Source: an uncultured Alphaproteobacteria bacterium (lineage in GTDB: Bacteria; Pseudomonadota; Alphaproteobacteria; HIMB59; GCA-002718135). Taken from it: 64,000 nucleotides of DNA. Within the stretch, counting starts at the first letter, position 1. Each line of letters begins with the position of its first letter. The notes below the pieces were generated by a model. The model was not told where the DNA came from. It worked only from the letters and a program-made list of their open reading frames with translations, and did not search any database. The stretch lies in NCBI GenBank assembly GCA_902595855.1, contig CACJRY010000003.1, positions 57,098 through 121,097 on the forward strand. Direction: 5' to 3'. The position numbers were made by a program, and so were the translations under genes. Shown here one piece after another: positions 1 through 64,000 of this stretch.

Positions 1-1354
1 GTTTGTATCCACCAAATGGTGATCCATCAGCAAAACCTGCACCATTAATTTCAACCATTCCAGAGCGCAGTTGTCTAGCAACTCTATGAGCTTTATTAGT
101 ATCATTAGTTTGAATATAGTTAGTTAAACCATATGCAGTATCATTAGAAATTTTTATTGCTTCTTCTTCAGTTGCAAAAGGTATTATTGACACAACTGGA
201 CCAAATATTTCTTCTTTAGCTATTGTCATTTCATTATTTACGTCTGCAAATACTGTTGGTTTTACGAAATAACCCTTTTTCAAATGAGAAGGTCTGTCAG
301 GTCCACCCGCAACAAGTTTAGCTCCTTCTTTAATGCCTTCATTAATCAGATTTTGAATTTTATCATACTGTACTTTTGAAACTACTGGTCCAATATGTCG
401 ACCCTCTTTATTAGCAATATCTACATCTGTTTTTTCTGCGACTTCAATTGCTTCTTTTACTGCTCTTTCATAAATTGACTTTTCAACAAGAAGACGTGTG
501 GGGGCATTGCAACTTTGACCAGAATTATTAAAAACTCTTCTTACACCTCTTCTTACAGCTTTTTCATCTGCGTCTGCGAAAACAATATTAGCGCCTTTAC
601 CTCCGAGCTCTAACGATACTCTCTTAATTGTATCAGCGGCATTTTTGGTTATTAATTTTCCAGCGCGTGTAGAGCCTGTAAAGGAAACCATGTCAATATC
701 AGGATGGCTTGATAATTGCGATCCCACACCTGGTCCATCACCATTGACCAAATTAAAAACACCTTTCGGAAAACCTGCCTCATGAATCATTTCCGCAAAC
801 AACATTGCAGATAATGGTGCGATTTCAGATGGTTTGAGAATCATTGTGCAACCAGCTGCAAGAGCAGGCAATACTTTTAGTGCAATTTGGTTAATTGGCC
901 AATTCCACGGCGTAATTAGTGCACAAATACCAATGGGCTCATAAGAAATATAATTTCCTTTTTCCTGATCCAAATAATTTTCAAATTCAAAATTTTGAAA
1001 TTGATTAATAAAAGTTTTTATATGATCCTCTCCAGATTGACTTTGCTCATTAATAGACCAATCCTTTGGAGCGCCCATTTCAAGAGAAATTGCTTGAGCC
1101 ATATCTGCAGATCTTTTTTGATAAATGTTTAAAAGATTATTAAGCAGCTCAAGTTTTTCTTCTTTTGAAGTATCCCACCATCTTAAAAAAGATTTTTTGG
1201 CTGCGTTTACAGCAAGATTTGTATCATTCTCTGAACCAAGAGAAATTACCGCACAAATTTCTTCAGTTGAGGGGTCGATAACTTGAAGATCATTTGGTCT
1301 TGATGGTTTTACCCACTCCCCATTAATATAAAAATCTTTTTTTTCTTGGATCAT
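1..1354 (-). CDS. NAD(P)+-dependent aldehyde dehydrogenase (C-terminus lies beyond the window edge)
   Basis: Absent from the ORF track because it is open at the window edge. My reverse-strand translation starts MIQEKKDFYINGEWVKP at 1354. It contains the ALDH signatures ELGGKG (about 590-612) and NSGQSCNAP with the catalytic Cys (about 502-528). It lies 19 nt downstream of glcB on the same strand. Confidence 0.85.
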   Translation of the reverse strand, partial: MIQEKKDFYINGEWVKPSRPNDLQVIDPSTEEICAVISLGSENDTNLAVNAAKKSFLRWWDTSKEEKLELLNNLLNIYQKRSADMAQAISLEMGAPKDWSINEQSQSGEDHIKTFINQFQNFEFENYLDQEKGNYISYEPIGICALITPWNWPINQIALKVLPALAAGCTMILKPSEIAPLSAMLFAEMIHEAGFPKGVFNLVNGDGPGVGSQLSSHPDIDMVSFTGSTRAGKLITKNAADTIKRVSLELGGKGANIVFADADEKAVRRGVRRVFNNSGQSCNAPTRLLVEKSIYERAVKEAIEVAEKTDVDIANKEGRHIGPVVSKVQYDKIQNLINEGIKEGAKLVAGGPDRPSHLKKGYFVKPTVFADVNNEMTIAKEEIFGPVVSIIPFATEEEAIKISNDTAYGLTNYIQTNDTNKAHRVARQLRSGMVEINGAGFADGSPFGGYK

Positions 1355-1373
1355 ATTTTATAAATATTTTATC

Positions 1374-3530
1374 TTAATTGTGTTGCGATTTAAATTCTAA
1401 TCTTTTTTTATGAAGAATTGGCTCTGTATAACCTGAGGGTTGATTTATTCCATCAAAAACAAGTTCTTTTGCTGCCTTAAAAGCAATTGAATTTTCATTA
1501 TCACTCATAGGAATATATTTTTCATCATTACTGTTTTGTTCATCAACAACTTTTGCCATTTTATCAAAGGCCTTTAAAACTTGATCTTTTGATACCACAC
1601 CATGTTCTATCCAATTTGCTAGTGCTTGTGATGAAATTCTGCAAGTTGCTCTATCTTCCATTAGACCAATATTGTTAATATCAGGAACTTTTGAACAGCC
1701 TATACCTTGATCAATCCACCTTACTACATATCCTAAAATGCCCTGTGCATTATTTTCAATTTCCCTAGTGATATCGATTTCAGATAGATTTTCTCCCTTC
1801 AACAATGGTAAGGTTAATAAATCATTTAATGTACCAGATGATGCAGAGCTTAGAATTTCTTCTTGAACATCTTTTACATTCACCTCATGATAGTGCAGTG
1901 CATGAAGAGTTGCTGCAGTAGGGCTTGGTACCCATGCACAATTAGCACCAGATTTTGGGTGATTAATTTTTTGCTTTATCATTTCAGCCATTAAGTCTGG
2001 CATTGCCCACATACCTTTGCCAATTTGTGCCTTTCCTTTTAGTCCACATTCTAATCCAATACTTACATTTCTCTTCTCATAGGAAGAAATCCAAGGAGCG
2101 TTTTTCATATCATTCTTTTTCATGAAAGATCCAGCCTGCATTCCTGTATGAATTTCATCTCCGGTTCTATCTAAAAATCCTGTGTTAATAAAAGCAACTC
2201 TTGATTGGGCTGCCCTAATACATTCTTTTAAGTTTATACTTGTTCTTCTTTCCTCATCCATAATCCCTATTTTGATTGTGCTTTTTGGCAAATCTAATAA
2301 TTGTTCAATTTGAGAGAAAAGCTCATTAGTAAATTTAACTTCTTCAGGCCCATGCATTTTTGGTTTAACTATATAAATTGAGTTGTAATTAGAATTTTTG
2401 TTTTCTTTTTTTATGAAATCATAAGTCGCAATAAGTGTTGTTATAATAGCATCCATTATGCCTTCACCAATTTCTTTGTCATCTTTGTTTAAAATTGCAG
2501 GTGTTGTCATTAAATGACCTACATTTCTAATAAGCATTAGAGAGCGTCCTTTTAAAGTTTTTTCTTTTTGATCAAATCCAGTGAAATGAAAATCTTTGTT
2601 CAGCACCCTTTTAATATTTTTATTATTTTTTAAAAAATTACTTTCTAAATTTCCTTTAATAAGTCCTAACCAGTTTCTGTATGCTAAAATTTTATCGTCT
2701 GCATCAACCGTTGCAACACTATCTTCACAATCAAGGATAGTAGATACAGCAGACTCCATTAATATATCTGATATATTTGCAATATCATTTTTACCAATAA
2801 TATCATTTTTATTAATTATGATTCTGCAGCGAAGATTATTTTTTGATAAAATTAATTCACTTAATTCAGCATCTTTTGATATTCTCCAGCCCAAAAGTTG
2901 TTCAGCATGTACAAGCTCAACATTGTCATTTGTTAATGTGTTAAATATTACACTATTGTCTTTTATTTGAATGTTATTAACCTCAATCCACTTGCTTTCT
3001 TTAAGTGGAGCAAATTTATCTAAATGTGATTTTGCAAATTTTACAACTTTATCTCCTCTTTCTTTATCATAGGCTCCTCCTTTAGGAGCTTCTCCTATTG
3101 CATCAGTTCCGTAAAGTGCATCATATAAACTCCCCCATCTTGCATTAACTGCATTTATAGCAAATCTTTCATTTGTGATTGGTACCACTAGTTGTGGACC
3201 ACAAATTGTTGAGATTTCCTCATCAATATTAGAAGTTGTAATTTTAAAGTTTGGCCCTTCTTCAACTATATAATCTATATCTTTTAAAAATTTCTTGTAT
3301 TCTTCAAGTTCAATATTTTTAGACTTATTTTCTTTATGCCATTTGTTGATTTTATTTTGTAAGCTTTTTCGTTTTTCCAAAAGGTATATATTTTTTGGAT
3401 AATAAATATCAACAATATCTGAAAAACCATTCCAGAATTTATTTTCTTCAATACTGATGTCTTTTAGAACTTCATTATTGATAAAATTGTATAGTTTTTC
3501 ATTAACCTTAATATTTTTTTTTTGAATCAT
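1374..3530 (-). CDS. glcB: malate synthase G
   Basis: 718 aa, the size of G-type malate synthase. Family blocks DCEDSVA, KIGIMDEERRTS and FINTGFLDRTGDEIHT are present. Confidence 0.93.
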   Translation of the reverse strand: MIQKKNIKVNEKLYNFINNEVLKDISIEENKFWNGFSDIVDIYYPKNIYLLEKRKSLQNKINKWHKENKSKNIELEEYKKFLKDIDYIVEEGPNFKITTSNIDEEISTICGPQLVVPITNERFAINAVNARWGSLYDALYGTDAIGEAPKGGAYDKERGDKVVKFAKSHLDKFAPLKESKWIEVNNIQIKDNSVIFNTLTNDNVELVHAEQLLGWRISKDAELSELILSKNNLRCRIIINKNDIIGKNDIANISDILMESAVSTILDCEDSVATVDADDKILAYRNWLGLIKGNLESNFLKNNKNIKRVLNKDFHFTGFDQKEKTLKGRSLMLIRNVGHLMTTPAILNKDDKEIGEGIMDAIITTLIATYDFIKKENKNSNYNSIYIVKPKMHGPEEVKFTNELFSQIEQLLDLPKSTIKIGIMDEERRTSINLKECIRAAQSRVAFINTGFLDRTGDEIHTGMQAGSFMKKNDMKNAPWISSYEKRNVSIGLECGLKGKAQIGKGMWAMPDLMAEMIKQKINHPKSGANCAWVPSPTAATLHALHYHEVNVKDVQEEILSSASSGTLNDLLTLPLLKGENLSEIDITREIENNAQGILGYVVRWIDQGIGCSKVPDINNIGLMEDRATCRISSQALANWIEHGVVSKDQVLKAFDKMAKVVDEQNSNDEKYIPMSDNENSIAFKAAKELVFDGINQPSGYTEPILHKKRLEFKSQHN

Positions 3531-3586
3531 ATGATAAAAATCTGATACAGGAAAAATTCTAAATTAGAATAAATATTTAAAATAAT

Positions 3587-4009
3587 TTATTTTGACTCAG
3601 CATAAACTTTGCCATATTCTTTAATTTTCATTAGCATTGAATATACGCCGTTTCTTCTTCCAGGAGTTAATAAAGTGTCCAGCTTTAAAGATGTTAAAAG
3701 ATCAAAGTTTGAATTTGTGATTTCATCTGGTTTTCTATCTCCATAAATCTCACTAAGAATTGTTACCATACCCTTTGAAATAAAGGCATCTGAGTCAGAG
3801 TGAAAACATAATTTATTGTCCTGCATATATGGAACAAGCCAGACTTGGGCTTGGCATCCATCGACTTTAAAACTATCTTGTCTAAATTCTTCTGGGAATG
3901 GCTTTGCTTTTTTTGCCTGGTCCAGAAGGTATTTGTATTTGTCCATATCATCATCAAATAATTCTAAATTTTCTTTGTAATATTTAATTTTTTCTTCAAC
4001 TGATATCAT
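3587..4009 (-). CDS. sufE: SufE-family sulfur acceptor protein
   Basis: 140 aa with the SufE-like active-site block KVDGCQAQVW. The start overlaps the galT stop by 4 nt. Confidence 0.75.
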   Translation of the reverse strand: MISVEEKIKYYKENLELFDDDMDKYKYLLDQAKKAKPFPEEFRQDSFKVDGCQAQVWLVPYMQDNKLCFHSDSDAFISKGMVTILSEIYGDRKPDEITNSNFDLLTSLKLDTLLTPGRRNGVYSMLMKIKEYGKVYAESK

Positions 4010-5076
4010 GACATATACTTTCTAAGTTCAGCTGCAGTATCTTCTGGAAAAACATCCATAATAAATACTCCTGCCATCGATTCTGAACCAGCTAATACTT
4101 TTGGTTTATCTCCATGCCTCAATGGAGGATAAAATTCCATATGAAAATGAAAATTATTATCATCAGGAGTGGGGGCTGCATGTAATCCCATAATATAAGG
4201 ACATCGTCTACCTAAAAAGTTATCATATCCCTTAACAACTTTTTGAAGAGCTATTGCAAACGAGTTGTACTCTTGGTCTGTAAATTGCCAAGGTCCTGCT
4301 AGCTTTCTTTTTGGAATGATCCATACTTCATAAGCGTATCTAGCAAAAGGTGGAATTGCTGCGATGACATAATCATCTTGATAAACATAATAGTTTTCTT
4401 CTAAATTTTTCATTAATTTTTCAATAAAATTTTCTTTACTAAATGCCTCAATTTCTTTTTGAATTGCTGGGGGAATAATAGGGTAAGCATAAATTTGTCC
4501 ATGAGGATGATGCAGAGTAACACCACATTCCACCCCTCTATTTTCAAAAGGCATTACATATTTTATATCTTCTCTTTTCATTAAATGTACGTATCTGTCT
4601 GACCAAGCATTAAAAAGAAGCTCTATTCTATCAATAGACATTTGAGCTATAGTATCTTTATGATTGGAGGAATAAACAACAACCTCGCACTCTCCATTAG
4701 ATGGTTGAGCCTCAATTCCTTCTACTAATATTTTTTTATTGTTTGTATTAAAACTAGCCCATCTGTTAGGAAAGATTGCTATTTCAAAATTCTTAAAAGG
4801 TATTTCTGTAGGAAAATTCAATTCTACCCCTGGACATAGTGGACAATATTCCTCAGGTGGAAATGAGGTTCTAACTTTTCTAGTAGCAGAATAAGTTACC
4901 CACTCTTGTCTTGAAGGATTCCAGCGCATATGCGGGCTTGGAGCGGGTGTAATTTCTAATTCTTTTGATGGTATTTCATGATGTTCTGAATATCCAAAAA
5001 GAAGCAATTCCCTTTTATCATTTCTCTCAAAAGATTTTTTAAAAATTTTTTTCATTAATTTTTTTTTCCCACTCAA
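4006..5076 (-). CDS. galT: galactose-1-phosphate uridylyltransferase (class I, HIT-type)
   Basis: 356 aa with the Zn knuckle CPLCPG and the active site HHPHGQIYAYP. In-frame starts at 5076 or 5055 both overlap the end of galE. Confidence 0.85.
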   Translation of the reverse strand: MSGKKKLMKKIFKKSFERNDKRELLLFGYSEHHEIPSKELEITPAPSPHMRWNPSRQEWVTYSATRKVRTSFPPEEYCPLCPGVELNFPTEIPFKNFEIAIFPNRWASFNTNNKKILVEGIEAQPSNGECEVVVYSSNHKDTIAQMSIDRIELLFNAWSDRYVHLMKREDIKYVMPFENRGVECGVTLHHPHGQIYAYPIIPPAIQKEIEAFSKENFIEKLMKNLEENYYVYQDDYVIAAIPPFARYAYEVWIIPKRKLAGPWQFTDQEYNSFAIALQKVVKGYDNFLGRRCPYIMGLHAAPTPDDNNFHFHMEFYPPLRHGDKPKVLAGSESMAGVFIMDVFPEDTAAELRKYMS

Positions 5077-6022
5077 TTGCTGTTTTTATTATCAAATTTA
5101 AATCATTAAATTTTGGCTCCCAATTAATAGTTTGAGAAAGTTTATCTATGTTAGAGACTAATTTTTCTGCATCGCCAGGACGTCTTTCACTAAACTCGTA
5201 TTTAATTTTATTACCAGTTATTTTATTTGCTTCATTAACCACTTCTAGAACAGAATAGCCTCTACCATAGCCACAGTTAAAAATGTTACTGGTTTTTTTT
5301 TTCATTAAATATTCCGCTGTTTTTATATGAATATCAGCTAAATCACTAACATGTATATAATCTCTTACTGGTGTTCCGTCATCAGTATTATAATCATTTC
5401 CATAAAGATAAATTTTATCTCTTTTCCCAACAGCAATCTCGCTTAAAATTTTAATTAGATGCGTTGGTTCTTTGGAAATTAATCCACTTCTCAATTCAGG
5501 ATCAGCTCCTGCAACATTGAAGTATCTCAATATAACTGAATTAAATTTATTTGAATTCTCAATTAGATATTGTTCAGTATCTATTTTTGATTGCCCATAG
5601 GGGTTTAGAGGACTTAAATTTGCATCTTCTTTTATGGAGTTGTTGCTAGCAGGGTTACCATATGCTGCAGCTGTTGAAGAGAATATAATATTTCTAAGGT
5701 TGTTTTTATAACATGTTTCAAAGAGAGTTATTGCATTTTCAGTATTATTTTTAAAATATTTTGAGGGATTTTGAACAGATTCTTCAACCTTGATGAACCC
5801 AGCAAAATGTAAAAGAATATCAAACTTTTCTTGTTGAATAATATTTGAAACTTTCCTCTCATCATTAATGTTGCACTTGATTAATGTAATATTTTCTGGA
5901 ATCAAATTTATATTTCCCGTTGATAAATCATCAACAACAACTACCTTATAATTTTTTTCTAAAATTGATAGTAAAACATGACTCCCAATGTAACCTGCAC
6001 CACCTGTTAAAAGTATTTTCAT
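5039..6022 (-). CDS. galE: UDP-glucose 4-epimerase
   Basis: 327 aa extended SDR with GGAGYIGSH Rossmann motif and catalytic YGQSK (YxxxK). Confidence 0.88.
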   Translation of the reverse strand: MKILLTGGAGYIGSHVLLSILEKNYKVVVVDDLSTGNINLIPENITLIKCNINDERKVSNIIQQEKFDILLHFAGFIKVEESVQNPSKYFKNNTENAITLFETCYKNNLRNIIFSSTAAAYGNPASNNSIKEDANLSPLNPYGQSKIDTEQYLIENSNKFNSVILRYFNVAGADPELRSGLISKEPTHLIKILSEIAVGKRDKIYLYGNDYNTDDGTPVRDYIHVSDLADIHIKTAEYLMKKKTSNIFNCGYGRGYSVLEVVNEANKITGNKIKYEFSERRPGDAEKLVSNIDKLSQTINWEPKFNDLNLIIKTAIEWEKKINEKNF

Positions 6023-6099
6023 ATTAAAAATAATTATAAATTAAAAGCGTATTATTATACATATTCTTTACACTTTAACTAATTATGTTAATATAATTT

Positions 6100-6948
6100 A
6101 TGATCAAATTATTGGATACACACCAGCATTTAGTTTACCGAGATGTTGCAAATTATAGTTGGGCAAAAGATATTCCGCCTCTCGCAACAGACAACTTTAC
6201 AGTTGAGGATTATTTAAAACTTACTGAAGGCCTTGGTGTCGGAGGTACTCTTTTTATGGAGACTGGGGTAGATGACCCAGATTATCAAAATGAAGCAAAA
6301 TATGTTCAAAAATTATCCGATAATCCAAATAATGGAATCAAAGGTCTTATTGTTTCAATCAGACCAGAGGATGATAGCTTTGATCATTGGTTCAATGAAA
6401 CATTACAAATGAATGTATCTGGTTACAGACGTATTTTACATGTCATGCCCGATGATACTTCTCAAGCACAAACTTTTAGAGACAATGTAAAAAAAATTGG
6501 CAAAGCAGGTAAACCTTTTGATATATGTTATTTACCAACACAACTATCAATTGCTTATGATTTTGCTAAGGATTGTAGTGAAGTAAATTTAGTTTTAAAT
6601 CATTGTGGTGTACCATCTATAGCTGCTGGAGAAATAGAACAGTGGGGTAAAGACATAAAAAAATTAGCAGAACTTCCTAATGTGTTTTGCAAACTATCAG
6701 GTTTAATGGCCTATTGTGCCCCAGGTACTTCATCACAGGAAACTATACAACCTTATGTTGATCACGTTCTTCAGACTTTCGGACCAAACAGGATGGTTTG
6801 GGGAAGTGACTGGCCAGTTGTAAATCTTGGAAAAGGAATTCAGGAATGGATATCTGTTACTAGAAATATCTTATCAAAATTATCAGATAGTGAAGCGGAA
6901 GCAATTGCAAATGCAAATGCACAAAAAATTTACAATACTGCTTTATAG
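6100..6948 (+). CDS. Amidohydrolase_2 (COG3618) sugar lactonase, L-fucono/L-rhamnono-lactonase-like
   Basis: 282 aa with blocks LDTHQH, LNHCG, FCKLSGL and VWGSDWPV. These match the pattern of L-fucono-1,5-lactonase-type metal-independent lactonases. Confidence 0.65.
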   Translation: MIKLLDTHQHLVYRDVANYSWAKDIPPLATDNFTVEDYLKLTEGLGVGGTLFMETGVDDPDYQNEAKYVQKLSDNPNNGIKGLIVSIRPEDDSFDHWFNETLQMNVSGYRRILHVMPDDTSQAQTFRDNVKKIGKAGKPFDICYLPTQLSIAYDFAKDCSEVNLVLNHCGVPSIAAGEIEQWGKDIKKLAELPNVFCKLSGLMAYCAPGTSSQETIQPYVDHVLQTFGPNRMVWGSDWPVVNLGKGIQEWISVTRNILSKLSDSEAEAIANANAQKIYNTAL

Positions 6949-6956
6949 AATAATTA

Positions 6957-7844
6957 TTAGTGTTTTAGTGCACCCATCGTCATACCGGCAATAAACCATC
7001 TTTGGAAGACAGCAAAGATTAACATTACAGGAATGATTGTTATCATTACAGATGCGCTATATGTACCAATATTTATGTGATACCTGCTTGTGCCAATTTT
7101 TGCCAACCCTACAGGCACTGTATGAATAGTGGGATCTTGCATGAAGATCATTGCATAAATAAACTCATTCCATGTATCTAAAAATAAAAGAATTACACAG
7201 GTGGCTATTGCTGGCTTAGCTAAAGGTAACAAAATTCTCATTAACAATTGAAAATCAGAAGCTCCGTCTACAATACCTGCTTCAGTTAGCTCACCTGGTA
7301 TTTGCTCAAAGAACATTCGTAAGATTAAAATACCTATTGGAATTAAAAATCCTGCATAGGCAAGAATTACAGCAGTATAAGTATTAATAATTCCAAAATA
7401 AATTAATAAATAAAATAAAGGTATGAGTAATACCTGGGCCGGCATTGCAACACTTGCTATCATAACGTTATATAAACTTTCCTTCATTGGAAAACGTAAA
7501 TGACTAAAGCTGAAAGCAGCAAAGATAGATAAAGTTATAATTAATATTACGGATGAAGTTGTAACAATAATGCTATTTAAAAACATTCTAGGAAAAGAAA
7601 CTTTTAGCCTTTCTTCAGCGTAAAAAAAAGCATCATAGTAATTTTGAAGAGAAAACTCATAAGGGATTAGAAAATATTTAGCACTATAAACGGTATCAGG
7701 TGAGCGAACTGATAAGGATAAAGTATAAAGCAAAGGAAAAATAATAATGATGATAAAAAATAAAATTACTATTCTTGTTAATATGTAAAAAATAGGACTT
7801 CTTTTGAAGGTTGCTCCATAATTTGTTTTCAATGAGTCCTCCAT
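6957..7844 (-). CDS. CUT1-type ABC sugar transporter permease (MalG-like)
   Basis: 295 aa, multi-TM, with EAA loop ELTEAGIVDGASDFQLLMRILLPLAKP. Confidence 0.85.
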   Translation of the reverse strand: MEDSLKTNYGATFKRSPIFYILTRIVILFFIIIIIFPLLYTLSLSVRSPDTVYSAKYFLIPYEFSLQNYYDAFFYAEERLKVSFPRMFLNSIIVTTSSVILIITLSIFAAFSFSHLRFPMKESLYNVMIASVAMPAQVLLIPLFYLLIYFGIINTYTAVILAYAGFLIPIGILILRMFFEQIPGELTEAGIVDGASDFQLLMRILLPLAKPAIATCVILLFLDTWNEFIYAMIFMQDPTIHTVPVGLAKIGTSRYHINIGTYSASVMITIIPVMLIFAVFQRWFIAGMTMGALKH

Positions 7845-7845
7845 G

Positions 7846-8721
7846 TTAATTCTTTGATATCCTTTTTGAAATTATAATACGTGTTAATGCAATTGTTAAG
7901 ATGCATGCAAAAATAACAAATGCTACAGATGCACCAACACCCATTTTATTAGGACCTCCCGCAGCAAATGAATAATAGTATAAGTAAGATGCCAAAACTT
8001 CAGAATAGTGAGCTGGCCCCCCTCTCGTTAATACATAGACAATATCAAAAGCTCTAAAGCCTCCTATTAAATTTAGTATCATATTCAAAATTGTGGTTGG
8101 CCATAATAAAGGAATAACAATCGAGAATATTTTTTGACTCCAATTAGCACCATCTATGTCAGACGCTTCAAGTAATTCAATATTTAAACTTTGAAGGCCT
8201 GCATAATATATGACTAAACTATACCCTATCCATTGCCATGTATTGACCATTATAATCAACCACATAACCAAACTTACCGAAGATAACCAAGAAAAGTCTA
8301 GACCTAAAATTGCATTAAGAACCCCATCCTGCTCAAGTATTTTTTTCCAGACTAAACCAACAGAAACTGGCGCTAAAACACATGGGAAAAAAATAATTGA
8401 TCGTATTAATACTGAAAATTTAAAATTTCCAAAAAAAATAAATATTGAAAGTATAAGAGCAATACCTGTTTGTATAAAAACAGCACCAAAAACAAATAAA
8501 AATGTATTTTTAAGAGCAATCCAAAAATATTTGTCCTCATAAATTTTTACAAAGTTATCTAATCCAACAAATTTTCGAAAAAGATTTGTTTCAAAACCTG
8601 TAAAATCAAAAAAACTCAACACTAAAGATGTTAATCCTGGAAGGACATTAAAAACTAAAAAAATTAATAATGCAGGGAATAAATATAAAAGCGTTTTGTA
8701 TTGAAAGGTTTTATAAATCAT
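7846..8721 (-). CDS. CUT1-type ABC sugar transporter permease (MalF-like)
   Basis: 291 aa, multi-TM, with EAA loop LLEASDIDGANWSQKIFSIVIPLLWP. There is a 1-nt gap to the next permease. Confidence 0.85.
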   Translation of the reverse strand: MIYKTFQYKTLLYLFPALLIFLVFNVLPGLTSLVLSFFDFTGFETNLFRKFVGLDNFVKIYEDKYFWIALKNTFLFVFGAVFIQTGIALILSIFIFFGNFKFSVLIRSIIFFPCVLAPVSVGLVWKKILEQDGVLNAILGLDFSWLSSVSLVMWLIIMVNTWQWIGYSLVIYYAGLQSLNIELLEASDIDGANWSQKIFSIVIPLLWPTTILNMILNLIGGFRAFDIVYVLTRGGPAHYSEVLASYLYYYSFAAGGPNKMGVGASVAFVIFACILTIALTRIIISKRISKN

Positions 8722-8735
8722 TTTTAATTAATAAA

Positions 8736-8760
8736 GGGGGATTATCAAATATAATCCCCC
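8736..8760 (-). terminator. hairpin between the binding-protein gene and the first permease gene (partial terminator or mRNA stabiliser)
   Basis: Perfect 10-bp stem: GGGGATTAT (8736-8745) pairs with ATAATCCCCC (8751-8760), with a 5-nt loop. On the transcribed (minus) strand it is followed by TTTATTAATT and then the permease ATG. Confidence 0.5.
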
Positions 8761-8777
8761 TAAATTTTTACAGAATA

Positions 8778-10073
8778 TTAACCGCTGTATCCAGTTTCTT
8801 TATTCATTTTTTCAATAACTTCATCAACTGTTGTTACACCTAAAAACATTTCCATTATTCCATCATAAAGATGTTTCATAGGCTCAGCTTGAGAATAGTA
8901 AATATTTGTATTTCTACCTTCTGTAGCTAACATTTTAATTCCATCATTGAATAAAAGATTTGGAGATGCGGCAAGTGCAGCCATATCTACCGCAGCAAGG
9001 TTTGCAGGAATTTGACCATAACCAGCAAATGTCATTGAAGCACTTGGGCTATTAGTTAATTTTACAAATTCCATTGCTAAATCTTTATTTGGAGAGTTAG
9101 CATTTATGCCTAGGTTAGTTCCTGTAGCTTTATTATAAGTCATAGGAGAATCGCTAGATATTTTAGGGTATGACATCATTGTTATACCAAGGCTATCAGC
9201 AGTATTATACTCTGCTGGTGCAGAAGAAATAAACCAATCTCCATTACAATAAATACCAACACCTTCTCTATCGATCCATTTACCCCAAGCTTGAACTTGA
9301 TAATCCATACTTAGGGAATCAGCTCTCCACACACCATTATCGTGCATAGTTTTATAGGCATTAAGTGCATCCCTAAACATTGGTTGATCCCAAGAAATCT
9401 CACCATCATAAGCTTGACCTAAAACATCTGTCGGGTAAGCATCATTTTGTTGATTAACAAAATTTGCAAAACCATCTAAAACACACCAAGATTCAACTGG
9501 ACCAAACATTAGCCCATCTAACCCTTTTGCTTTAGCAGCTTTACCAATCGCAACCCACTCATCAACTGTATATGAGTCTCCAAATGCAGGTAGTTCGAAA
9601 CCTAAGTCTTCAATCATATCATTGTAAACCCAAATTTCTTCAGTGAAAGCATCCTGTGGAGCTAAGTATAAATTTCCATTTCTACTTAGTTCTGGAATAT
9701 TAATGTTATTTCCTAACCAGCTTTTCCATTCGTCATCCGCTTCTGCAGTAATATTAACTAAGTGGCCTGCATTGACAACTTCATCTACATCTGGTCCTGG
9801 ATAAACTGCAAATACATCTGGACCTTGTCCCGAAGATAAAGCAGGCTTTAAATATTCGTTGTAAGTAGTCACCGTGTATTGTGTATACTCAACTTTAACA
9901 CCAGGGTTTGCAGCTTCAAATTCTTTTATGAAGTCCGCATAAGCATTAGTAATCCCTCCTACACCTGACTGCCAATCAACTACTCTAATTACTGTTTCCG
10001 CTTTTGCAAATTGTGCAAAACTAAATGTTATCAACAACACCGAAAACAACAATTTTATATAATGTTTAAGCAT
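8778..10073 (-). CDS. periplasmic solute-binding protein, family 1 (sugar, CUT1)
   Basis: Signal peptide MLKHYIKLLFSVLLITFSFAQFAKA. Start moved to the ATG at 10073, which follows GGAGG; the track start at 10085 adds MGGK. About 430 aa, typical of sugar SBPs. Confidence 0.85.
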   Translation of the reverse strand: MLKHYIKLLFSVLLITFSFAQFAKAETVIRVVDWQSGVGGITNAYADFIKEFEAANPGVKVEYTQYTVTTYNEYLKPALSSGQGPDVFAVYPGPDVDEVVNAGHLVNITAEADDEWKSWLGNNINIPELSRNGNLYLAPQDAFTEEIWVYNDMIEDLGFELPAFGDSYTVDEWVAIGKAAKAKGLDGLMFGPVESWCVLDGFANFVNQQNDAYPTDVLGQAYDGEISWDQPMFRDALNAYKTMHDNGVWRADSLSMDYQVQAWGKWIDREGVGIYCNGDWFISSAPAEYNTADSLGITMMSYPKISSDSPMTYNKATGTNLGINANSPNKDLAMEFVKLTNSPSASMTFAGYGQIPANLAAVDMAALAASPNLLFNDGIKMLATEGRNTNIYYSQAEPMKHLYDGIMEMFLGVTTVDEVIEKMNKETGYSG

Positions 10074-10202
10074 TTTACCTCCCATGCTTGAATTTAATGT
10101 AATAAAATTATCAGATATCTCTAAATAATAAAGTATTTAAATATAAAATTTTCTTTTATATTTGAATAATTTAAGATAATTATTAATGAAAAATAAGGTA
10201 AA

Positions 10203-11381
10203 ATGGACAAAAGATATACAATCTCTGAAATTAAAGTATCAATCGTAAAAACTCAAAGTGCGGGTGCTGATTATACAGATCATGCAGCAGGTCATTGGAT
10301 TAATGATACAATCATTGCAAATCCAATGTCAGTTTATAATGATTTTCAACATTCCCGTTCTGCATGGGGAATGGATGTACTTAAGGGTATCTTCATTGAA
10401 ATTACAACAGAAAGCGGTCATCAAGGATATGCAACAGCTTATGGTGGTTATATTTCTAGTTGGATTATCAAAAATCACTTAAATAGATTTTTAATTGGAG
10501 CTGATGCTAGAAATTTAAGTAAATTGTATGATCAAATGTATCGAGCTTCAATTCCGTACTCAGGACAAAATGGAGTTGTTATAAATACAATAGCTGGCAT
10601 TGATTTAGCACTATGGGATTTGATTGGGAAGGTAAGACAAGAACCTGTTTATATGATGATAGGTGGTAAAGTGAGAGACAAACTCCAAACTTATGTTACT
10701 GGTCCCGAAGCAAAATTAGCTCAAGACTGGGGACATGTTGGCTCTAAAATCCCTTTACCGTATGGTCCAGGCGATGGCATAGCAGGACTTAAAAAAAATC
10801 AAGAATACATCATGGAAACAAGAAAACAGGTAGGTCCTGACTATAGATTGATGATTGACTGTTATATGTCTCTAGATGTTCCATATGCAATAGATTTAGC
10901 AAATGCTGTCAAGGAAGCAAATCTATTTTGGATTGAAGAAGCCCTTCCGCCACATGATCTTGAAAGTCATAAACTTATTAAAGAAGCATGCCCGTGGCAA
11001 AAATGGGCTACTGGTGAACATACAAATTCAAGATATGGTTTTAGAAACATTATTAGAGATAGATCTGTTGATATATTACAACCAGATTTAACTCTTTGTG
11101 GCATGACAGAAACATTAAGAATTGCTGCTATGGCTTCTGCATATGATATGATTGTAATTCCTCATTGTAGTGGAGTTTATGCTTATAATTTTGGTATCTC
11201 ATCAACGCTTACGCCTTTTAATGAATTTATAAATCTTCATCCAAAGGCAACTGAGGTTGTTCCTATATTTGGCAAGATGTTTACAAACGAACCTGTGCCT
11301 ATAAAAGGAGAAGTTACTCTAACGGATTTGCCTGGCTTTGGAGCTGAACTTAATAAGGAAGTTGAATTAGAAGAAATATAA
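10203..11381 (+). CDS. rhmD: L-rhamnonate dehydratase homologue (enolase superfamily)
   Basis: 392 aa and co-linear by eye with E. coli RhmD/YfaW. Shared blocks: DYTDHAAGHWINDTIIANPMS, IDLALWDL, WIEEALPP, ATGEH, DILQPD, EPVPIKGEVTL. Has K-I-P at the second-strand position, as RhamD does. Confidence 0.85.
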   Translation: MDKRYTISEIKVSIVKTQSAGADYTDHAAGHWINDTIIANPMSVYNDFQHSRSAWGMDVLKGIFIEITTESGHQGYATAYGGYISSWIIKNHLNRFLIGADARNLSKLYDQMYRASIPYSGQNGVVINTIAGIDLALWDLIGKVRQEPVYMMIGGKVRDKLQTYVTGPEAKLAQDWGHVGSKIPLPYGPGDGIAGLKKNQEYIMETRKQVGPDYRLMIDCYMSLDVPYAIDLANAVKEANLFWIEEALPPHDLESHKLIKEACPWQKWATGEHTNSRYGFRNIIRDRSVDILQPDLTLCGMTETLRIAAMASAYDMIVIPHCSGVYAYNFGISSTLTPFNEFINLHPKATEVVPIFGKMFTNEPVPIKGEVTLTDLPGFGAELNKEVELEEI

Positions 11382-11444
11382 TTTTTTTTATATAAATTTA
11401 TATATTATAGTTTTAGTAATAATGGATGAAAATATTATTATTAA

Positions 11445-12473
11445 TTATAATTTTTTTGCAGTTGAAACGAGAATTTTGATTTTATTTCGCACAATATCTA
11501 TTGGTACATGACCAAAACCACATTCACTTGTAAGTAAGATTTTTTCTTTAGGAAAGTATTCTAAAGCTGGTTTAATAGCATTAATAATATCTTCTTCCGT
11601 TTCAGTATTATCAATGCGCTGATCAATAACACCTAATGATATTTTTCCATCAAACTGCCAGTTTTTAAAAACATCTAACATTTTATAATGCAGACTACAG
11701 TGTTCTAAATGAATTTCATTAACCTTAAGAATTTTAAATGCTTCAATCATATCTGTATATTTTCCAAAAAAACCCCTTTTTCTATGCGCATTACCGCCAC
11801 AAACGTGGAGGTTAAAATCCACATTAGGAAATTTTGCTATTATTTCATTTAGTATTTCAGCCGCCCAAAATGTTTCATTAACATTTTCTGTCCAAACAGG
11901 TTCATCAAATTGTACGTAATCACAACCTTCCTTTACAAGTTCTTCTAACTCTTGAGTTAAAACAGAGGCATACGCTCTTGTTAGTGCAATATCATCTGGA
12001 TAAAGATCAGTTCTTTCATTTACACTAAATCTAGCTAACATATGTGGGCCTGTTATGGTTTGCTTAACCCTAATATTTGATGGAGTATTATCTCTAGCTA
12101 TTCTCCATTTTTTTGCTAATCCTGTTTTTAAATTCTTTATTTCATCTTTTATTACAGCACATTCAATTCCAAAACCTTTTGTTCCATGAGTTTTATTTAA
12201 ATCCACTCCTTCAGTTGACCCACCCAGTGTAAAATCCTTTCTTATTTTGTTTACTGAATCTACACCGTCTAATCTTAATTGGTAAAACCAATACATATTT
12301 TCACGATATCCCTCACCGTCTGTTATAATATCTAATCCTAGATCTGACTGTTCTTTGACAGCCCATTTGATCATTTCAAAAGACTCCTCTTCTGACACAC
12401 TTGGCTTTCGAAGAGTATCTTTTTGGACTTCCTTTCTAGGGTAACTACCAGTTACAGTTGTTAAATAACTCAT
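11445..12473 (-). CDS. stand-alone MetE catalytic-domain protein (Meth_synt_2 / COG0620 family, Zn-dependent thiol alkyltransferase fold)
   Basis: 342 aa with blocks TGSYPR, TDGE and VQFDEPV. The zinc-ligand pattern is present: LHVCGGN (His-x-Cys) and TSECGFG (Cys). It is the last gene of the rhaM operon, with a 3-nt gap to the epimerase-family gene. Confidence 0.7.
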   Translation of the reverse strand: MSYLTTVTGSYPRKEVQKDTLRKPSVSEEESFEMIKWAVKEQSDLGLDIITDGEGYRENMYWFYQLRLDGVDSVNKIRKDFTLGGSTEGVDLNKTHGTKGFGIECAVIKDEIKNLKTGLAKKWRIARDNTPSNIRVKQTITGPHMLARFSVNERTDLYPDDIALTRAYASVLTQELEELVKEGCDYVQFDEPVWTENVNETFWAAEILNEIIAKFPNVDFNLHVCGGNAHRKRGFFGKYTDMIEAFKILKVNEIHLEHCSLHYKMLDVFKNWQFDGKISLGVIDQRIDNTETEEDIINAIKPALEYFPKEKILLTSECGFGHVPIDIVRNKIKILVSTAKKL

Positions 12474-12476
12474 ACT

Positions 12477-13439
12477 TTAATTATTTTCTCTTACATCGTT
12501 TATTAGACATTTAACACCTTCCTCAAATGATCTTGGATTAAAATCTATTTCTTTTCTTATTCTTTCATCATTTTGATCATCTATTAAAGGTGTTGATTTT
12601 ACACTTTCATCAAAATGAATTATTGCATTGGGAATAATTTTTTTAACCACTGATTCTAATTGATGACCATTTAAAGTTTCTGCACCTGAATTATAGCAGG
12701 AATAATTAAGCGTTTCTTTTAATGCTAGTCGCACTAATTGTTCAGCACAATCATCTACATATATCCAATTATCTCTATTGTTTTTAGAAAAAGGTAAATA
12801 TGCTTCTTGTCCTAACGCAGGTTTGGCAGCGAAATCTTCTGCCCAATTAATTGCTGTATTTTGTCTGCCGTACCCAAACACAACTGAAGGTCTTGTATAA
12901 GCTATACTGCAACCATGTTTTTTTATATATTTTTCAGCCATGAATTCATTTAGTAATTTCATCACTCCATAAGTGTAAAAATGATTATCAATTCCCGAGT
13001 AATCATTTTCTGTTACTGCTTTATCTCCATAGAATTCTTGATAAGCGCCATAAACTGTTTCACTACTAGCAAAAACTAATCGTCTTACTTTATACTTAAC
13101 TATCAGTTCAAAAATTGATGTTGTTCCAACAATATTTATTTTACTGGCCAGTAAAGGATTTTCTTCACAAATTGCCCCTATTCCATAGGCTAAATTTATT
13201 ACAGAGTCTAATTTGTGTTTGCTAAATATTTTTTCGACATTTTGATAATCTGTAATGTCTAGTTTTTCATAGTTGACCAAAACTTTATTTTTACCAATTT
13301 TATTTATATTTTTTTCAAGCTTATCTCTATTTTTTGTAATATCTAAATCAGCTACAATTACAGGTATATCTCTTTTCAATAATTGTAATACTACTTTCGA
13401 GCCAATAAAACCTAATCCACCAGTAACTAAAACACTCAT
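12477..13439 (-). CDS. NAD-dependent epimerase/dehydratase-family (extended SDR) protein
   Basis: 320 aa with VTGGLGFIGS Rossmann motif and YGVMK (YxxxK). It overlaps the upstream enolase gene by 4 nt. Confidence 0.8.
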   Translation of the reverse strand: MSVLVTGGLGFIGSKVVLQLLKRDIPVIVADLDITKNRDKLEKNINKIGKNKVLVNYEKLDITDYQNVEKIFSKHKLDSVINLAYGIGAICEENPLLASKINIVGTTSIFELIVKYKVRRLVFASSETVYGAYQEFYGDKAVTENDYSGIDNHFYTYGVMKLLNEFMAEKYIKKHGCSIAYTRPSVVFGYGRQNTAINWAEDFAAKPALGQEAYLPFSKNNRDNWIYVDDCAEQLVRLALKETLNYSCYNSGAETLNGHQLESVVKKIIPNAIIHFDESVKSTPLIDDQNDERIRKEIDFNPRSFEEGVKCLINDVRENN

Positions 13440-14611
13440 TTTAATTTAATGTCATTATTATCTGTTGAAATCATCGTATTTATTTTTTCTTTATATGGAA
13501 ATTTTTTTTTTAAAATATCATCAAATTTAACACCAAGACCAAAGCAACTAGGTTTTAATGTATACCCACTTGAAATATTTATTTTTTTATTCTCAAATAA
13601 TTGTTTGTTAATCGGGTGATCCATAAAACAATATTCTGTATAAGCAACATTTGGTACAGTAAGTCCAAAATGAATTCCTGCCATTATACTTATTGCACTA
13701 CCCCAAGAATGAATAGCGACAGGCTTGTTATGAATATATGCTAAATCACATATCCTTCTTCCTTCTGTAAATCCAGAAGTTGCAATATCAAACTGTAATA
13801 TATCGAACACATCTTCTTCTAAATATTTTTTAAAAGCTCTTGCAGTGGGTATACTTTCAGCTCCAGCGATATTTAATCTTGTAAATTTTTTTATATCTTT
13901 GTATCCTTTTAAATTTTCAACTCTACAAGGTTCTTCAAGGAAAACTATTTCTTCATTTTCTAATTTTTTTGCTAAATTAATGGAAACTTTTGTCGCCCAT
14001 GGGTTTGCAGCAGATCCCTGCACAGCATCAACAATAAGTTGCATTTTATTTTTAAATTTTTTGTTAAATGATTTTACTAAATTAATAATACTCTCTGGAT
14101 TTATAACTCGCATTTTATAAACTCTGAATCCAAGCGAAAATGCTTTAGTAGCATCTTCTAAAAGTTGTTTAGAATTATCAAACAAGCCATTACTTGCATA
14201 AATTCTAATTTTTTCTTTTTGAATACCTCCTAAAAGTTTATAAACTGGCATTTTCATTCTCTTACCAAGAAGATCATACATTGCTAAGTTTATACCACCC
14301 ATTACTCCAATTCCTATTCCTTCACGATTCCAAAATACACTAGACCCATACATTTTTTCCCATGCTTGATTTATGTTTTCAGAGTCAGAGTTTTTTAATA
14401 ATTCACTGAAGTGTTTTATTAATCCTATAATTGGTTCATGAGTAAATTGACCATGTGTTATTTCCCCCAATCCATAGTTGTTGTTACTATCAGTTAATTT
14501 AACTACAGGCACAATCATATTTTCAACTACACCTGCACTATATTTATAATTTAATTTTTTAGGGAAAGTATATTCTAAAAAAAAAACTTCTATTTTTTTT
14601 ATTTTGGACAT
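13436..14611 (-). CDS. enolase-superfamily (mandelate racemase/acid-sugar dehydratase-like) protein, specificity unknown
   Basis: 391 aa with a capping domain plus barrel. Blocks INLAMYDLLGK, YKMRV (K-x-R), IVDAVQG, FLEEP, GAES, DILQFD, AIHSWGS. Confidence 0.8.
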   Translation of the reverse strand: MSKIKKIEVFFLEYTFPKKLNYKYSAGVVENMIVPVVKLTDSNNNYGLGEITHGQFTHEPIIGLIKHFSELLKNSDSENINQAWEKMYGSSVFWNREGIGIGVMGGINLAMYDLLGKRMKMPVYKLLGGIQKEKIRIYASNGLFDNSKQLLEDATKAFSLGFRVYKMRVINPESIINLVKSFNKKFKNKMQLIVDAVQGSAANPWATKVSINLAKKLENEEIVFLEEPCRVENLKGYKDIKKFTRLNIAGAESIPTARAFKKYLEEDVFDILQFDIATSGFTEGRRICDLAYIHNKPVAIHSWGSAISIMAGIHFGLTVPNVAYTEYCFMDHPINKQLFENKKINISSGYTLKPSCFGLGVKFDDILKKKFPYKEKINTMISTDNNDIKLK

Positions 14612-14614
14612 TTC

Positions 14615-14941
14615 TTATTCCATATAAAATATTTCATCCATCATTACCCATGAATTATTATTTTCATTATTTGGAAAGGGATTAAAACAATCAATCATTA
14701 ATTTTGTCCACTTATCAACAATGGGAATTTTTTGCATCTCTTCCATATCCTTATTAAAATTATCCCCATCATATTCTAGATAACCAAACATAAAATCTTC
14801 TTTTAAATAAATACTATAATTTTTTACTTTAATTTTTTTTAATTCTTCTAAAACTTCAGGCCAAACATTGGCATGATTTTTGATGTAAAATTCTCTTTTT
14901 TCATCTTTTAGTCTTACAGCCATTGCATATCTTTGTGTCAT
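14615..14941 (-). CDS. rhaM: L-rhamnose mutarotase
   Basis: Co-linear with E. coli RhaM/YiiL (YIKNHANVWPEVLEELKK, NYSIYL, ending FYME). Start set at the ATG at 14941, which follows AGAGGA; the track start at 14959 adds 6 aa. Confidence 0.85.
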   Translation of the reverse strand: MTQRYAMAVRLKDEKREFYIKNHANVWPEVLEELKKIKVKNYSIYLKEDFMFGYLEYDGDNFNKDMEEMQKIPIVDKWTKLMIDCFNPFPNNENNNSWVMMDEIFYME

Positions 14942-14988
14942 AATTTCCTCTTTAATCAAAAAATTAAAATTTATAAGTAAATACTATC

Positions 14989-15000
14989 TTCATATATGAA
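14989..15000. promoter_or_regulatory. perfect 12-bp palindrome TTCATATATGAA in the rhaM / binding-protein divergent spacer (candidate operator)
   Basis: Read directly from the sequence. It is centred in the 128-nt divergent region between the starts at 14941 and 15070. It is AT-rich, so a chance occurrence is possible. Confidence 0.3.
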
Positions 15001-15069
15001 AATTACCATATTTTTTTCCTTTCAAATTTACAGATAGAGTGTAATATCAAAAAAAAATTGGAGGAGAAT

Positions 15070-16422
15070 ATGAAATTATTCAAAAGTATTTTGACTGTAA
15101 TCTCTATTTTCTCTCTATCATTTAGTGCCTTTGCCGTTGATAAAAGTTTTCCTAACGATAAAGTCGCTATGTGGGGAGATTTTAGTGGTATTACATTAGA
15201 TGTAAAACTAATCGGTGGAGCTCCTTATGATCCACTTTATGAAGTGATGATTCCTATCTGGGAAGAAAAAACTGGCGGTAAGGTATCAATCCTTTCTAAA
15301 AAAAGTCACTTTGAACTAGATAAGGAAATTAAACAAGATATAGCAGCTGGCAATATTAGCTATTGCGTTGTTTCAAATCACACTAGCTTTGCTACTCAGT
15401 ACGGAGATATTTATAGAGATTTAAATGGAATTGTTCCTGGAGATTTTCTAGCTGAGTTTGTTCCTTTGGTACTTGAACACTCAACTGTTGATGGACGTCT
15501 TGTTCAACTTCCACAGCATAGTGATGTTAGTAATTTATGGTACATAAAGAGTATCTATGAAGACGAAGATAATAAAAAAAGATTTAAAGCTGAATATGGT
15601 TATGATTTGGCACCACCTGAAACTTTAGATCAGTGGAAAGAACAAGCAATTTTTTGGTCTGATCCACCTAATTTTTATGGAACGCAATATGTTGGTAAAG
15701 AAGAAGCTATTACTGGACGTTTCTATGAGTTAGTTATTGCTGAAGGTGGAGCGTTATTCGATAATGAATGGCGTCCAACATTTAATGATGAGGCTGGACA
15801 AAGAGCACTTCAATGGTTTGTTGATCTATATAATGCTCAAGCAGTTCCTGCTGGGGTGTTAAATTATCTTTGGGATGAAACAGGTCTTGGCTTTGCAAGT
15901 GGAACTGTTGCTCTAAACCTTGATTGGGGTGGATGGGGAGCATATTTCAATAGTGCTGACTCAAAAATTGGTGGCGATGTTGGTCTTGTAAGATTTCCAA
16001 TGGGCTCAGGTGGAAAAAGAGGAGGATGGTCAGGCTCTCATACTTATTCTATCTTAAATGGTTGTCCTGAAGAAAATTTGGAGGCAGCTGCTTCATTAAT
16101 ATGGATTTTAACAAATCACGAAGCTCAAATGCATGAAGCAAGAGGTGGTAAACTTCCAACTATGACAAGAGTATGGGATGATATCGCAGGTGAAATGAAT
16201 GCAGAAGGCAACGCATTTATGAGTGACCTTTTCTCTACATTCAAAGCTTCTATGGCAGAGGATGCATTTACCCCACCACTTATTCCTGAGTGGATTCCTT
16301 TTTCAAACATTATTTTCCCAGAGTTGCAAGCTGCAATTGTTGGAGATAAAACAGTCAAGGAAGCATTAGATGCTGCTGCTAAAGAAACTGATTATTTAAT
16401 GCAAGACGCTGGTTATTACTAA
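15070..16422 (+). CDS. periplasmic solute-binding protein, family 1 (sugar, CUT1)
   Basis: Signal peptide MKLFKSILTVISIFSLSFSAFA. Start set at the ATG at 15070, preceded by GGAGGA; the track starts at a TTG at 15058. Confidence 0.85.
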   Translation: MKLFKSILTVISIFSLSFSAFAVDKSFPNDKVAMWGDFSGITLDVKLIGGAPYDPLYEVMIPIWEEKTGGKVSILSKKSHFELDKEIKQDIAAGNISYCVVSNHTSFATQYGDIYRDLNGIVPGDFLAEFVPLVLEHSTVDGRLVQLPQHSDVSNLWYIKSIYEDEDNKKRFKAEYGYDLAPPETLDQWKEQAIFWSDPPNFYGTQYVGKEEAITGRFYELVIAEGGALFDNEWRPTFNDEAGQRALQWFVDLYNAQAVPAGVLNYLWDETGLGFASGTVALNLDWGGWGAYFNSADSKIGGDVGLVRFPMGSGGKRGGWSGSHTYSILNGCPEENLEAAASLIWILTNHEAQMHEARGGKLPTMTRVWDDIAGEMNAEGNAFMSDLFSTFKASMAEDAFTPPLIPEWIPFSNIIFPELQAAIVGDKTVKEALDAAAKETDYLMQDAGYY

Positions 16423-16432
16423 TCTCTTGCAA

Positions 16433-16462
16433 GACTACTCCTCATGAAAGTGAGGGGTAGTC
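16433..16462 (+). other. GC-rich RNA hairpin immediately after the binding-protein gene
   Basis: 12-bp stem: GACTACTCCTCA pairs with TGAGGGGTAGTC (one G-U pair), with a 6-nt loop. It begins 11 nt after the stop codon and has no U-tract. It looks more like a 3'-end stabiliser or processing site than a strong terminator. Confidence 0.45.
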
Positions 16463-16490
16463 ATAAATTTAATTTAATCAAAATTTACAT

Positions 16491-17570
16491 ATGGCCGACA
16501 AAGAAAATACAATTAAAAATTTTAGTCAAACTTGGCCAATGCCAAACAAATTAAACCCAATAATAATTATTGGAACTGGAGGAATAGTTAAGGATGCTCA
16601 TCTTCCAGCTTATAAAAAAGCAGGTTTTGAAGTTCATGGTCTATATGATGTTGACTCAGAAAAAGCAAAAAACTTAGCAAAAGAATTTGGAATTACTAAT
16701 GTTTTCGACTCTCTTGAAGAAGCTTTTCAAAACAAAGATCATATTTTTGATTTAGCGCTTCCCCCAGCAAACTTATTAGAGGTAGTGGAAAAACTTCCTG
16801 ACAATATCTATGCTGTTTTTCAAAAACCGCTTGGTAGATCTTTAGAGGAGGGAAACGAAATAAGAAAAATTTGTCATCAAAAAAATATAAAAGCATGTAT
16901 GAATTTTCAGTTACGTTTCAGTCCAATTTCTCTTCCAGTATATGAGGCAATTAAACAAAATATTTTAGGTGAATTAGTAGAGCTTGAAGTTCATGTCAAT
17001 GTACACACTCCTTGGGAGTTATGGCCATTTCTAAAATCATTAGATAGAGTCGAAGTTCCATTGCACTCAATCCATTACATTGATTGGATACGTTCTGTTC
17101 TTGGAAATCCTCAGGGTGTTTACTGCCAGTCAGTAAAGCATCCTAATGTAAAAGAGTTAGCCGATTGCCGAACCAGTGCAATTTTTAATTATGGTAATCA
17201 AATTAGATGTTGTATGACTATTAATCATACACATAGCTTTGGAAGAAAAAACCAAGATGCATATATTCGTTTAGAGGGTACAAAAGGTGCAGCTAAAATG
17301 AAATTAGGTCTGTTATTAGATTATCCAACTGGAGAACCAGAAGAACTAGAAATAATAACTGAAGGAACTGATTGGATAAAATTTGATATTCAAGGCAAGT
17401 GGTTTCCAGATGCATTTATAGGCGTAATGGCAAATATGCAAAGATTTAAAAATGGTGAAGATTCTGAATTATTAACTTCAATTGATGACTCCATTCATAC
17501 TATGGCAGTTGTTGACTCATGTGGTATCTCTAGTCAATCAGGTGGATTAAAAATAGATTACGCTGATTAA
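16491..17570 (+). CDS. Gfo/Idh/MocA-family NAD(P) oxidoreductase (candidate sugar 1-dehydrogenase)
   Basis: 359 aa with N-terminal IIIIGTGGIVKDAHLPAY Rossmann fold. It is embedded between the SBP and permease genes. Confidence 0.75.
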   Translation: MADKENTIKNFSQTWPMPNKLNPIIIIGTGGIVKDAHLPAYKKAGFEVHGLYDVDSEKAKNLAKEFGITNVFDSLEEAFQNKDHIFDLALPPANLLEVVEKLPDNIYAVFQKPLGRSLEEGNEIRKICHQKNIKACMNFQLRFSPISLPVYEAIKQNILGELVELEVHVNVHTPWELWPFLKSLDRVEVPLHSIHYIDWIRSVLGNPQGVYCQSVKHPNVKELADCRTSAIFNYGNQIRCCMTINHTHSFGRKNQDAYIRLEGTKGAAKMKLGLLLDYPTGEPEELEIITEGTDWIKFDIQGKWFPDAFIGVMANMQRFKNGEDSELLTSIDDSIHTMAVVDSCGISSQSGGLKIDYAD

Positions 17571-17573
17571 TTG

Positions 17574-18464
17574 ATGGTTAGAAAAATTTTTAGAAGTCCA
17601 GTTATGTTAATCATGCCATCAATTTTGGCTATAGGTTTTGTAATTATAATTCCACTCATTTTTTCTTTCTATACAAGTTTTACATCATATAAACTCACAC
17701 GCCCTGATAGCCTTTTTAATTTTGTTGGATTGCGTAATTATGAAAGACTGATTGATAATGCAAAATTTTGGTATGCTTTTGGAAGAACTATTCTATTTTT
17801 AGCAGTTGTTCTTAACTTAGAATTATTATTTGGGCTGGGTATTGCGCTATTAATTAATAAAATTACTTGGGGGCAAAGAACCTTAAGAACAATTATGATG
17901 TTTCCAATGATGTTCTCACCAATCTTAGTAGGATTTCAGTGGAAATATATTTTTAATGATAACATTGGCTTATTAAATAATTTTTTATACTTGTTTGGTT
18001 ATGAGTCTGCCATTCCTTGGTTAATAGACAAATATCTTGCTATGGGATCTATTATGGTTGCAGAAATTTGGGCTAATACTTCAATTTTTGCTATTCTGCT
18101 ACTAGCAGGTCTATTAGGAATACCAAGAGATCCTGTTGAAGCTGCAAGAGTTGATGGTTGTAACAGTTGGCAAGTGTTTAAAAATATTACTTTACCATTT
18201 CTAATGCCATTTATTTTTATAGCTCTTACTATTAGATCATTAGATGTGGGAAGGGCTTATGATATTGTTCATATAATGACAGGCGGTGGTCCAGCAATGA
18301 GAACAGAGCTGCTTTGGACAATGATTGCTAGAATAGGATATAAAGATGCTAATATGGGTTTTGCAAATGCAATGTCTTATGTATCAATAATATTATCTAT
18401 TGCATTTACATATTATTTTTTTACAAAGTTAGTTGCGGCTAGAAGAGATTTGGGACAGCAATAA
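17574..18464 (+). CDS. CUT1-type ABC sugar transporter permease
   Basis: Multi-TM with EAA loop DPVEAARVDGCNSWQVFKNITLPFLMP. The ATG at 17574 follows the upstream stop by 3 nt. Confidence 0.85.
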   Translation: MVRKIFRSPVMLIMPSILAIGFVIIIPLIFSFYTSFTSYKLTRPDSLFNFVGLRNYERLIDNAKFWYAFGRTILFLAVVLNLELLFGLGIALLINKITWGQRTLRTIMMFPMMFSPILVGFQWKYIFNDNIGLLNNFLYLFGYESAIPWLIDKYLAMGSIMVAEIWANTSIFAILLLAGLLGIPRDPVEAARVDGCNSWQVFKNITLPFLMPFIFIALTIRSLDVGRAYDIVHIMTGGGPAMRTELLWTMIARIGYKDANMGFANAMSYVSIILSIAFTYYFFTKLVAARRDLGQQ

Positions 18465-19303
18465 TGAAACAAATAAAAAAAATAGGATTTTGGTTTTTGG
18501 TTCTTTTTCTTTTAATATTAATTTGTTTGCCTGGTATATGGATTTTTATCAGTGCTTTTCGTCCTAATCCAGAAATTTTAGCTAAGCCTGCTAACTGGAT
18601 TCCAGACAGATGGACACTCCATCAATTTACTCAAATGTTTAGTATTAATGGTTATGTATCTGTCCCTGCATTCAAGTACTTAATGAATTCAATAATAATT
18701 TCCTCTGTTAGCACAGTAATTGCTATTACTATAGGTATGATGGGTGGATATGCGTTTGCAAGATTTAATTTTAAAGGAAAAAATAAAATCTTTCTTAGTT
18801 TAATGTTAGCAAGAGCAGTTCCAGGAATATCACTAAGTTTGCCTCTATTTATTTTATTTGCTAAGCTTGGTATAATTAATACATCTTTTGGCGTAATCCT
18901 AGTTTATGTTGCAATGAATGTTCCTTTTACAATTTGGTTAACTGATGGTTTTTTTAGACAAATACCAAAAGAGATGTCTGAAGTTGCTAGAACAGATGGT
19001 TGCACAAGGTTCCAAGCGTTTTGGAATGTTGAACTACCTCTTGCCGGACCTGGTATTGGTGCTGCTGCAATATTTGCTTTTCTATTATCATGGAATGAAT
19101 ATGCATTAGCTTCTATCATAACTAGAACTGTGCATTCCAAAACTCTACCCATTGGTATGATGGATTACTTAGATGAGTTTACGATCAATTGGGCAGGTAT
19201 GTGTGCAATAGCAGTAGTAATGATCATTCCTGCTTTAATATTAACATTTATTGTTCAAAAACACTTGGTTTCTGGATTAACATTTGGAGGAGTAAAAGGG
19301 TAA
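18464..19303 (+). CDS. CUT1-type ABC sugar transporter permease
   Basis: 279 aa with EAA loop [27 protein letters not shown]. It overlaps the previous gene by 1 nt. Confidence 0.85.
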
Positions 19304-19304
19304 T

Positions 19305-20402
19305 ATGGCTAAGGTTGAATTAAAAAACTTAACAAAGAAATACGGTGACGTTGTCGCTGTTCAAAATATGGATTTAACAATTCCGCACAATGAATTTCTT
19401 GTGTTGGTTGGACCCTCAGGATGTGGAAAATCAACCACCTTGAGAATGATTGCAGGACTTGAAGAAATTTCTGGAGGAGAAATTTACATAGGTGATCAAA
19501 AAGTTAATGAAAAAGATCCTAAAGATCGAAATGTTTCGATGGTTTTTCAAAACTATGCTCTTTATCCCCACATGACAGTTGAAGAAAATTTAGGTTTTAG
19601 TCTAAAAATTGCAAAAGTTAATCCTGATGAAATTGAAACAAAAGTTAAAGATGCTGTAAGTATCTTAGGTTTGGAGGATTTAAGAAAAAGAAAACCTTCA
19701 CAACTTTCTGGAGGACAAAGACAAAGAGTTGCAATGGGTAGAGCTATTGTTCGCCGACCTGATGCTTTTTTATTTGATGAACCTCTTTCTAATTTAGATG
19801 CCAAACTTAGAACTCAGATGAGAACTGAAATAAAAAAACTTCATCAAAAACTTAAAACAACAGTCATATACGTAACACATGATCAGGTGGAAGCTATGAC
19901 TTTAGCAGATAGAATTATAATAATGAAAGATGGTTTTATTGAGCAAATTGGATCTCCAATTGAGGTTTTTAACAACCCTGTAAACGTATTTGTTGCGACT
20001 TTTATTGGTAGTCCACCAATGAATATTATTGCGTGTGAAATAAATAAAAGCAATGATCAGATAATGATTCAATTAGATAAAGATATTCATGTTCATTGCC
20101 CTGAAGATAAAATATCAAAACTTGCTAACTTAAAAAAAGTCATTGTTGGAATAAGAGCAGAAGATATTGTTCCAATAAAAAATATTTCTAATGAACAAAA
20201 TACATTATGGACTTTCAGTAAAGAAATTGATCTCGCTGAACCTCTTGGCACTGAAACGCAACTTTTTTTTAAATTACAAAACCAAGAAATAATAAGTCGT
20301 ATGTATAACCCTAGACCAGTTGATGTTGGAGAAAATATAAATTTTCAAATAGAAAAAAATAAAATTCATTTTTTTGATTATGAAACACAAAAAGCAATCT
20401 AA
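19305..20402 (+). CDS. ABC transporter ATP-binding protein, MalK/UgpC/MsmX type
   Basis: 365 aa with Walker [10 protein letters not shown], signature LSGGQRQR, Walker B FLFDEPLS and a C-terminal regulatory domain. Confidence 0.9.
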
Positions 20403-21195
20403 AAATTACAGCGCACCAGCTCTAGAAAAAGGATTAGATATTTTAGAACTGTTATCAAATTCTGCTGAAGGTCTTAGTCAAGCTGAAATTGCAGGTAAGT
20501 TAAATAAATCAGTAAATGAAATTTATAGAATGGTAACAACTTTAAGAAAAAGAGAGTATGTAGATTTTGATAATGAAAAAGAAGTTTATAGACTTTCTTT
20601 TAAAATTTTAAACATGACTTCAAAATTTGAACCAGTTAAAACTCTTACAACAAGAGCTATTCCTATAATGAAAGAAATTACTACAAAAGCAACCCAATCT
20701 GTTCATCTAGCTATTTATACAAAAGGTAAAATATTAATTATTGCTCAGGAAGATAGCCCTTCGTCTTTTAATTATCATGTTTCAGTTGGTGCAAGTTTTG
20801 ACTTGCTTGAAACATCATCTGGTAGAGTTATATTAACTTTCCAAAATGAAAAAGAAAGAAAAAGACGACTAGAGAGAAGAAAGTTTTATTCAAGGTTGGA
20901 GACAACTTCAAAAATATCAGTTTCTGAATTAAAAAAAATTGAAAAACTTTTTTCTAAAAATACAATGAAAAAAATTGAAAAAAATAAATATGAATTGGTA
21001 AAGAGTTTACAAATTAAAGGAGTAACAAATATCTCAGTTCCAATTTTTGATCATACTAATAATGCAATTGCGGCCCTTACAATTCCTTTTGTGGATAGAA
21101 TAATTACAAAAGATGAGCTAAGTTTAGAGAAGGTTAAAAAATTATTGATATACTCAGCAGAATTACTTTCAGCAGAAATGGGTTATAAAAATTAG
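20374..21195 (+). CDS. IclR-family transcriptional regulator
   Basis: 273 aa. The N-terminal winged [44 protein letters not shown] is typical of IclR/KdgR. The start (20374 or 20380) overlaps the ATPase gene. Confidence 0.8.
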
Positions 21196-21197
21196 AG

Positions 21198-21851
21198 ATG
21201 TCAGCAAATATTAATACAGCAAGATTATCCAAATGTTATAGTTCTGTAATTCATGACATCATGAGAGATGATGGTTATAATAATTTCACACTTCCACCTA
21301 ACATCAAACCCTGCAAAAATCACCATGTGCTCGCGGGACAAATTTTTACTATGGAAGGAAAAGTGAACAAATCTCTAAGTCATCACGAAACTCTTTTAGC
21401 TTGGACAGGCTTTTTATCAAAGGCTCCTAGTGATAAGGTAGTTATTTGTCAGCCACATAACAATGAGGTAGCTTTGATGGGTGAGTTATCTGCAGAAACA
21501 CTGCAACAAAAAGGTGTCAAAGGTTACATTGTTGATGGAGGAGCAAGAGATTTAGATTTTATATTAAAAATTGATTTTCCAGTTTGGAGTAGTTTTTATA
21601 CACCAAGAGATGTAGTTGGTTACTGGCATCCTACAAAATTTGAGCAACCAATTAAAATAGGTGATACAGTTATCAATAATAATGATTATGTTTTAGCAGA
21701 CATTGATGGAGTTGTAATTATTCCATCTAATATTATTGAGGATATTTTAATAAGAGCTGAAAAATTAATTAGTACAGAAAATTTAGTAAGAAAATCTATC
21801 CGTGAAGGCATGGATCCTCAAGAAGCATATCTCAAATATAGCGTTTTTTAA
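21198..21851 (+). CDS. RraA-like protein / class II pyruvate aldolase-oxaloacetate decarboxylase family
   Basis: 217 aa with blocks MGELSAETLQQKGVKGYIVDGGARD and ADIDGVVIIP, characteristic of the RraA / 4-hydroxy-4-methyl-2-oxoglutarate aldolase family. Confidence 0.75.
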   Translation: MSANINTARLSKCYSSVIHDIMRDDGYNNFTLPPNIKPCKNHHVLAGQIFTMEGKVNKSLSHHETLLAWTGFLSKAPSDKVVICQPHNNEVALMGELSAETLQQKGVKGYIVDGGARDLDFILKIDFPVWSSFYTPRDVVGYWHPTKFEQPIKIGDTVINNNDYVLADIDGVVIIPSNIIEDILIRAEKLISTENLVRKSIREGMDPQEAYLKYSVF

Positions 21852-22295
21852 TTATTTTTTTTCAACAAGCAATATATGTTCAGAATAGCAAACGCACTTA
21901 TCATTTTGATTTAATATTTCACAAGCTTCATTAACTTGACCGTATTGAGGTCTTTTAGGGTCATCCTTTTTTTCTTTAATGGTAACTTTTGTGTGTATAG
22001 TATCTCCAATGAAAACGGGATTAGGAAAACGAAGTCTTTCAAATCCATATGTGAAAGCTCTTTTATTAACAACTGATGCAGTAAGAGCAATTCCAATTGA
22101 AAATGTACAACTAAATTGTGCAATTCTCTGACCAAAAGGAGTTGTTTTAGCAAATTCAGCATCAACGTGGTGAGGGTAGAAGTCTCCTGAATGCATTGCA
22201 TGCATGACGATATCTGTTTCAGTAATTGTTCTTGCTGCAGTAATTCTTTCTGCCCCTACTTCGTAATCTTCAAAAAATTGCTCAATCTCTACCAT
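21852..22295 (-). CDS. MaoC-like (R)-specific enoyl-CoA hydratase (single hot-dog)
   Basis: 147 aa. The hydratase-2 motif is retained: SGDFYPHHVDAEFA, with Asp and His present. Its stop codon abuts the RraA stop (TAATTA). Confidence 0.75.
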   Translation of the reverse strand: MVEIEQFFEDYEVGAERITAARTITETDIVMHAMHSGDFYPHHVDAEFAKTTPFGQRIAQFSCTFSIGIALTASVVNKRAFTYGFERLRFPNPVFIGDTIHTKVTIKEKKDDPKRPQYGQVNEACEILNQNDKCVCYSEHILLVEKK

Positions 22296-22311
22296 GTTTC
22301 CTCATTATTTT

Positions 22312-22325
22312 TATTGAATTCAATA
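22312..22325. promoter_or_regulatory. perfect 14-bp palindrome TATTGAATTCAATA in the 62-nt divergent spacer between the two MaoC genes (candidate operator)
   Basis: Read directly from the sequence. It is the only sizeable symmetric element in the spacer that must hold both promoters, and an IclR regulator gene lies 1.1 kb upstream. Confidence 0.35.
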
Positions 22326-22357
22326 TTTTAAGATAATAGAGTAGCATAATTTTAAAT

Positions 22358-22921
22358 ATGAATAAAGATTTTAAATATAAAAATACTATTGGAATTGAAT
22401 CAACTTTTCCAAAAGATATGCCTCAAGAACATAGCAAATTACCTGTGTGGAATTCAGAAAATTGGTTTTATGAAGATGTGATTGTTGATCATAAGATAAG
22501 ATCTCTTAGAAGGACAATTTCTGAAGGCGAAGCTATGCAGTTTAATTGTATGGTACTTGATATGCACCCCTATGTTGGTGATGAACATTTTGCTAAAAAT
22601 GAAGGTCTATTTAAAAAAAGACTAGTGGCAGGAGCAATGGTTTTTTCTTATGGCTTGGGTTTGGTAGCGACTAATTGTGTTAACTCATTTAGTTATGGGT
22701 ATGATCGCTTAAGATTTATTAAACCAGTTTTTATTGGTGATACGATATACACAATTAGAACAAATATGGAAAAAAAACCTAAATATGAAAAAATGGGCTT
22801 GGTTAGAACTAGTTATGAAGTTTTTAAAGGTGATGGCGAGATTGTACTTTACTGTGAACACTTACACTCTGTTTTGTATAAAAAGCCTGAGGATTTTAAA
22901 GACCAATATGAAAAAAAATGA
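22358..22921 (+). CDS. MaoC-like hot-dog protein with a degenerate hydratase motif
   Basis: 187 aa. The C-terminal two thirds align by eye with the 147-aa paralogue ([22 protein letters not shown] versus [22 protein letters not shown]). The motif region reads [13 protein letters not shown], with Val at the expected catalytic His position. Confidence 0.65.
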
Positions 22922-24048
22922 TCCAACTCAAAGGCATGACATGGGATCATTCAAGAGGTTATGACCCAATGATTGCTACAAGTGATTTTTTTTCAAAAAA
23001 ACATAATAATAAAGTTCAAATAAACTGGGAAAAAAGATCATTACAAGCATTTGCAGACAGACCAATAGATCAAATGGCAGATGAATATGATTTAATGGTC
23101 ATTGATTATCCGCATGTTGGGGAAGTGTCAGCTAAAGGTTTATTGCAAAAATTTGATGTTGATGAATACCAAAGTGAATTAAATTTATTGAAAGAACAGT
23201 CTGTAGGACTCTCTCATCAAAGCTATAATATTGATGGTCATCAATGGGCATTAGCAATTGATGCGGCAACTCAGGTATGTTGTTTTAGAAAAGATTTAAT
23301 ACCCTTTTTACCACAATCTTGGAACGAACTTTCAAATTTAGCTCAACAAAATAAAGTTCTTTGGCCTTTAAAGCCAGTACATGCAATAAGTAGCTTTTAT
23401 AGTATTTACAATAATATTACTGATGAGTTTAATCCTAAAGACAAAAATTTTATAAATAAAGAATTTGGAATTAAGACATTAGAAATGATGAAACATATAA
23501 CAGAACATTTAATTAGTGATTGTTTCATAATGGATCCAATCAAAACTGCAGAAATTTTATCATCTACTGATGATTTTTATTATTCACCTTACACATATGG
23601 ATTTTCAAATTACTCCCGAGAAAATTTCAGAGAAAATATTTTAACATATGGTAATGTTATGGACTTATCAAATAAAGGCCCTAAAGGAACCCATTTAGGC
23701 GGAACTGGAATTGCAATATCTAATAAAAGTTATCATAAAGATCTTGCATTAGAATATAGTTATTGGATTGCAGGGGCTGATTGTCAAAAATCAATTTTCT
23801 ATAAAAGTGGGGGGCAGCCAGGTAATTCTATTGCATGGGAAAATCAGCAAATAAATGCTGAATGTAATGGATTTTTTACTAATACAAGATTAACGTTAAA
23901 TCAAGCCTGGATCAGACCAAGACATAATGGGTATATGAAGTTTCAAGATGAAAGTGGAGAGATTATTAATGAATACCTTCAATCAAATACTAATGAAGAC
24001 ATTATCATTGATAAGTTAAAAATTATGTATGCAGAAAGTTTTGAATAA
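22918..24048 (+). CDS. cytoplasmic (signal-peptide-less) family-1 solute-binding-protein-fold protein, function unknown
   Basis: 376 aa. The N-terminus [25 protein letters not shown] has no hydrophobic leader. SBP_bac_1-like blocks are present: [25 protein letters not shown] and [30 protein letters not shown] overlap with the upstream gene. Confidence 0.55.
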
Positions 24049-24052
24049 TAAG

Positions 24053-25201
24053 ATGTCTAGACCTTTGGAAGGATTAACAGTTCTAGAATTTAGTCAATTT
24101 TTGTCAGGACCATATGCCGGTCTACGATTATCTGATTTAGGAGCAAGAGTTATTAAAATTGAGAGACCTGAAGTTGGAGATCTATGCAGGACACTTTACA
24201 TTAGTGATACTGATTTAGAAGGGGATAGCACTTTATTTCATGCAATTAATCGTAATAAGGAGAGTTTTGCTGCAAATTTAAAGGACCCTAAAGATTTGGA
24301 TTTAGTTAAAAAACTAATAACCAAAGCTGATATTATTACTCAAAATTTTAGACCAGGCGTTATCGAAAAGATTGGCCTTGATTATGAAAGTGTAAAAAAA
24401 ATAAATTCAAAAATTGTTTATGGCTCAATCTCTGGTTATGGTTCTGAGGGACCTTGGAAAGATTTACCAGGACAAGATCTGCTTGCTCAATCAAGAACAG
24501 GTTTAGTTTGGTTAAATGGAAATGGTGGTGAAGCACCCACACCAATGGGTTTAGCTGTCGCTGATATGCTTGCCGGACATTCTCTTGTTGAAGGAATTTT
24601 GTCAGCTGTAATTAAAAGATTTAGGACTAATGAAGGATCTCATATTGAAACAAGTTTAGTCGAGGCACTGCTAGATTTTCAATTTGAAGTTTTAACTACA
24701 TATTTTAATGATGGAAATAGAAAACCAGTAAGAAGCAAATATAATAATGCTCATGCTTATTTATCCGCTCCTTACGGAATTTATAAAACAAAAGATGGTT
24801 TTGTTGCAATTGCGATGACACCACTGCCAAAACTTGGTGAATTATTAGATCTTGAATTTTTAAAAAATATGCATGATCAAAAAAAATGGTTCACTGAAAG
24901 AGATGAAATAAAGAAAAAGATTGGAGATTGGGTGAACGCACAAACTACATCCCACATATTAAGTATTCTTGAGCCTGCTGATATTTGGTGTGCGGAAGTT
25001 TTAGATTGGGAAAAAATGTTAAAACATGAAGGTTTTAAAATTTTAGATATGACCCAGCGAATTATAGGAGTTGATGGATTGAATATTGAAACACTAAGAT
25101 GCCCAATAAGAGTTAATGGAAAAATATTTAAATCAGAGAAAGCTGCTCCAAAGGTGGGACAAGATAATGAAAAAATAATAGCAGAAATGAATATTGTATG
25201 A
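24053..25201 (+). CDS. family III (CaiB/BaiF) CoA-transferase
   Basis: The N-terminal block PLEGLTVLEFSQFLSGPYAGLRLSDLGARVIKIERP is a hallmark of the family. The ATG at 24053 is preferred to the track start at 24029, which overlaps the upstream gene. Confidence 0.85.
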   Translation: MSRPLEGLTVLEFSQFLSGPYAGLRLSDLGARVIKIERPEVGDLCRTLYISDTDLEGDSTLFHAINRNKESFAANLKDPKDLDLVKKLITKADIITQNFRPGVIEKIGLDYESVKKINSKIVYGSISGYGSEGPWKDLPGQDLLAQSRTGLVWLNGNGGEAPTPMGLAVADMLAGHSLVEGILSAVIKRFRTNEGSHIETSLVEALLDFQFEVLTTYFNDGNRKPVRSKYNNAHAYLSAPYGIYKTKDGFVAIAMTPLPKLGELLDLEFLKNMHDQKKWFTERDEIKKKIGDWVNAQTTSHILSILEPADIWCAEVLDWEKMLKHEGFKILDMTQRIIGVDGLNIETLRCPIRVNGKIFKSEKAAPKVGQDNEKIIAEMNIV

Positions 25202-26304
25202 AGATTACTGATATAGAAATACGCGCATGTCGTCATAGGGATCCTGTAATGAAAGACTCAGAGATGCGTGATGGAAAAAAATCAGATTTAGAATTTTTAG
25301 TAGTAACTTTTCACACAAATGAAGGTTTAAGCACATCTACTTTTGGTTTTGCAGGAAGAGGAGCATCGATGGCAGGAGAAATAGCTAATAGTATTTTCAA
25401 ACCATTTTTTATTGGTAGAGATCCTTTATATAGGGAAAAGCATTGGCATGAATACCGAATGGCAGATCGATGGTGGAATCATGCTCCGATATATAGTTAT
25501 GGACCTTTTGATATTAATTGTTGGGTTTTATCATCTCTACAAGCAAGTCAGCCGTTATATAAATATTTAGGCGCGTATAGAGATCAAGTTCCAATTTATG
25601 GAAGTTCTCTTGTTTATAAAACACCAGAGCAATATGCAAAAGAGGCGAAAGAATATCAAAATAAAGGTTTTAATGCTTATAAAATTCATCCTCCTGGAAC
25701 ATACGATTTAGATTTAGAAATTCATAAAGCTGTAAGATCAGCTGTGGGTAATGATTTTAAATTAATGAGTGACCCTGTAGCTCCATATACTTTTGAGCAA
25801 GCTTTGCGTTTAGGAAGAGAATTAGAAAAATTAAATTATTACTGGTATGAAGAACCATTATTTGATGAAAACTTTCATAACCTTAGAGAATTAACAAGAA
25901 TATTAGATATCCCAATTATTGGTACTGAAGTAATTGCAAAACATCCCTACAGTGTTGCAGAATGTATTTCGACTAGAGTAGTTGATATGGTTAGAGCAGA
26001 TGTATCTTGGAGTGGTGGTATCACCGCAACAATGAAAACTGCTCACTTAGCTGAAAGTTTTGGTGTTCAGTGTGAAATTCATACAGCAATTTATCATCCT
26101 CTAGAATTGGTAAATTTACATTGTTGTGCTGCAATAAAAAATTCAGAATTTTTTGAGGTTCTTGTTCCTTACGATTATTTCGATTTTGGGTTAAAGGAAA
26201 AAATAAAAGTTGAAAATGGTTCTGCACAATTGCCTTCTAAACCCGGTCTTGGTATTGAATTAGATTGGGATTTTATTGATAACACTACTTTCAAAAAATT
26301 TTAA
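25198..26304 (+). CDS. enolase-superfamily protein, specificity unknown (atypical K-x-H)
   Basis: 368 aa with blocks YKIHPPG (K-I-H where FucD has K-V-K), LMSDP, WYEEP, GTE, DMVRAD and CEIHT. It overlaps the CoA-transferase gene by 4 nt. Confidence 0.75.
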   Translation: MKITDIEIRACRHRDPVMKDSEMRDGKKSDLEFLVVTFHTNEGLSTSTFGFAGRGASMAGEIANSIFKPFFIGRDPLYREKHWHEYRMADRWWNHAPIYSYGPFDINCWVLSSLQASQPLYKYLGAYRDQVPIYGSSLVYKTPEQYAKEAKEYQNKGFNAYKIHPPGTYDLDLEIHKAVRSAVGNDFKLMSDPVAPYTFEQALRLGRELEKLNYYWYEEPLFDENFHNLRELTRILDIPIIGTEVIAKHPYSVAECISTRVVDMVRADVSWSGGITATMKTAHLAESFGVQCEIHTAIYHPLELVNLHCCAAIKNSEFFEVLVPYDYFDFGLKEKIKVENGSAQLPSKPGLGIELDWDFIDNTTFKKF

Positions 26305-26306
26305 CA

Positions 26307-27608
26307 ATGACTAAAATTTTAAGATTTACAGTTGAGGATATTAGATTTCCAACATCAAAAGATCTTACAGGCTCTGATGCAATTCATACTGATCCAGATT
26401 ATTCCGCTACATATGTTACTGCTTATACTGATGACTCAAATCTGAAAGGTTATGGAATAGCTTTTACAATAGGAAAAGGTAATGACATTGTTGCAGAGTG
26501 TATTAAATATTTTTTTCCAACTTTTGAAAATATGAATTTGGATGACATAGAAAATGATATTGGAAAACTCTGGTATAAATGCGTTGACCATAGTCAACTT
26601 AGATGGCTTGGTCCTGAAAAGGGAGCAGTCCATATGGCGGTCGCAGCTATATTTAATTGTCTATGGGATTTAATTGCCAAGAAAAATAAAAAACCACTTT
26701 GGAAGTTTGTAGCAGAAAGTGATCCAGAAAAAATACTTAGTTGGTTAACTTTCAAGTATATTGAAGATGTTTTAACCCCGGATCAGGCTTTAAAAATTTT
26801 AAAAGATAGTCAAAATGATAAAAAAGCAAGAATAGATAAAATTTTAAAAGAAGGTTATCCTTCTTACACTACAGCAGCTGGTTGGCTTGGTTACTCAGAT
26901 GAAAAAATAGTAAAACTATGTAAAAAATATATTTCTATGGGTTGGAAACATTTCAAAGTTAAAGTTGGTTTGGATCTAGAGGCCGATGTAAAAAGACTTG
27001 AATTAATAAGAAAGACAATAGGTGATGACTGTCATATTATGGTTGACGCTAACCAACAATGGAGTGTGGAACAATCAATAAAGCATATTAATGCTTATAA
27101 AAAATTTAATTTATTATTTGTTGAAGAGCCTACAAGTCCAGATGACGTACTAGGTTTTGTAAAAATAAAAGCATCAGTAGGAAATGTTAAGCTTGCAACC
27201 GGAGAAGCTTGTGGTGGCAGAGTTATGTTTAAGCAATTTTTAGAGTCAGGATCTATGAATGTGTGCCAAATTGATAGTTGTCGCATTGGCAGCATTAATG
27301 AAATTTTAACTGTAATGCTAATGGCACATAAATTTAAAGTACCAATCTTCCCTCATGCTGGAGGAGTTGGTTTATGTGAGTATGTCCAACATTTATGTAT
27401 GATTGATTATGTACTTATAAATGGAGATAAAAATAATAAATTTGTTGAATATTCTGATCAACTACATGAGCATTTCATATATCCATGTAACTTAAAGGAT
27501 GGTAATTACATGCCACCTTTAGATCATGGATATTCTATTGAAATGAAAGAAAACTCTGTTAAGGAGTTCTCTTATCCTCATGGATTTTATTGGCAGAGTA
27601 ATAAATGA
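26307..27608 (+). CDS. fucD: L-fuconate dehydratase
   Basis: 433 aa, co-linear by eye with Xanthomonas campestris FucD. Shared blocks: IRFPTSKDLTGSDAIHTDPDYSATYV, SQLRWLGPEKGAVHMA, GYPSYTTAAGWLGYSDEK, FKVKVG, VDANQQW, VEEPTSPDDVLG, FPHAGGVGLCEYVQHL. Confidence 0.9.
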   Translation: MTKILRFTVEDIRFPTSKDLTGSDAIHTDPDYSATYVTAYTDDSNLKGYGIAFTIGKGNDIVAECIKYFFPTFENMNLDDIENDIGKLWYKCVDHSQLRWLGPEKGAVHMAVAAIFNCLWDLIAKKNKKPLWKFVAESDPEKILSWLTFKYIEDVLTPDQALKILKDSQNDKKARIDKILKEGYPSYTTAAGWLGYSDEKIVKLCKKYISMGWKHFKVKVGLDLEADVKRLELIRKTIGDDCHIMVDANQQWSVEQSIKHINAYKKFNLLFVEEPTSPDDVLGFVKIKASVGNVKLATGEACGGRVMFKQFLESGSMNVCQIDSCRIGSINEILTVMLMAHKFKVPIFPHAGGVGLCEYVQHLCMIDYVLINGDKNNKFVEYSDQLHEHFIYPCNLKDGNYMPPLDHGYSIEMKENSVKEFSYPHGFYWQSNK

Positions 27609-28342
27609 GACTAACAAATAAAAATATTATAGTAACTGCTGCAGCTCAAGGTATTGGCAGGGCTACTGCAATAGCTTTTGCAAATGAAGGTGCAAATGTC
27701 ATTGCAACAGATATAAATGAAGATAAGCTTAAAGAAATTTCAAAAGAAAATAAAAATATTCAAATGCAAAAACTTGATGCAACTAGCAAAACTGAGGTTG
27801 AGGATTTTTGCTCGAATATAAATGAAATTGACATATTATTTCATGCTGTGGGCTTTGTTCACCATGGTAATATAATGGATTGTGATACTGAGGAATTTTA
27901 TAGATCAGTAAATGTAAATATTTACTCTGCTTATTTAATGACTCATAATTTATTACCCAAGATGCTGAAAAATAAAAAAGGAAACATCATTATAGTCTCT
28001 TCTGCGGCATCAAGCGTAAAAGGTGTACCAAATAGATTTATCTATGGAACAACAAAAGCGGCACTCAATGGGTTTGTAAAAGCTCTAGCCGCAGATTATG
28101 TTGGTCAGGGGATAAGATGTAACGCTATTTTGCCTGGTACAGTTGAAACACCTTCTTGGGAAGGGAGAGTGCAAATGGCTGATGATCCAAAAAAAGCTAG
28201 AGAAGATTTTATAGCAAGACAGGCAATGGGCCGTCTTGCTCAACCAAGTGAGATTGCATCAATGGCACTTTATTTAGCAAGTGATGAATCTGATTTTGTG
28301 ACTGGAACACTTAATTTAATTGATGGAGGATGGACTTTATAA
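27605..28342 (+). CDS. short-chain dehydrogenase, 2-keto-3-deoxy-L-fuconate/rhamnonate 4-dehydrogenase-like
   Basis: 245 aa classical SDR with TAAAQGIGRA and YGTTKAAL (YxxxK). Its position directly after fucD matches the published fuconate operon logic. Confidence 0.7.
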   Translation: MRLTNKNIIVTAAAQGIGRATAIAFANEGANVIATDINEDKLKEISKENKNIQMQKLDATSKTEVEDFCSNINEIDILFHAVGFVHHGNIMDCDTEEFYRSVNVNIYSAYLMTHNLLPKMLKNKKGNIIIVSSAASSVKGVPNRFIYGTTKAALNGFVKALAADYVGQGIRCNAILPGTVETPSWEGRVQMADDPKKAREDFIARQAMGRLAQPSEIASMALYLASDESDFVTGTLNLIDGGWTL

Positions 28343-29190
28343 TGAAAACACTAAGATATAGAATTGGTAATGAGGTTAAGCCAGGAATTTTAGATTCTGA
28401 TGAAAACATACTTGATGCTTCCAGTTTGGTTTCTGATTGGGATAATGAAAATGTAACAACAGATAAGTTGAATGAATTAAAAAATAGTGATTTGAGTTCT
28501 CTCCCAAAAGTAGATAAAATTGATAGTATAGCTCCTTGTGTATGTAAAAAAAGTGTTGGAAAATTTATTTGCATAGGTCTAAATTATTCTGATCATGCAG
28601 AGGAAACTGGAATGGAAGTTCCTCCTGAGCCAATTATTTTTTTTAAAGCTACGAGTGCTATTATTGGACCTAACGATAATGTAATCATTCCAAAAAATTC
28701 TAAAAAATCAGATTGGGAAGTTGAGTTAGGAATTGTAATTGGAAAAGAAGCTAAATATATTTCTGAAGACCAATCACAAGATCATATAGCAGGTTATTGT
28801 GTTGTGAATGATTTAAGTGAGAGAGCTTTTCAATTAGAACATTCTGGACAATGGGTAAAAGGAAAATCTTGTGATACTTTCGGACCTATAGGTCCATATT
28901 TAGTAACTAAAGATGAAGTTTCTGATCCTCAAAATTTATCAATGTGGTTAGAAGTTAATGGAAAAAGGATGCAGGATGGTTCAACCAAAACAATGGTTTA
29001 TGGTGTTAATTTTTTAGTTAGTTATTTAAGTCATTTTATGTCTTTACAGCCTGGTGATATTATTTCGACAGGAACACCACCAGGAGTTGGTATGGGTTTA
29101 AAACCACAGACATTTTTAAAACCTGGTGATGAAATGAAGCTTGGCATTGAAGGATTGGGTACTCAAACTCAAAAAACAATATCTGCATAA
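28342..29190 (+). CDS. fumarylacetoacetate-hydrolase-family protein, 2,4-diketo-3-deoxy-L-fuconate/rhamnonate hydrolase-like
   Basis: FAH-family blocks GLNYSDHAEE, DWEVELGIVIGK and GDIISTGTPPGVG. The ATG at 28342 overlaps the SDR stop (TAATG); the track start at 28330 adds 4 aa. Confidence 0.7.
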   Translation: MKTLRYRIGNEVKPGILDSDENILDASSLVSDWDNENVTTDKLNELKNSDLSSLPKVDKIDSIAPCVCKKSVGKFICIGLNYSDHAEETGMEVPPEPIIFFKATSAIIGPNDNVIIPKNSKKSDWEVELGIVIGKEAKYISEDQSQDHIAGYCVVNDLSERAFQLEHSGQWVKGKSCDTFGPIGPYLVTKDEVSDPQNLSMWLEVNGKRMQDGSTKTMVYGVNFLVSYLSHFMSLQPGDIISTGTPPGVGMGLKPQTFLKPGDEMKLGIEGLGTQTQKTISA

Positions 29191-30344
29191 TGTTTGGTGG
29201 AATAGAAAATTGTCATAACGTTAAAGATTTTAGAAAATTAGCTAAAAAAAAATTACCAAGTCCCATTTTTCATTACATTGATGGCGCGGCTGATGATGAG
29301 ATTACTTATAAAAGAAATACAGATTCTTTTGACTCATGCGATTTAGTTCCTAATGTTTTATCTGGAGTAGATAAAATTGACATGTCTACAACAGTTATGG
29401 GACAAAAAATTGATATACCTTTGTATTGTGCTCCAACTGCTCTTCAGCGATTATTTCATTATGAGGGTGAAATCGGTGTTGCTAAAGCGGCTGAAAAATA
29501 TGGCACCATGTTTGGCATTTCCTCTTTAGGTACAGCGAGTATTGAAGAAATATCAAATTTAGTATCAACACCAAAATTATTTCAATTATATGTTCATAAG
29601 GATGAGGGTCTAAACAAAGATCTAATTGATAGATGTAAAAACTCAAATTTTGAAGCTATGGCAGTAACAGTAGATACAGCTGTTGGAGGTAATAGAGAAA
29701 GAGATCTTAAAACAGGTTTTACAATACCAATGAAACTTTCTTTAAGTAGTGCTATTAGTTTTGCCACACACCCATCATGGGCCTTTAATTATTTTACAAA
29801 ACCTAAATGGGAATTAAGCAATTTAAAAAATCATATTGCAGCAGGAACAAGTGTAATGACAAGCATAGGTGATTATTTTACTCAGATGTTAAATAATTCT
29901 CTTGATTGGAAAGGAGTTGAAAAAATTAATAAAGAATGGGGCAAACAATTTGCTATTAAAGGAATTATGTCTGTAGAGGATGCAAAAAAAGCAGTTGATG
30001 TTGGAGCAACTGCAGTAATGGTTTCAAATCATGGAGGAAGGCAACTTGATGGATCAAGATCACCATTCGACCAACTTGCCGAAATAGTTGATGCTGTTGG
30101 TGATAAAATTGATGTTATTTGTGAGGGAGGAATTCGAAGAGGTACACACGTTTTAAAAGCTTTATCACTTGGAGCGAAAGCCTGTTCAGGAGGGAGAATG
30201 TATCTTTATGCATTGGCTGCCGGAGGACAAAAGGGAGTTGAAAAAACTTTATTTAATCTTAAAAATGAAATTGAAAGAGATATGAAATTAATGGGCGTTT
30301 CTTCAATTGATCAATTAACGCGAAAAAATTTAAAGTTTAGATAA
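29190..30344 (+). CDS. lldD: FMN-dependent alpha-hydroxy-acid dehydrogenase, L-lactate dehydrogenase-like
   Basis: 384 aa with the family block VSNHGGRQLDG. TAATG overlap with the hydrolase gene. L-lactate is the expected product of the upstream hydrolase. Confidence 0.7.
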   Translation: MFGGIENCHNVKDFRKLAKKKLPSPIFHYIDGAADDEITYKRNTDSFDSCDLVPNVLSGVDKIDMSTTVMGQKIDIPLYCAPTALQRLFHYEGEIGVAKAAEKYGTMFGISSLGTASIEEISNLVSTPKLFQLYVHKDEGLNKDLIDRCKNSNFEAMAVTVDTAVGGNRERDLKTGFTIPMKLSLSSAISFATHPSWAFNYFTKPKWELSNLKNHIAAGTSVMTSIGDYFTQMLNNSLDWKGVEKINKEWGKQFAIKGIMSVEDAKKAVDVGATAVMVSNHGGRQLDGSRSPFDQLAEIVDAVGDKIDVICEGGIRRGTHVLKALSLGAKACSGGRMYLYALAAGGQKGVEKTLFNLKNEIERDMKLMGVSSIDQLTRKNLKFR

Positions 30345-30387
30345 AATAAATATTTATTATTTTTAAAATTTATTCTACAATTTTTTT

Positions 30388-30708
30388 ATGAATTTAGAAA
30401 TAGAGCCAGTACATATTGGTCAGGAAGATGACATTGATGTTGGAAGTGTAGAAAATTTTGAACATGAGGAAATAGATTATGCTATTTTTCGCTTAGAGTC
30501 TGGCTTCTTTGCAACTCAAGGGCACTGCAATTGTGCAGACCAAGCCTTTTTAAGTGAAGCTAATGTTGAGGGGGAAGAGCTTGAGTGCGCTAGTTGTGGA
30601 AATACATTTAGTATAGTATCTGGAGATCCCATAAGTGATCCTGAATTACTAGCATTAAAAATTTTTGATATATATGAAGAGGATGGAGACATTTTTTTAA
30701 ATCTCTAA
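30388..30708 (+). CDS. small Rieske-fold-like protein with four Cys in place of the 2Cys/2His ligands
   Basis: 106 aa. The pattern is C47-N-C49-x17-C67-A-S-C70, spaced like the Rieske motif C-x-H-x15-17-C-x-x-H. Flanking sequence (YAIFRLESGFFATQGHC ... IFDIYEEDGDIFLNL) resembles Rieske-type ferredoxins. Confidence 0.5.
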   Translation: MNLEIEPVHIGQEDDIDVGSVENFEHEEIDYAIFRLESGFFATQGHCNCADQAFLSEANVEGEELECASCGNTFSIVSGDPISDPELLALKIFDIYEEDGDIFLNL

Positions 30709-31673
30709 GTTTTAATTTCTAATCTATTAACAATATTATCTGAATTTAATTTACTATCTTTATTTAAGAAATAAATAGTATTTTCAGCAGCTTCTATTGA
30801 CATCCTTTTTCTGCACTCTAATGTTAAAGCAGCATTGTGTGGTGAGAGTAATACATTAGGTAGTTTAAAAATCGGGTGATCTTTATTTGGTGGCTCTATC
30901 TGAAACACGTCCAAAGCTGCACCTCTTATTTTTTTTTCCTTGAGTGTTCTTTCTAAATATTTTTCATGAATAATTCCACCTCTTGCTGTATTAACAATAA
31001 TAGCTGTATCCTTCATAATTAAAAACTCATCTTCACTAATAAAGTTTTTAGTTTTATTATTTAATGGCAGATGTAAGGAAATATAATCAGCTAATTTTAA
31101 ACCTTCAATTTTATCAGATACTTGATACCCATATTTTTCTATTTCTTCTCTATCAATAAATGGATCAACAACATAAATATTCATATCAAAACCTTCACAT
31201 CTCTTCGCTACTTCTTTGCCGATCCTTCCAAAACCAAATATAACTGCATTTTTTTTAAATAATTCAAAAAAATTAGGCAGAGATGATTTCTCACTAAATC
31301 TACCTTCTCTCGTTAGTTTATCAGATAAATGAATATTTTTAGTTAGATATAAGAAGGAAGTTAAAACATGTTCTGCAACACTTATTGCATTAGATTTAGA
31401 AGTTATTCCAAGTGCAATTTTATTTTTATTTAAATATTCTAAATCGACATTATCATATCCGACTCCATGTCTTGTTATAATTTTTAAATTATTACAGTAT
31501 TCAAGAACTTCAGAATGCAAATTTGCAGTCCGTAGAATTATACCATCAACGTTTATTAATTCTTTTTTAAGATTTTCTTCTTCAAAATCGTTAATTTCAA
31601 AGCAATCAAAATTCTCTTTTTTCAGGATTTGCCATCCATCTTCATGAATTTCTCCCATTATTGCTATTTTCAT
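30705..31673 (-). CDS. D-isomer-specific 2-hydroxyacid dehydrogenase
   Basis: 322 aa with blocks GFGRIGKEVAKR, ARGGIIHEKYL, DVFQIEPP and SPHNAALT. Confidence 0.85.
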   Translation of the reverse strand: MKIAIMGEIHEDGWQILKKENFDCFEINDFEEENLKKELINVDGIILRTANLHSEVLEYCNNLKIITRHGVGYDNVDLEYLNKNKIALGITSKSNAISVAEHVLTSFLYLTKNIHLSDKLTREGRFSEKSSLPNFFELFKKNAVIFGFGRIGKEVAKRCEGFDMNIYVVDPFIDREEIEKYGYQVSDKIEGLKLADYISLHLPLNNKTKNFISEDEFLIMKDTAIIVNTARGGIIHEKYLERTLKEKKIRGAALDVFQIEPPNKDHPIFKLPNVLLSPHNAALTLECRKRMSIEAAENTIYFLNKDSKLNSDNIVNRLEIKT

Positions 31674-31794
31674 TGTTTTTTTATAATATTTTAATTGTTA
31701 AATTGAAATCATTTGTAACAAAAAAAATTAAATAAATAACTATTCTAAAAATTATTTTTCTTGTAGAAAAGTTATAAACTATATTGAGGAAGAT

Positions 31795-33639
31795 ATGAAA
31801 ACTATAAAATTATCATGTTCGCACGCTTTATTAAAATATTTAATTGCACAAAAAATAATAATTGATGGAAAAAAAGCTCCCTTATTTCCTGGTGCTTTTG
31901 GTATTTATGGGCATGGTAATGTTGCTTGTATTGGTCAAGCAATGGAAGAATTTCAATCTGATTTGCCAGGATATCGTGGGCACCACGAACAAAACATGGC
32001 TTTAACTGGAATTGGTTATTCAAGAGCCATGCGTCGCAAACAAATATTTATTGCTACTTCGTCTGTTGGTCCTGGATCAACAAATATGGTTACTGCTGCT
32101 GCTGTAGCTTTGAGTAATAGATTGCCTCTTCTCTTAATACCAGGTGATACTTTTTCTAGTAGGTTTCCAGATCCTGTTTTGCAACAAGTTGAAAACTTTA
32201 ATTCTCCTACTGAAACACAAAATGATGCATTTAAGTCTGTTTCAAGATATTTTGACCGCATTACAAGACCAGAACAAATTTTATCTTCACTTCCACAAGC
32301 TATTCAAGTTATGTTAGATCCTGCGGATTGTGGGCCTGCAACAATTTCAATGTCCCAAGATGTGCAAGGTGAAGTTTATGATTATCCAGAAGTTTTTTTT
32401 GAAGAAAAAATTCATCAAATAAGAAGAATTTATCCAGATCCTGATCAGTTAAAAGTTGCTGTAGAAAAAATTAAACAATCAACACAGCCAATTATTATAT
32501 CTGGAGGAGGAGTTTTATATTCAGAGGCAGAAAAAGAATTATCTGATTTTGCTAAAAAACATAACATTCCAGTTACATCAACTGTTATGGGAATTGGCTG
32601 TATGACTCATGACAACCCATACTACATTAGTGCGATTGGATGTTTGGGAGAAGGTTCATCGAATAATTTATCTAAAGATACCGATTTAGCTATTGCAATT
32701 GGTACAAAATTAGCGGATTTTACAACAGGTTCGTGGACAAATTTCCAAAATCCAGATTTCAATTTAGTTTCAATTAACACATCAAGATTTGATACAACAA
32801 AACATAGAGCTGCACCCATAGTAAGTGATGCTAAAATTGGCTTACAACAATTATCGGAAGCCCTTGGTGATTGGAAAGCTCCCAATAAATGGTATGAAAT
32901 AGCTATTGAGGAAAGAAAAAAATGGGACTCATATGTTCAAAAAGAAAGCGGTCCTACTAATCAAGAAGTTCCTTCCTATGCTCATGCGGTAGGAGCTGTA
33001 TATCGAAATGCGGATCCTTCAGACATTGTTGTTACTGCTGCAGGTGGTTTAGTTGGTGAGGTTGTTCAAATTTGGAAACCCAAACAATTAAATACTTTTG
33101 AAACAGAATGGGGCTTCAGCTGTATGGGTTATGAAATTTCAGGAGCACTTGGAATTAAAATGGCTAAACCTGATCAAGATGTAGTAGTCTTTGTTGGTGA
33201 TGGATCATATCTTTTACACAACAGTGATATTTATAGTTCTGTTTTATACGATCAAAAATTAATTATTGTAGTTTGTGATAATGGAGGCCACATGGTTATA
33301 AACAGATTACAACTAGCTAAAGGTGGAAAAGAATATATCTGTAATTTGAGAGCTGCGAGAGCAAAAAATTTACAATTTGTTGATTTTGAGTCACACGCAA
33401 AAAGTATGGGCGCTAACTCTGAGAGAGTTAAATCTACATCTGAACTTGAAGCTGCATTTAAAAGAGCAAAAGACTCAGATAAAACATATGTAATTGTTAT
33501 GGAAACTCATGGTTATGAATGGCTAGATGGAACTGCATTTTGGGAGAGCCCAACCTTGATGAATGCGACAAATGAAAACACCAAAAAAGCTCTTGCAGAG
33601 CACACGGAGGGTAAGAGCAAGCAGAGAAAAGGAGTTTAG
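31795..33639 (+). CDS. iolD: IolD-like TPP-dependent 3D-(3,5/4)-trihydroxycyclohexane-1,2-dione hydrolase
   Basis: 614 aa, co-linear by eye with B. subtilis IolD (GHGNV, STSSVGPGSTNMVTAAA, PDPVLQQVE, SRYFDRITRPEQ, ISMSQDVQGE). TPP motif GDGSYLLHNSDIY...CDNGG. RBS GAGGAAG. Confidence 0.85.
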   Translation: MKTIKLSCSHALLKYLIAQKIIIDGKKAPLFPGAFGIYGHGNVACIGQAMEEFQSDLPGYRGHHEQNMALTGIGYSRAMRRKQIFIATSSVGPGSTNMVTAAAVALSNRLPLLLIPGDTFSSRFPDPVLQQVENFNSPTETQNDAFKSVSRYFDRITRPEQILSSLPQAIQVMLDPADCGPATISMSQDVQGEVYDYPEVFFEEKIHQIRRIYPDPDQLKVAVEKIKQSTQPIIISGGGVLYSEAEKELSDFAKKHNIPVTSTVMGIGCMTHDNPYYISAIGCLGEGSSNNLSKDTDLAIAIGTKLADFTTGSWTNFQNPDFNLVSINTSRFDTTKHRAAPIVSDAKIGLQQLSEALGDWKAPNKWYEIAIEERKKWDSYVQKESGPTNQEVPSYAHAVGAVYRNADPSDIVVTAAGGLVGEVVQIWKPKQLNTFETEWGFSCMGYEISGALGIKMAKPDQDVVVFVGDGSYLLHNSDIYSSVLYDQKLIIVVCDNGGHMVINRLQLAKGGKEYICNLRAARAKNLQFVDFESHAKSMGANSERVKSTSELEAAFKRAKDSDKTYVIVMETHGYEWLDGTAFWESPTLMNATNENTKKALAEHTEGKSKQRKGV

Positions 33640-33726
33640 CTCAGAAAGCTTGAAATTGCTTATTTTTCATATTCTAAAAAAAATAACTCGTCTTTACTTT
33701 CTATGATAAAATTTATTATTTTTTAG

Positions 33727-33738
33727 TAAAACGTTTTA
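33727..33738. promoter_or_regulatory. perfect 12-bp palindrome TAAAACGTTTTA upstream of the binding-protein gene (LacI-type operator-like core AACGTT)
   Basis: Read directly from the sequence, about 100 nt upstream of the ATG at 33837 in the longest intergenic spacer of the window. No LacI-family gene is present in the window. Confidence 0.3.
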
Positions 33739-33836
33739 TTAATTAACAACATTTTTCAATTTATACTTGATTTACTTATTGCTCTGAATATTAGTAAATG
33801 GTTAATTATTAATAATTTAACTATTTAGGAGGAAAT

Positions 33837-34742
33837 ATGAAAAAATTTCTACTTTCAATTGTGGCTCTAGTATTCATTACTAGTTCTGCGTACGCTGAGA
33901 GATACGTAATGGTAACTCACGGTGAAGGAAAAGACCCTTTTTGGCCGGTAGTTCAAAAAGGTGGTGAAGATGCAGCTCGTGCAATCGGTGCTGACTTTGA
34001 ATATATATACAACCCTTCTGCTGATATGGCTGATATGGCTAGCTCAATTCAAGCTGCTGCGGCAACTCAACCAGATGGTATGGTAATTTCACTTCCAGAT
34101 CCAGATGCTTTAGGCCCAGCTATTAAAGCTGCTGTTGCAGCTGGTGTTCCAGTAATCACTATGAACTCCGGTTTAGAAAACTCTGCTGCACTTGGTGCCC
34201 TTATGCACGTTGGACAGCCAGAATATCTTGCTGGTCAAAAAGCTGGTGAAAGAGCAAAAGCAGAAGGTGCAACAAAAGCACTTTGTATGATTCAAGAAGC
34301 ATATAATACGGCTCTTGTAGATAGATGTGAAGGTTATGGTGAAGCAGTTCCTATGGAATTCACTGACACTACTTCAGACCCTGCTACTATTCAAACTCGT
34401 GCTACTGCTGCATTACAAGCAAATAGTGATGTTGACGCTATTCTTTCAGTAGGACCTCATGTTTGTGAAGCTGTTGATAAAGCAGTTGCTGATCTTGGTA
34501 TGACAGTTCACCATGCTTGTTTTGATTTAAGTCCTGCAGTTATGGACCTAATCAATGCTGGTAGAGTGTCTTTCACTATTGACCAACAACAAAGATTACA
34601 GGGTTATATGCCAATTATCGTATTACACCTTTATAATAACAGTGCTGGACTTCTTCCAGGAGCTAACATCCCTTCAGGACCAGGCTTCGTTGATAAGTCA
34701 AACGCTTCTTCAGTTGCTGCTCTTGCAGGAATTGATAGATAG
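33837..34742 (+). CDS. periplasmic sugar-binding protein, CUT2 (ribose/fructose-type, Peripla_BP) family
   Basis: 301 aa with signal peptide MKKFLLSIVALVFITSSAYA and a strong RBS AGGAGG. The protein is Ala-rich and the gene is visibly GC-richer, with biased codon use suggesting high expression. Confidence 0.85.
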   Translation: MKKFLLSIVALVFITSSAYAERYVMVTHGEGKDPFWPVVQKGGEDAARAIGADFEYIYNPSADMADMASSIQAAAATQPDGMVISLPDPDALGPAIKAAVAAGVPVITMNSGLENSAALGALMHVGQPEYLAGQKAGERAKAEGATKALCMIQEAYNTALVDRCEGYGEAVPMEFTDTTSDPATIQTRATAALQANSDVDAILSVGPHVCEAVDKAVADLGMTVHHACFDLSPAVMDLINAGRVSFTIDQQQRLQGYMPIIVLHLYNNSAGLLPGANIPSGPGFVDKSNASSVAALAGIDR

Positions 34743-34755
34743 TTTATTAGTTTAA

Positions 34756-34781
34756 GGGCCGATTAATCGGCCCTTTTTTTT
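34756..34781 (+). terminator. intrinsic terminator/attenuator between the binding-protein and permease genes
   Basis: GGGCCGA-TTAA-TCGGCCC stem-loop followed by eight T. It starts 14 nt after the SBP stop and ends 8 nt before the permease ATG. Confidence 0.8.
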
Positions 34782-34789
34782 ATTTATAA

Positions 34790-36385
34790 ATGAATACATC
34801 AACTTCAAATCAACCTAGACAAGAGTCGGATCGACAAGGTCAAAAAAAATGGTATTCCGCTATTACATCACGTCCAGAAATTGGCCCGTTTGGAGTAATG
34901 CTTTTACTTTTCTTTATGTTAGGATACTTCTCTATTCCAGAGGGGCAATTTTCTCTCAACCCATTTGCTGGAGAAGGTTTTAATGCTCTAGGTATAAGAA
35001 ATAATTTTAGAGTTATTGCACAGCTTGGTATAGTTGCTCTTGGAGCTGGGATGCTGATCATTGCTGGTGAATTCGATTTATCAGTTGGGTCTATGATAGG
35101 TTTTGCTGGTGGATGTATGGCGATGATACTCAAATGGGGATTTGCAGTAGTTATTCCTTATATCTCTTTTGACGGCGGTTTTCATTTTGAAGGTTTAAAA
35201 ATATTTGAAATTACAAATGTCTCCCCTTTAACAGCTTTACTAATTACATTGTGTTTTACACTAGCATTTGGTTGGTTTCAGGGATGGCTTATCGTAAAAA
35301 GTGGAATAGCATCTTTTATTGTTACACTAGGTGGATTGTTTTTTTTAAGAGGGGTCACAGAAGTTTCTTACAGAGCATTTAATCGTGCTCCTGATCAAAC
35401 AGCAGGTTCTACAACAGTAACAGAACTTCCAGATATAAAAAATATCATTAATGTTCCAGGACATGGAGAAATGGAAAGAGATGCAGCTAAGATGTTGCCA
35501 AATGATCAGCTATTAGAAATATTGAGTAATGTTCCAGCCAATACTGTTGCCAAGTTAACGGAACAACTCACTTATATAAATGAAAAAGTTGCAGCTAGTA
35601 AGACTGCTCTAGCTTCTAAAAAAATGATTGATACACTAGAAAACTCTCTTGCTGGTGCAAAAAAATCAGGAAATGACTCCATGGTAGAAATTTTGACAAA
35701 AAAAATTGAAGCTGGTGTTGAAGTTCCTGCAGTTGCTGCAAAAGCAGTGACTGATATAGATATAGCAAAAGCTTACATTGATACAATTTATACTGCTAGA
35801 CCTGTAGCAAATTTTTTTGGTGGCGATATTATGGAGCCTGTTTTTGATTGGTTGTACTTTACAGCAGATTGGAATGTAAATAATTATGGAAATATTTTTG
35901 CAAAAGGAATGTATTCATGTTTAATGATATGGTTGCTTTTAGCATTAGTTTGTTATTTTGTATTAAGTAGAACACAAGCTGGTAACTGGATTTATTCAAC
36001 AGGAGGAAATCTTAGTGCAGCTCAAGCCAATGGTGTTCCAACAAACAAAGTTAAAATTTCCTTATTTATGTTTACAGCATTCTGTGCAACCATGTTCGCT
36101 GCTTGTCAAGTATTTGAAGTTAACACAGCTGATACAGCTAAAGGTAATTTAAAGGAATTAGAGGCAATTGCTGCGGCTGTTATTGGTGGCGTTGTACTTA
36201 CTGGAGGTTTTGGAACAATACTAGGGATCATCCTAGGGACAATTATTTTTGGTATAGCAAAAGAAGCCTTCTTTTATATTCCTGGCATTGATGGATCTTT
36301 CTACAGAGTATTCCTTGGCGCAGTACTTGTTGCCGCTGCCCTAACAAATGAGAATATTAGGAAAAGAATAATAGGTAGCATTTAA
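34790..36385 (+). CDS. CUT2-type ABC sugar permease (RbsC/FrcC-like) with a large inserted hydrophilic loop
   Basis: 531 aa. Typical family blocks: AGEFDLSVGS, GGNLSAAQANGVPTNKVK, LEAIAAAVIGGVVLTGGFGT. Residues about 198-373 between hydrophobic segments 5 and 6 are hydrophilic. Confidence 0.85.
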   Translation: MNTSTSNQPRQESDRQGQKKWYSAITSRPEIGPFGVMLLLFFMLGYFSIPEGQFSLNPFAGEGFNALGIRNNFRVIAQLGIVALGAGMLIIAGEFDLSVGSMIGFAGGCMAMILKWGFAVVIPYISFDGGFHFEGLKIFEITNVSPLTALLITLCFTLAFGWFQGWLIVKSGIASFIVTLGGLFFLRGVTEVSYRAFNRAPDQTAGSTTVTELPDIKNIINVPGHGEMERDAAKMLPNDQLLEILSNVPANTVAKLTEQLTYINEKVAASKTALASKKMIDTLENSLAGAKKSGNDSMVEILTKKIEAGVEVPAVAAKAVTDIDIAKAYIDTIYTARPVANFFGGDIMEPVFDWLYFTADWNVNNYGNIFAKGMYSCLMIWLLLALVCYFVLSRTQAGNWIYSTGGNLSAAQANGVPTNKVKISLFMFTAFCATMFAACQVFEVNTADTAKGNLKELEAIAAAVIGGVVLTGGFGTILGIILGTIIFGIAKEAFFYIPGIDGSFYRVFLGAVLVAAALTNENIRKRIIGSI

Positions 36386-37164
36386 TGGAAAGAAAACCAC
36401 TAATAGAAATAAAAGATTTAGTTAAAAAATTTGGATCTTTTACGGCTTTAAATGGTGTTTCTTTAGATGTTTATCCAGGTGAGGTTCATGCACTCTTAGG
36501 AGATAATGGTGCAGGTAAATCAACCTTAATTAAGGTGCTTTCAGGAGTTCACCCAATGACAAGCGGAGAAATTAAAGTTGATGGAGATACAGTCAATTTT
36601 ACTTCTCCTAGACAAGCTTCTGATGCAGGTATTGGAACTGTTTATCAAGACTTGGCATTGAATGCTTTAACATCTGTTACTAGAAATTTTTTTCTTGGTC
36701 GAGAGATTAAAAAAGGACCAGGCCCATTTGGTTTAATGCAAATGGACGAGATGGATAAAATAACTTCCGAAGAAATGTCAAAAATTGGAATAAATATATC
36801 TGACCTAAATCAACCAGTGGGAACGATGTCTGGTGGTCAAAGGCAAACTTTGGCAATTGCAAGAGCAATTTATTTTGGTGCTAAAATATTAATATTAGAT
36901 GAACCTACATCCGCGTTAGGTCAAAAGCAGCAAATGGAAGTTTTAAAAACTATAAAAAAAGTTCAACGTCTTGGAAATATTGCAATCATATTAATCACAC
37001 ACAATGAAATTCATGCACGCCTAATAGCTGATCGATATACTTTTTTAAGTTTAGGTGAAGTAATTGGTTCAGGATTGTCCTCTGAACTTGGCGGTGAAGA
37101 TGTTAAGAGATTGATGGCTGGTGGTGCAGAAATTGGCGATCTTGCTAAAGAATTAGAATTATAG
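36385..37164 (+). CDS. ABC transporter ATP-binding protein, single-NBD CUT2 type (FrcA-like)
   Basis: 259 aa with Walker A GDNGAGKST, signature MSGGQRQ and Walker B ILILDEPTSAL. It overlaps the permease gene by 1 nt. Confidence 0.88.
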   Translation: MERKPLIEIKDLVKKFGSFTALNGVSLDVYPGEVHALLGDNGAGKSTLIKVLSGVHPMTSGEIKVDGDTVNFTSPRQASDAGIGTVYQDLALNALTSVTRNFFLGREIKKGPGPFGLMQMDEMDKITSEEMSKIGINISDLNQPVGTMSGGQRQTLAIARAIYFGAKILILDEPTSALGQKQQMEVLKTIKKVQRLGNIAIILITHNEIHARLIADRYTFLSLGEVIGSGLSSELGGEDVKRLMAGGAEIGDLAKELEL

Positions 37165-37198
37165 TTTTTTTTTATTTTTTTTCATTTAAAATTTATCA

Positions 37199-38047
37199 AT
37201 GCAGAAATTCTTGAAAAATAGTTTTAATATTAATGAAGCGTTAAATGAATTAATGCACGAGTCTGGAGTTATAGTTATTGAAAATGTCTATAACTTAAAT
37301 GATATCAAAGAAGCAAGAGAGATTGTTAATCATTTTGCAGATACGCAAGAACAAAAAGAGTCTCACTTTAATGCGGAGGCTGAAGCATCTGGTAAAATTA
37401 AGCTTCAACAAAGGGTTTGGAATTTATTTGGCAAGGGAGAAGTTTTTAGTAAATTAATTTCAGATGATATTGTTTTTAGTTTAATGTCTAAACTTTTAGG
37501 ATCAGAATTTTTTTGTGGATCTTACTGCGCAAGTAGATTACTACCAGGTTCTCCAGGACAGGAACTTCATCTAGATTATCCATATTGGGATTTTTATAAT
37601 ACCGAGACTTTTCCTATGGGTCTTAATAGTTCATTTGCTCAAAATTGTCAGGCAACAATACCTCTGGATGTTTGTTCAGAAGAATCAGGAGCAACAGCTT
37701 ACATACCAAGATCTCAAAAAAAATTACACTATCCAAATGAAAATGATGATTTTTCAAATAGACAACAAATGATTGCAAATCCTGGAGATTTAGTTTTTTT
37801 TAATGGCAACTGCTGGCATGGAGCCTCACCTAATAAATCAAATCACCAAAGAGCAGCATTATTGATTGAGTTCCTTCCTAAATACATAAAACCAGTTGAA
37901 GATTTAGTCACATATTTATCTGACGAGTTTAAAAATAATTCAAATCCAAAAGTGCGACAACTTTTAGGATTAAATTATGAATATCCAAAAATTATGGATG
38001 TTAGTAAAAAAACAAATAATATTGGTTTAGGTTACAAAGCTAAATAA
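37199..38047 (+). CDS. phytanoyl-CoA dioxygenase (PhyH)-family Fe(II)/2-oxoglutarate oxygenase-like protein
   Basis: 282 aa with facial-triad pattern ELHLDYPYW (H-x-D) and CWHGASPN (distal His), plus a following Arg (NHQRAAL). Confidence 0.7.
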   Translation: MQKFLKNSFNINEALNELMHESGVIVIENVYNLNDIKEAREIVNHFADTQEQKESHFNAEAEASGKIKLQQRVWNLFGKGEVFSKLISDDIVFSLMSKLLGSEFFCGSYCASRLLPGSPGQELHLDYPYWDFYNTETFPMGLNSSFAQNCQATIPLDVCSEESGATAYIPRSQKKLHYPNENDDFSNRQQMIANPGDLVFFNGNCWHGASPNKSNHQRAALLIEFLPKYIKPVEDLVTYLSDEFKNNSNPKVRQLLGLNYEYPKIMDVSKKTNNIGLGYKAK

Positions 38048-38102
38048 AATCTATATTTTTAAGTTAAATTCACTATAAATATTTTAAAATAATAGAATCA
38101 GA

Positions 38103-39248
38103 ATGAAAAACATTGGATTAATAGGATGTGGAAATATTGCTGAAACATATTTTCGATCACAGGATTATTTTAATAATATAAATTTTGTAGCATGCGCTGA
38201 TAAATTTCATGAAGCTGCAATTAAATGCGCTGAACAAAATAAAATTACAGCATTATCAGTTGATGAAATTCTAAAAGATAAGGATATTGATATAATTCTT
38301 AATCTAACAATACCACAAGCACATTTTGAAGTTTCAAAACTAGCCTTAGAGTCTGGCAAGCATGTGTATAGTGAAAAACCAATGTCAATTACATATGATG
38401 ATGCAAAATATCTTCTAGAATTAGCAAGCAAAAATAATCTTTATTTTGGAAATGCTCCAGACACTTTCCTAGGTGGAGGAGGTCAATTATCAAGAGAATT
38501 GGTTGACAAAGATGAGATTGGTAAAATTTTAACAGGAAATTTTATTTTTGCTTTCCCTGGAGTTCATGAATTTCACCCTAATCCAGAATCGTGGTTTCAA
38601 GTTGGTGGTGGTCCTGTAATTGATATGGGACCATATTTTTTCACAACTCTTGTTAATTTGTTAGGACCTGCAAAAAATGTAAGAGCGAGAGGAAAATTGT
38701 TTTCTAATCAACGTGAGTATTTAGTTGGACCTAAAAAAGGTAAATTTTTTGATGTTGAAATACCAACATCCGTTATGTTCGATGTAGAATTTGTGAATGA
38801 AGCTATAGTCCAAGGCTTTATATCATTTGATGTCCAAAATCATGCAAGAAATCATATGGAGTTGTATGGAACTAAAGGATCTTTAGTTGTTCCTGACCCA
38901 AATATGTTTGGAGGACCTGTTCAACTTTCACATGAGCTTGGATCTGAATGGAAAGACCTTTCGGTTGAAAAAAAATACTTAGGTAAAACTAATATTATAA
39001 ATCATAGTGGCCGTAGCAATGAAGCGCCTAGGCAATCAAACTATAGAGGTTTTGGATTAGCTGAAATGATTTACTCAATTGAAAATAATCGTAAGCATCG
39101 CTGTAATGATCAGTTAGCTTTACACGTGTTAGATTTAATAGAGTCTACAATTCTTGCTGCTGAGTCAAAAAAAGAAATTCAGCTAAGATCATCATGTGAA
39201 CAACCAAAGCCCATTACTGAAGAGGAGATAAAAATATTACTAAAATGA
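38103..39248 (+). CDS. Gfo/Idh/MocA-family NAD(P) oxidoreductase
   Basis: 381 aa with N-terminal IGLIGCGNIAETYF Rossmann motif and the EKP block (YSEKPMS). Confidence 0.8.
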   Translation: MKNIGLIGCGNIAETYFRSQDYFNNINFVACADKFHEAAIKCAEQNKITALSVDEILKDKDIDIILNLTIPQAHFEVSKLALESGKHVYSEKPMSITYDDAKYLLELASKNNLYFGNAPDTFLGGGGQLSRELVDKDEIGKILTGNFIFAFPGVHEFHPNPESWFQVGGGPVIDMGPYFFTTLVNLLGPAKNVRARGKLFSNQREYLVGPKKGKFFDVEIPTSVMFDVEFVNEAIVQGFISFDVQNHARNHMELYGTKGSLVVPDPNMFGGPVQLSHELGSEWKDLSVEKKYLGKTNIINHSGRSNEAPRQSNYRGFGLAEMIYSIENNRKHRCNDQLALHVLDLIESTILAAESKKEIQLRSSCEQPKPITEEEIKILLK

Positions 39249-40480
39249 TTGATGTTGAAAAAATTGAAAAAAAAATAATAAAAGAAAAAAAATTTTTGAG
39301 GGATAAATCTCAAAATTATAATAATAATTTTTTAAATATTCAAAAATATATCGAAAAAGAAATTATAAATATTGAAGAATTAAAAAAAAATAATTTGAAT
39401 ATTATTCCTGAAATAAATTTGAATGATTTAGAATCTAATTCAGAAAAATTTATTGCTGAAGTAAAAAACAGAGGTTGTGTCGTTATTAGAGATGTATTTG
39501 AAGACAGTATGATGAAAAAAATGAATACTGAACTTGAGACTTATATTGAAGAAAATAATTATTATGAAGATCAAAAGAAGAAAGCAAATATTGATAATTA
39601 CTTTAGTGATCTTAAGTCAGGTAAACCTCAGATATTTGGCTTGTATTGGTCAAAAACACAAGTAAACATTCGACAAGCATTAGAATTAGAAAAAGTAAAA
39701 AAATGGCTGAATCATCTATGGCAGTATAAAGATAATAATAATGATTTAATTTTTGATCCAAATAATGAGCTTGTATATGCAGATAGAGTAAGAAGAAGAG
39801 AGCCAGGTGACTCAACACTTGGGTTATCACCTCATTGTGATGCTGGTTCTGTGGAGCGCTGGATAGATAGAGGCTATCAGTCTGTTTATGAAAAAATATT
39901 TTCTGATGATTTTGAAAATTATGATCCATTTAATGCTACTTTTAGAAATACCACTCAAATGATAGAATCTCCCGCAGTTAGCCATGTATTTAGAACTTTT
40001 CAGGGTTGGGTTGCTCTTACTGAACAAGGTCCTGGGGATGGAACATTGCAATTAATACCTATTGCGAAGTCTATGGCTTACATCTTAACTAGAGCTTTGA
40101 TGGATGATGTTGATGAGTCAAATTTATGTGGTTCTAAACCTGCTCGTGCATTATCAATTAATAGTAAATACCATGCTTTATTGTTAAGAGGACTTGTCTC
40201 TATTCCAAAAATGAAACCAGGGGACACTGTCTGGTGGCACCCTGATATAGTTCATGCAGTAGAAGATATGCATTCCGGACAAGGATATTCAAATGTAGTT
40301 TATGTAGGGTCAACACCCTATTGCAAAAAAAACTTGGAGTATTCAAAAAAACAAGCTCAAAAATTTTTGGAAGGTAAAAGTCCACCTGATTTTGCTCCCG
40401 AGGATTATGAAGTGAGTTATAAAAATAGAGCTACGTTAGATGATCTTACTCCTCTTGGAAAAAAACAACTCGCTTTGTAA
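39245..40480 (+). CDS. DUF1479 (YbiU-like) protein, putative Fe(II)/2OG oxygenase fold
   Basis: 411 aa, similar in size to E. coli YbiU as I recall it. Blocks LSPHCDAGSVERW (H-x-D) and WWHPDIVHAVE. It overlaps the oxidoreductase stop by 4 nt. Confidence 0.6.
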   Translation: MIDVEKIEKKIIKEKKFLRDKSQNYNNNFLNIQKYIEKEIINIEELKKNNLNIIPEINLNDLESNSEKFIAEVKNRGCVVIRDVFEDSMMKKMNTELETYIEENNYYEDQKKKANIDNYFSDLKSGKPQIFGLYWSKTQVNIRQALELEKVKKWLNHLWQYKDNNNDLIFDPNNELVYADRVRRREPGDSTLGLSPHCDAGSVERWIDRGYQSVYEKIFSDDFENYDPFNATFRNTTQMIESPAVSHVFRTFQGWVALTEQGPGDGTLQLIPIAKSMAYILTRALMDDVDESNLCGSKPARALSINSKYHALLLRGLVSIPKMKPGDTVWWHPDIVHAVEDMHSGQGYSNVVYVGSTPYCKKNLEYSKKQAQKFLEGKSPPDFAPEDYEVSYKNRATLDDLTPLGKKQLAL

Positions 40481-40503
40481 TTTATTTTTATTCATAATAA
40501 ATT

Positions 40504-40929
40504 TTACCAAGACCCATTATTTTCCATTGAAGCCCAGGGCTCTTTTATTGGAAGAGCTTCACCCTCTTGAAGTATTTCAATAGAGATATTATCTGGAGAT
40601 TTTATAAATGCCATGCGCCCATCTCTAGGCGGTCTATTAATAGTAATGCCATTTTTAATTAAACGTTCGCATGTTTCATAAATATTATTCACACTATAGG
40701 CTAAGTGTCCAAAATTTCTTCCACCAGTATATTCTTCAGGATCCCAATTATATGTTAATTCAAGTAAACCAGTTTTTTCATCACTATTTTCAGCTCCAAG
40801 AAAAATAAGCGTAAATCTTCCTTTTTCACTTTCCTTACGTCTTACTTCTTTAAGACCCAATTTATTACAATAAAAATCAATAGACTCCTCAATATTTTTT
40901 ACTCTTACCATAGTATGCAAATATTTCAT
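40504..40929 (-). CDS. gloA: lactoylglutathione lyase (glyoxalase I)
   Basis: Core sequence [26 protein letters not shown] ... ELTYNWD ... FGHLAY ... IEILQ is typical of GloA. Start set at the internal ATG at 40929; the track start at 40983 adds 18 Lys-rich residues. Confidence 0.85.
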
Positions 40930-41041
40930 TTTTACCTCAATTTTTAATTTCTTATCCGAAATTTTTTTACGTAATTCTACCATATATTTTAAAATATAGT
41001 ATGTTTTAAAATTGTTTATACGAATATATCTGGAGGAATAA

Positions 41042-42355
41042 ATGAGTGACTATTTTAAGAATATTAATGAAATAATTTATGAAGGACCTGATAGTGACAA
41101 TCCTTTAAGCTTCAAATATTATGATGAAAGCAAAAAAGTGCTTGGAAAAACGATGAAAGAACATCTTCGTTTTGCAACATGTTATTGGCACACATTTACT
41201 TGGCCTGGGTTAGATCCGTTTGGAGGTGCAACATTTGAAAGACCATGGATGTCTGGAGAAGAACCTCTTAAAATGGCAGAAATGAAACTTGATGAAGCTT
41301 TTGATTTCTTTGCAAAAATAAAAACTCCTTTCTTTTGTTTTCATGACAGAGACATTTCTCCTGAAGGAACATCGTATAAAGAAACTCAAAAGAATTTTCT
41401 TCATATTATTGATTTGATGGAATCAAAAATGGAGTCTTCTAATGTTAAGCTGTTGTGGGGAACAGCAAATGCCTTTTCTCACAAACGATACATGAGTGGT
41501 GCATCAACAAATCCTGATCCTGAAGTATTTGCATATAAAGCTGCTCAAGTGAAAGATTGTATGGATGCAACTAAAAGATTAGGTGGTGCTAATTATGTTC
41601 TTTGGGGAGGTAGGGAAGGATATGAAACAATTCTTAATACAAATATGAAATTAGAGATCAATAACTTAAAACGATTTCTCGAACTTGTTGTAGATTACAA
41701 GCATAAGATTGGTTTTGACGGTCAAATCTTACTTGAGCCTAAACCGCATGAACCGACTAAACATCAATATGATTTTGATGCAGCTGCATGTTTAGCTTTT
41801 CTTAGAAATGCAGGCTTAGAGAATGAAATAAAATTAAATATTGAAGCTAATCACGCAACATTATCAGGACATAGCTTTGAGCATGAAATTGCTTATGCAA
41901 TTGCTAACAATGCACTTGGAAGTCTAGATATTAATAGAGGAGATACCTTGTTAGGGTGGGATACTGATCAATTTCCAAATAGTGTTGGTGAGTTAATTCT
42001 TCCTTTTTATCATATTTTTTCAAATGGAGGCATTGGAAATGGAGGGTTAAACTTTGATGCGAAAATTCGAAGACAATCAATAGAGCCTGAAGATTTATTT
42101 TATGCCCATATTGGTGGTATGGATATATGTGCTAGAACACTTTTAGCAGTTGAAAAAATGATCAACGATAAAAAAATCTCTAATTATGTTGCACAAAGAT
42201 ATGAGGATTGGCAAAAAGATCTTGGGCAATTTATCCATGATAAAAGTACTTCTCTTGATGCGATTCATCAAAAAGTCCTTGATGGTAATATTGAGCCTGA
42301 GCCAAGATCTGGAAATCAAGAGTATTTAGAAAATATTTTAAATAAGTACTTATAG
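41042..42355 (+). CDS. xylA: xylose isomerase
   Basis: 437 aa class II XylA with blocks [22 protein letters not shown] and [17 protein letters not shown]. Confidence 0.92.
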
Positions 42356-42371
42356 TTCAAATTTTAAATCT

Positions 42372-42403
42372 AGTTTATAGGTGTATTTATATACCTATAA
42401 ACT
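42372..42403 (+). other. 11-bp hairpin between xylA and ribF (island/core boundary)
   Basis: AGTTTATAGGT (42372-42382) pairs with ACCTATAAACT (42393-42403), with a 10-nt loop. It ends 3 nt before the ribF GTG start and has no U-tract. Confidence 0.4.
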
Positions 42404-42406
42404 GAA

Positions 42407-43336
42407 GTGAAATTACATAATTTAAATACAAGGAAAAGTTTTAAAATTAAAAACCTGTGTTTGTGCATCGGCAATTTTGATGGTGTTCATTTAGGCCATC
42501 AACATTTGATAAAAAAAATTATTAAAAATGCAAAATTAGATCAATTAAGATCAGCTATATTAACTTTTGTTCCACATCCCAAAATATATTTTAATAGGAA
42601 TAATGATAATTTTAACATCATGATAAATGATGATAAAAAAAAATTACTAAATTTATTAGGAGTTGAAAATTATATTGAATATAAATTTAACAAATCATTA
42701 TCAAGTTTAGATCCTAAAAAATTTATTGAAAAAATTTTAGTTCAACAATTACATATAAAAAAAATAGTAGTTGGAAAAGATTTTCGATTTGGGAAAGATA
42801 GAGCAGGAGATACGACACTATTAAAAAAACTATCTAATAAATTTGGTTATAAATTATCAATTATAGGCGATGTAAAAAGCAAGAAAACTAATACTAAATT
42901 TTCCTCTTCAACTATCAGAAGAAACATACATCAAGGTTCATTTGAAAAAGTGTCACAGGCGCTTGGGCGTAATTGGTGTATGGAGGGTAAAATTATAAAA
43001 GGTAATCAAAAAGCAAGACTAATAAATTTCCCCACTGCAAATATGAAGCCAGGAAATCATATTTTGCCAAAAAAAGGTGTGTACTGTGTTAATGTTAAAT
43101 TTAGACGTAATTTGTATAAAGGAGTTGCTAATTTTGGAGAACGACCAACAGTAAATGGAGTAAATTTACTTTTAGAGACACATATATTTGAATTTACAAA
43201 AAATATTTATGGTAAAGAATTGACTGTTGAATTTCTAACATTTATTAGACCAGAAAAAAAGTTTAAGGACTTTAAATCGCTAACGAATCAAATTAAAAAA
43301 GACGTAATTAAAGCAAAAAAATATCATAAAATTTAA
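42407..43336 (+). CDS. ribF: bifunctional riboflavin kinase / FMN adenylyltransferase
   Basis: 309 aa with IGNFDGVHLGHQ near the N-terminus and riboflavin-kinase blocks FPTANM and LETHIFEF. GTG start. Confidence 0.9.
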   Translation: MKLHNLNTRKSFKIKNLCLCIGNFDGVHLGHQHLIKKIIKNAKLDQLRSAILTFVPHPKIYFNRNNDNFNIMINDDKKKLLNLLGVENYIEYKFNKSLSSLDPKKFIEKILVQQLHIKKIVVGKDFRFGKDRAGDTTLLKKLSNKFGYKLSIIGDVKSKKTNTKFSSSTIRRNIHQGSFEKVSQALGRNWCMEGKIIKGNQKARLINFPTANMKPGNHILPKKGVYCVNVKFRRNLYKGVANFGERPTVNGVNLLLETHIFEFTKNIYGKELTVEFLTFIRPEKKFKDFKSLTNQIKKDVIKAKKYHKI

Positions 43337-46110
43337 TGGAATATAAAGATACCATCTTCTTACCCAAATCATCTTTTGAAATGAGAGGAAATTTACCTCT
43401 CAAGGAACCAAAAATTCTTGAGCAATGGGATAAAGAAAAAATTTTTTATAAATTAAGAGAAAAATCAAAAGGTAGAGAAAAATTTGTTCTCCATGATGGA
43501 CCTCCTTACGCCAATGGACATATTCATATGGGGACAGCACTAAACAAAATACTTAAAGATGTAATCGTTAGAACGCAGCAAATGGCTGGAAAAGACTCTA
43601 TATATGTTCCAGGATGGGATTGTCATGGTCTTCCAATTGAATGGAAAATTGAGGAGAGTTATAGGAAAAAAGGTAAAAATAAAGATGATGTTCCAGTTGT
43701 ACAGTTCAGGCAAGAGTGTAGAGAATTTGCAGAAAAATGGATAGAGATTCAGAAAAAAGAATTTAGAAGATTAGGTGTTGAGGGAGATTGGTCTAACCCA
43801 TATCTTACTATGTCTAATGAAGCAGAAGCTCAAATTGTTCGAGAGCTTGGAAAATTTCTAATTGATGAGAGTCTTTACAAAGGTGCTAAGCCCGTTCTAT
43901 GGTCTGTAGTTGAAAAAACAGCATTAGCAGATGCTGAGGTTGAATATGAAGATCATACCTCTAATACAATTTATGTAAAATTTCTAATCACTAGCGCTGG
44001 TGATAAAGACTTAGAGGGATCAAATATTGTTATTTGGACAACAACTCCATGGACAATTCCAGGAAATAGAGCTTTAGCATTTGGTTCCGATTTAAAATAC
44101 TCCATCATTGAAGTTAAAAAAACTACCGAGGAGTCTCTAGCTATAATTGGAGAAAAACTTGTTTTAGCAAAAGATCTGGTAAAACAAGTTTGTGATGAAA
44201 TAGGAATTGACGACTATCAAGAAATTAAAGAATTTGATGGTAATAATTTATCTGATTGTGAATGTGAACATCCATTTAAAAAAATCGGTTATGATTTTGT
44301 TGTAAAACCATTTCATGGTGACTTTGTTAATTTAGAGCAAGGTACGGGCATAGTACATATTGCGCCAGGTCATGGTGACGATGATTATAATTTAGGTATT
44401 AAAAATGGTGTTGATATTATTCAGACCGTTCAGGATGATGGAAAGTATAATAATCATGCAAAGGGATTTGAAGGTGAACACATTTATAAAGTAGATGGTA
44501 AAATTTCAGATAAGTTAAATGAGCTTACAAAATTATTATTTAAAGGAACGCTACGTCATAGCTATCCACACTCTTGGAGGTCCAAGGCTCCTTTAATTTA
44601 TAGAAATACACCTCAGTGGTTTATTTCGATGGAAAAAAATCAGTTAAGAGATACGGCGTTAAAATCAATTGATGAAACTATTTTCTATCCAGCCCAAGGT
44701 CAAACGCGTCTTCGCTCTATGATAGAAACTAGACCCGACTGGTGCATTTCAAGACAGAGAGTTTGGGGAGTTCCTTTACCTTTATTTGTTAGTAAAGAAA
44801 CTGGTCAACCACTTCGAGACCAAGAAGTTATTGATCGAATTGCAGATATATATGAAAAAGAAGGAAGTGATACATGGTTTACTGAAGACCCTCAGAGATT
44901 TCTTGGAGATAAATATTCAATCGATGATTTTGAGCAAGTTAAAGATGTTGTAGAAGTTTGGTTTGATAGTGGTTCTACACATGCGTTTTGTTTAGAAAAA
45001 AGAGAGGATCTAAAATGGCCTGCATCGATGTATCTAGAGGGTAGTGACCAACATCGCGGCTGGTTTCACTCATCATTGCTAGAGTCTTCAGGAACAAGAG
45101 GTAGGGCTCCGTATGAAAGCGTATTAACCCATGGTTTTGTTGTAGATGGCAAAGGAAGAAAAATGTCTAAATCTCTAGGTAATGTTATTTCCCCAGATGA
45201 TATTTTGAAAAAATATGGCGTAGATATTTTAAGGTTGTGGGTAGTGGCTTCAGATTATTATGATGATCTGAAATTAGATAATGCAATTTTACAAGCTCAA
45301 ACAGACTCTTATAGAAGAATTAGAAATACCTTTAGATATATTATAGGTAATCTTGATGGTTTTGATAATAGTGAAAAAATTGATGAAAGTGAGTTTCCTG
45401 ATTTAGAAAAATATATCCTTCACCGATTATGGGAACTTGATCAAATTATTTCTAACTGTGTAAAAAACTTTAACTTTCATTTAATGTTTACAACCTTACT
45501 TAATTTTTGCTCTAATGATCTTTCAGCATTCTATTTTGATATTAGAAAAGATGTTATTTATTGTGATGGAAAAAAATCAAAAATAAGACGATCAGCAAGA
45601 ACACTTTTAGAGACAATCTTTAATTATTTAGTTCGCTGGCTTGCTCCTTCATTGTCATTTACAACTGAAGAAGCCTGGAAAGCTATGGGTAATAAAACAA
45701 GTATTCATTTAGAGGATTTTTTACATACTCCAGCAAATTATGAAAACTCAAAAATTAATGAAAATTGGAAAGTTTTAAAACAAATTAGAAAAGTAATAAC
45801 TGGTGCCTTAGAAAAAAAGAGGGCTGAAAAAATAATTGGCTCTAGTTTAGAGGCTCATCTTGATATTTATGTTGATGGCAAAACATTAGAAAAAATTAAA
45901 AACTATCCTTTGGATGAGATAAGTATTACTTCATCATTTTCTTTACATGTATTAACTGATGAATCACAAGGGTTTTCTGTAGAAGATGTGTTAAATGTTA
46001 AAATAGCTGTTTCAAAAACAAAAGGACAAAAGTGTCAAAGATGTTGGAAATATAAAGAACAGCTAATACGTGATGAAATATGTGAGCGTTGCAATAATGC
46101 CATTTTATGA
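43336..46110 (+). CDS. ileS: isoleucine--tRNA ligase
   Basis: 924 aa with HIGH-type PPYANGHIHMGTALNK, KMSKS (RKMSKSLGN) and a C-terminal Cys cluster CQRCW...CERC. It overlaps the ribF stop (TAATG). Confidence 0.97.
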   Translation: MEYKDTIFLPKSSFEMRGNLPLKEPKILEQWDKEKIFYKLREKSKGREKFVLHDGPPYANGHIHMGTALNKILKDVIVRTQQMAGKDSIYVPGWDCHGLPIEWKIEESYRKKGKNKDDVPVVQFRQECREFAEKWIEIQKKEFRRLGVEGDWSNPYLTMSNEAEAQIVRELGKFLIDESLYKGAKPVLWSVVEKTALADAEVEYEDHTSNTIYVKFLITSAGDKDLEGSNIVIWTTTPWTIPGNRALAFGSDLKYSIIEVKKTTEESLAIIGEKLVLAKDLVKQVCDEIGIDDYQEIKEFDGNNLSDCECEHPFKKIGYDFVVKPFHGDFVNLEQGTGIVHIAPGHGDDDYNLGIKNGVDIIQTVQDDGKYNNHAKGFEGEHIYKVDGKISDKLNELTKLLFKGTLRHSYPHSWRSKAPLIYRNTPQWFISMEKNQLRDTALKSIDETIFYPAQGQTRLRSMIETRPDWCISRQRVWGVPLPLFVSKETGQPLRDQEVIDRIADIYEKEGSDTWFTEDPQRFLGDKYSIDDFEQVKDVVEVWFDSGSTHAFCLEKREDLKWPASMYLEGSDQHRGWFHSSLLESSGTRGRAPYESVLTHGFVVDGKGRKMSKSLGNVISPDDILKKYGVDILRLWVVASDYYDDLKLDNAILQAQTDSYRRIRNTFRYIIGNLDGFDNSEKIDESEFPDLEKYILHRLWELDQIISNCVKNFNFHLMFTTLLNFCSNDLSAFYFDIRKDVIYCDGKKSKIRRSARTLLETIFNYLVRWLAPSLSFTTEEAWKAMGNKTSIHLEDFLHTPANYENSKINENWKVLKQIRKVITGALEKKRAEKIIGSSLEAHLDIYVDGKTLEKIKNYPLDEISITSSFSLHVLTDESQGFSVEDVLNVKIAVSKTKGQKCQRCWKYKEQLIRDEICERCNNAIL

Positions 46111-46576
46111 ATTGATAAATTTGCGAACAATCCTAATTTTTGTAATTTTAATATCGTTTGATTTAATTTCAAAATATTTAGTTTATTACTATATTGACTT
46201 ATATCAATTTATAAAAATAACACCTTTTTTTGATATTACGCACATCCATAATTTTGGAGTTTCATTTGGATTATTTTCAGGAACAATACCTTCCATATAT
46301 TTAATTATAATTGGTTTATTAGTAGTTTTTTTTATCTTTTATCTTTTAGTAAATGCACAAGACAAACTAGAACAGTGGGGCTTGTTTATTATAATATGTG
46401 GAGCTTTAGCAAATATTATTGATAGATTTATAAATGGTTACGTAATAGATTTCATTTACTTGCATATCAATCAATATTATTGGCCTGCTTTTAATTTTGC
46501 TGATATTTATATATCAATTGGTATAATAATGATATTATTGAACATAATAAAAAAATTAAAAAAAAATAAAAAATGA
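46097..46576 (+). CDS. lspA: lipoprotein signal peptidase II
   Basis: Four TM segments with blocks NFGVSFG and FNFADIYISIG. The in-frame ATG at 46097 is preferred; the track start at 46070 lies deeper inside ileS. Confidence 0.88.
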   Translation: MPFYELINLRTILIFVILISFDLISKYLVYYYIDLYQFIKITPFFDITHIHNFGVSFGLFSGTIPSIYLIIIGLLVVFFIFYLLVNAQDKLEQWGLFIIICGALANIIDRFINGYVIDFIYLHINQYYWPAFNFADIYISIGIIMILLNIIKKLKKNKK

Positions 46577-47100
46577 AAAAAATAATTTTTATAGTCTTAT
46601 TTTGTTCTCTATTTATAGTTTCATGCTCAAAAGTTAGAGAAAGTGCAGGAGTGAACCGAAAAAATATCGATGAATTTGCAGTTATTGAAAATCCTCCACT
46701 CATTATTCCTCCAGATTTTAACCTTTTACCTCTAGATCAATTAGAAGAAAAAAAACTTGATAATGAAGAGAGTGAATTAGCTAAAGAGATACTTTTTGGA
46801 TTAGAGGGTGATACAGACACGAATAACTTAGATTTATCAACTATGGAAAATATATTAAGTCAAAGTAATGCTGATAAGACAGATAATAGTATTAGGGATG
46901 AAATTGATGAACAGTTTGCATCGGAAAAAAAATCAACTTCTAAAAATTGGGATAATGAAATAGAAATATTAGACTCTATAGCTGAGTCAGAAAGATTAAG
47001 AAATGAGCTTCTGAATGATGAGCTTAAATCAAACGAAGTAATTCCAACAGTAAAGGTAAAAGATAAAAATAAAAAGAAAAAAAGATTTTTCTTTTTTTAG
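46573..47100 (+). CDS. acidic lipoprotein (DUF3035-like, conserved after lspA in alphaproteobacteria)
   Basis: 175 aa with lipobox LFIVSC after a signal peptide. ATGA overlap with lspA. Confidence 0.65.
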   Translation: MKKIIFIVLFCSLFIVSCSKVRESAGVNRKNIDEFAVIENPPLIIPPDFNLLPLDQLEEKKLDNEESELAKEILFGLEGDTDTNNLDLSTMENILSQSNADKTDNSIRDEIDEQFASEKKSTSKNWDNEIEILDSIAESERLRNELLNDELKSNEVIPTVKVKDKNKKKKRFFFF

Positions 47101-47104
47101 TTAA

Positions 47105-48316
47105 ATGAAAATAGATTTTACAAATATAAATTTTGAGGATGAGATTCAGCCTGACCCAAATATTAATGATCTTAATTTTAAAATAAAAAATATTTGCAGT
47201 AATCTTCCCTCGCTAAATATAGCAAAAAATTCTGATTTATTAAATTTAACAATAGTCAGTACGGAGTCATTCAAACAACATAAAAAAAAATTTGTAGTTT
47301 TTGGGACCGGAGGCTCTAATCTTGGTGCTAGGGCCCTTATAAATATTTTAGTAGATCAACCAGATAATATTTTATTTTTTGATAATATTGATCCATTATT
47401 TTTCCAAAGTCAAATTCTTAAATTGGATTTTGAAACAACCGGTTTTATAGTAATTTCTAAATCTGGAACAACGCCTGAAACACTATCTCAGCTAGGAAGT
47501 ATAGTGAATATTGCTAATGAAAAAAATATTTTAAATACTTTGTATAACAATATGATGGTTATTACTGAATTTAAAGATTCTCCATTATTCAATATGGCAA
47601 AAAAAAATAATTGTCTTCTTTTAGAACATCAAAATGACATTGGCGGTCGTTACTCTGTGTTTTCTAATGTAGGTATGGTTCCAGCAATTATAGCTGGTTT
47701 AAATGTTAAAAAAATACATGAGGGTGTAGTTAAAGTTTTGAATAAAAAAGATTTCAATAATTCTTTTAAGTTTGCTCAAATGTTTAAGTATTCTGTTTCT
47801 AATAATTTTTCTTCAAGTGTTATAATGACTTATTCTGATGGACTAAATTATTTTGGAAAATGGTATCTACAATTATGGGCAGAAAGTATTGGAAAACAGA
47901 ATAGAGGAGTCACTGCTATACATGCTACTGGGACTACTGATCAACATAGCCAACTTCAATTATATTTAGATGGACCAAAAGATAAATTTTTTACTATCAT
48001 AAAAAGTAATTACAAAAACAAAGGTTTGCCGATTGACTCACAATTAATGAAAGAAGAATCGATTGATTATTTAATGAATAAAACAATGGGAGATTTGATG
48101 CATGCTGAACAAGATGCTACAATCGATACTTTTAAACTTAATGGTTTTAAGTTTCGAGAAATACTCATTGAATCAATAGATGAAGAAAACATCGGCATGT
48201 TGATGGCAAACAGCATTATTGAAACAATTGCTGCTTGCATATATTTTGATGTAGATCCTTTTGATCAACCAGCTGTAGAACAAGGTAAAGTATTAACAAA
48301 AAAATATTTAAGTTAA
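47105..48316 (+). CDS. pgi: glucose-6-phosphate isomerase (short bacterial form)
   Basis: 403 aa with blocks FGTGGSNLGARAL, ISKSGTTPETL and DIGGRYSVFSNVGMV. Confidence 0.88.
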   Translation: MKIDFTNINFEDEIQPDPNINDLNFKIKNICSNLPSLNIAKNSDLLNLTIVSTESFKQHKKKFVVFGTGGSNLGARALINILVDQPDNILFFDNIDPLFFQSQILKLDFETTGFIVISKSGTTPETLSQLGSIVNIANEKNILNTLYNNMMVITEFKDSPLFNMAKKNNCLLLEHQNDIGGRYSVFSNVGMVPAIIAGLNVKKIHEGVVKVLNKKDFNNSFKFAQMFKYSVSNNFSSSVIMTYSDGLNYFGKWYLQLWAESIGKQNRGVTAIHATGTTDQHSQLQLYLDGPKDKFFTIIKSNYKNKGLPIDSQLMKEESIDYLMNKTMGDLMHAEQDATIDTFKLNGFKFREILIESIDEENIGMLMANSIIETIAACIYFDVDPFDQPAVEQGKVLTKKYLS

Positions 48317-48873
48317 TTTAAAAATAATAATTTAGTTTTTCCGTATATTCTTTCTTTCCAAACAACTAAACCTTCTGGAATTTTAATTTGTTGATTCTTT
48401 TCAACTTCAATAACAATAACAGTATCATTTAGTTTAATTTTATTTTTTATAATTTTAAATAAAATTTTATTTATATTTTCTTTATTATATGGAGGATCAA
48501 TAAAAATTATTGACGGCTCTACATCAAACTCTCTTTCAATTCCAATTTCTGCTTTTCTAAATATAATTTCATATTCATTTAGTTTACAAATTTTATCACA
48601 ATTACGTTTTAAGATCTTAAAAACACTCTCATCATCTTCAATAAAATATGATTTTTTTATTCCTCGTGAAACTGCTTCTAATCCAATTAAACCCGAACCA
48701 GCAAAAATATCAATTATTGATTTATCTTTATAAATATTTATTGAATGTTGCATGGAATAGCTCTCTAATATTGAAAAAATTGCTTCTCTTTTTAGGGTGG
48801 ATGTCGGTCGTACCAGTTTGCTTGGAACTTCTATCTTCGTTCTTTTATATTTTCCTGCAATAATGTTAGGCAT
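48313..48873 (-). CDS. rsmD: 16S rRNA (guanine966-N2)-methyltransferase
   Basis: 186 aa with DIFAGSGLIGLEA SAM motif and FIDPPY. Confidence 0.85.
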   Translation of the reverse strand: MPNIIAGKYKRTKIEVPSKLVRPTSTLKREAIFSILESYSMQHSINIYKDKSIIDIFAGSGLIGLEAVSRGIKKSYFIEDDESVFKILKRNCDKICKLNEYEIIFRKAEIGIEREFDVEPSIIFIDPPYNKENINKILFKIIKNKIKLNDTVIVIEVEKNQQIKIPEGLVVWKERIYGKTKLLFLN

Positions 48874-49585
48874 TTGTTTTAATATTTATTTCTTCTATTT
48901 GGCCCTTTTTTAAATGTCCCAACTTGTAGGGCCCGTATTGGATTCTGATTAACTTTACAATGTGCCATGAGAAATGATTACAAATATTTCTTATCTCTCT
49001 ATTTTTCCCCTCTTTAAGTTTTGCAATTAACCAAGTAAAATTTTTGTTGGATTTATCAATTTTAATTTTTATTTTTTTATAAAAAATCCCATCTATTTTG
49101 ATACCATTATTAATTTGTTCTAAATTTTTTACATCAATTTTACCTCTTATACACACTCTGTAAATTCTTTCATAACCTTTAGCTGGAAGTTCTAATTTTC
49201 TCGCAAAATCTCCATTATTAGTTAATAAAAGAAGTCCCTCGCTCATAAAATCTAATCGCCCTATACTAATTGTTCTTTGGAAGTTTTTTGGTATTAAATC
49301 AAAAATTTTTTTTCTATTATGCTCGTCTTTTGTTGAACATATATATTTTATTGGTTTATATATTTTCCATAACTTGATTATTTTATTTAATTTAATAATT
49401 TTTTTTCCAACAGTAATTTTATCATTCGCTGTTACCGTATCACTTGGATGTACACATAATTGATCATTGATTTTTACTACTCTATCTTCAATGAGTTTTT
49501 CTGCATCTCGTCTGGAACAATAACCAGCATTTGCTATATATTTTGCTATTCTAATTTTACTTTGCATAAGAAACAAAATCTTCAA
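48866..49585 (-). CDS. pseudouridine synthase, RsuA/RluB family
   Basis: S4 domain RIAKYIANAGYCSRRDAEKLIE and catalytic block GRLDFMSEGLLLLTNNG. An alternative start lies at 49567. Confidence 0.85.
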   Translation of the reverse strand: MKILFLMQSKIRIAKYIANAGYCSRRDAEKLIEDRVVKINDQLCVHPSDTVTANDKITVGKKIIKLNKIIKLWKIYKPIKYICSTKDEHNRKKIFDLIPKNFQRTISIGRLDFMSEGLLLLTNNGDFARKLELPAKGYERIYRVCIRGKIDVKNLEQINNGIKIDGIFYKKIKIKIDKSNKNFTWLIAKLKEGKNREIRNICNHFSWHIVKLIRIQYGPYKLGHLKKGQIEEINIKTNA

Positions 49586-50264
49586 TTATTGCTGAGTCAG
49601 CATCTGTAATTAAAAATTCAGGATGCCATTGGAGCCCAATACACCAAGGATGATTAATATGCTCTATTCCTTCAATTATTCCATCTGGAGCTGTTGCACA
49701 TGATACAAAATTATTACCAAGTTTATTTACGGATTGATGATGAGCACTATTAACTTCTATATTTTCACTATTTATAATTTTATAAAGCTTTGAGCTTTTC
49801 ATAATTTGTATTTTATGACTAACTTCATTACGTGGATTTTCTTGTTCATGAAAAATAGAAGTTTGGATCGACTTATTAATATCTTGAATCAAATTTCCAC
49901 CACTTGCAACATTCATTAGCTGTTGACCGCCACAAATACCAAGAATCGGTTTTGTTGTCTCAAGAAATTTATGAAAAATATCTATTTCAAACTTAGTTCT
50001 TTTATCTTTTATATTTCTTGAACCATCATCATTTTCTGCATAGAGCTCTGGATTAATATCAAAATTGCCTCCCGTAATTACTAAGCCATCTAAGATTTTG
50101 ATTAGAGAATTATTAATTGTTGTTTCATGAAATAATGGAAAAGGGATGGCACCGTATTTATATAAACATGATAAATAATTTTCTCGAATTGCATACCAAG
50201 GAAATTTAGAGTATCCACCGTTATTTTCAAAATCTAGGGTAATCCCTATAATTGGACTTTTCAT
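49557..50264 (-). CDS. class I glutamine amidotransferase-like hydrolase (peptidase C26 / gamma-glutamyl-GABA hydrolase family)
   Basis: Blocks GICGGQQLMN (nucleophile Cys), SAHHQSV and QWHPE. Start set at MKSPIIGITLD (50264), so the gene does not overlap the divergent tadA. Confidence 0.8.
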   Translation of the reverse strand: MKSPIIGITLDFENNGGYSKFPWYAIRENYLSCLYKYGAIPFPLFHETTINNSLIKILDGLVITGGNFDINPELYAENDDGSRNIKDKRTKFEIDIFHKFLETTKPILGICGGQQLMNVASGGNLIQDINKSIQTSIFHEQENPRNEVSHKIQIMKSSKLYKIINSENIEVNSAHHQSVNKLGNNFVSCATAPDGIIEGIEHINHPWCIGLQWHPEFLITDADSAIIEDFVSYAK

Positions 50265-50301
50265 AGAATGATAATATAATTTTATTTTAATTTTTACTAT
50301 C

Positions 50302-50754
50302 ATGAACATAAATTTTTTTATGAACGAAGCTATTAATCAAGCTCAGCTTGCTTTTGAAAAAGATGAAGTACCTATTGGAGGAATATTAGTTGATATTGTA
50401 ACAAATGAAATTATTGCGAAAAGTTTCAACAAGGTTAATAAAGAAAAAAATGCTATTTATCACTGTGAGATAGACTTGATTATAAATGCATGTAAAAAAT
50501 TATCTTCCAAATATCTTAATAACTTGGTAATGTTTGTGACATTGGAACCTTGTTTAATGTGTGCATCAGCAATTAAAGAAGCGCATGTAAAAAAACTATA
50601 CTTTGGAGCATATGATGAAAAAAAGGGAGGAATAGAAAAAAATAAATTATTTTCAAATGCAAAACATAGTTTCAAAACCGAAGTGTACGGCGGTATTATG
50701 GAAAAAGAATGCAATAACTTACTTAGAGAGTTTTTTAAAAAAATACGAACATGA
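50302..50754 (+). CDS. tadA: tRNA-specific adenosine deaminase
   Basis: 150 aa with CDA zinc motifs HCE and PCLMC. Confidence 0.9.
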   Translation: MNINFFMNEAINQAQLAFEKDEVPIGGILVDIVTNEIIAKSFNKVNKEKNAIYHCEIDLIINACKKLSSKYLNNLVMFVTLEPCLMCASAIKEAHVKKLYFGAYDEKKGGIEKNKLFSNAKHSFKTEVYGGIMEKECNNLLREFFKKIRT

Positions 50755-52082
50755 ATTTAAAATTTAATATTCCTGAATACGGTGTTACACAAATTAATAA
50801 AGCACTTAAGGAGGTGATTGAAGATCATTTTAGTTATGTTCGAGTAAAAGGTGAAATATCAGAAATACGAGAGGCTACAAAAGGTCAAATTTACATTACT
50901 CTTAAGGACGAAACATCAATTCTAAGTGCTGTTATTTGGGAGCAAAAAAAAAGATCACTTACTTTTGAACCTGAGATTGGAATGGAAGTAACATTAACGG
51001 GAAGAATTACTACGTGGTCAAAATTTAAAACTACTTACCAGTTAGATGTTGATAAAATTGAAATAGCAGGAGAAGGAGCATTATTAAAAATAATAGAAGA
51101 AAGAAAAAAAAGACTTATTGAAAAAGGGTATTTTGATAATGAAAATAAAAAACAAATTCCTTATCTTCCATCAAGAATAGGGGTGATCACCTCTCCAACT
51201 GGATCAGTCATTCACGATATTATTAATAGAATTTCAGATCGATTTAAAACACATATAGATTTATGGCCTGTTGCAGTTCAAGGTGCTGAGGCATCTAATA
51301 ATATCATTGATGCAATTACGGGATTTAATAAATTTACAAAGGATAAACCTGATGTCATTATTATTGCTAGAGGAGGAGGAAGCACTGAAGATCTAATGGC
51401 GTTTAATGATGAAAAATTATCGGAAAATGTTTTTAAATCTAACATACCAATTATTTCTGCAATTGGTCATGAAACGGACACAACGATTATTGATTTTGTC
51501 TCAGATTTAAGGGCATCAACCCCAACTGCAGCTGCTGAGTTAGTTGTTCCTGTTCGTTCTGAACTTCTTAGTACTGTTGAAGTATTAACTCAAAGATTAA
51601 ATTATAGCATCGATAATCTTTTACGACAGAATTTAACAAATATTCAAAGGCTAATTTCTTATCTTAAAACTCCTGCTGAAATAATTGATTTATTTAAAAA
51701 TCGATTAGCTTTTCTTGGCACTGGTTTAAGTAGAATTATCAAAAATAATTTTCAAATATCAGTTAAAGACCTGTATTTATTATCCAATAACTTAAAAATA
51801 TCAGATGATTCACTAAAATTCAATAAATCAAATCTTAGAACTCTCTCACAAAATTTAGACTCCTCAGTTAAAAGGAAGTTTAAAATAAGCATAGAAAAAC
51901 ATCAACATTTTTTAAGATTGCTTGAAACAAATTCAATTCATTCAAATTTAAAAAAGGGTTATTCTATATTATCAAAAGATAAAAAAATAATAAATGACTC
52001 AAAGTTAATCAAGGATAATGATACGCTTAGCGCTACACTAAAAGATAAAACGATTAAAATAAAAATTAAAAAGTTTAATTAA
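50751..52082 (+). CDS. xseA: exodeoxyribonuclease VII large subunit
   Basis: 443 aa with N-terminal OB-fold block VKGEISEIREATKGQIYITLKD, followed by GVITSPTGSVIHD and ARGGGS. Confidence 0.9.
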   Translation: MNLKFNIPEYGVTQINKALKEVIEDHFSYVRVKGEISEIREATKGQIYITLKDETSILSAVIWEQKKRSLTFEPEIGMEVTLTGRITTWSKFKTTYQLDVDKIEIAGEGALLKIIEERKKRLIEKGYFDNENKKQIPYLPSRIGVITSPTGSVIHDIINRISDRFKTHIDLWPVAVQGAEASNNIIDAITGFNKFTKDKPDVIIIARGGGSTEDLMAFNDEKLSENVFKSNIPIISAIGHETDTTIIDFVSDLRASTPTAAAELVVPVRSELLSTVEVLTQRLNYSIDNLLRQNLTNIQRLISYLKTPAEIIDLFKNRLAFLGTGLSRIIKNNFQISVKDLYLLSNNLKISDDSLKFNKSNLRTLSQNLDSSVKRKFKISIEKHQHFLRLLETNSIHSNLKKGYSILSKDKKIINDSKLIKDNDTLSATLKDKTIKIKIKKFN

Positions 52083-52950
52083 ATCTTTTGTGTTGCCAAA
52101 ACCAATTTTCAGGATTTTCTCTAATCCATCGCTCTACAATAGAATTTATTTCTAACATTTTTGTATTATCACTAATACTATCTTCATTATGATAAAGGGG
52201 CTCTTCAAATGTTATTTCTAAAGTATTGTCAGGTAAACGTATGTTTTTCATAGGAACAATCTTTAAATTGTATTTTCGAGCTATTTTTAAAAAACCTGTT
52301 TGTGTTTTCACTTGTTTTCCAAAAAAATTTATTAGGGTTCCAGCTGAGTCTTTTTGATCAACTAATAAAAATATGTTTTTTTTATTTATTACTCCATCTA
52401 AAATTTCTTTTGCACTTTTTTTTCCTTTAGGAGTGTAAAAACTATTTTTTGTTTTTAGAGCATTGTTTCTTTTTTTAAAAATATAATTATCAAAAAAAAT
52501 GTTATTAATATGTCTGTATATGGCTCCTACATTGAAACCATGTTTATCTAATATTGGAACACAAATTTCCCAATTTCCTGAATGAATACTAAAAAAAATT
52601 ACTGGTTCATTAGTTCTTTTAATAATTTTGAGTTTATCTAAACCTAAAATTTTAATTTTATTTTTATCATCTATAAGTTTGTTTAAATAATTAAGCTCAT
52701 AAAGGTTTTTTCCTAAATTTTTCCAACTATTATTTATAATATTATTAATTCGTTTATCAGTGAAATTTGCAAATACATATTTACAATTGTTTTTGGCTAT
52801 TTTGTTATATTTAGAAAGCCTTCCTAATAACATAAAAGTATAGCTAAAAATGTTAGAGGATATTTTTTTTGGAAAACAACTAAGTAAAATAAAGATTAAT
52901 TTAAAAAGAAAAAATTCAATTACGTATCTAAACGGAAGTAAAAATTTCAT
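52075..52950 (-). CDS. lpxL: lipid A biosynthesis lauroyl/myristoyl acyltransferase family protein
   Basis: 291 aa with an N-terminal membrane anchor and the acyltransferase block HSGNWE. Confidence 0.75.
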   Translation of the reverse strand: MKFLLPFRYVIEFFLFKLIFILLSCFPKKISSNIFSYTFMLLGRLSKYNKIAKNNCKYVFANFTDKRINNIINNSWKNLGKNLYELNYLNKLIDDKNKIKILGLDKLKIIKRTNEPVIFFSIHSGNWEICVPILDKHGFNVGAIYRHINNIFFDNYIFKKRNNALKTKNSFYTPKGKKSAKEILDGVINKKNIFLLVDQKDSAGTLINFFGKQVKTQTGFLKIARKYNLKIVPMKNIRLPDNTLEITFEEPLYHNEDSISDNTKMLEINSIVERWIRENPENWFWQHKRFN

Positions 52951-53939
52951 TAATTATAAATTTTATTTTCAATTAAATTAGTTAATATTTCTAATAATAA
53001 TTTTTCATCATCAAACTGTATGAAACCATCTATAGTTTTTACAAGTGATCTAAAAGATTTGGGTATTCTGACAATATCCTTTTTAGTCGTTACCAGAATT
53101 GATTTATTTTTATTTGCTATTTCTGCTAAATTAAGTAAATCATTCTCACTATAGATATGATGATCTGAATAACTGATCTGATCAACAATATTTGCTTTAA
53201 CTAATTTTAATGAATTAAAAAATTTTTCTGGATAAGCAATTCCAGCAAAAGCGGTGACCCTCTGTCCTTTTAACATTAAATCATCTTCTTTTATTTTAAA
53301 ACTTGCTCCAATCATCGGTATATGTTTTGGGATCTTTTTTTTAACAGACTCAGATATTTCACCAATAGTAATTACTAAGTTTGTTCTAGAAAGACCTCTT
53401 TTTATGCTTTCTCTTAAAGGTCCAGCAGGTATTACTCGTTTATTTCCAAATCCTTGCTCTCCATTAATAACTACAATTGAAAAATCTTTTTGAAGTGTTG
53501 GATTCTGAAAACCATCATCCATCACAATGCAATTAGCTCCTTGTTCTTTTGCTAATTTAAATGATCTATTTCGGTCAAGTCCAATCCAGGTAGGAGCTAT
53601 TTCTGATAATAGTAAAGGCTCATCCCCAACACTCTTGGGGGAGTGCCAATCTTTGACTAAATTATTATTTTTTTCTAAACCACCATACCCTTTTGATACA
53701 AAATGTGGATTGTAACCAGCTTTTTTAAGCATATTTCCAATTTTCAGTGCCACAGGAGTTTTCCCTGCTCCACCAATAACAATATTTCCAACACAGATTA
53801 TGGGTAGATTAGCTTTTCTTTCCTTACTTACTAAGTAGCGTATTTTTGTACCCAGTCTAAAAATTAATGAAAGTGGATATAATGAATTTGATAGAAAGCT
53901 ATCCTGATTATAATACCAAAATTTTGGAGCTTTAAGCAT
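52950..53939 (-). CDS. lpxK: tetraacyldisaccharide 4'-kinase
   Basis: 329 aa with P-loop GNIVIGGAGKTP and block GDEPLLL. Confidence 0.9.
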   Translation of the reverse strand: MLKAPKFWYYNQDSFLSNSLYPLSLIFRLGTKIRYLVSKERKANLPIICVGNIVIGGAGKTPVALKIGNMLKKAGYNPHFVSKGYGGLEKNNNLVKDWHSPKSVGDEPLLLSEIAPTWIGLDRNRSFKLAKEQGANCIVMDDGFQNPTLQKDFSIVVINGEQGFGNKRVIPAGPLRESIKRGLSRTNLVITIGEISESVKKKIPKHIPMIGASFKIKEDDLMLKGQRVTAFAGIAYPEKFFNSLKLVKANIVDQISYSDHHIYSENDLLNLAEIANKNKSILVTTKKDIVRIPKSFRSLVKTIDGFIQFDDEKLLLEILTNLIENKIYN

Positions 53940-55164
53940 TTTTTTCCAATTTATTATTTAATAATTCTAACAATTTATCCTCTTGAAAGAAAACAGTATT
54001 TGAAAAATTAAGGGCATTTTTTTTTAAGCTTTCAATTAAGTTTTTGTTTTCAATTAAATCAATAATTTTGATTTCAAAGTCATTAACTTCCTTAATCATT
54101 ATACATGCATCTTTAGCTAGCATATCTTCATATAGATTTTGCCAATTAAAGACATTAGAGCCAGTAATAATTGCACAGTTTGCTGTAGCAGCTTCAATTG
54201 GATTATGCCCCCCTTTTTTGGATAGAGAACCACCTAAAAAAACAATATCACTTATGTTAAAAAATTGCTCCATTTTACCAAAACTATCTATTATTAAGAA
54301 TCTACAATCTAAATTTTTAAATTTACTGTAATACTTAACATCAAGTTTTTTATTTTTAAGTAATTTGTAAATCAGTTTTGATCTACTTGGATGTCTAGGC
54401 GCTATAATAAAGTTAATAATTTGATATTTTTTACTAATCCTTTCTAATGAGGAAATAATTAAACCTTCTTCATTTTCGTGTGTACTAGCAATCATAATAT
54501 TTAAATTTTTTGTCTTTTCTAGTTTTGTATAAGAGGTATTTTTCTTTGTGAGTTTTAAGTTACCTAAATAATTAACACTAACATTTGTGAGTTTTTTTAT
54601 ACGCTCTAAATCATTTTTACTTTGTGCGTAAATGGCAAAAAAAGTTTTTGTGATAAATTTATAATATGAAGAAAAGAATTTCCATTTTTTAAAAGATCTA
54701 GGAGAAATTCTTGCATTTAAAAAAATTGACGGAATGTTTTTTTCACGCAATCTTACAATTGTGTTAGGCCAGATATCAGACTCAATCCAAACTACTAATT
54801 TAGGTTTCCAGAAATTTAAAAACTTATTAATCCAAGGAATTACATCAAAGGGAGCATATTGATGAATAATTTTTTCACCATAGTTTTTTAATGCATAATC
54901 AGCTGCAGTTTTGGTTGTTGTTGTAATCAGTAAATTGTAATTTTTATGAAAACTATTAATTAAAAAATCACAGGATTTAAATTCTCCAACACTTGAAGCA
55001 TGAATCCAAATAACATCTTTTTCTAAAATTTGTTTAAAATTTGTATAACCAAATCTTTCTTTGTATCTATCAGTATCTTCTTTTTTTCTAATTAATCTTT
55101 GATAAGTATTAAGATAAACTAGTGGTATTAAGAGAAATGAGATAAATTTATAAAAGTTATGCAT
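53932..55164 (-). CDS. waaA: 3-deoxy-D-manno-octulosonic acid (Kdo) transferase
   Basis: 410 aa with blocks WIHASSVGE and GGHNPIEAA. Confidence 0.9.
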   Translation of the reverse strand: MHNFYKFISFLLIPLVYLNTYQRLIRKKEDTDRYKERFGYTNFKQILEKDVIWIHASSVGEFKSCDFLINSFHKNYNLLITTTTKTAADYALKNYGEKIIHQYAPFDVIPWINKFLNFWKPKLVVWIESDIWPNTIVRLREKNIPSIFLNARISPRSFKKWKFFSSYYKFITKTFFAIYAQSKNDLERIKKLTNVSVNYLGNLKLTKKNTSYTKLEKTKNLNIMIASTHENEEGLIISSLERISKKYQIINFIIAPRHPSRSKLIYKLLKNKKLDVKYYSKFKNLDCRFLIIDSFGKMEQFFNISDIVFLGGSLSKKGGHNPIEAATANCAIITGSNVFNWQNLYEDMLAKDACIMIKEVNDFEIKIIDLIENKNLIESLKKNALNFSNTVFFQEDKLLELLNNKLEKNA

Positions 55165-55834
55165 TTATTTCTTTTTGCGCTTGTTCTTCACAAATATTAA
55201 TTTCATTCTCTAATTTAATTTTAAATTCTTCTATTTCATTTTCACTGCAATTCTTTGGAACAGAAATTGAATTTCCCCATACAAATGCACATTTTGCAAA
55301 CGGTTTTGTTACTAAGAATGAATCCCATGAATTTAATTTTTTAAATTTGGAGGAAGCAAAACCAATAGGAATTATGGGTACCTGAGTTTTTTTTGCAATT
55401 TTGATAATTCCATCAGATACTTTTTGATTTGGACCTCTTGGACCATCAGGAGTAATTCCTATGCATTTTGAATTTTTAAGTAGTGTAAATATTGGCTTTA
55501 GAGTAGTTGATTTATAGTTTGAAGAAGTTGGTATATTATTTAATCCAAAATATTTACCTAGTATTGCACCAAATCTTCCATCACTATGACCTGAAGCTAA
55601 AATATTTATTCTAGAATTAGACTTCCAACAAAAACTAATCATCATTAATTGATTATGCCAAAAAGCTAATATGAAAGGTTTATTATTTTTCCAATAAAAA
55701 TTAGGAGATTGTAAGTTTTTTTCTAATATTTCAGACGTTGCTTTCACTAACTTTATGTATAAAGCACATATTAAAGCTAAGAAATGTTGAACAAATAAGT
55801 TTTTAATAATTTTTTTTTTAATGCTCATTTGCAT
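55157..55834 (-). CDS. DUF374 (lysophospholipid-acyltransferase-like) protein
   Basis: 225 aa with blocks FWHNQLMM and ITPDGPRGP. It overlaps both msbA and waaA. Confidence 0.7.
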   Translation of the reverse strand: MQMSIKKKIIKNLFVQHFLALICALYIKLVKATSEILEKNLQSPNFYWKNNKPFILAFWHNQLMMISFCWKSNSRINILASGHSDGRFGAILGKYFGLNNIPTSSNYKSTTLKPIFTLLKNSKCIGITPDGPRGPNQKVSDGIIKIAKKTQVPIIPIGFASSKFKKLNSWDSFLVTKPFAKCAFVWGNSISVPKNCSENEIEEFKIKLENEINICEEQAQKEINA

Positions 55835-57569
55835 CTTCTTGCAATTGTAATTTTTTGTAAACTGCAGAATTTTTTAATAAAAATTCATGGTTTCCCTTAC
55901 TCTCAATACTGCCTTTTTCTAGAGTAAAAATTACATCTGCATTTTGTATAGTGCTTAACCTATGTGCAATTATGATTGTTGTTTTATCTTTCATTAATTC
56001 ATCAAGAGCTAATTGAATTTCTTTCTCTGTTAAATTATCTAAGGATGATGTGGCTTCATCCATAATTAGTATAGGAGCATTTTTAATTAAGGCTCTTGCA
56101 ATTGCAATTCTTTGTCTTTGTCCCCCTGATAGTTTAATACCACTCTCTCCAACAACCGTATTCAGTTTGTCTGGTAATTGATCTGCAAATTTACTCACAC
56201 CTGAAATCGCAGCAATATCTTCTATTTCCTTATCAGATGAAGACATATTTCCATACCTAATATTGTCTAAGATGCTCTCATTGAATAAAAGAGTTTCCTG
56301 GGTAATAAGAGATATATTTTCTCTTAAGTCAAACAGGGATAATGATTTAATGTTCTTTTGATCTATACTAATTTCACCAATATAATTATCATAAAATCTC
56401 AATAATAAATTAATTAAAGTTGATTTTCCGCTGCCAGACAATCCCACAAAAGCTGTTTTTTTCCCACACTCTATTGATAGATTAATGTTATTTAAAACTT
56501 TTTGTTCAGTGTATGAAAAGTTTACATCACTAAATTTTATATCACCTGTTAATTTGATATTTTTACTTCTCTCATGTTTTTCTGATTTTTCAAAAGAAGT
56601 ATCAAGAAGTGAAAAAATTCTCTCTGCTCCTGCAAGACCTTCTTGAACACTTATATTTAAATTACCTAAAGCTTTGACAGGCTGATATGCTAACAAAAGA
56701 CTTACAAGAAAACTCATAAATTGACCTGTTGTCATACTCTCATTTAAAACAAAAACTCCTCCAGCGTAAATAGATACAGCTACCGCTAAACTTCCAATAA
56801 ATTCCATGAGAGGACTAAGTCTATTACTAACAAATGCCGAACGTATAAAAAATTTTTTTATAAAATCGATTGTAGCAAAGGCCCGTTTCTTTTCATATTC
56901 TTCTCTATTATAGGCTTTGACCTGACGAATACCTTTAATACTTTCTGCCAAAACATTGGAAAATTTAGCGATTTCATTTTGTATTTCGTAGGTAATTTTC
57001 CTAATACTTTTACCAATTTTTTTAATTGGCCAAATTGCTAAAGGAAATGCAAAAAATGCAAAAAGTGTTAATGACCAACTTTGATAAAACATATTACCAA
57101 GTAAAAAAAATATAACTAAAATATCTTTAATTACCGCTGTTACAGATTTTACTATTGCTAATCTTAAATAGTAAGTATCATTGATTAACCTTGAAATTAA
57201 ATTTCCAGATTTTGAATCATTAAAATAATTTAAATTAAGATACATCAATTTTTCAAACATTTGTGTTTGAAGCTTTGCAATCACAGAGTGGGCAACCTTG
57301 CTCATTTGAAATGAATGAGTGTAGGTAGCTAAGCCTTTGCATAATGTTACTATGATTATTGCAATAGGAATTAAGAACAACATCTCTTGATTCCCTTTAA
57401 TTAAAACCTCATCCAAAGCTGGTTGGACCAACCATGCATGTAAACCTGTTGCTCCAGCAGAAATAATCATCATTACTAGAGCAAAGAAAATTGTAAATTT
57501 GTGACTTAATAAATAATTATTTATTAGACGTGAAATAACAGAATTTTTATTTACGTTGAGATTTTTCAT
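55818..57569 (-). CDS. msbA: lipid A export ATP-binding/permease protein
   Basis: 583 aa: six-TM domain plus NBD with [17 protein letters not shown] and ILIMDEATS. Confidence 0.88.
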   Translation of the reverse strand: MKNLNVNKNSVISRLINNYLLSHKFTIFFALVMMIISAGATGLHAWLVQPALDEVLIKGNQEMLFLIPIAIIIVTLCKGLATYTHSFQMSKVAHSVIAKLQTQMFEKLMYLNLNYFNDSKSGNLISRLINDTYYLRLAIVKSVTAVIKDILVIFFLLGNMFYQSWSLTLFAFFAFPLAIWPIKKIGKSIRKITYEIQNEIAKFSNVLAESIKGIRQVKAYNREEYEKKRAFATIDFIKKFFIRSAFVSNRLSPLMEFIGSLAVAVSIYAGGVFVLNESMTTGQFMSFLVSLLLAYQPVKALGNLNISVQEGLAGAERIFSLLDTSFEKSEKHERSKNIKLTGDIKFSDVNFSYTEQKVLNNINLSIECGKKTAFVGLSGSGKSTLINLLLRFYDNYIGEISIDQKNIKSLSLFDLRENISLITQETLLFNESILDNIRYGNMSSSDKEIEDIAAISGVSKFADQLPDKLNTVVGESGIKLSGGQRQRIAIARALIKNAPILIMDEATSSLDNLTEKEIQLALDELMKDKTTIIIAHRLSTIQNADVIFTLEKGSIESKGNHEFLLKNSAVYKKLQLQEDANEH

Positions 57570-57573
57570 GTTT

Positions 57574-58434
57574 TTAAAAACTAAGTAAATATAGGAAAAT
57601 CATAGCACCAAAAACATTATTTTGGCGAAATATTTTCCCAGAGTCACTCTCTGATTTATGATCCCATCTTAATAAATTAAAAAAAATGAAGATAATTATG
57701 GCTAATAAAACAAACATTGTAATTAGTTTATTGGTTTTAAGAAAAGACAAATATACAATAAGTAAAGACATTAATGTGTAGCAAGCTAAAACTAAATACC
57801 TACCTTTCTCCTGGAACAAAACTGCTGTAGATTTTATTTTGTTTTTCATATCATCTTTTAAATCTTGAAATGCATAAATTGTATCATATCCTATAGTCCA
57901 AAATACACATGCTAGATAAAATATAAAAAACTCTTTAGTTATTGTTCCAAAAAATTCTATAGAGCAAATAATAATTCCCCAATTAAAAACTATACCTAGA
58001 AATAATTGAGGCCAAAAAGTTATTCTTTTCATAAATGGATACATAACAATCAGAGGTGTGCAAACTAATCCAGCCAAAATAGTCTCAAATTTAAATTGTA
58101 ATAAAATCAACAGTCCAATTGTTAAAAGTATAATTAAAAAAATAATTGCATTTAAATTTGAAATTTTTTTTGCTGCAATAGGTCTTAACGCTGTTCGCTT
58201 AATTTTCGAGTCAATTTTTTGGTCTACTAAATCATTAATGATACATCCAGCACTTCTCATGACCACTGCCCCAAACAAGAATAATAGATAATAAGTAATT
58301 AAAGTGTGTTGTGGTAAATTAATGTAAGCAAGAGAAAACCAGCATGGCCATAATAATAGCATAAAACCAATAGGTTTATTTAATCTGATTAATTCTAAAT
58401 AATTATTTATTTTTTCAGGAAATATTTTATCCAT
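57574..58434 (-). CDS. ubiA: 4-hydroxybenzoate polyprenyltransferase
   Basis: 286 aa, polytopic, with UbiA motif NDLVDQKIDSKIKRT. Confidence 0.85.
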   Translation of the reverse strand: MDKIFPEKINNYLELIRLNKPIGFMLLLWPCWFSLAYINLPQHTLITYYLLFLFGAVVMRSAGCIINDLVDQKIDSKIKRTALRPIAAKKISNLNAIIFLIILLTIGLLILLQFKFETILAGLVCTPLIVMYPFMKRITFWPQLFLGIVFNWGIIICSIEFFGTITKEFFIFYLACVFWTIGYDTIYAFQDLKDDMKNKIKSTAVLFQEKGRYLVLACYTLMSLLIVYLSFLKTNKLITMFVLLAIIIFIFFNLLRWDHKSESDSGKIFRQNNVFGAMIFLYLLSF

Positions 58435-58477
58435 CTTGATATAAAGATTATAATTAAATTATTAATAAACTATTGTT

Positions 58478-59230
58478 ATGAAAAAGTCTAAAACCCGATT
58501 GTTTATCGAAAAGGAAATTTCTCAAAATTTGATGATTTATATCAAAGGGAAACAACTTCATTTTCTTAAAAATGTTCTAAGAGTCAAATTGGATGATATA
58601 ATAACTATTTTTGATGGTATTAGCGGTGAATGGTATGCAAATATCATATCAATTTCAAAAGAAAAAATAGCTATTAAAGTTCTTAAAAATATCAGAAAGT
58701 TTGAGTCCCAACCAGATATTTGGTTAATATTTGCACCAATTAAAATTTTTAGACTAAATATCACTATTCAAAAAGCTGTTGAATTAGGTGTTTCAAAGCT
58801 TGTACCCTGCAAAACTGAATATTCTAATTTTGCAAAATTAAATTATAATAATCTTGAATTAAATGCCATTGAAGCATCACAACAATGTGAAAGACTGGAT
58901 GTTCCAAAAATAGAAAAAATTATTAATCTTGAATCCTTATTGAATGACTTTCCAAGTGACCGTGCTCTTGTTTTTTGTGATGAGTCAGATTTAAGTCTCC
59001 CCTCTATATATGAAGAGGTAAAATCTAAAGTTTCGATTTACTCAAAATGGGCAGTTATTATAGGTCCTGAGGGTGGTTTTAGTGATCAAGAAAAGAAAAA
59101 ACTTATCAAAGCAAAAAATGTTTTGCGCGTCACTCTTGGTAAAAGAATTTTAAGATCTGACACTGCTGCTATTTCTTCACTTTTTTGCATCCAGTCCTTA
59201 ATAGATAAGCGACAACCTGTCCTAAAATAA
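58478..59230 (+). CDS. rsmE: 16S rRNA (uracil1498-N3)-methyltransferase
   Basis: 250 aa with an N-terminal PUA-like region and the C-terminal block IGPEGGFS. Confidence 0.85.
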   Translation: MKKSKTRLFIEKEISQNLMIYIKGKQLHFLKNVLRVKLDDIITIFDGISGEWYANIISISKEKIAIKVLKNIRKFESQPDIWLIFAPIKIFRLNITIQKAVELGVSKLVPCKTEYSNFAKLNYNNLELNAIEASQQCERLDVPKIEKIINLESLLNDFPSDRALVFCDESDLSLPSIYEEVKSKVSIYSKWAVIIGPEGGFSDQEKKKLIKAKNVLRVTLGKRILRSDTAAISSLFCIQSLIDKRQPVLK

Positions 59231-59237
59231 AGACTAG

Positions 59238-59262
59238 ATAAGCAGCTTAAACTGCTGCTTAT
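59238..59262 (+). terminator. weak hairpin after rsmE
   Basis: ATAAGCAGC pairs with GCTGCTTAT (9 bp) around a 7-nt loop. It is followed by only TT and then an A-run, so termination efficiency is doubtful. Confidence 0.3.
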
Positions 59263-59291
59263 TTAAAAAAATAGTATATATACATTCAAAA

Positions 59292-61704
<2,413 letters not shown>

Positions 61705-61706
61705 TA

Positions 61707-62630
61707 TTGGTGAATAACACACCTTCAGCAGTTAATTATAGTGAAAATATTTTTGTAAAAAAATTACAAGGATATTTTTATCTAATGAAACCAAGGGTAA
61801 TGATCCTTGTTATTTTTACTGCTTTTGTTGGTATGATGTTAGCTCCTGAAACAATAACTCCAATAAATTACTTCTATGTTTTACTAGCAGTGACTTTAGG
61901 AGCAGGTTCATCAGCTGCAATCAATATGTGGTTTGATGAAGATATTGATAGGAGTATGGAGAGAACAAAAACAAGACCTATACCTCTTGGAATTATATCC
62001 AAAAATGAAGCTTTAATTTTTGGAATTTTAACAGGCATATTATCTTTATTTGTAATGTATTACGCGAGCAACACACTAGCAACTGGTTTGCTTTTGTTCA
62101 CAATTTTATTTTATGTTCTCATTTATACTTTTTGGTTAAAGCGAAGCACATCTTTGAATATAGTAATAGGTGGTGCTGCTGGAGCAATCCCTCCTATTAT
62201 TGGTTGGGCAGCTGTTATTCCTGAAATAAGTTATTTACCTATTGTGATGTTTTTGATTATATTTTTTTGGACTCCCCCTCACTTTTGGGCATTATCAGTA
62301 TATAGATTTCATGATTATGAAAAAGTAAAAGTACCAATGTTACCTAATGTAAAAAGTATTGCTGATACAAAAAATCAAATTATTTATTATACCATACTTT
62401 TAATAATATTAAGTTACACTCCTTTGTACAGTAATCTTATAGGCTATCTCTATTTGCTTATAGCGAGTGTACTCAATTTTGTTTTAATCAGAAGTGCATT
62501 TAAATTAAAAAAAACAGTTGAGGTAAAAGATCAACCAAATGCAGAAGGTTTAAGATTTTTTGCATTAACAATATTTTATTTATTTAGTTTATTTAGTGCC
62601 CTTTTAATTGATAATTTAATTTTACTATGA
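61707..62630 (+). CDS. ctaB: protoheme IX farnesyltransferase (heme O synthase)
   Basis: 307 aa, polytopic, with UbiA-family block NMWFDEDIDRSMERTKTRP. Start is TTG (61707) or GTG (61710). Confidence 0.9.
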   Translation: MVNNTPSAVNYSENIFVKKLQGYFYLMKPRVMILVIFTAFVGMMLAPETITPINYFYVLLAVTLGAGSSAAINMWFDEDIDRSMERTKTRPIPLGIISKNEALIFGILTGILSLFVMYYASNTLATGLLLFTILFYVLIYTFWLKRSTSLNIVIGGAAGAIPPIIGWAAVIPEISYLPIVMFLIIFFWTPPHFWALSVYRFHDYEKVKVPMLPNVKSIADTKNQIIYYTILLIILSYTPLYSNLIGYLYLLIASVLNFVLIRSAFKLKKTVEVKDQPNAEGLRFFALTIFYLFSLFSALLIDNLILL

Positions 62631-62734
62631 AGAAACCAAAGAAGAAGAATTTTATTACTTTGTTAATTTTACTAGCTATAGTTGCATTTTTTTACTTATG
62701 GACGATGTATAAGGCCAACATACTTGGGGTGTAA
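62627..62734 (+). CDS. 35-aa single-TM protein between ctaB and ctaG
   Basis: Not in the ORF track (too short). ATG overlaps the ctaB stop (ATGA). Translation: MKKPKKKNFITLLILLAIVAFFYLWTMYKANILGV. The stop is immediately followed by the ctaG GTG. A small ORF at this position is known in alphaproteobacterial cta clusters. Confidence 0.5.
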   Translation: MKKPKKKNFITLLILLAIVAFFYLWTMYKANILGV

Positions 62735-63253
62735 GTGACATCACAACAGCGTACTGTAATTATTCTATTCACAATAGTTTTTTTAATGATTACACTTGTT
62801 GCCTTTTCAGTACCATTATATAATTTATTTTGTCGAGTAACTGGATATGGAGGAACAACTAGTTTTTCTGAGAACATTTCAACAATTACCCTTGATCAAG
62901 AAATCAAGCTTCAATTTAATGCTGATGTAAATGATAGTATAAATTGGTCATTTGAAGCACCTCAAGACATTGATTTTAAAATAGGTGAAAACAAATTAGT
63001 TGAATATCAAGCCACAAATCTTTCTAGTGAAACTACTTCAGGCACTGCGACATTTAATGTCCTTCCTGAAAAAGTTGGGCCATATTTTATAAAGACACAA
63101 TGTTTTTGTTTTGAAAAACAAACACTTGAGCCAAATCAGACAGTACAAATGCCTGTTGTATTTTATATTGATCCATCAATAACTGAGGACCCTGCAATGG
63201 TAGATATTGATACGATAACGTTGTCATATACGTTTTTTAAATATATAGAGTAG
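62735..63253 (+). CDS. ctaG: cytochrome c oxidase assembly protein CtaG/Cox11
   Basis: 172 aa with an N-terminal TM and the copper motif CFCF (TQCFCFEKQ). Confidence 0.9.
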   Translation: MTSQQRTVIILFTIVFLMITLVAFSVPLYNLFCRVTGYGGTTSFSENISTITLDQEIKLQFNADVNDSINWSFEAPQDIDFKIGENKLVEYQATNLSSETTSGTATFNVLPEKVGPYFIKTQCFCFEKQTLEPNQTVQMPVVFYIDPSITEDPAMVDIDTITLSYTFFKYIE

Positions 63254-63260
63254 TTAGTTT

Positions 63261-64000
63261 ATGAACGACAATTCTTCTGCAGGACAAAAACATCCTTATC
63301 ATTTAGTAGATCCAAGCCCACTCCCTTTTCTTTCATCTGTAGCAGGTTTGGCTATGGCTGCTGGATTAGTCTTCTATATGCACTACGATACAAAGTGGTT
63401 ATTAATTCTTGGAACAATAGGCTTATTAACAGTAATGTTTTTATGGTGGAGAGATGTCGTAAAAGAGTCAACATTTCAACAAGCCCATACGCCAGTTGTT
63501 GAACTTGGTTTACGTTATGGAATGGCCCTATTTATTGCATCAGAGGTTATGTTTTTTGTCGCATTTTTTTGGGCTTTTTTTGATGCGAGTCTTACACCTA
63601 AACTGCCAATTGAAGAATTTGCTGAGACTTTTGAGTCAAATGGAGCGGTTGGAGTTTGGCCTCCTGAAGGCATCAAAACATTTGATCCATTAGATATTCC
63701 TTTCTTGAATACACTCATATTGTTAATGTCTGGAACTACATGTACTTGGGCTCATCATGCTGTTAGAGAAGGACATCGGGATCAAGCAATTCAAGCTCTT
63801 TGGATTACCGTTGGTTTAGGAATTTTTTTTACATTACTTCAGGCTTTTGAATATTATGAAGCATTTCATCACTACTTCAAGTTTACAGATGGAATTTACC
63901 CTTCTGTTTTTTATATGGCAACTGGTTTCCATGGCTTTCATGTTATTGTAGGAACAGCATTTTTAGCAGTCTGCTTATTTAGAGTTTATAAAAATCACAT
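63261..64000 (+). CDS. ctaE: cytochrome c oxidase subunit III (3' end beyond the window)
   Basis: My translation from the ATG at 63261 reads MNDNSSAGQKHPYHLVDPSP ... FFWAFF ... GFHGFHVIVG. The ORF is open to the window end. Confidence 0.92.
   Translation, partial: MNDNSSAGQKHPYHLVDPSPLPFLSSVAGLAMAAGLVFYMHYDTKWLLILGTIGLLTVMFLWWRDVVKESTFQQAHTPVVELGLRYGMALFIASEVMFFVAFFWAFFDASLTPKLPIEEFAETFESNGAVGVWPPEGIKTFDPLDIPFLNTLILLMSGTTCTWAHHAVREGHRDQAIQALWITVGLGIFFTLLQAFEYYEAFHHYFKFTDGIYPSVFYMATGFHGFHVIVGTAFLAVCLFRVYKNH

Follow-up and report, generated by a model that had tools for sequence, protein, structure and literature searches.

The window analyzed in this study, a stretch of 64,000 nucleotides, carries a series of seven open reading frames on the plus strand. 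The first encodes an IolD-type TPP enzyme (31795–33639; 766.8 bits on TIGR04377 against a cutoff of 715). It is followed by the genes of a CUT2 importer, namely a periplasmic binding protein (SBP) assigned by its sequence to the inositol/rhizopine (Int/Moc) clade (33837–34742; Peripla_BP_4, 126 bits), a permease of 531 aa (34790–36385; BPD_transp_2, 114 bits in two stretches), and an ABC ATPase of 259 aa with a single NBD (36385–37164; one ABC_tran domain, 116 bits). The last three genes encode a PhyH-family Fe(II)/2-oxoglutarate oxygenase (37199–38047; PhyH, 76 bits against a cutoff of 22), a Gfo/Idh/MocA oxidoreductase (38103–39248; GFO_IDH_MocA and C3 domains, both from Pfam), and a DUF1479/Gig2-like Fe(II)/2-oxoglutarate oxygenase (39245–40480; PF07350, 409.5 bits). 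The seven reading frames, their families, the motifs quoted for them, and the overlap of the last two had been reported in an earlier note, and all were borne out by Pfam and NCBIfam profiles and by the window sequence.

The DUF1479 gene is translationally coupled to the Gfo gene, and the junction of the two (...AAAATGATT...) is a 4-nt ATGA overlap. The permease and ATPase genes overlap by 1 nt (TAATG) at the permease stop codon. The IolD gene is separated from the SBP gene by 197 nt (33640–33836) with a GC content of 19% and an AGGAGG ribosome-binding site at the 3′ end. Promoter-like matches in this gap are no commoner than in shuffled sequence; the AT-rich gap is nonetheless likely to be the promoter region of the genes that follow. 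A terminator scan of positions 30300–41200 found no terminator-like site on the plus strand after IolD and none within the enzyme part, where the spacers are short. The strongest terminator-like site of the scan is a GC-rich hairpin in the spacer between the SBP and permease genes (34754–34775, plus strand), the 9-bp stem of which includes 6 GC pairs; the hairpin precedes a T-run, TTTTTTATTT, and is possibly an attenuator or mRNA stabilizer. No regulator gene is present with these genes.

The order SBP-permease-ATPase-PhyH-Gfo was found in the window and in L001, L002, L004, L031, L051, L053, and L119 to L124, with protein identities of 70 to 99%. Because it recurs at such identities in many independent genomes and contigs, the order is beyond chance. 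PhyH and Gfo follow the window-type transporter in every copy seen, despite different flanks, and these five genes are the constant unit. DUF1479 is missing from the otherwise intact cassettes of L051, L123, and L124 and is an optional 3′ add-on. Thus, the module described earlier, in which the genes of the transporter, PhyH, Gfo, and DUF1479 lie close together on one strand, is conserved in relatives, but its oxygenase-reductase-oxygenase trio is not obligatory. We lean slightly toward the view that positions 33837–40480 are a self-contained cassette for the uptake and oxidative tailoring of a cyclitol-like polyol or substituted sugar. Selection and abundance also speak for this view: the best 120 homologues of the SBP all have identities of 91% or more, and there are clusters with hundreds to thousands of members.

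In its SAR11 (Pelagibacteraceae) genome, the cassette sits in a carbohydrate island that is variable and strongly mosaic among contigs. On the right, a glyoxalase-family gene (40504–40983, minus strand; Glyoxalase, 70.7 bits) lies 3′ of the cassette in all variants examined and is the conserved border of the variable region. Its usual neighbor, missing in L124, is a class II xylose isomerase gene (41042–42355, plus strand; AP_endonuc_2 at 30.5 bits, just below the cutoff of 31.1; a XylA2_C domain was found in the enzyme of relatives), followed by ribF and ileS. On the left, IolD is divergent from a D-isomer 2-hydroxyacid dehydrogenase gene (30705–31673, minus strand; Pfam 2-Hacid_dh_C, 177 bits), the product of which shares 38% identity across its entire length with the hydroxyacid dehydrogenase encoded in the Klebsiella iolD cluster. 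Among 80 related marine contigs, this dehydrogenase gene is upstream of IolD in 70 of 74. The two genes are a separate, constant unit that forms the left border of the island.

The earlier note had placed IolD within the module and had named a lack of co-conservation with the downstream genes among the things that would refute this. Such co-conservation was not found: the steady partner of IolD is the 2-hydroxyacid dehydrogenase, and of 59 informative contigs, only 12 have a window-type SBP downstream of IolD. The cassette has no IolD upstream in L031, and it lies behind another cassette in L053 and behind another transporter cassette in L119 to L122. Elsewhere, IolD is followed by different CUT2 cassettes, an SDR, or a GH42 galactosidase cassette. 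IolD is immediately 5′ of the transporter in the window, L001, L002, L124, and 12 metagenome contigs, a sizeable minority, and a few genes away in most others, so a functional link between IolD and the cassette is conceivable. Adjacency is one of several arrangements, and IolD is a fixed neighbor of the whole region rather than a proven part of the cassette.

It could still be proposed that all seven genes form one pathway, in which a substituted cyclitol is converted by the trio to a cyclohexane-1,2-dione, the ring of which is opened by IolD, bypassing IolE. The window IolD aligns at 694 bits with the Klebsiella enzyme, 668 bits with that of Shinella, and 502 bits with that of Paracoccus, and operon-embedded IolDs reach 822 to 833 bits on TIGR04377. 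In a phmmer search of all window ORFs of at least 70 aa with IolB, IolC, IolE, and IolG of Paracoccus and IolE and IolG of Klebsiella, no match to IolB, IolC, or IolE was found, which confirms the earlier statement that the 64 kb lack these genes, and IolG gave only a weak match (35 bits) to the Gfo of the cassette. There is also no iolE, iolB, or iolC within 10 kb of IolD in the 80 related contigs. Among the SAR11-type contigs examined, the one IolE candidate is an AP_endonuc_2 protein in L109. (At the window edge, positions 1–1354 of the minus strand hold an aldehyde dehydrogenase fragment.) Without an IolE, the substrate of IolD must have another source, and by chemistry alone a deoxy-inositol oxidized twice would be the dione of IolD; this, the adjacency of IolD to the transporter, and the inositol clade of the transporter speak for a seven-gene pathway. 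However, the varied genes downstream of IolD, the cassettes without IolD or behind another cassette, the dispensable DUF1479, the 197-nt gap with its own ribosome-binding site, and the missing IolB and IolC, which would deal with 5-deoxyglucuronate, all speak against it, and we regard it as rather unlikely. In the cassette reading that we prefer, the cassette would be independent of IolD, and IolD may accept a cyclic dione produced by window-type or sister cassettes.

The transporter belongs, by its sequence relationships, to the inositol/rhizopine clade. The best NCBIfam match of the SBP is the rhizopine-SBP model (238 bits, which does not reach the cutoff of 420), and the RbsB model gives only 34 bits. 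The SBP is 43% identical to that of a Paracoccus iol operon, which scores 335 bits on the same model. On the Paracoccus plasmid, an SBP, one permease, and a 258-aa ATPase (259 bits with the window ATPase) lie inside iolG...iolC-iolD-iolE-iolB in the layout seen in the window. The "minimal CUT2 importer" of the earlier note need not be seen as unusual, since one permease and a single NBD also serve a canonical iol operon. MocB has been reported to work with the membrane components of the inositol transporter (PMC10107442). The window permease carries a 117-aa hydrophilic insertion (residues 219–335) that its homologues in Paracoccus (367 aa) and S. meliloti (378 aa) lack, and its length is 531 aa in every SAR11-type copy. 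The best PDB match of the SBP is 4ru1 (167 bits). The clade of the SBP makes the earlier suggestion of a cyclitol or substituted sugar reasonable, and a cyclitol or polyol is the best-supported guess for the substrate. The nearest SBP outside SAR11, on a plasmid of S. meliloti MABNR56 (61% identity), sits in a different cluster, with a DUF1537 kinase, Gfo, SDR, and DeoC aldolase, so the ligand may be a small polyol or sugar rather than a cyclitol.

A simpler explanation would be an importer of an ordinary sugar, such as fructose or ribose, with the oxygenase and oxidoreductase genes as passengers in a recombination hot spot. The "fructose transport system (frcABC)" of coastal SAR11 has been reported to be under strong purifying selection, along with fucose catabolism (PMC12636525). 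The mosaic nature of the island and the conservation of the SBP, which is far stronger than that of the enzymes of the cassette, also count for this explanation. However, passengers would not be expected to follow the transporter in every copy at 70 to 99% identity, as PhyH and Gfo do. The SBP is publicly annotated only as "simple sugar transport system", not as frcB, and its scores place it nearest the rhizopine/inositol SBPs and far from RbsB. We consider an ordinary-sugar importer with passenger genes very doubtful.

Both oxygenases look functional, with intact metal triads, as the earlier note had supposed. In PhyH, the motifs are LHLDYPY at residue 123 (H124, D126) and CWHGASPN at residue 205 (H207); H124, D126, H207, and R218 are invariant among 23 homologues and align with the H/D/H/R of a 24%-identical Pantoea PhyH. 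In DUF1479, they are SPHCDAG at residue 195 (H197, D199) and DIVHAVE at residue 334 (H337), and the three residues are invariant in 29 sequences with 45 to 98% identity to the window protein. The PDB matches of DUF1479 are 4rgk, 7twc, and 7twe (384 bits) and YbiU (2csg and 2dbi). The Gfo protein has the motifs GCGNIA at residue 8, ACAD at 30, EKP at 91, and DMGPY at 174, including a D-x-x-x-Y motif and an Asp that ends beta-strand 2. In the Gfo/Idh/MocA family, EKP and D-x-x-x-Y are catalytic and an Asp at this position marks a preference for NAD, and the enzyme is probably NAD dependent. It was rejected as an orthologue of IolG, as the IolG model gives it 48.7 bits (cutoff, 355; a true SAR11-type IolG, 401.5).

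Two specific versions of the tailoring explanation were considered. In one, PhyH would act like KanJ and convert an aminocyclitol (scyllo-inosamine-like) or amino sugar to a ketone and ammonia, and Gfo would act like KanK and reduce the ketone to an alcohol. The constant pair of one PhyH-family oxygenase and one oxidoreductase fits this chemistry, as does the rhizopine (inosamine) model as the best match of the SBP, and KanJ, itself of the PhyH family, is found among the PDB matches. However, KanJ matches only marginally (E about 0.03, 16.6 bits), and the best PDB relatives of PhyH are fungal meroterpenoid oxygenases; the Asp of beta-strand 2 would suggest NAD and the dehydrogenase direction rather than an NADPH-dependent reductase, and a true inositol SBP outscores the window SBP on the rhizopine model. 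This version thus seems quite improbable.

In the other version, O- or C-demethylation, the substrates would be methylated cyclitols or sugars, and a methyl group hydroxylated by the oxygenases would be lost as formaldehyde; further methyl positions would be handled by the FA_desaturase-like di-iron hydroxylases, Rieske-fold protein, and PanB-like hydroxymethyltransferase paralogue of relatives. SAR11 bacteria oxidize C1 units, which counts for this version. Sister cassettes and close relatives have one to three additional genes of the FA_desaturase family as well as a PanB-like paralogue (L001, L002, and L004 have both kinds), and a MocE-like gene is nearby. This context gene, usually upstream of the 2-Hacid_dh/IolD pair, encodes a small Rieske-fold protein of 106 aa (30388–30708, plus strand; Pfam Rieske, 22.7 bits, with the cutoff at 20.3). 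The mocDEF genes reportedly encode an oxygenase, ferredoxin, and reductase, proposed by Bahar et al. in 1998 to demethylate 3-O-methyl-scyllo-inosamine. These genes are part of the rhizopine locus (PMC10107442). On the other hand, the window has neither the FA_desaturase-like nor the PanB-like gene: blastn against L004, the cassette proteins of which are 98 to 99% identical to those of the window, breaks at 40486–40492, where a 1.83-kb indel has its junction. Nor was a ferredoxin reductase seen. The ligand positions of the Rieske-fold protein are all Cys (C47-x-C49...C67-x-x-C70), including those where Rieske proteins normally have His, and its best NCBIfam match, the MocE family, gives 38 bits, far below the cutoff of 136. 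Nothing specifically ties PhyH or DUF1479 to demethylation, and we judge this version improbable.

In the general form that we favor, the cassette would provide high-affinity import of a cyclitol-like polyol or substituted sugar, and the oxygenase or oxygenases would hydroxylate a C-H bond. At a substituted carbon, a substituent such as an O-methyl or amino group would be lost upon hydroxylation, and at a CH2 a hydroxyl would be introduced. Gfo would interconvert alcohol and ketone with NAD, and downstream pathways would receive an ordinary intermediate as the product. How these steps are ordered and in which direction they run is purely what we infer. No published pathway of such composition was found in the literature searched, in agreement with the earlier note. 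SAR11 is a very abundant marine bacterium, and its conserved cassette links an inositol-type importer to a dehydrogenase and to either one or two iron-dependent oxygenases.

A published function of DUF1479 was looked for in the literature and none was found, but the family is linked to carbohydrates in other organisms, which counts for the cassette reading. In Denitrobaculum, Dongiaceae, Granulosicoccus, and Marinomonas, DUF1479 adjoins a LacI regulator and a CUT1 sugar ABC transporter, and sometimes a Gfo gene is also beside it in these loci. In Candida, GIG2 is counted among the GlcNAc metabolic genes (PMC7832408), and in Neurospora, the regulators of cellulase expression, CLR-1 and CLR-2, target the DUF1479 gene directly (PMC4620465).

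No heterotroph is more abundant in the surface ocean than SAR11, and the range of substrates that it can use shapes the marine carbon cycle. The window analyzed here (GC content of about 31%) is regarded as SAR11-type DNA because its close relatives were found in single-cell genomes of Pelagibacteraceae and in marine metagenomes. It carries seven ORFs on the plus strand which an earlier note, made from the sequence alone, had combined into one pathway for a cyclitol or substituted sugar with IolD as its last step. All seven lie where that note had placed them, and its family assignments agree with Pfam and NCBIfam throughout. IolD (31795-33639) matches the TIGR04377 equivalog model at 766.8 bits (cutoff 715) over residues 5-612. 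Next come a Peripla_BP_4 substrate-binding protein (SBP; 33837-34742), a BPD_transp_2 permease of 531 aa (34790-36385) and an ATPase of 259 aa with a single ABC domain (36385-37164), which in one operon make up a CUT2 importer. The remaining three genes (37199-40480) encode a PhyH-family protein (PF05721, 76 bits against a cutoff of 22), a Gfo/Idh/MocA oxidoreductase (Gfo; PF01408 and PF22725 both matched) and a DUF1479 protein (PF07350, Gig2-like, 409.5 bits, positions 2-407 of the 408-position model). The stop codon of the permease and the start codon of the ATPase share TAATG, and the 4-nt overlap seen earlier between Gfo and DUF1479 is the ATGA common to the stop of the one and the start of the other. 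Between IolD and the SBP gene there is a gap of 197 nt with 19% GC and AGGAGG at its end. A promoter scan was uninformative, since its matches were no commoner than in shuffled sequence.

We lean towards the view that the transporter, PhyH and Gfo genes, with or without DUF1479, form a compact import-and-oxidation cassette for a cyclitol-like polyol or a substituted sugar, which would work by a mechanism that we infer from the gene families. The gene order of this cassette is conserved, compact and independent of IolD, and the catalytic residues are intact. SBP, permease, ATPase, PhyH and Gfo are kept in every copy of the window type among the fetched SAR11-type contigs and single-cell genomes. 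DUF1479 accompanies them in the window and in loci L001, L002, L004, L031, L053 and L119-122; L051, L123 and L124 lack it and have the glyoxalase gene (40504-40983, minus strand, in the window) directly 3' of Gfo. The oxygenase-reductase-oxygenase trio suggested earlier is therefore better described as a constant PhyH-Gfo pair followed by interchangeable oxygenase genes. In L001, L002 and L004, an FA_desaturase-family gene and a PanB-like gene come after DUF1479, and L002 has an extra SDR between PhyH and Gfo. A sister cassette, of which L003 is the type, shares the Gfo orthologue and DUF1479; its PhyH is a different one, and it also contains two FA_desaturase genes and two other transporters. 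The window (40486-40492) and L004 (5417-7247) are separated by a clean 1.83-kb indel through which the FA_desaturase-like and PanB-like genes are gone from the window. As the module proteins of L004 are 98-99% identical to those of the window, gene content evidently varies inside a single population.

The position of IolD was examined in 80 metagenome contigs that carry IolD at 81-95% identity, with their genes mapped onto the proteins of the window. The gene 5' of IolD is a divergent 2-hydroxyacid dehydrogenase (30705-31673, minus strand, in the window) in 70 of the 74 contigs with a visible upstream gene. On the 3' side, visible in 59 contigs, the next gene is a second 2-hydroxyacid dehydrogenase followed by a different CUT2 cassette in 19, an SDR in 14, the window-type SBP in 12, the glyoxalase gene in 1 and something else in 13. 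The SDR-first arrangement runs on into a GH42 beta-galactosidase cassette in several contigs. In L031, from the single-cell genome AG-916-I19, the genes from SBP through DUF1479 are followed by the glyoxalase gene and xylA, and the place of IolD is taken by other genes, namely a split transketolase, an FGGY kinase and a divergent TIM-barrel isomerase (226-4428); we take these to resemble transketolase-type D-apiose or ketose pathways. In L053 and L119-122, another four-gene CUT2 cassette lies between IolD and the module. On the basis of these neighbor counts and arrangements, IolD and the 2-hydroxyacid dehydrogenase are the constant border unit of a mosaic island, and their adjacency to the module is one arrangement of several. 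The seven-gene pathway ending in IolD fits the gene order of the window and of the 12 contigs in which the window-type SBP comes next. However, the module is uncoupled from IolD in L031, L053 and L119-122, and IolD as the pathway end is not supported by co-conservation. We consider the seven-gene pathway unlikely.

The enzymes of the favored cassette keep the catalytic residues expected of their families. The motifs that had been quoted for the two oxygenases were found at residues 123 and 205 of PhyH and at residues 195 and 334 of DUF1479, and the metal-binding triads recognized in them are conserved in alignment. In PhyH, H124, D126, H207 and R218 do not vary among 23 homologues, and a PhyH from Pantoea with 24% identity has the same residues at the aligned positions; R218 is presumably the 2OG-binding arginine of the family. 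In DUF1479, no variation was seen at H197, D199 and H337 among 29 sequences with 45-98% identity to the window protein. Gfo contains GCGNIA at residue 8, EKP at 91, DMGPY (D-x-x-x-Y) at 174 and an Asp that ends the second beta-strand, which in this family suggests NAD and the dehydrogenase direction. Gfo is not an IolG, to judge by its scores: it reaches 48.7 bits on the IolG model TIGR04380 (cutoff 355) and 35 bits against the IolG of Paracoccus, compared with 401.5 bits on the same model for a true SAR11-type IolG (L075).

The closest PDB relatives of PhyH are fungal meroterpenoid oxygenases (E of about 1e-9). An AlphaFold2 model built from the 23-sequence alignment had a mean pLDDT of 57.9 and was too poor for a fold search. 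The system KanJ/KanK of kanamycin biosynthesis also pairs a PhyH-family 2OG oxygenase with a nicotinamide-dependent oxidoreductase acting on a carbohydrate-like ring. However, it is biosynthetic, whereas the cassette is catabolic and transporter-linked, and the cofactor preferred by Gfo is probably NAD. The match of PhyH to the KanJ chains is marginal (E = 0.03-0.04, 16.5 bits) and places the two in the same superfamily only. Deamination of the imported compound, a more specific version of the reading that we favor, has the pairing seen in KanJ/KanK in its favor and this marginal likeness against it, and we regard it as very improbable. Demethylation, another such version, seems to us similarly remote. 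The analogy of sulfoquinovose dioxygenase was also considered and rejected, because SqoD is an unrelated TauD-family enzyme (PF02668) served by a TRAP transporter.

The DUF1479 protein of the window, a member of the DUF1479/YbiU/Gig2 family, gives a full-length Pfam match, has an H-x-D...H triad that is invariant among its homologues, and finds 4rgk, 7twc and 7twe (384 bits for 4rgk), YbiU (2csg and 2dbi) and Gig2 (6akz) in the PDB. The literature that we searched on DUF1479, YbiU, Gig2, 7twc, 7twe and 4rgk describes no biochemical function or reaction, and an exact-sequence lookup of the window protein returned no record. The family has several crystal structures and no known reaction, and the operon offers a tractable context, with an SBP for finding the ligand and with partner enzymes. 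The SAR11 copy is located inside a transporter operon and is translationally coupled to the Gfo gene, a context that none of the papers found reports. Outside SAR11, DUF1479 consistently occurs in contexts linked to carbohydrates: its neighbors in Denitrobaculum, Dongiaceae, Granulosicoccus and Marinomonas are a LacI regulator and a CUT1 sugar transporter, in some cases together with a Gfo gene, the Neurospora protein belongs to the cellulase regulon, and a list of GlcNAc metabolic genes of Candida includes GIG2. A SAR11 paralogue with 65-67% identity occurs in the single-cell genomes L005-L009 in a different context of amino-acid type, next to MsrB, a LysE exporter, a histone-deacetylase-family protein, a DAO oxidase and a LIV-type (Peripla_BP_6) ABC transporter; DUF1479 in SAR11 is therefore not confined to sugar contexts.

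The transporter belongs to the inositol (Int/Moc) clade, which, within limits, points to a cyclitol or polyol as the ligand. The best NCBIfam match of the SBP is the rhizopine-catabolism (MocB) model NF052284, at 238 bits and thus under the cutoff of 420, and the SBP of the Paracoccus iol operon itself scores 335 on this model. MocB has been reported to work with the membrane components of an inositol transporter (PMC10107442). In the PDB, the best match of the SBP is 4ru1 (167 bits), presumably a myo-inositol complex. The single permease and single-NBD ATPase, described earlier as a minimal CUT2 importer, turned out to be the normal layout of the inositol-operon transporter clade, as found in the Paracoccus iol operon. 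Plasmid p190534 of Paracoccus aestuarii has, between iolG and a Gfo gene, the genes of an SBP with 43% identity, a single permease and an ATPase of 258 aa, and the Gfo gene is followed by iolC, iolD, iolE and iolB; the window SBP, permease and ATPase score 231, 169 and 259 bits, respectively, against this set. The closest non-SAR11 transporter homologue is on the S. meliloti MABNR56 plasmid (L117, 6929-17811), with an SBP of 61% identity; this stretch has no genes in the PLSDB gene table. The genes around this homologue encode a DUF1537-type kinase, a cyclase-like protein, a Gfo and an SDR, together with two DeoR regulators and a DeoC/LacD aldolase; this is a non-iol context of the polyol or acid-sugar type, and it counts against over-reading the cyclitol ligand.

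Public annotation describes the SAR11 SBP only as "simple sugar transport system," and with names so generic the published "frcABC" cannot be tied to it; this candidate link was not confirmed. A ligand screen of SAR11 binding proteins (PMC11485210) mentions no inositol, CUT2, fucose, xylose or other carbohydrate ligands and none for this SBP. The top 120 database homologues of the SBP are all at least 91% identical to it, whereas the lists of top homologues go down to 75% identity for PhyH and 78% for DUF1479; likewise, the window and L001/L002 share 98-99% identity in the SBP and 80-87% in the enzymes. Either the SBP is under much stronger constraint than the enzymes or it has recently recombined. 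Thousands of near-identical SBP sequences occur in marine metagenomes. The cassette is common there, and it bears on the substrate range of SAR11. The permease has a hydrophilic, Ala/Lys-rich insertion of 117 aa between hydrophobic blocks (residues 219-335; window 35444-35794), which is found in every SAR11-type copy (all 531 aa) and is absent from the homologues of Paracoccus (367 aa) and S. meliloti (378 aa). Between the SBP and permease genes, a strong GC-rich hairpin followed by a T-run (34754-34775) fits an expression of the SBP above that of the membrane components.

If the cassette operates as we suggest, the transporter would take up a cyclitol-like polyol or a substituted sugar with high affinity, one or both 2OG enzymes would hydroxylate a C-H bond so that a substituent is removed or a hydroxyl is added, Gfo would interconvert alcohol and ketone with NAD, and the product would be an ordinary intermediate handed to downstream pathways. 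The cassette is in this respect an SBP-dependent sugar/cyclitol catabolic operon of a known sort, and the new feature is the soluble Fe(II)/2OG oxygenases, which stand in place of the dehydratase or ferredoxin-dependent oxygenase used by the iol and moc loci. With the iol operon of p190534, the window shares the related SBP, one permease, a single-NBD ATPase of about 259 aa, a Gfo/Idh/MocA gene after the ATPase and an IolD-family gene nearby. It differs in having no IolG orthologue, IolE, IolB or IolC, in the insertion of its permease, in having IolD outside the conserved unit, and in its two Fe(II)/2OG oxygenases, of which the p190534 locus has none. The mocCABRDEF locus of Sinorhizobium meliloti L5-30 (PMC6668481, PMC10107442) resembles the cassette in its Moc/Int-clade SBP, its Gfo/Idh/MocA oxidoreductase, its oxygenase components and its overall logic of acting on a substituted cyclitol. 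In addition, a membrane di-iron hydroxylase is found in close relatives of the window, and a MocE-like Rieske-fold gene is near the window cassette. In contrast to the moc locus, the window SBP is under the MocB cutoff, the Rieske-fold protein (106 aa; 30388-30708) is under that of MocE, its best NCBIfam match (38 bits versus 136), and the oxygenases are soluble 2OG enzymes (PhyH and DUF1479) and not a ferredoxin-dependent system. Neither a MocC-like TIM-barrel protein nor MocR is in or beside the module, whose ORFs and flanking ORFs are placed in other families by Pfam, and of the MocDEF set no FA_desaturase gene and no MocF/reductase was seen in the window. MosDEF was dropped as a precedent of a di-iron cyclitol oxygenase, since the paper describes an FAD-dependent dehydrogenase complex. 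The moc locus reportedly depends on the inositol pathway of the host (Galbraith et al. 1998).

The earlier observation that iolE, iolB and iolC are missing was confirmed for the window by phmmer, in which Klebsiella and Paracoccus references gave nothing at E < 1e-4, and no homologue of the three was found in any fetched SAR11-type contig (80 related contigs). The entries searched in SAR11 pangenome supplements yielded no iol genes. Among the related contigs, IolG orthologues adjoin IolD only in L075 and L109, and the AP_endonuc_2 protein of L109 matched no NCBIfam model at an E value of 1e-10 or better. The window IolD scores 694 bits against the IolD of a Klebsiella plasmid and 668 against that of a Shinella plasmid, higher than against the Paracoccus IolD of a canonical operon (502 bits); IolDs embedded in operons score 822 and 833 bits on TIGR04377.

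The Klebsiella and Shinella proteins belong to variant iolD clusters on plasmids of Shinella, Klebsiella and Pantoea (L113, L114 and L115/L116). All of these clusters combine IolD and IolG with a 2-hydroxyacid dehydrogenase (38% identical to that of the window), an HpcH-type aldolase and an SSADH-like aldehyde dehydrogenase; those of Klebsiella and Pantoea also have IolE and an SDR, iolB, iolC and iolJ are in none of them, and a 380-aa PhyH-family gene is at the edge of the Pantoea cluster. They differ from the SAR11 pair in that IolG, IolE, the HpcH-type aldolase, the aldehyde dehydrogenase and an RpiR regulator do not adjoin the latter, and their SBPs are RbsB-like, whereas that of the window is of the Moc/Int clade. 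We know of no publication on this variant cluster. Our search of the literature on the fates of 5-deoxyglucuronate returned only a DUF2090 aldolase variant and nothing like a cluster of hydroxyacid dehydrogenase and HpcH. The SAR11 pair with no iolE, iolB or iolC nearby, together with the related pairing on enterobacterial and rhizobial plasmids, suggests that IolD and the 2-hydroxyacid dehydrogenase may open an undescribed lower branch of cyclitol/inositol catabolism. A bolder proposal joins this pair to the PhyH-Gfo cassette, with or without DUF1479, as an IolE-independent route in SAR11 for deoxy- or substituted cyclitols of algal origin, for instance quercitols, cyclohexanetetrols and O- or C-methyl-inositols. 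In that case, the 2OG oxygenases would install or unmask hydroxyls, Gfo would oxidize the ring towards a 1,2-dione, IolD would open it, and a non-phosphorylative lower pathway starting from the 2-hydroxyacid dehydrogenase would replace IolB, IolC and IolJ. We give this route rather little credence. If true, it would provide the first biochemical function for DUF1479/YbiU and show that the most abundant heterotroph of the ocean draws on a new class of dissolved organic carbon.

The part of the window 5' of the module is a carbohydrate island with CUT1 transporters, several enolase-superfamily dehydratases and a rhamnose mutarotase. Within it, consecutive genes (25198-30344) for two proteins of the enolase superfamily, an SDR, an FAH-family hydrolase and an FMN-dependent dehydrogenase resemble the non-phosphorylative route of L-fucose or 6-deoxy-sugar acids to pyruvate and lactate, and this gene run is kept 5' of IolD in most related contigs. 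Coastal SAR11 genera with enlarged sugar and fucose metabolism have been described (PMC12636525). On the other side, xylA (41042-42355, plus strand) is followed by the housekeeping genes ribF, ileS, lspA and pgi. A partial aldehyde dehydrogenase at the edge of the window (1-1354, minus strand) matches the SSADH-like enzymes of the variant iolD clusters with 231-251 bits; as it is 30 kb away from IolD, we claim no link. The PanB-like paralogue (L001 12266-13096, minus strand; L075 11144-11971; L109 187-1017) recurs beside FA_desaturase-like hydroxylase genes in several cassette variants. Its scores of 92-113 bits are below the PanB cutoffs (207 and 272). It is unlikely to be the housekeeping PanB and might, speculatively, handle a hydroxymethyl or C1 unit. 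The ligand positions of the Rieske-fold protein are C47-x-C49...C67-x-x-C70, with Cys where Rieske proteins have His, and its gene usually accompanies the FMN-dependent dehydrogenase 5' of the pair of 2-hydroxyacid dehydrogenase and IolD.

Follow-up and report, generated by a model that had tools for sequence, protein, structure and literature searches.

Large soluble domains within the permeases of ABC importers are rare, and MalF-P2, the sole well-studied case, altered the understanding of how binding proteins dock. The 64,000-nucleotide stretch analysed here (the window), from contig CACJRY010000003.1 of an uncultured alphaproteobacterium, encodes a CUT2-type permease with a long hydrophilic loop between its fifth and sixth transmembrane (TM) helices, and the question is what this loop is for. 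Its lineage-specific part (the insert) lies at a predicted periplasmic gate, is under purifying selection in the small genomes of SAR11, and has natural insert-less relatives as controls. Gate position, selection and insert-less relatives thus provide a tractable handle on the coupling of binding protein and transporter in the high-affinity uptake of abundant ocean bacteria. Should the insert have no docking function, the finding would be a lineage-specific decoration of an ordinary sugar or polyol importer. The transporter is encoded as follows.

33837..34742, + strand: periplasmic substrate-binding protein (SBP), 301 aa, with a Sec signal peptide (MKKFLLSIVALVFITSSAYA, followed by ER); Pfam Peripla_BP_4, 126 bits.
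34790..36385, + strand: permease, 531 aa, BPD_transp_2 (CUT2-type), ten predicted TM helices.
36385..37164, + strand: ABC ATPase, 259 aa, single nucleotide-binding domain; one Pfam match, ABC_tran.

This order of SBP, permease and ATPase genes is kept in 78-81 of 83 loci. The preliminary description of the locus had called the system minimal, with one permease and one half-size ATPase, and this is borne out by the single-domain ATPase, whose match to the 500-aa CUT2 ATPase models is confined to their first half (positions 3-243 of 510 in AlsA, for example). Most CUT2 systems have instead a fused ATPase of the RbsA/XylG type, with two domains and about 500 aa; the single-domain form is a minority variant and no ground for exclusion from the class. 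Since the triad encodes one permease and a single-domain ATPase, the transporter is presumably a permease dimer with two copies of the ATPase. The FrcBCA-type fructose transporter of Sinorhizobium has one permease and a single-domain ATPase of about 260 aa, not the fused RbsA/XylG type, and permeases of such half-size-ATPase CUT2 systems are, as far as is known, of ordinary length. The SBP is matched best in NCBIfam by the rhizopine SBP model NF052284 (237.9 bits, below the cut-off of 420), and 4RU1 (E 7e-48) is the solved structure nearest to it in sequence. One sugar-binding protein, SAR11_0769, was characterised in a survey of SAR11 binding proteins; it binds glucose (PDB 8HQQ; PMC11485210). 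The window system differs from that of SAR11_0769, because 8HQQ is not among the PDB matches of the SBP.

The permease matches Pfam PF02653 (BPD_transp_2) with 114.1 bits (cut-off 26.8) in two stretches with the loop between them, and carries the CUT2 motif T..G..IY..GGN..AA...G after TM6. The NCBIfam equivalog cut-offs of the named CUT2 permease orthologues (RbsC, GguB, YjfF, MglC, AraH, LsrC/D and AlsC) are not reached: the best, GguB, gives 129 bits against a cut-off of 450, and the others fall further below theirs. Five hydrophobic segments precede the TM5-TM6 loop and five follow it (Kyte-Doolittle, 19-residue windows, threshold 1.5), and the AlphaFold (AF2) model of the whole permease has ten long helices (mean pLDDT 78.8, pTM 0.78). 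Sequence and profile searches of PDB chains gave no match to the permease, and no CUT2 permease is among the solved structures. The top Foldseek matches of the whole model are type II importers, namely HI1471/MolB (2nq2, probability 0.94), BtuC in BtuCD-F (2qi9, 0.82) and BhuU, all of them weak (E 0.12, TM-scores 0.29-0.48).

The preliminary description placed about 175 residues at 35381-35908, which is aa 198-373 of the permease. The 531-aa ORF, the flanking strings GGLFFLRGV and MYSCLMIWLLLALVCYFVL and the helical stretch quoted from the loop are all present in the translation. No hydrophobic run interrupts the loop, the maximum within aa 198-373 being 1.03 against the threshold of 1.5. A composition rich in Ala, Lys, Glu and Thr had also been reported; the 176-aa stretch is indeed Ala-rich (23 residues), and the remainder of that statement is only roughly right (N, T, I and K 14 each; V 13; D and L 12 each; E 11). 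Measured between two invariant glycines, G188 and G373, the loop is 184 aa long in the window permease, 31 aa in E. coli RbsC, 88 aa in E. coli XylH, 59-60 aa in the nearest short forms and 234-264 aa in a second insert-bearing group (clade B; the window permease belongs to clade A). The long loop is therefore real, but its new part is about 120 aa rather than 175: alignment with the short relatives delimits a lineage-specific insert of about 120-125 aa (aa 219-337), and the remaining 65 aa or so (aa 190-218 and 338-373) form a highly conserved base, partly common to those relatives. The earlier account of extra sequence holds for the TM5-TM6 insert but missed a second, smaller insertion, also predicted to be periplasmic, between TM3 and TM4.

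35138..35224, + strand: small TM3-TM4 insertion (aa 117-145), predicted beta-hairpin with strands 118-126 and 132-141 (DSSP on the AF2 model).
35357..35443, + strand: N-terminal loop base (aa 190-218, TEVSYRAFNRAPDQTAGSTTVTELPDIKN), partly common to the short forms P0220 and P0230; low entropy in clade A; dN/dS 0.021.
35444..35602, + strand: insert part 1 (aa 219-271), small beta-hairpin, module MERxxAKxLPxxxLLxIxxxxP and first half of a 44-residue helix; dN/dS 0.088.
35603..35722, + strand: insert part 2 (aa 272-311), clade-A-specific helical finger; dN/dS 0.114.
35723..35800, + strand: insert part 3 (aa 312-337), linker and helix 322-330 (VTDIDIAKAYIDT) leading back to the loop base; dN/dS 0.099.
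35801..35908, + strand: C-terminal loop base (aa 338-373, PVANFFGGDIMEPVFDWLYFTADWNVNNYGNIFAKG), two short helices ahead of TM6; dN/dS 0.031.
35972..36049, + strand: conserved TM6-TM7 loop (aa 395-420, TQAGNWIYSTGGNLSAAQANGVPTNK), AF2 helices 396-405 and 408-413.

The insert is predicted to be an independently folding, mostly alpha-helical domain, in which a beta-hairpin is followed by helices, including one of 44 residues, and a helical finger. In the AF2 model, part 1 comprises strands 219-222 and 226-229 and helices 230-234, 238-246 and 250-293, the last of which runs beyond part 1 and would measure about 66 Å if straight (estimated at 1.5 Å per residue). In the finger, this helix continues to residue 293 and is followed by an SGN turn (aa 294-296), at which variability is reduced within clade A, and by a helix at 296-308. 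The loop has a pLDDT of 80-86 in the full-length model. Modelled alone, the insert reaches 84-93 over aa 219-334, whereas confidence in the loop bases, including the C-terminal helices 338-344 and 349-357, drops when the TM core is left out. Binding tests are feasible, as the insert is predicted to fold alone. Clades A and B have homologous versions of the module in part 1 (hhalign probability 99%, E 8e-18); R230, A233, L236 and L241 are nearly invariant, R230 across both clades, and K271/T272 are also conserved polar or charged positions. The finger is mostly unmatched in clade B, about 36 clade-A residues lacking a counterpart in profile-profile alignment. Part 3 is conserved in both clades and missing from the short relatives, with which the C-terminal base is alignable in part (FGGE.., GFNLN).

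Searches show that both insertions are without detectable relatives among described domains. The insert (aa 219-337) matches nothing in Pfam at E <= 0.1, the loop has one chance-level match in NCBIfam (E 0.005), no PDB sequence matches the insert, and Foldseek comparison of the insert model with the PDB gave generic helical matches (best E 1.0), with no MalF structure among them. P0155, a protein of 192 aa on a 1-kb contig with no surrounding permease sequence, is 29% identical to the insert; it was considered as a free-standing copy of the insert, but is a singleton in a set of 5.8 billion proteins, from which no family can be defined. In the literature, no description was found of long loops in CUT2 or BPD_transp_2 permeases or of this SAR11 system.

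The loop had been proposed to face the periplasm, and the prediction stands. Five TM helices precede it, the N-terminal tail carries five Lys and Arg residues and the C-terminal tail three, in line with a predicted cytoplasmic placement of both ends, and the coupling motif lies in the next loop. That loop, aa 395-420, would be the cytoplasmic coupling region, judging from its location in the family; both alignments show T395, G398, I401 and G405 unchanged in RbsC and XylH, and Y402, G406, N407 and A410 are invariant in one of them and nearly so in the second. In clade B, all 16 inserts share two invariant cysteines, which suggests a disulfide. Because of the five-plus-five arrangement of segments, the charged tails, the coupling motif and these cysteines, a periplasmic location of the insert is most likely and, as a prediction, well supported.

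The long loop is not a family-wide feature. It occurs in 44 clusters among 1.84 billion representatives, and searches with the loop alone found relatives in 177 of 185,579 species genomes. All 80 relatives that were fetched match over the whole 184 residues in a single segment. Frame disruptions in other assemblies were looked for and none was seen: an intact ORF of 528-540 aa is present in 72 of the 80 genomes (SAR11, SAR116, SAR324 and MarineAlpha5), which include cultured isolates and complete chromosomes, the complete SAR11 genomes in the set being 1.36-1.54 Mb. The GC content of the loop region is continuous with its flanks, and a search for hidden TM helices in the loop found no window reaching 1.5. 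The insert is kept by purifying selection across SAR11, SAR116 and SAR324 (dN/dS 0.081, against 0.039 for the TM core). The protein is most constrained in the loop bases on either side of the insert (0.02-0.03) and most variable in the middle of the insert (entropy 1.59 vs. 0.47), which differs greatly between the two clades.

Relatives with and without the insert help to place it. The short forms, P0220 (384 aa), P0230 (375 aa) and a 378-aa permease on the S. meliloti plasmid pSmeMABNR56a, have TM cores 58-68% identical to that of the window permease. Their genes for SBP, permease and single-domain ATPase follow one another as in the window, with the SBP 61-62% and the ATPase 72-75% identical to the window proteins; missing from the short permeases are aa ~222-338 and the greater part of the TM3-TM4 hairpin. 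The plasmid locus is unannotated and was found in one PLSDB record only. Clade B comprises permeases of 552-599 aa from Geminicoccaceae and other Alphaproteobacteria MAGs, and shares with clade A the insertion site, the loop base, one insert module and the three-gene unit, although core identity between the two clades is only about 62%. It differs in an extra N-terminal piece of about 85 aa, which holds the two invariant cysteines, in the lack of the finger residues and in a shorter TM3-TM4 insertion. In a tree of the core, the insert-less forms are nested in the insert-bearing group, clade B and the short forms being joined with a bootstrap of 89% (counted explicitly as monophyly). Because they fall inside that group, the insert is dispensable for transport as such, and the short forms apparently lost it without replacement. 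The TM3-TM4 insertion, too, is under purifying selection in SAR11, SAR116 and SAR324 (dN/dS 0.157) and has a parallel distribution: the stretch from W116 to P146 measures 29-30 aa in the permeases of clade A and 20 aa in those of clade B, against 10 aa in the short relatives and 4-6 aa in RbsC/XylH. The hairpin, which is probably periplasm-facing too, co-occurs with the insert across three clades, and close relatives without both exist.

As to its role, the pair of inserts in a dimer is tentatively proposed to form an accessory docking cradle for the binding protein on a CUT2-type importer, a reading that is plausible but falls somewhat short of probable. The preliminary description had suggested that the extra domain could tether or gate the binding protein, or sense substrate. 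A docking or gating role is suggested by where the insert lies and by its analogy to MalF-P2 and to the periplasmic gate of type II importers. This gate is formed by TM5/5a, and its loops extend to the pocket of the binding protein; AraH is listed as a putative type II permease (PMC4245157). Type II importers (BtuCD-F, MolBC/HI1470-71 and BhuUV) have ten TM helices, as does the window permease, but show no sequence similarity to it; their gate loop is short and their binding proteins belong to cluster A, whereas the SBP here is of the cluster B sugar type (Peripla_BP_4). Provided that CUT2 permeases have the type II (BtuC-like) fold as well, the TM5-TM6 loop would be the region of the periplasmic gate that touches the docked binding protein. 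The docking site of the dimer would then have an insert with its helical finger on either side, and the pair would serve the binding protein as a cradle or receptor. The cradle could keep the binding protein on the transporter, or prefer the closed, ligand-loaded form over an excess of the empty form.

Such a cradle would be a functional counterpart of the MalF-P2 loop, a periplasmic loop of about 20 kDa (about 180 aa) that binds MalE throughout the cycle and is present in only part of its family (PMC4245157). In both cases, a large periplasmic domain (predicted here) is placed between two TM helices of an ABC-importer permease. On the other hand, MalF is a type I permease (BPD_transp_1) with an Ig-like beta domain in the TM3-TM4 loop, whereas the present domain is mostly alpha-helical and lies between TM5 and TM6 of a BPD_transp_2 protein, and the two share neither sequence nor Foldseek similarity. 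The SBPs also argue against the cradle. The window SBP is 62-64% identical to, and equal in length with, those of the short-permease and clade-B systems, so that the binding protein has no matching extra domain, and SBPs of systems with and without the insert show no obvious co-adapted feature. An insert right at the gate could even hinder docking. A broader version of the docking proposal seems doubtful: here the insert would be the first binding-protein receptor domain in a CUT2 or type II-like importer, selecting loaded over abundant empty binding protein in the periplasm of oligotrophic plankton; SAR11, SAR116 and SAR324 would have kept it, and plasmid-borne homologues, that of S. meliloti among them, would have lost it.

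The lack of a matching change in the binding protein would be expected if the insert acted on the transporter itself, as a periplasmic cap or second gate over the pathway or as a superstructure that stabilises the dimer; it could then curb back-leak of substrate, or steady the homodimer, in cells that gather substrate from nanomolar concentrations. Its place in the loop that forms the periplasmic gate of type II importers, the strong constraint on the flanking loop bases and the co-occurring second periplasmic hairpin, which could pack with it, are consistent with this explanation. It is nevertheless somewhat unlikely, as the insert is predicted to fold alone with high confidence and to protrude as a finger, which resembles a binding module more than a plug, and the related short-form systems work without it.

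The insert might instead dock or sense another partner, such as a component of the periplasm or envelope (peptidoglycan or an outer-membrane protein, for example), a regulator or a further binding protein, and link transport to signalling or to a position in the envelope. The long helix and the finger with its less variable SGN tip could reach into the periplasm, and polar or charged positions of the insert, R230 and K271/T272, are conserved. However, no extra gene constantly accompanies the transporter (the neighbours vary among the window, L003, L004 and L086), and no known sensor or peptidoglycan-binding domain resembles the insert; such a partner is improbable.

The insert could also be a tolerated structural expansion with no specific function, kept since changes would upset the folding of the adjacent gate loop. 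Its apparent loss in the short forms, its variable middle and its differences in length and content between clades are in line with this, as is the fact that the same site accepts other insertions: the extra sequence of XylH lies at exactly the same TM5-TM6 position and, unlike the soluble insert here, includes a pair of hydrophobic, TM-like stretches (aa 176-195 and 214-236) split by RGRMRRQ, presumably two added membrane helices. Retention in SAR11 despite small genomes, a dN/dS of 0.09-0.11 over all three sub-regions, one module conserved between clades so divergent in the core and the invariant cysteine pair of clade B make this explanation very improbable. An artefact is excluded for practical purposes: a chimeric assembly, a wrongly called ORF, cryptic TM helices and a mobile element (an intein, for example) are countered by the intact ORFs in independent genomes, the continuous GC content, the hydropathy, the absence of Pfam domains from the insert and the purifying selection in the permease reading frame.

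For the substrate class, a gene upstream of the transporter is informative.

31795..33639, + strand: IolD, 3D-(3,5/4)-trihydroxycyclohexane-1,2-dione acylhydrolase; NCBIfam TIGR04377, 766.8 bits (cut-off 715).

The substrate is probably a cyclitol or polyol (inositol-like), to judge by iolD and the dehydrogenase genes nearby. The iolD gene adjoins the transporter in 15 of the 83 loci, with a different arrangement in L081 and L082.

The permease gene of the window encodes a 531-aa protein in which Pfam finds a sole family, BPD_transp_2 (114.1 bits, cut-off 26.8), in two stretches with a long loop between them. The NCBIfam models for individual named CUT2 permeases, among them GguB, YjfF and RbsC, match the C-terminal half only, from about aa 372, and none comes near its curated cut-off. 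The relevant features are as follows (window positions).

34790..36385, + strand: permease gene, 531 aa
35138-35224: small insertion in the TM3-TM4 loop, aa 117-145 of the permease
35381-35908: long hydrophilic stretch of the TM5-TM6 loop, aa 198-373 of the permease
36385-37164: ATPase gene, single nucleotide-binding domain, 259 aa

In a 19-residue Kyte-Doolittle scan, the loop has five hydrophobic segments on either side, and no hidden TM helix lies in aa 198-373, since the maximum there is only 1.03. The translation also holds the strings quoted in the preliminary description, whose claim of a long hydrophilic loop is confirmed. The GC content is smooth across the loop region. An artefact is ruled out: in the best 80 of 177 genomes encoding a relative, all 184 loop residues are matched in a single uninterrupted segment, and an intact ORF of 528-540 aa is present in 72 of these 80 loci.

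The loop does not, however, stand as one novelty of about 175 residues. A search seeded with P0152 yields a group of longer permeases, clade B, as well as P0220 and P0230, which are short relatives of 384 and 375 aa. In the alignment, the short forms retain parts of both loop ends (TEV..R..N..STQ.SGL.DFK on the N-terminal side and FGGE...W......GFNLN on the C-terminal side), but aa ~222-338 and the greater part of the TM3-TM4 insertion are missing from them. The loop therefore divides into a base that is conserved and about 65 aa long, and a lineage-specific insert that spans aa 219-337 (about 120 aa). The TM3-TM4 insertion, smaller and missed in the preliminary description, has a length that tracks the large insert. 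The TM5-TM6 loop was measured from G188 to G373, glycines invariant in every aligned sequence, and the TM3-TM4 stretch from W116 to P146.

Loop lengths of the permeases compared (TM5-TM6 loop; TM3-TM4 stretch)
Clade A, including the window protein: 183-184 aa; 29-30 aa
Clade B: 234-264 aa; 20 aa
Closest short relatives: 59-60 aa; 10 aa
E. coli XylH: 88 aa; 6 aa
E. coli RbsC: 31 aa; 4 aa

The extra sequence of XylH (L002:4721-5899), located at the same TM5-TM6 site, includes two hydrophobic segments that resemble TM helices (aa 176-195 and 214-236), with RGRMRRQ between them, and is a different kind of insertion. The TM5-TM6 loop looks like a hot spot for insertions among CUT2 permeases.

Clade B permeases (552-599 aa; P0152, P0165-P0180 and L004:6001-7725) come from sources named Geminicoccaceae, Alphaproteobacteria or Pseudomonadota. 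Their inserts match those of clade A with a probability of 99% and an E of 8e-18 in a profile-profile comparison, and both share the module MERxxAKxLPxxxLLxIxxxxP with a helix after it and a returning helix, VTDxDxAKxYxDT. About 36 extra residues of the clade A insert make up a helical finger, and the clade B insert has about 85 extra residues at its N-terminal side. Two cysteines are invariant in the clade B insert (16/16 sequences), and their spacing suggests a disulfide within the insert. In clade A no cysteine lies within the insert, and the loop base of some sequences has one at aa 193.

AlphaFold2 models the whole permease with a mean pLDDT of 78.8 and a pTM of 0.78 (80-86 in the loop; 74-sequence alignment) and predicts the following elements.

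aa 118-126 and 132-141: long beta-hairpin from the small insertion
aa 219-222 and 226-229: small hairpin of the insert
aa 230-234, 238-246, 250-293 (44 residues), 296-308 and 322-330: helices of the insert
aa 338-344 and 349-357: two short helices ahead of TM6

By these models the insert would be an autonomous domain and the loop bases would need the membrane core, because the loop modelled alone retains a pLDDT of 84-93 across aa 219-334 but falls below 50 in the bases. Foldseek of the insert model against the PDB gives no match better than E = 1, and Pfam gives none on the insert at E ≤ 0.1. The insert is clearly constrained, although more relaxed than the core: dN/dS (Nei-Gojobori, 150-200 pairs of fetched genes) is 0.02-0.03 in the loop bases, 0.039-0.044 in the TM core, 0.088, 0.114 and 0.099 in three sub-regions of the insert, and 0.157 in the small TM3-TM4 insertion. 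This constraint is maintained in genomes of 1.36-1.54 Mb (sizes of complete SAR11 records).

The full-length permease has hundreds of close relatives (525-543 aa) from sources named Pelagibacter, SAR324, Deltaproteobacteria and Puniceispirillales. The long loop is rare and not common across the family, an outcome that the preliminary description had set as a refutation, because an exhaustive loop-only HMMER search returns only 44 clusters among 1.84 billion cluster representatives and the insert is absent from all PLSDB plasmids, where the best relatives hold both core halves within about 370 aa. Nearly all of the 44 clusters are fragments of the same permease, P0122 (531 aa) and P0152 (564 aa) being the full-length standouts. 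The 177 genomes come from scanning 185,579 species, each represented by one genome, with a loop-only alignment; among the best 80 are cultured isolates (HIMB and HTCC8051) as well as complete chromosomes. P0155 (L085:117-695), a stand-alone ORF of 192 aa, shares 29% identity with the insert (E 1.2e-8) and lies on a metagenome contig of 1,052 bp. The flanks on this contig are stop-rich, with no permease sequence in any frame, and P0155 is a singleton among the collected proteins. The ORF may be either a free-standing version of the domain or a decayed remnant.

Both insertions are predicted to be periplasmic. The earlier interpretation is partly supported: the extra periplasmic domain holds, with its side so predicted, and tethering, gating or sensing would be putative roles of it. 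The loop comes after five helices, K+R residues number five in the N-tail and three in the C-tail, and the next loop (aa 395-420), which we take to be the cytoplasmic coupling region, bears a motif invariant with RbsC and XylH. The invariant cysteine pair of clade B also fits an oxidising compartment. No CUT2 permease is found among solved structures by sequence or profile; the best whole-model Foldseek matches are type II importers, MolB/HI1471 (2nq2, probability 0.94), BtuC in BtuCD-F (2qi9, 0.82) and BhuU (5b57), all weak (E ≥ 0.12, TM 0.29-0.48). AraH, a CUT2 permease, is listed as a putative type II transporter, and the periplasmic gate of this type consists of TM5 and 5a, with gate loops extending towards the binding-protein pocket (PMC4245157). 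If the fold assignment holds, the insert would lie in the gate loop, adjoining the docking site, and might therefore serve as a cradle or receptor for the binding protein. MalF-P2, a periplasmic Ig-like loop of ~20 kDa, wraps MalE and keeps contact throughout the cycle (PMC4245157). The window permease is not of this kind, being a BPD_transp_2/CUT2 protein with an unusual accessory domain, although it may work alike.

This docking reading is tempered by the binding proteins and by a tree of the permease core. The binding proteins of the window, of a short-permease system (L003) and of a clade B system (L004) share 62-64% identity and have equal lengths, and no partner feature matching the insert is visible among the three; that of the window has an ordinary Sec signal peptide. 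A neighbour-joining tree built on 285 core columns free of gaps, with RbsC and XylH as outgroup, joins the short forms (P0220, P0230 and L086:5986-7122) to clade B, not outside the two clades that bear the insert, in 89% of its 300 bootstraps; clades A and B come together in only 5%. Long-branch effects are possible given a distant outgroup (30% identity) and biased SAR11 composition. As the inserts of the two clades share a homologous module, this grouping tentatively suggests, as the simplest reading, that the short forms lost the insert secondarily, which would make it accessory rather than essential.

Genes for the binding protein, the permease and a single-domain ATPase follow one another in this order in 78-81 of 83 loci, whether or not the insert is present. 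In contrast to the fused 500-aa type of usual CUT2 systems, the window ATPase is a single-domain protein of 259 aa, as are those of the short-form and clade B systems (259-281 aa). Neighbours of the transporter in the window are IolD (766.8 bits, cut-off 715), which is near it in 15 loci and differently arranged in L081 and L082, and, downstream (37199-40480), a PhyH-family dioxygenase, a GFO/IDH/MocA dehydrogenase and a Gig2-like (PF07350) protein, with a xylose isomerase further downstream. These three proteins are unusual neighbours for IolD. As no other iol model exceeds its cut-off among the genes scanned nearby (27605-42355), catabolism may follow a non-canonical route. The best model for the binding protein is a rhizopine binding protein, below cut-off, and its closest solved relative is 4RU1; the substrate is likely of cyclitol or polyol type. 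GC content is higher in the binding-protein and permease genes (0.36-0.43; 33750-36500) than in neighbouring genes (0.22-0.34), and the permease is 79% identical to proteins from sources named SAR324 and Deltaproteobacteria. Transfer of genes between marine plankton may lie behind this, or else compositional constraints acting on conserved genes.
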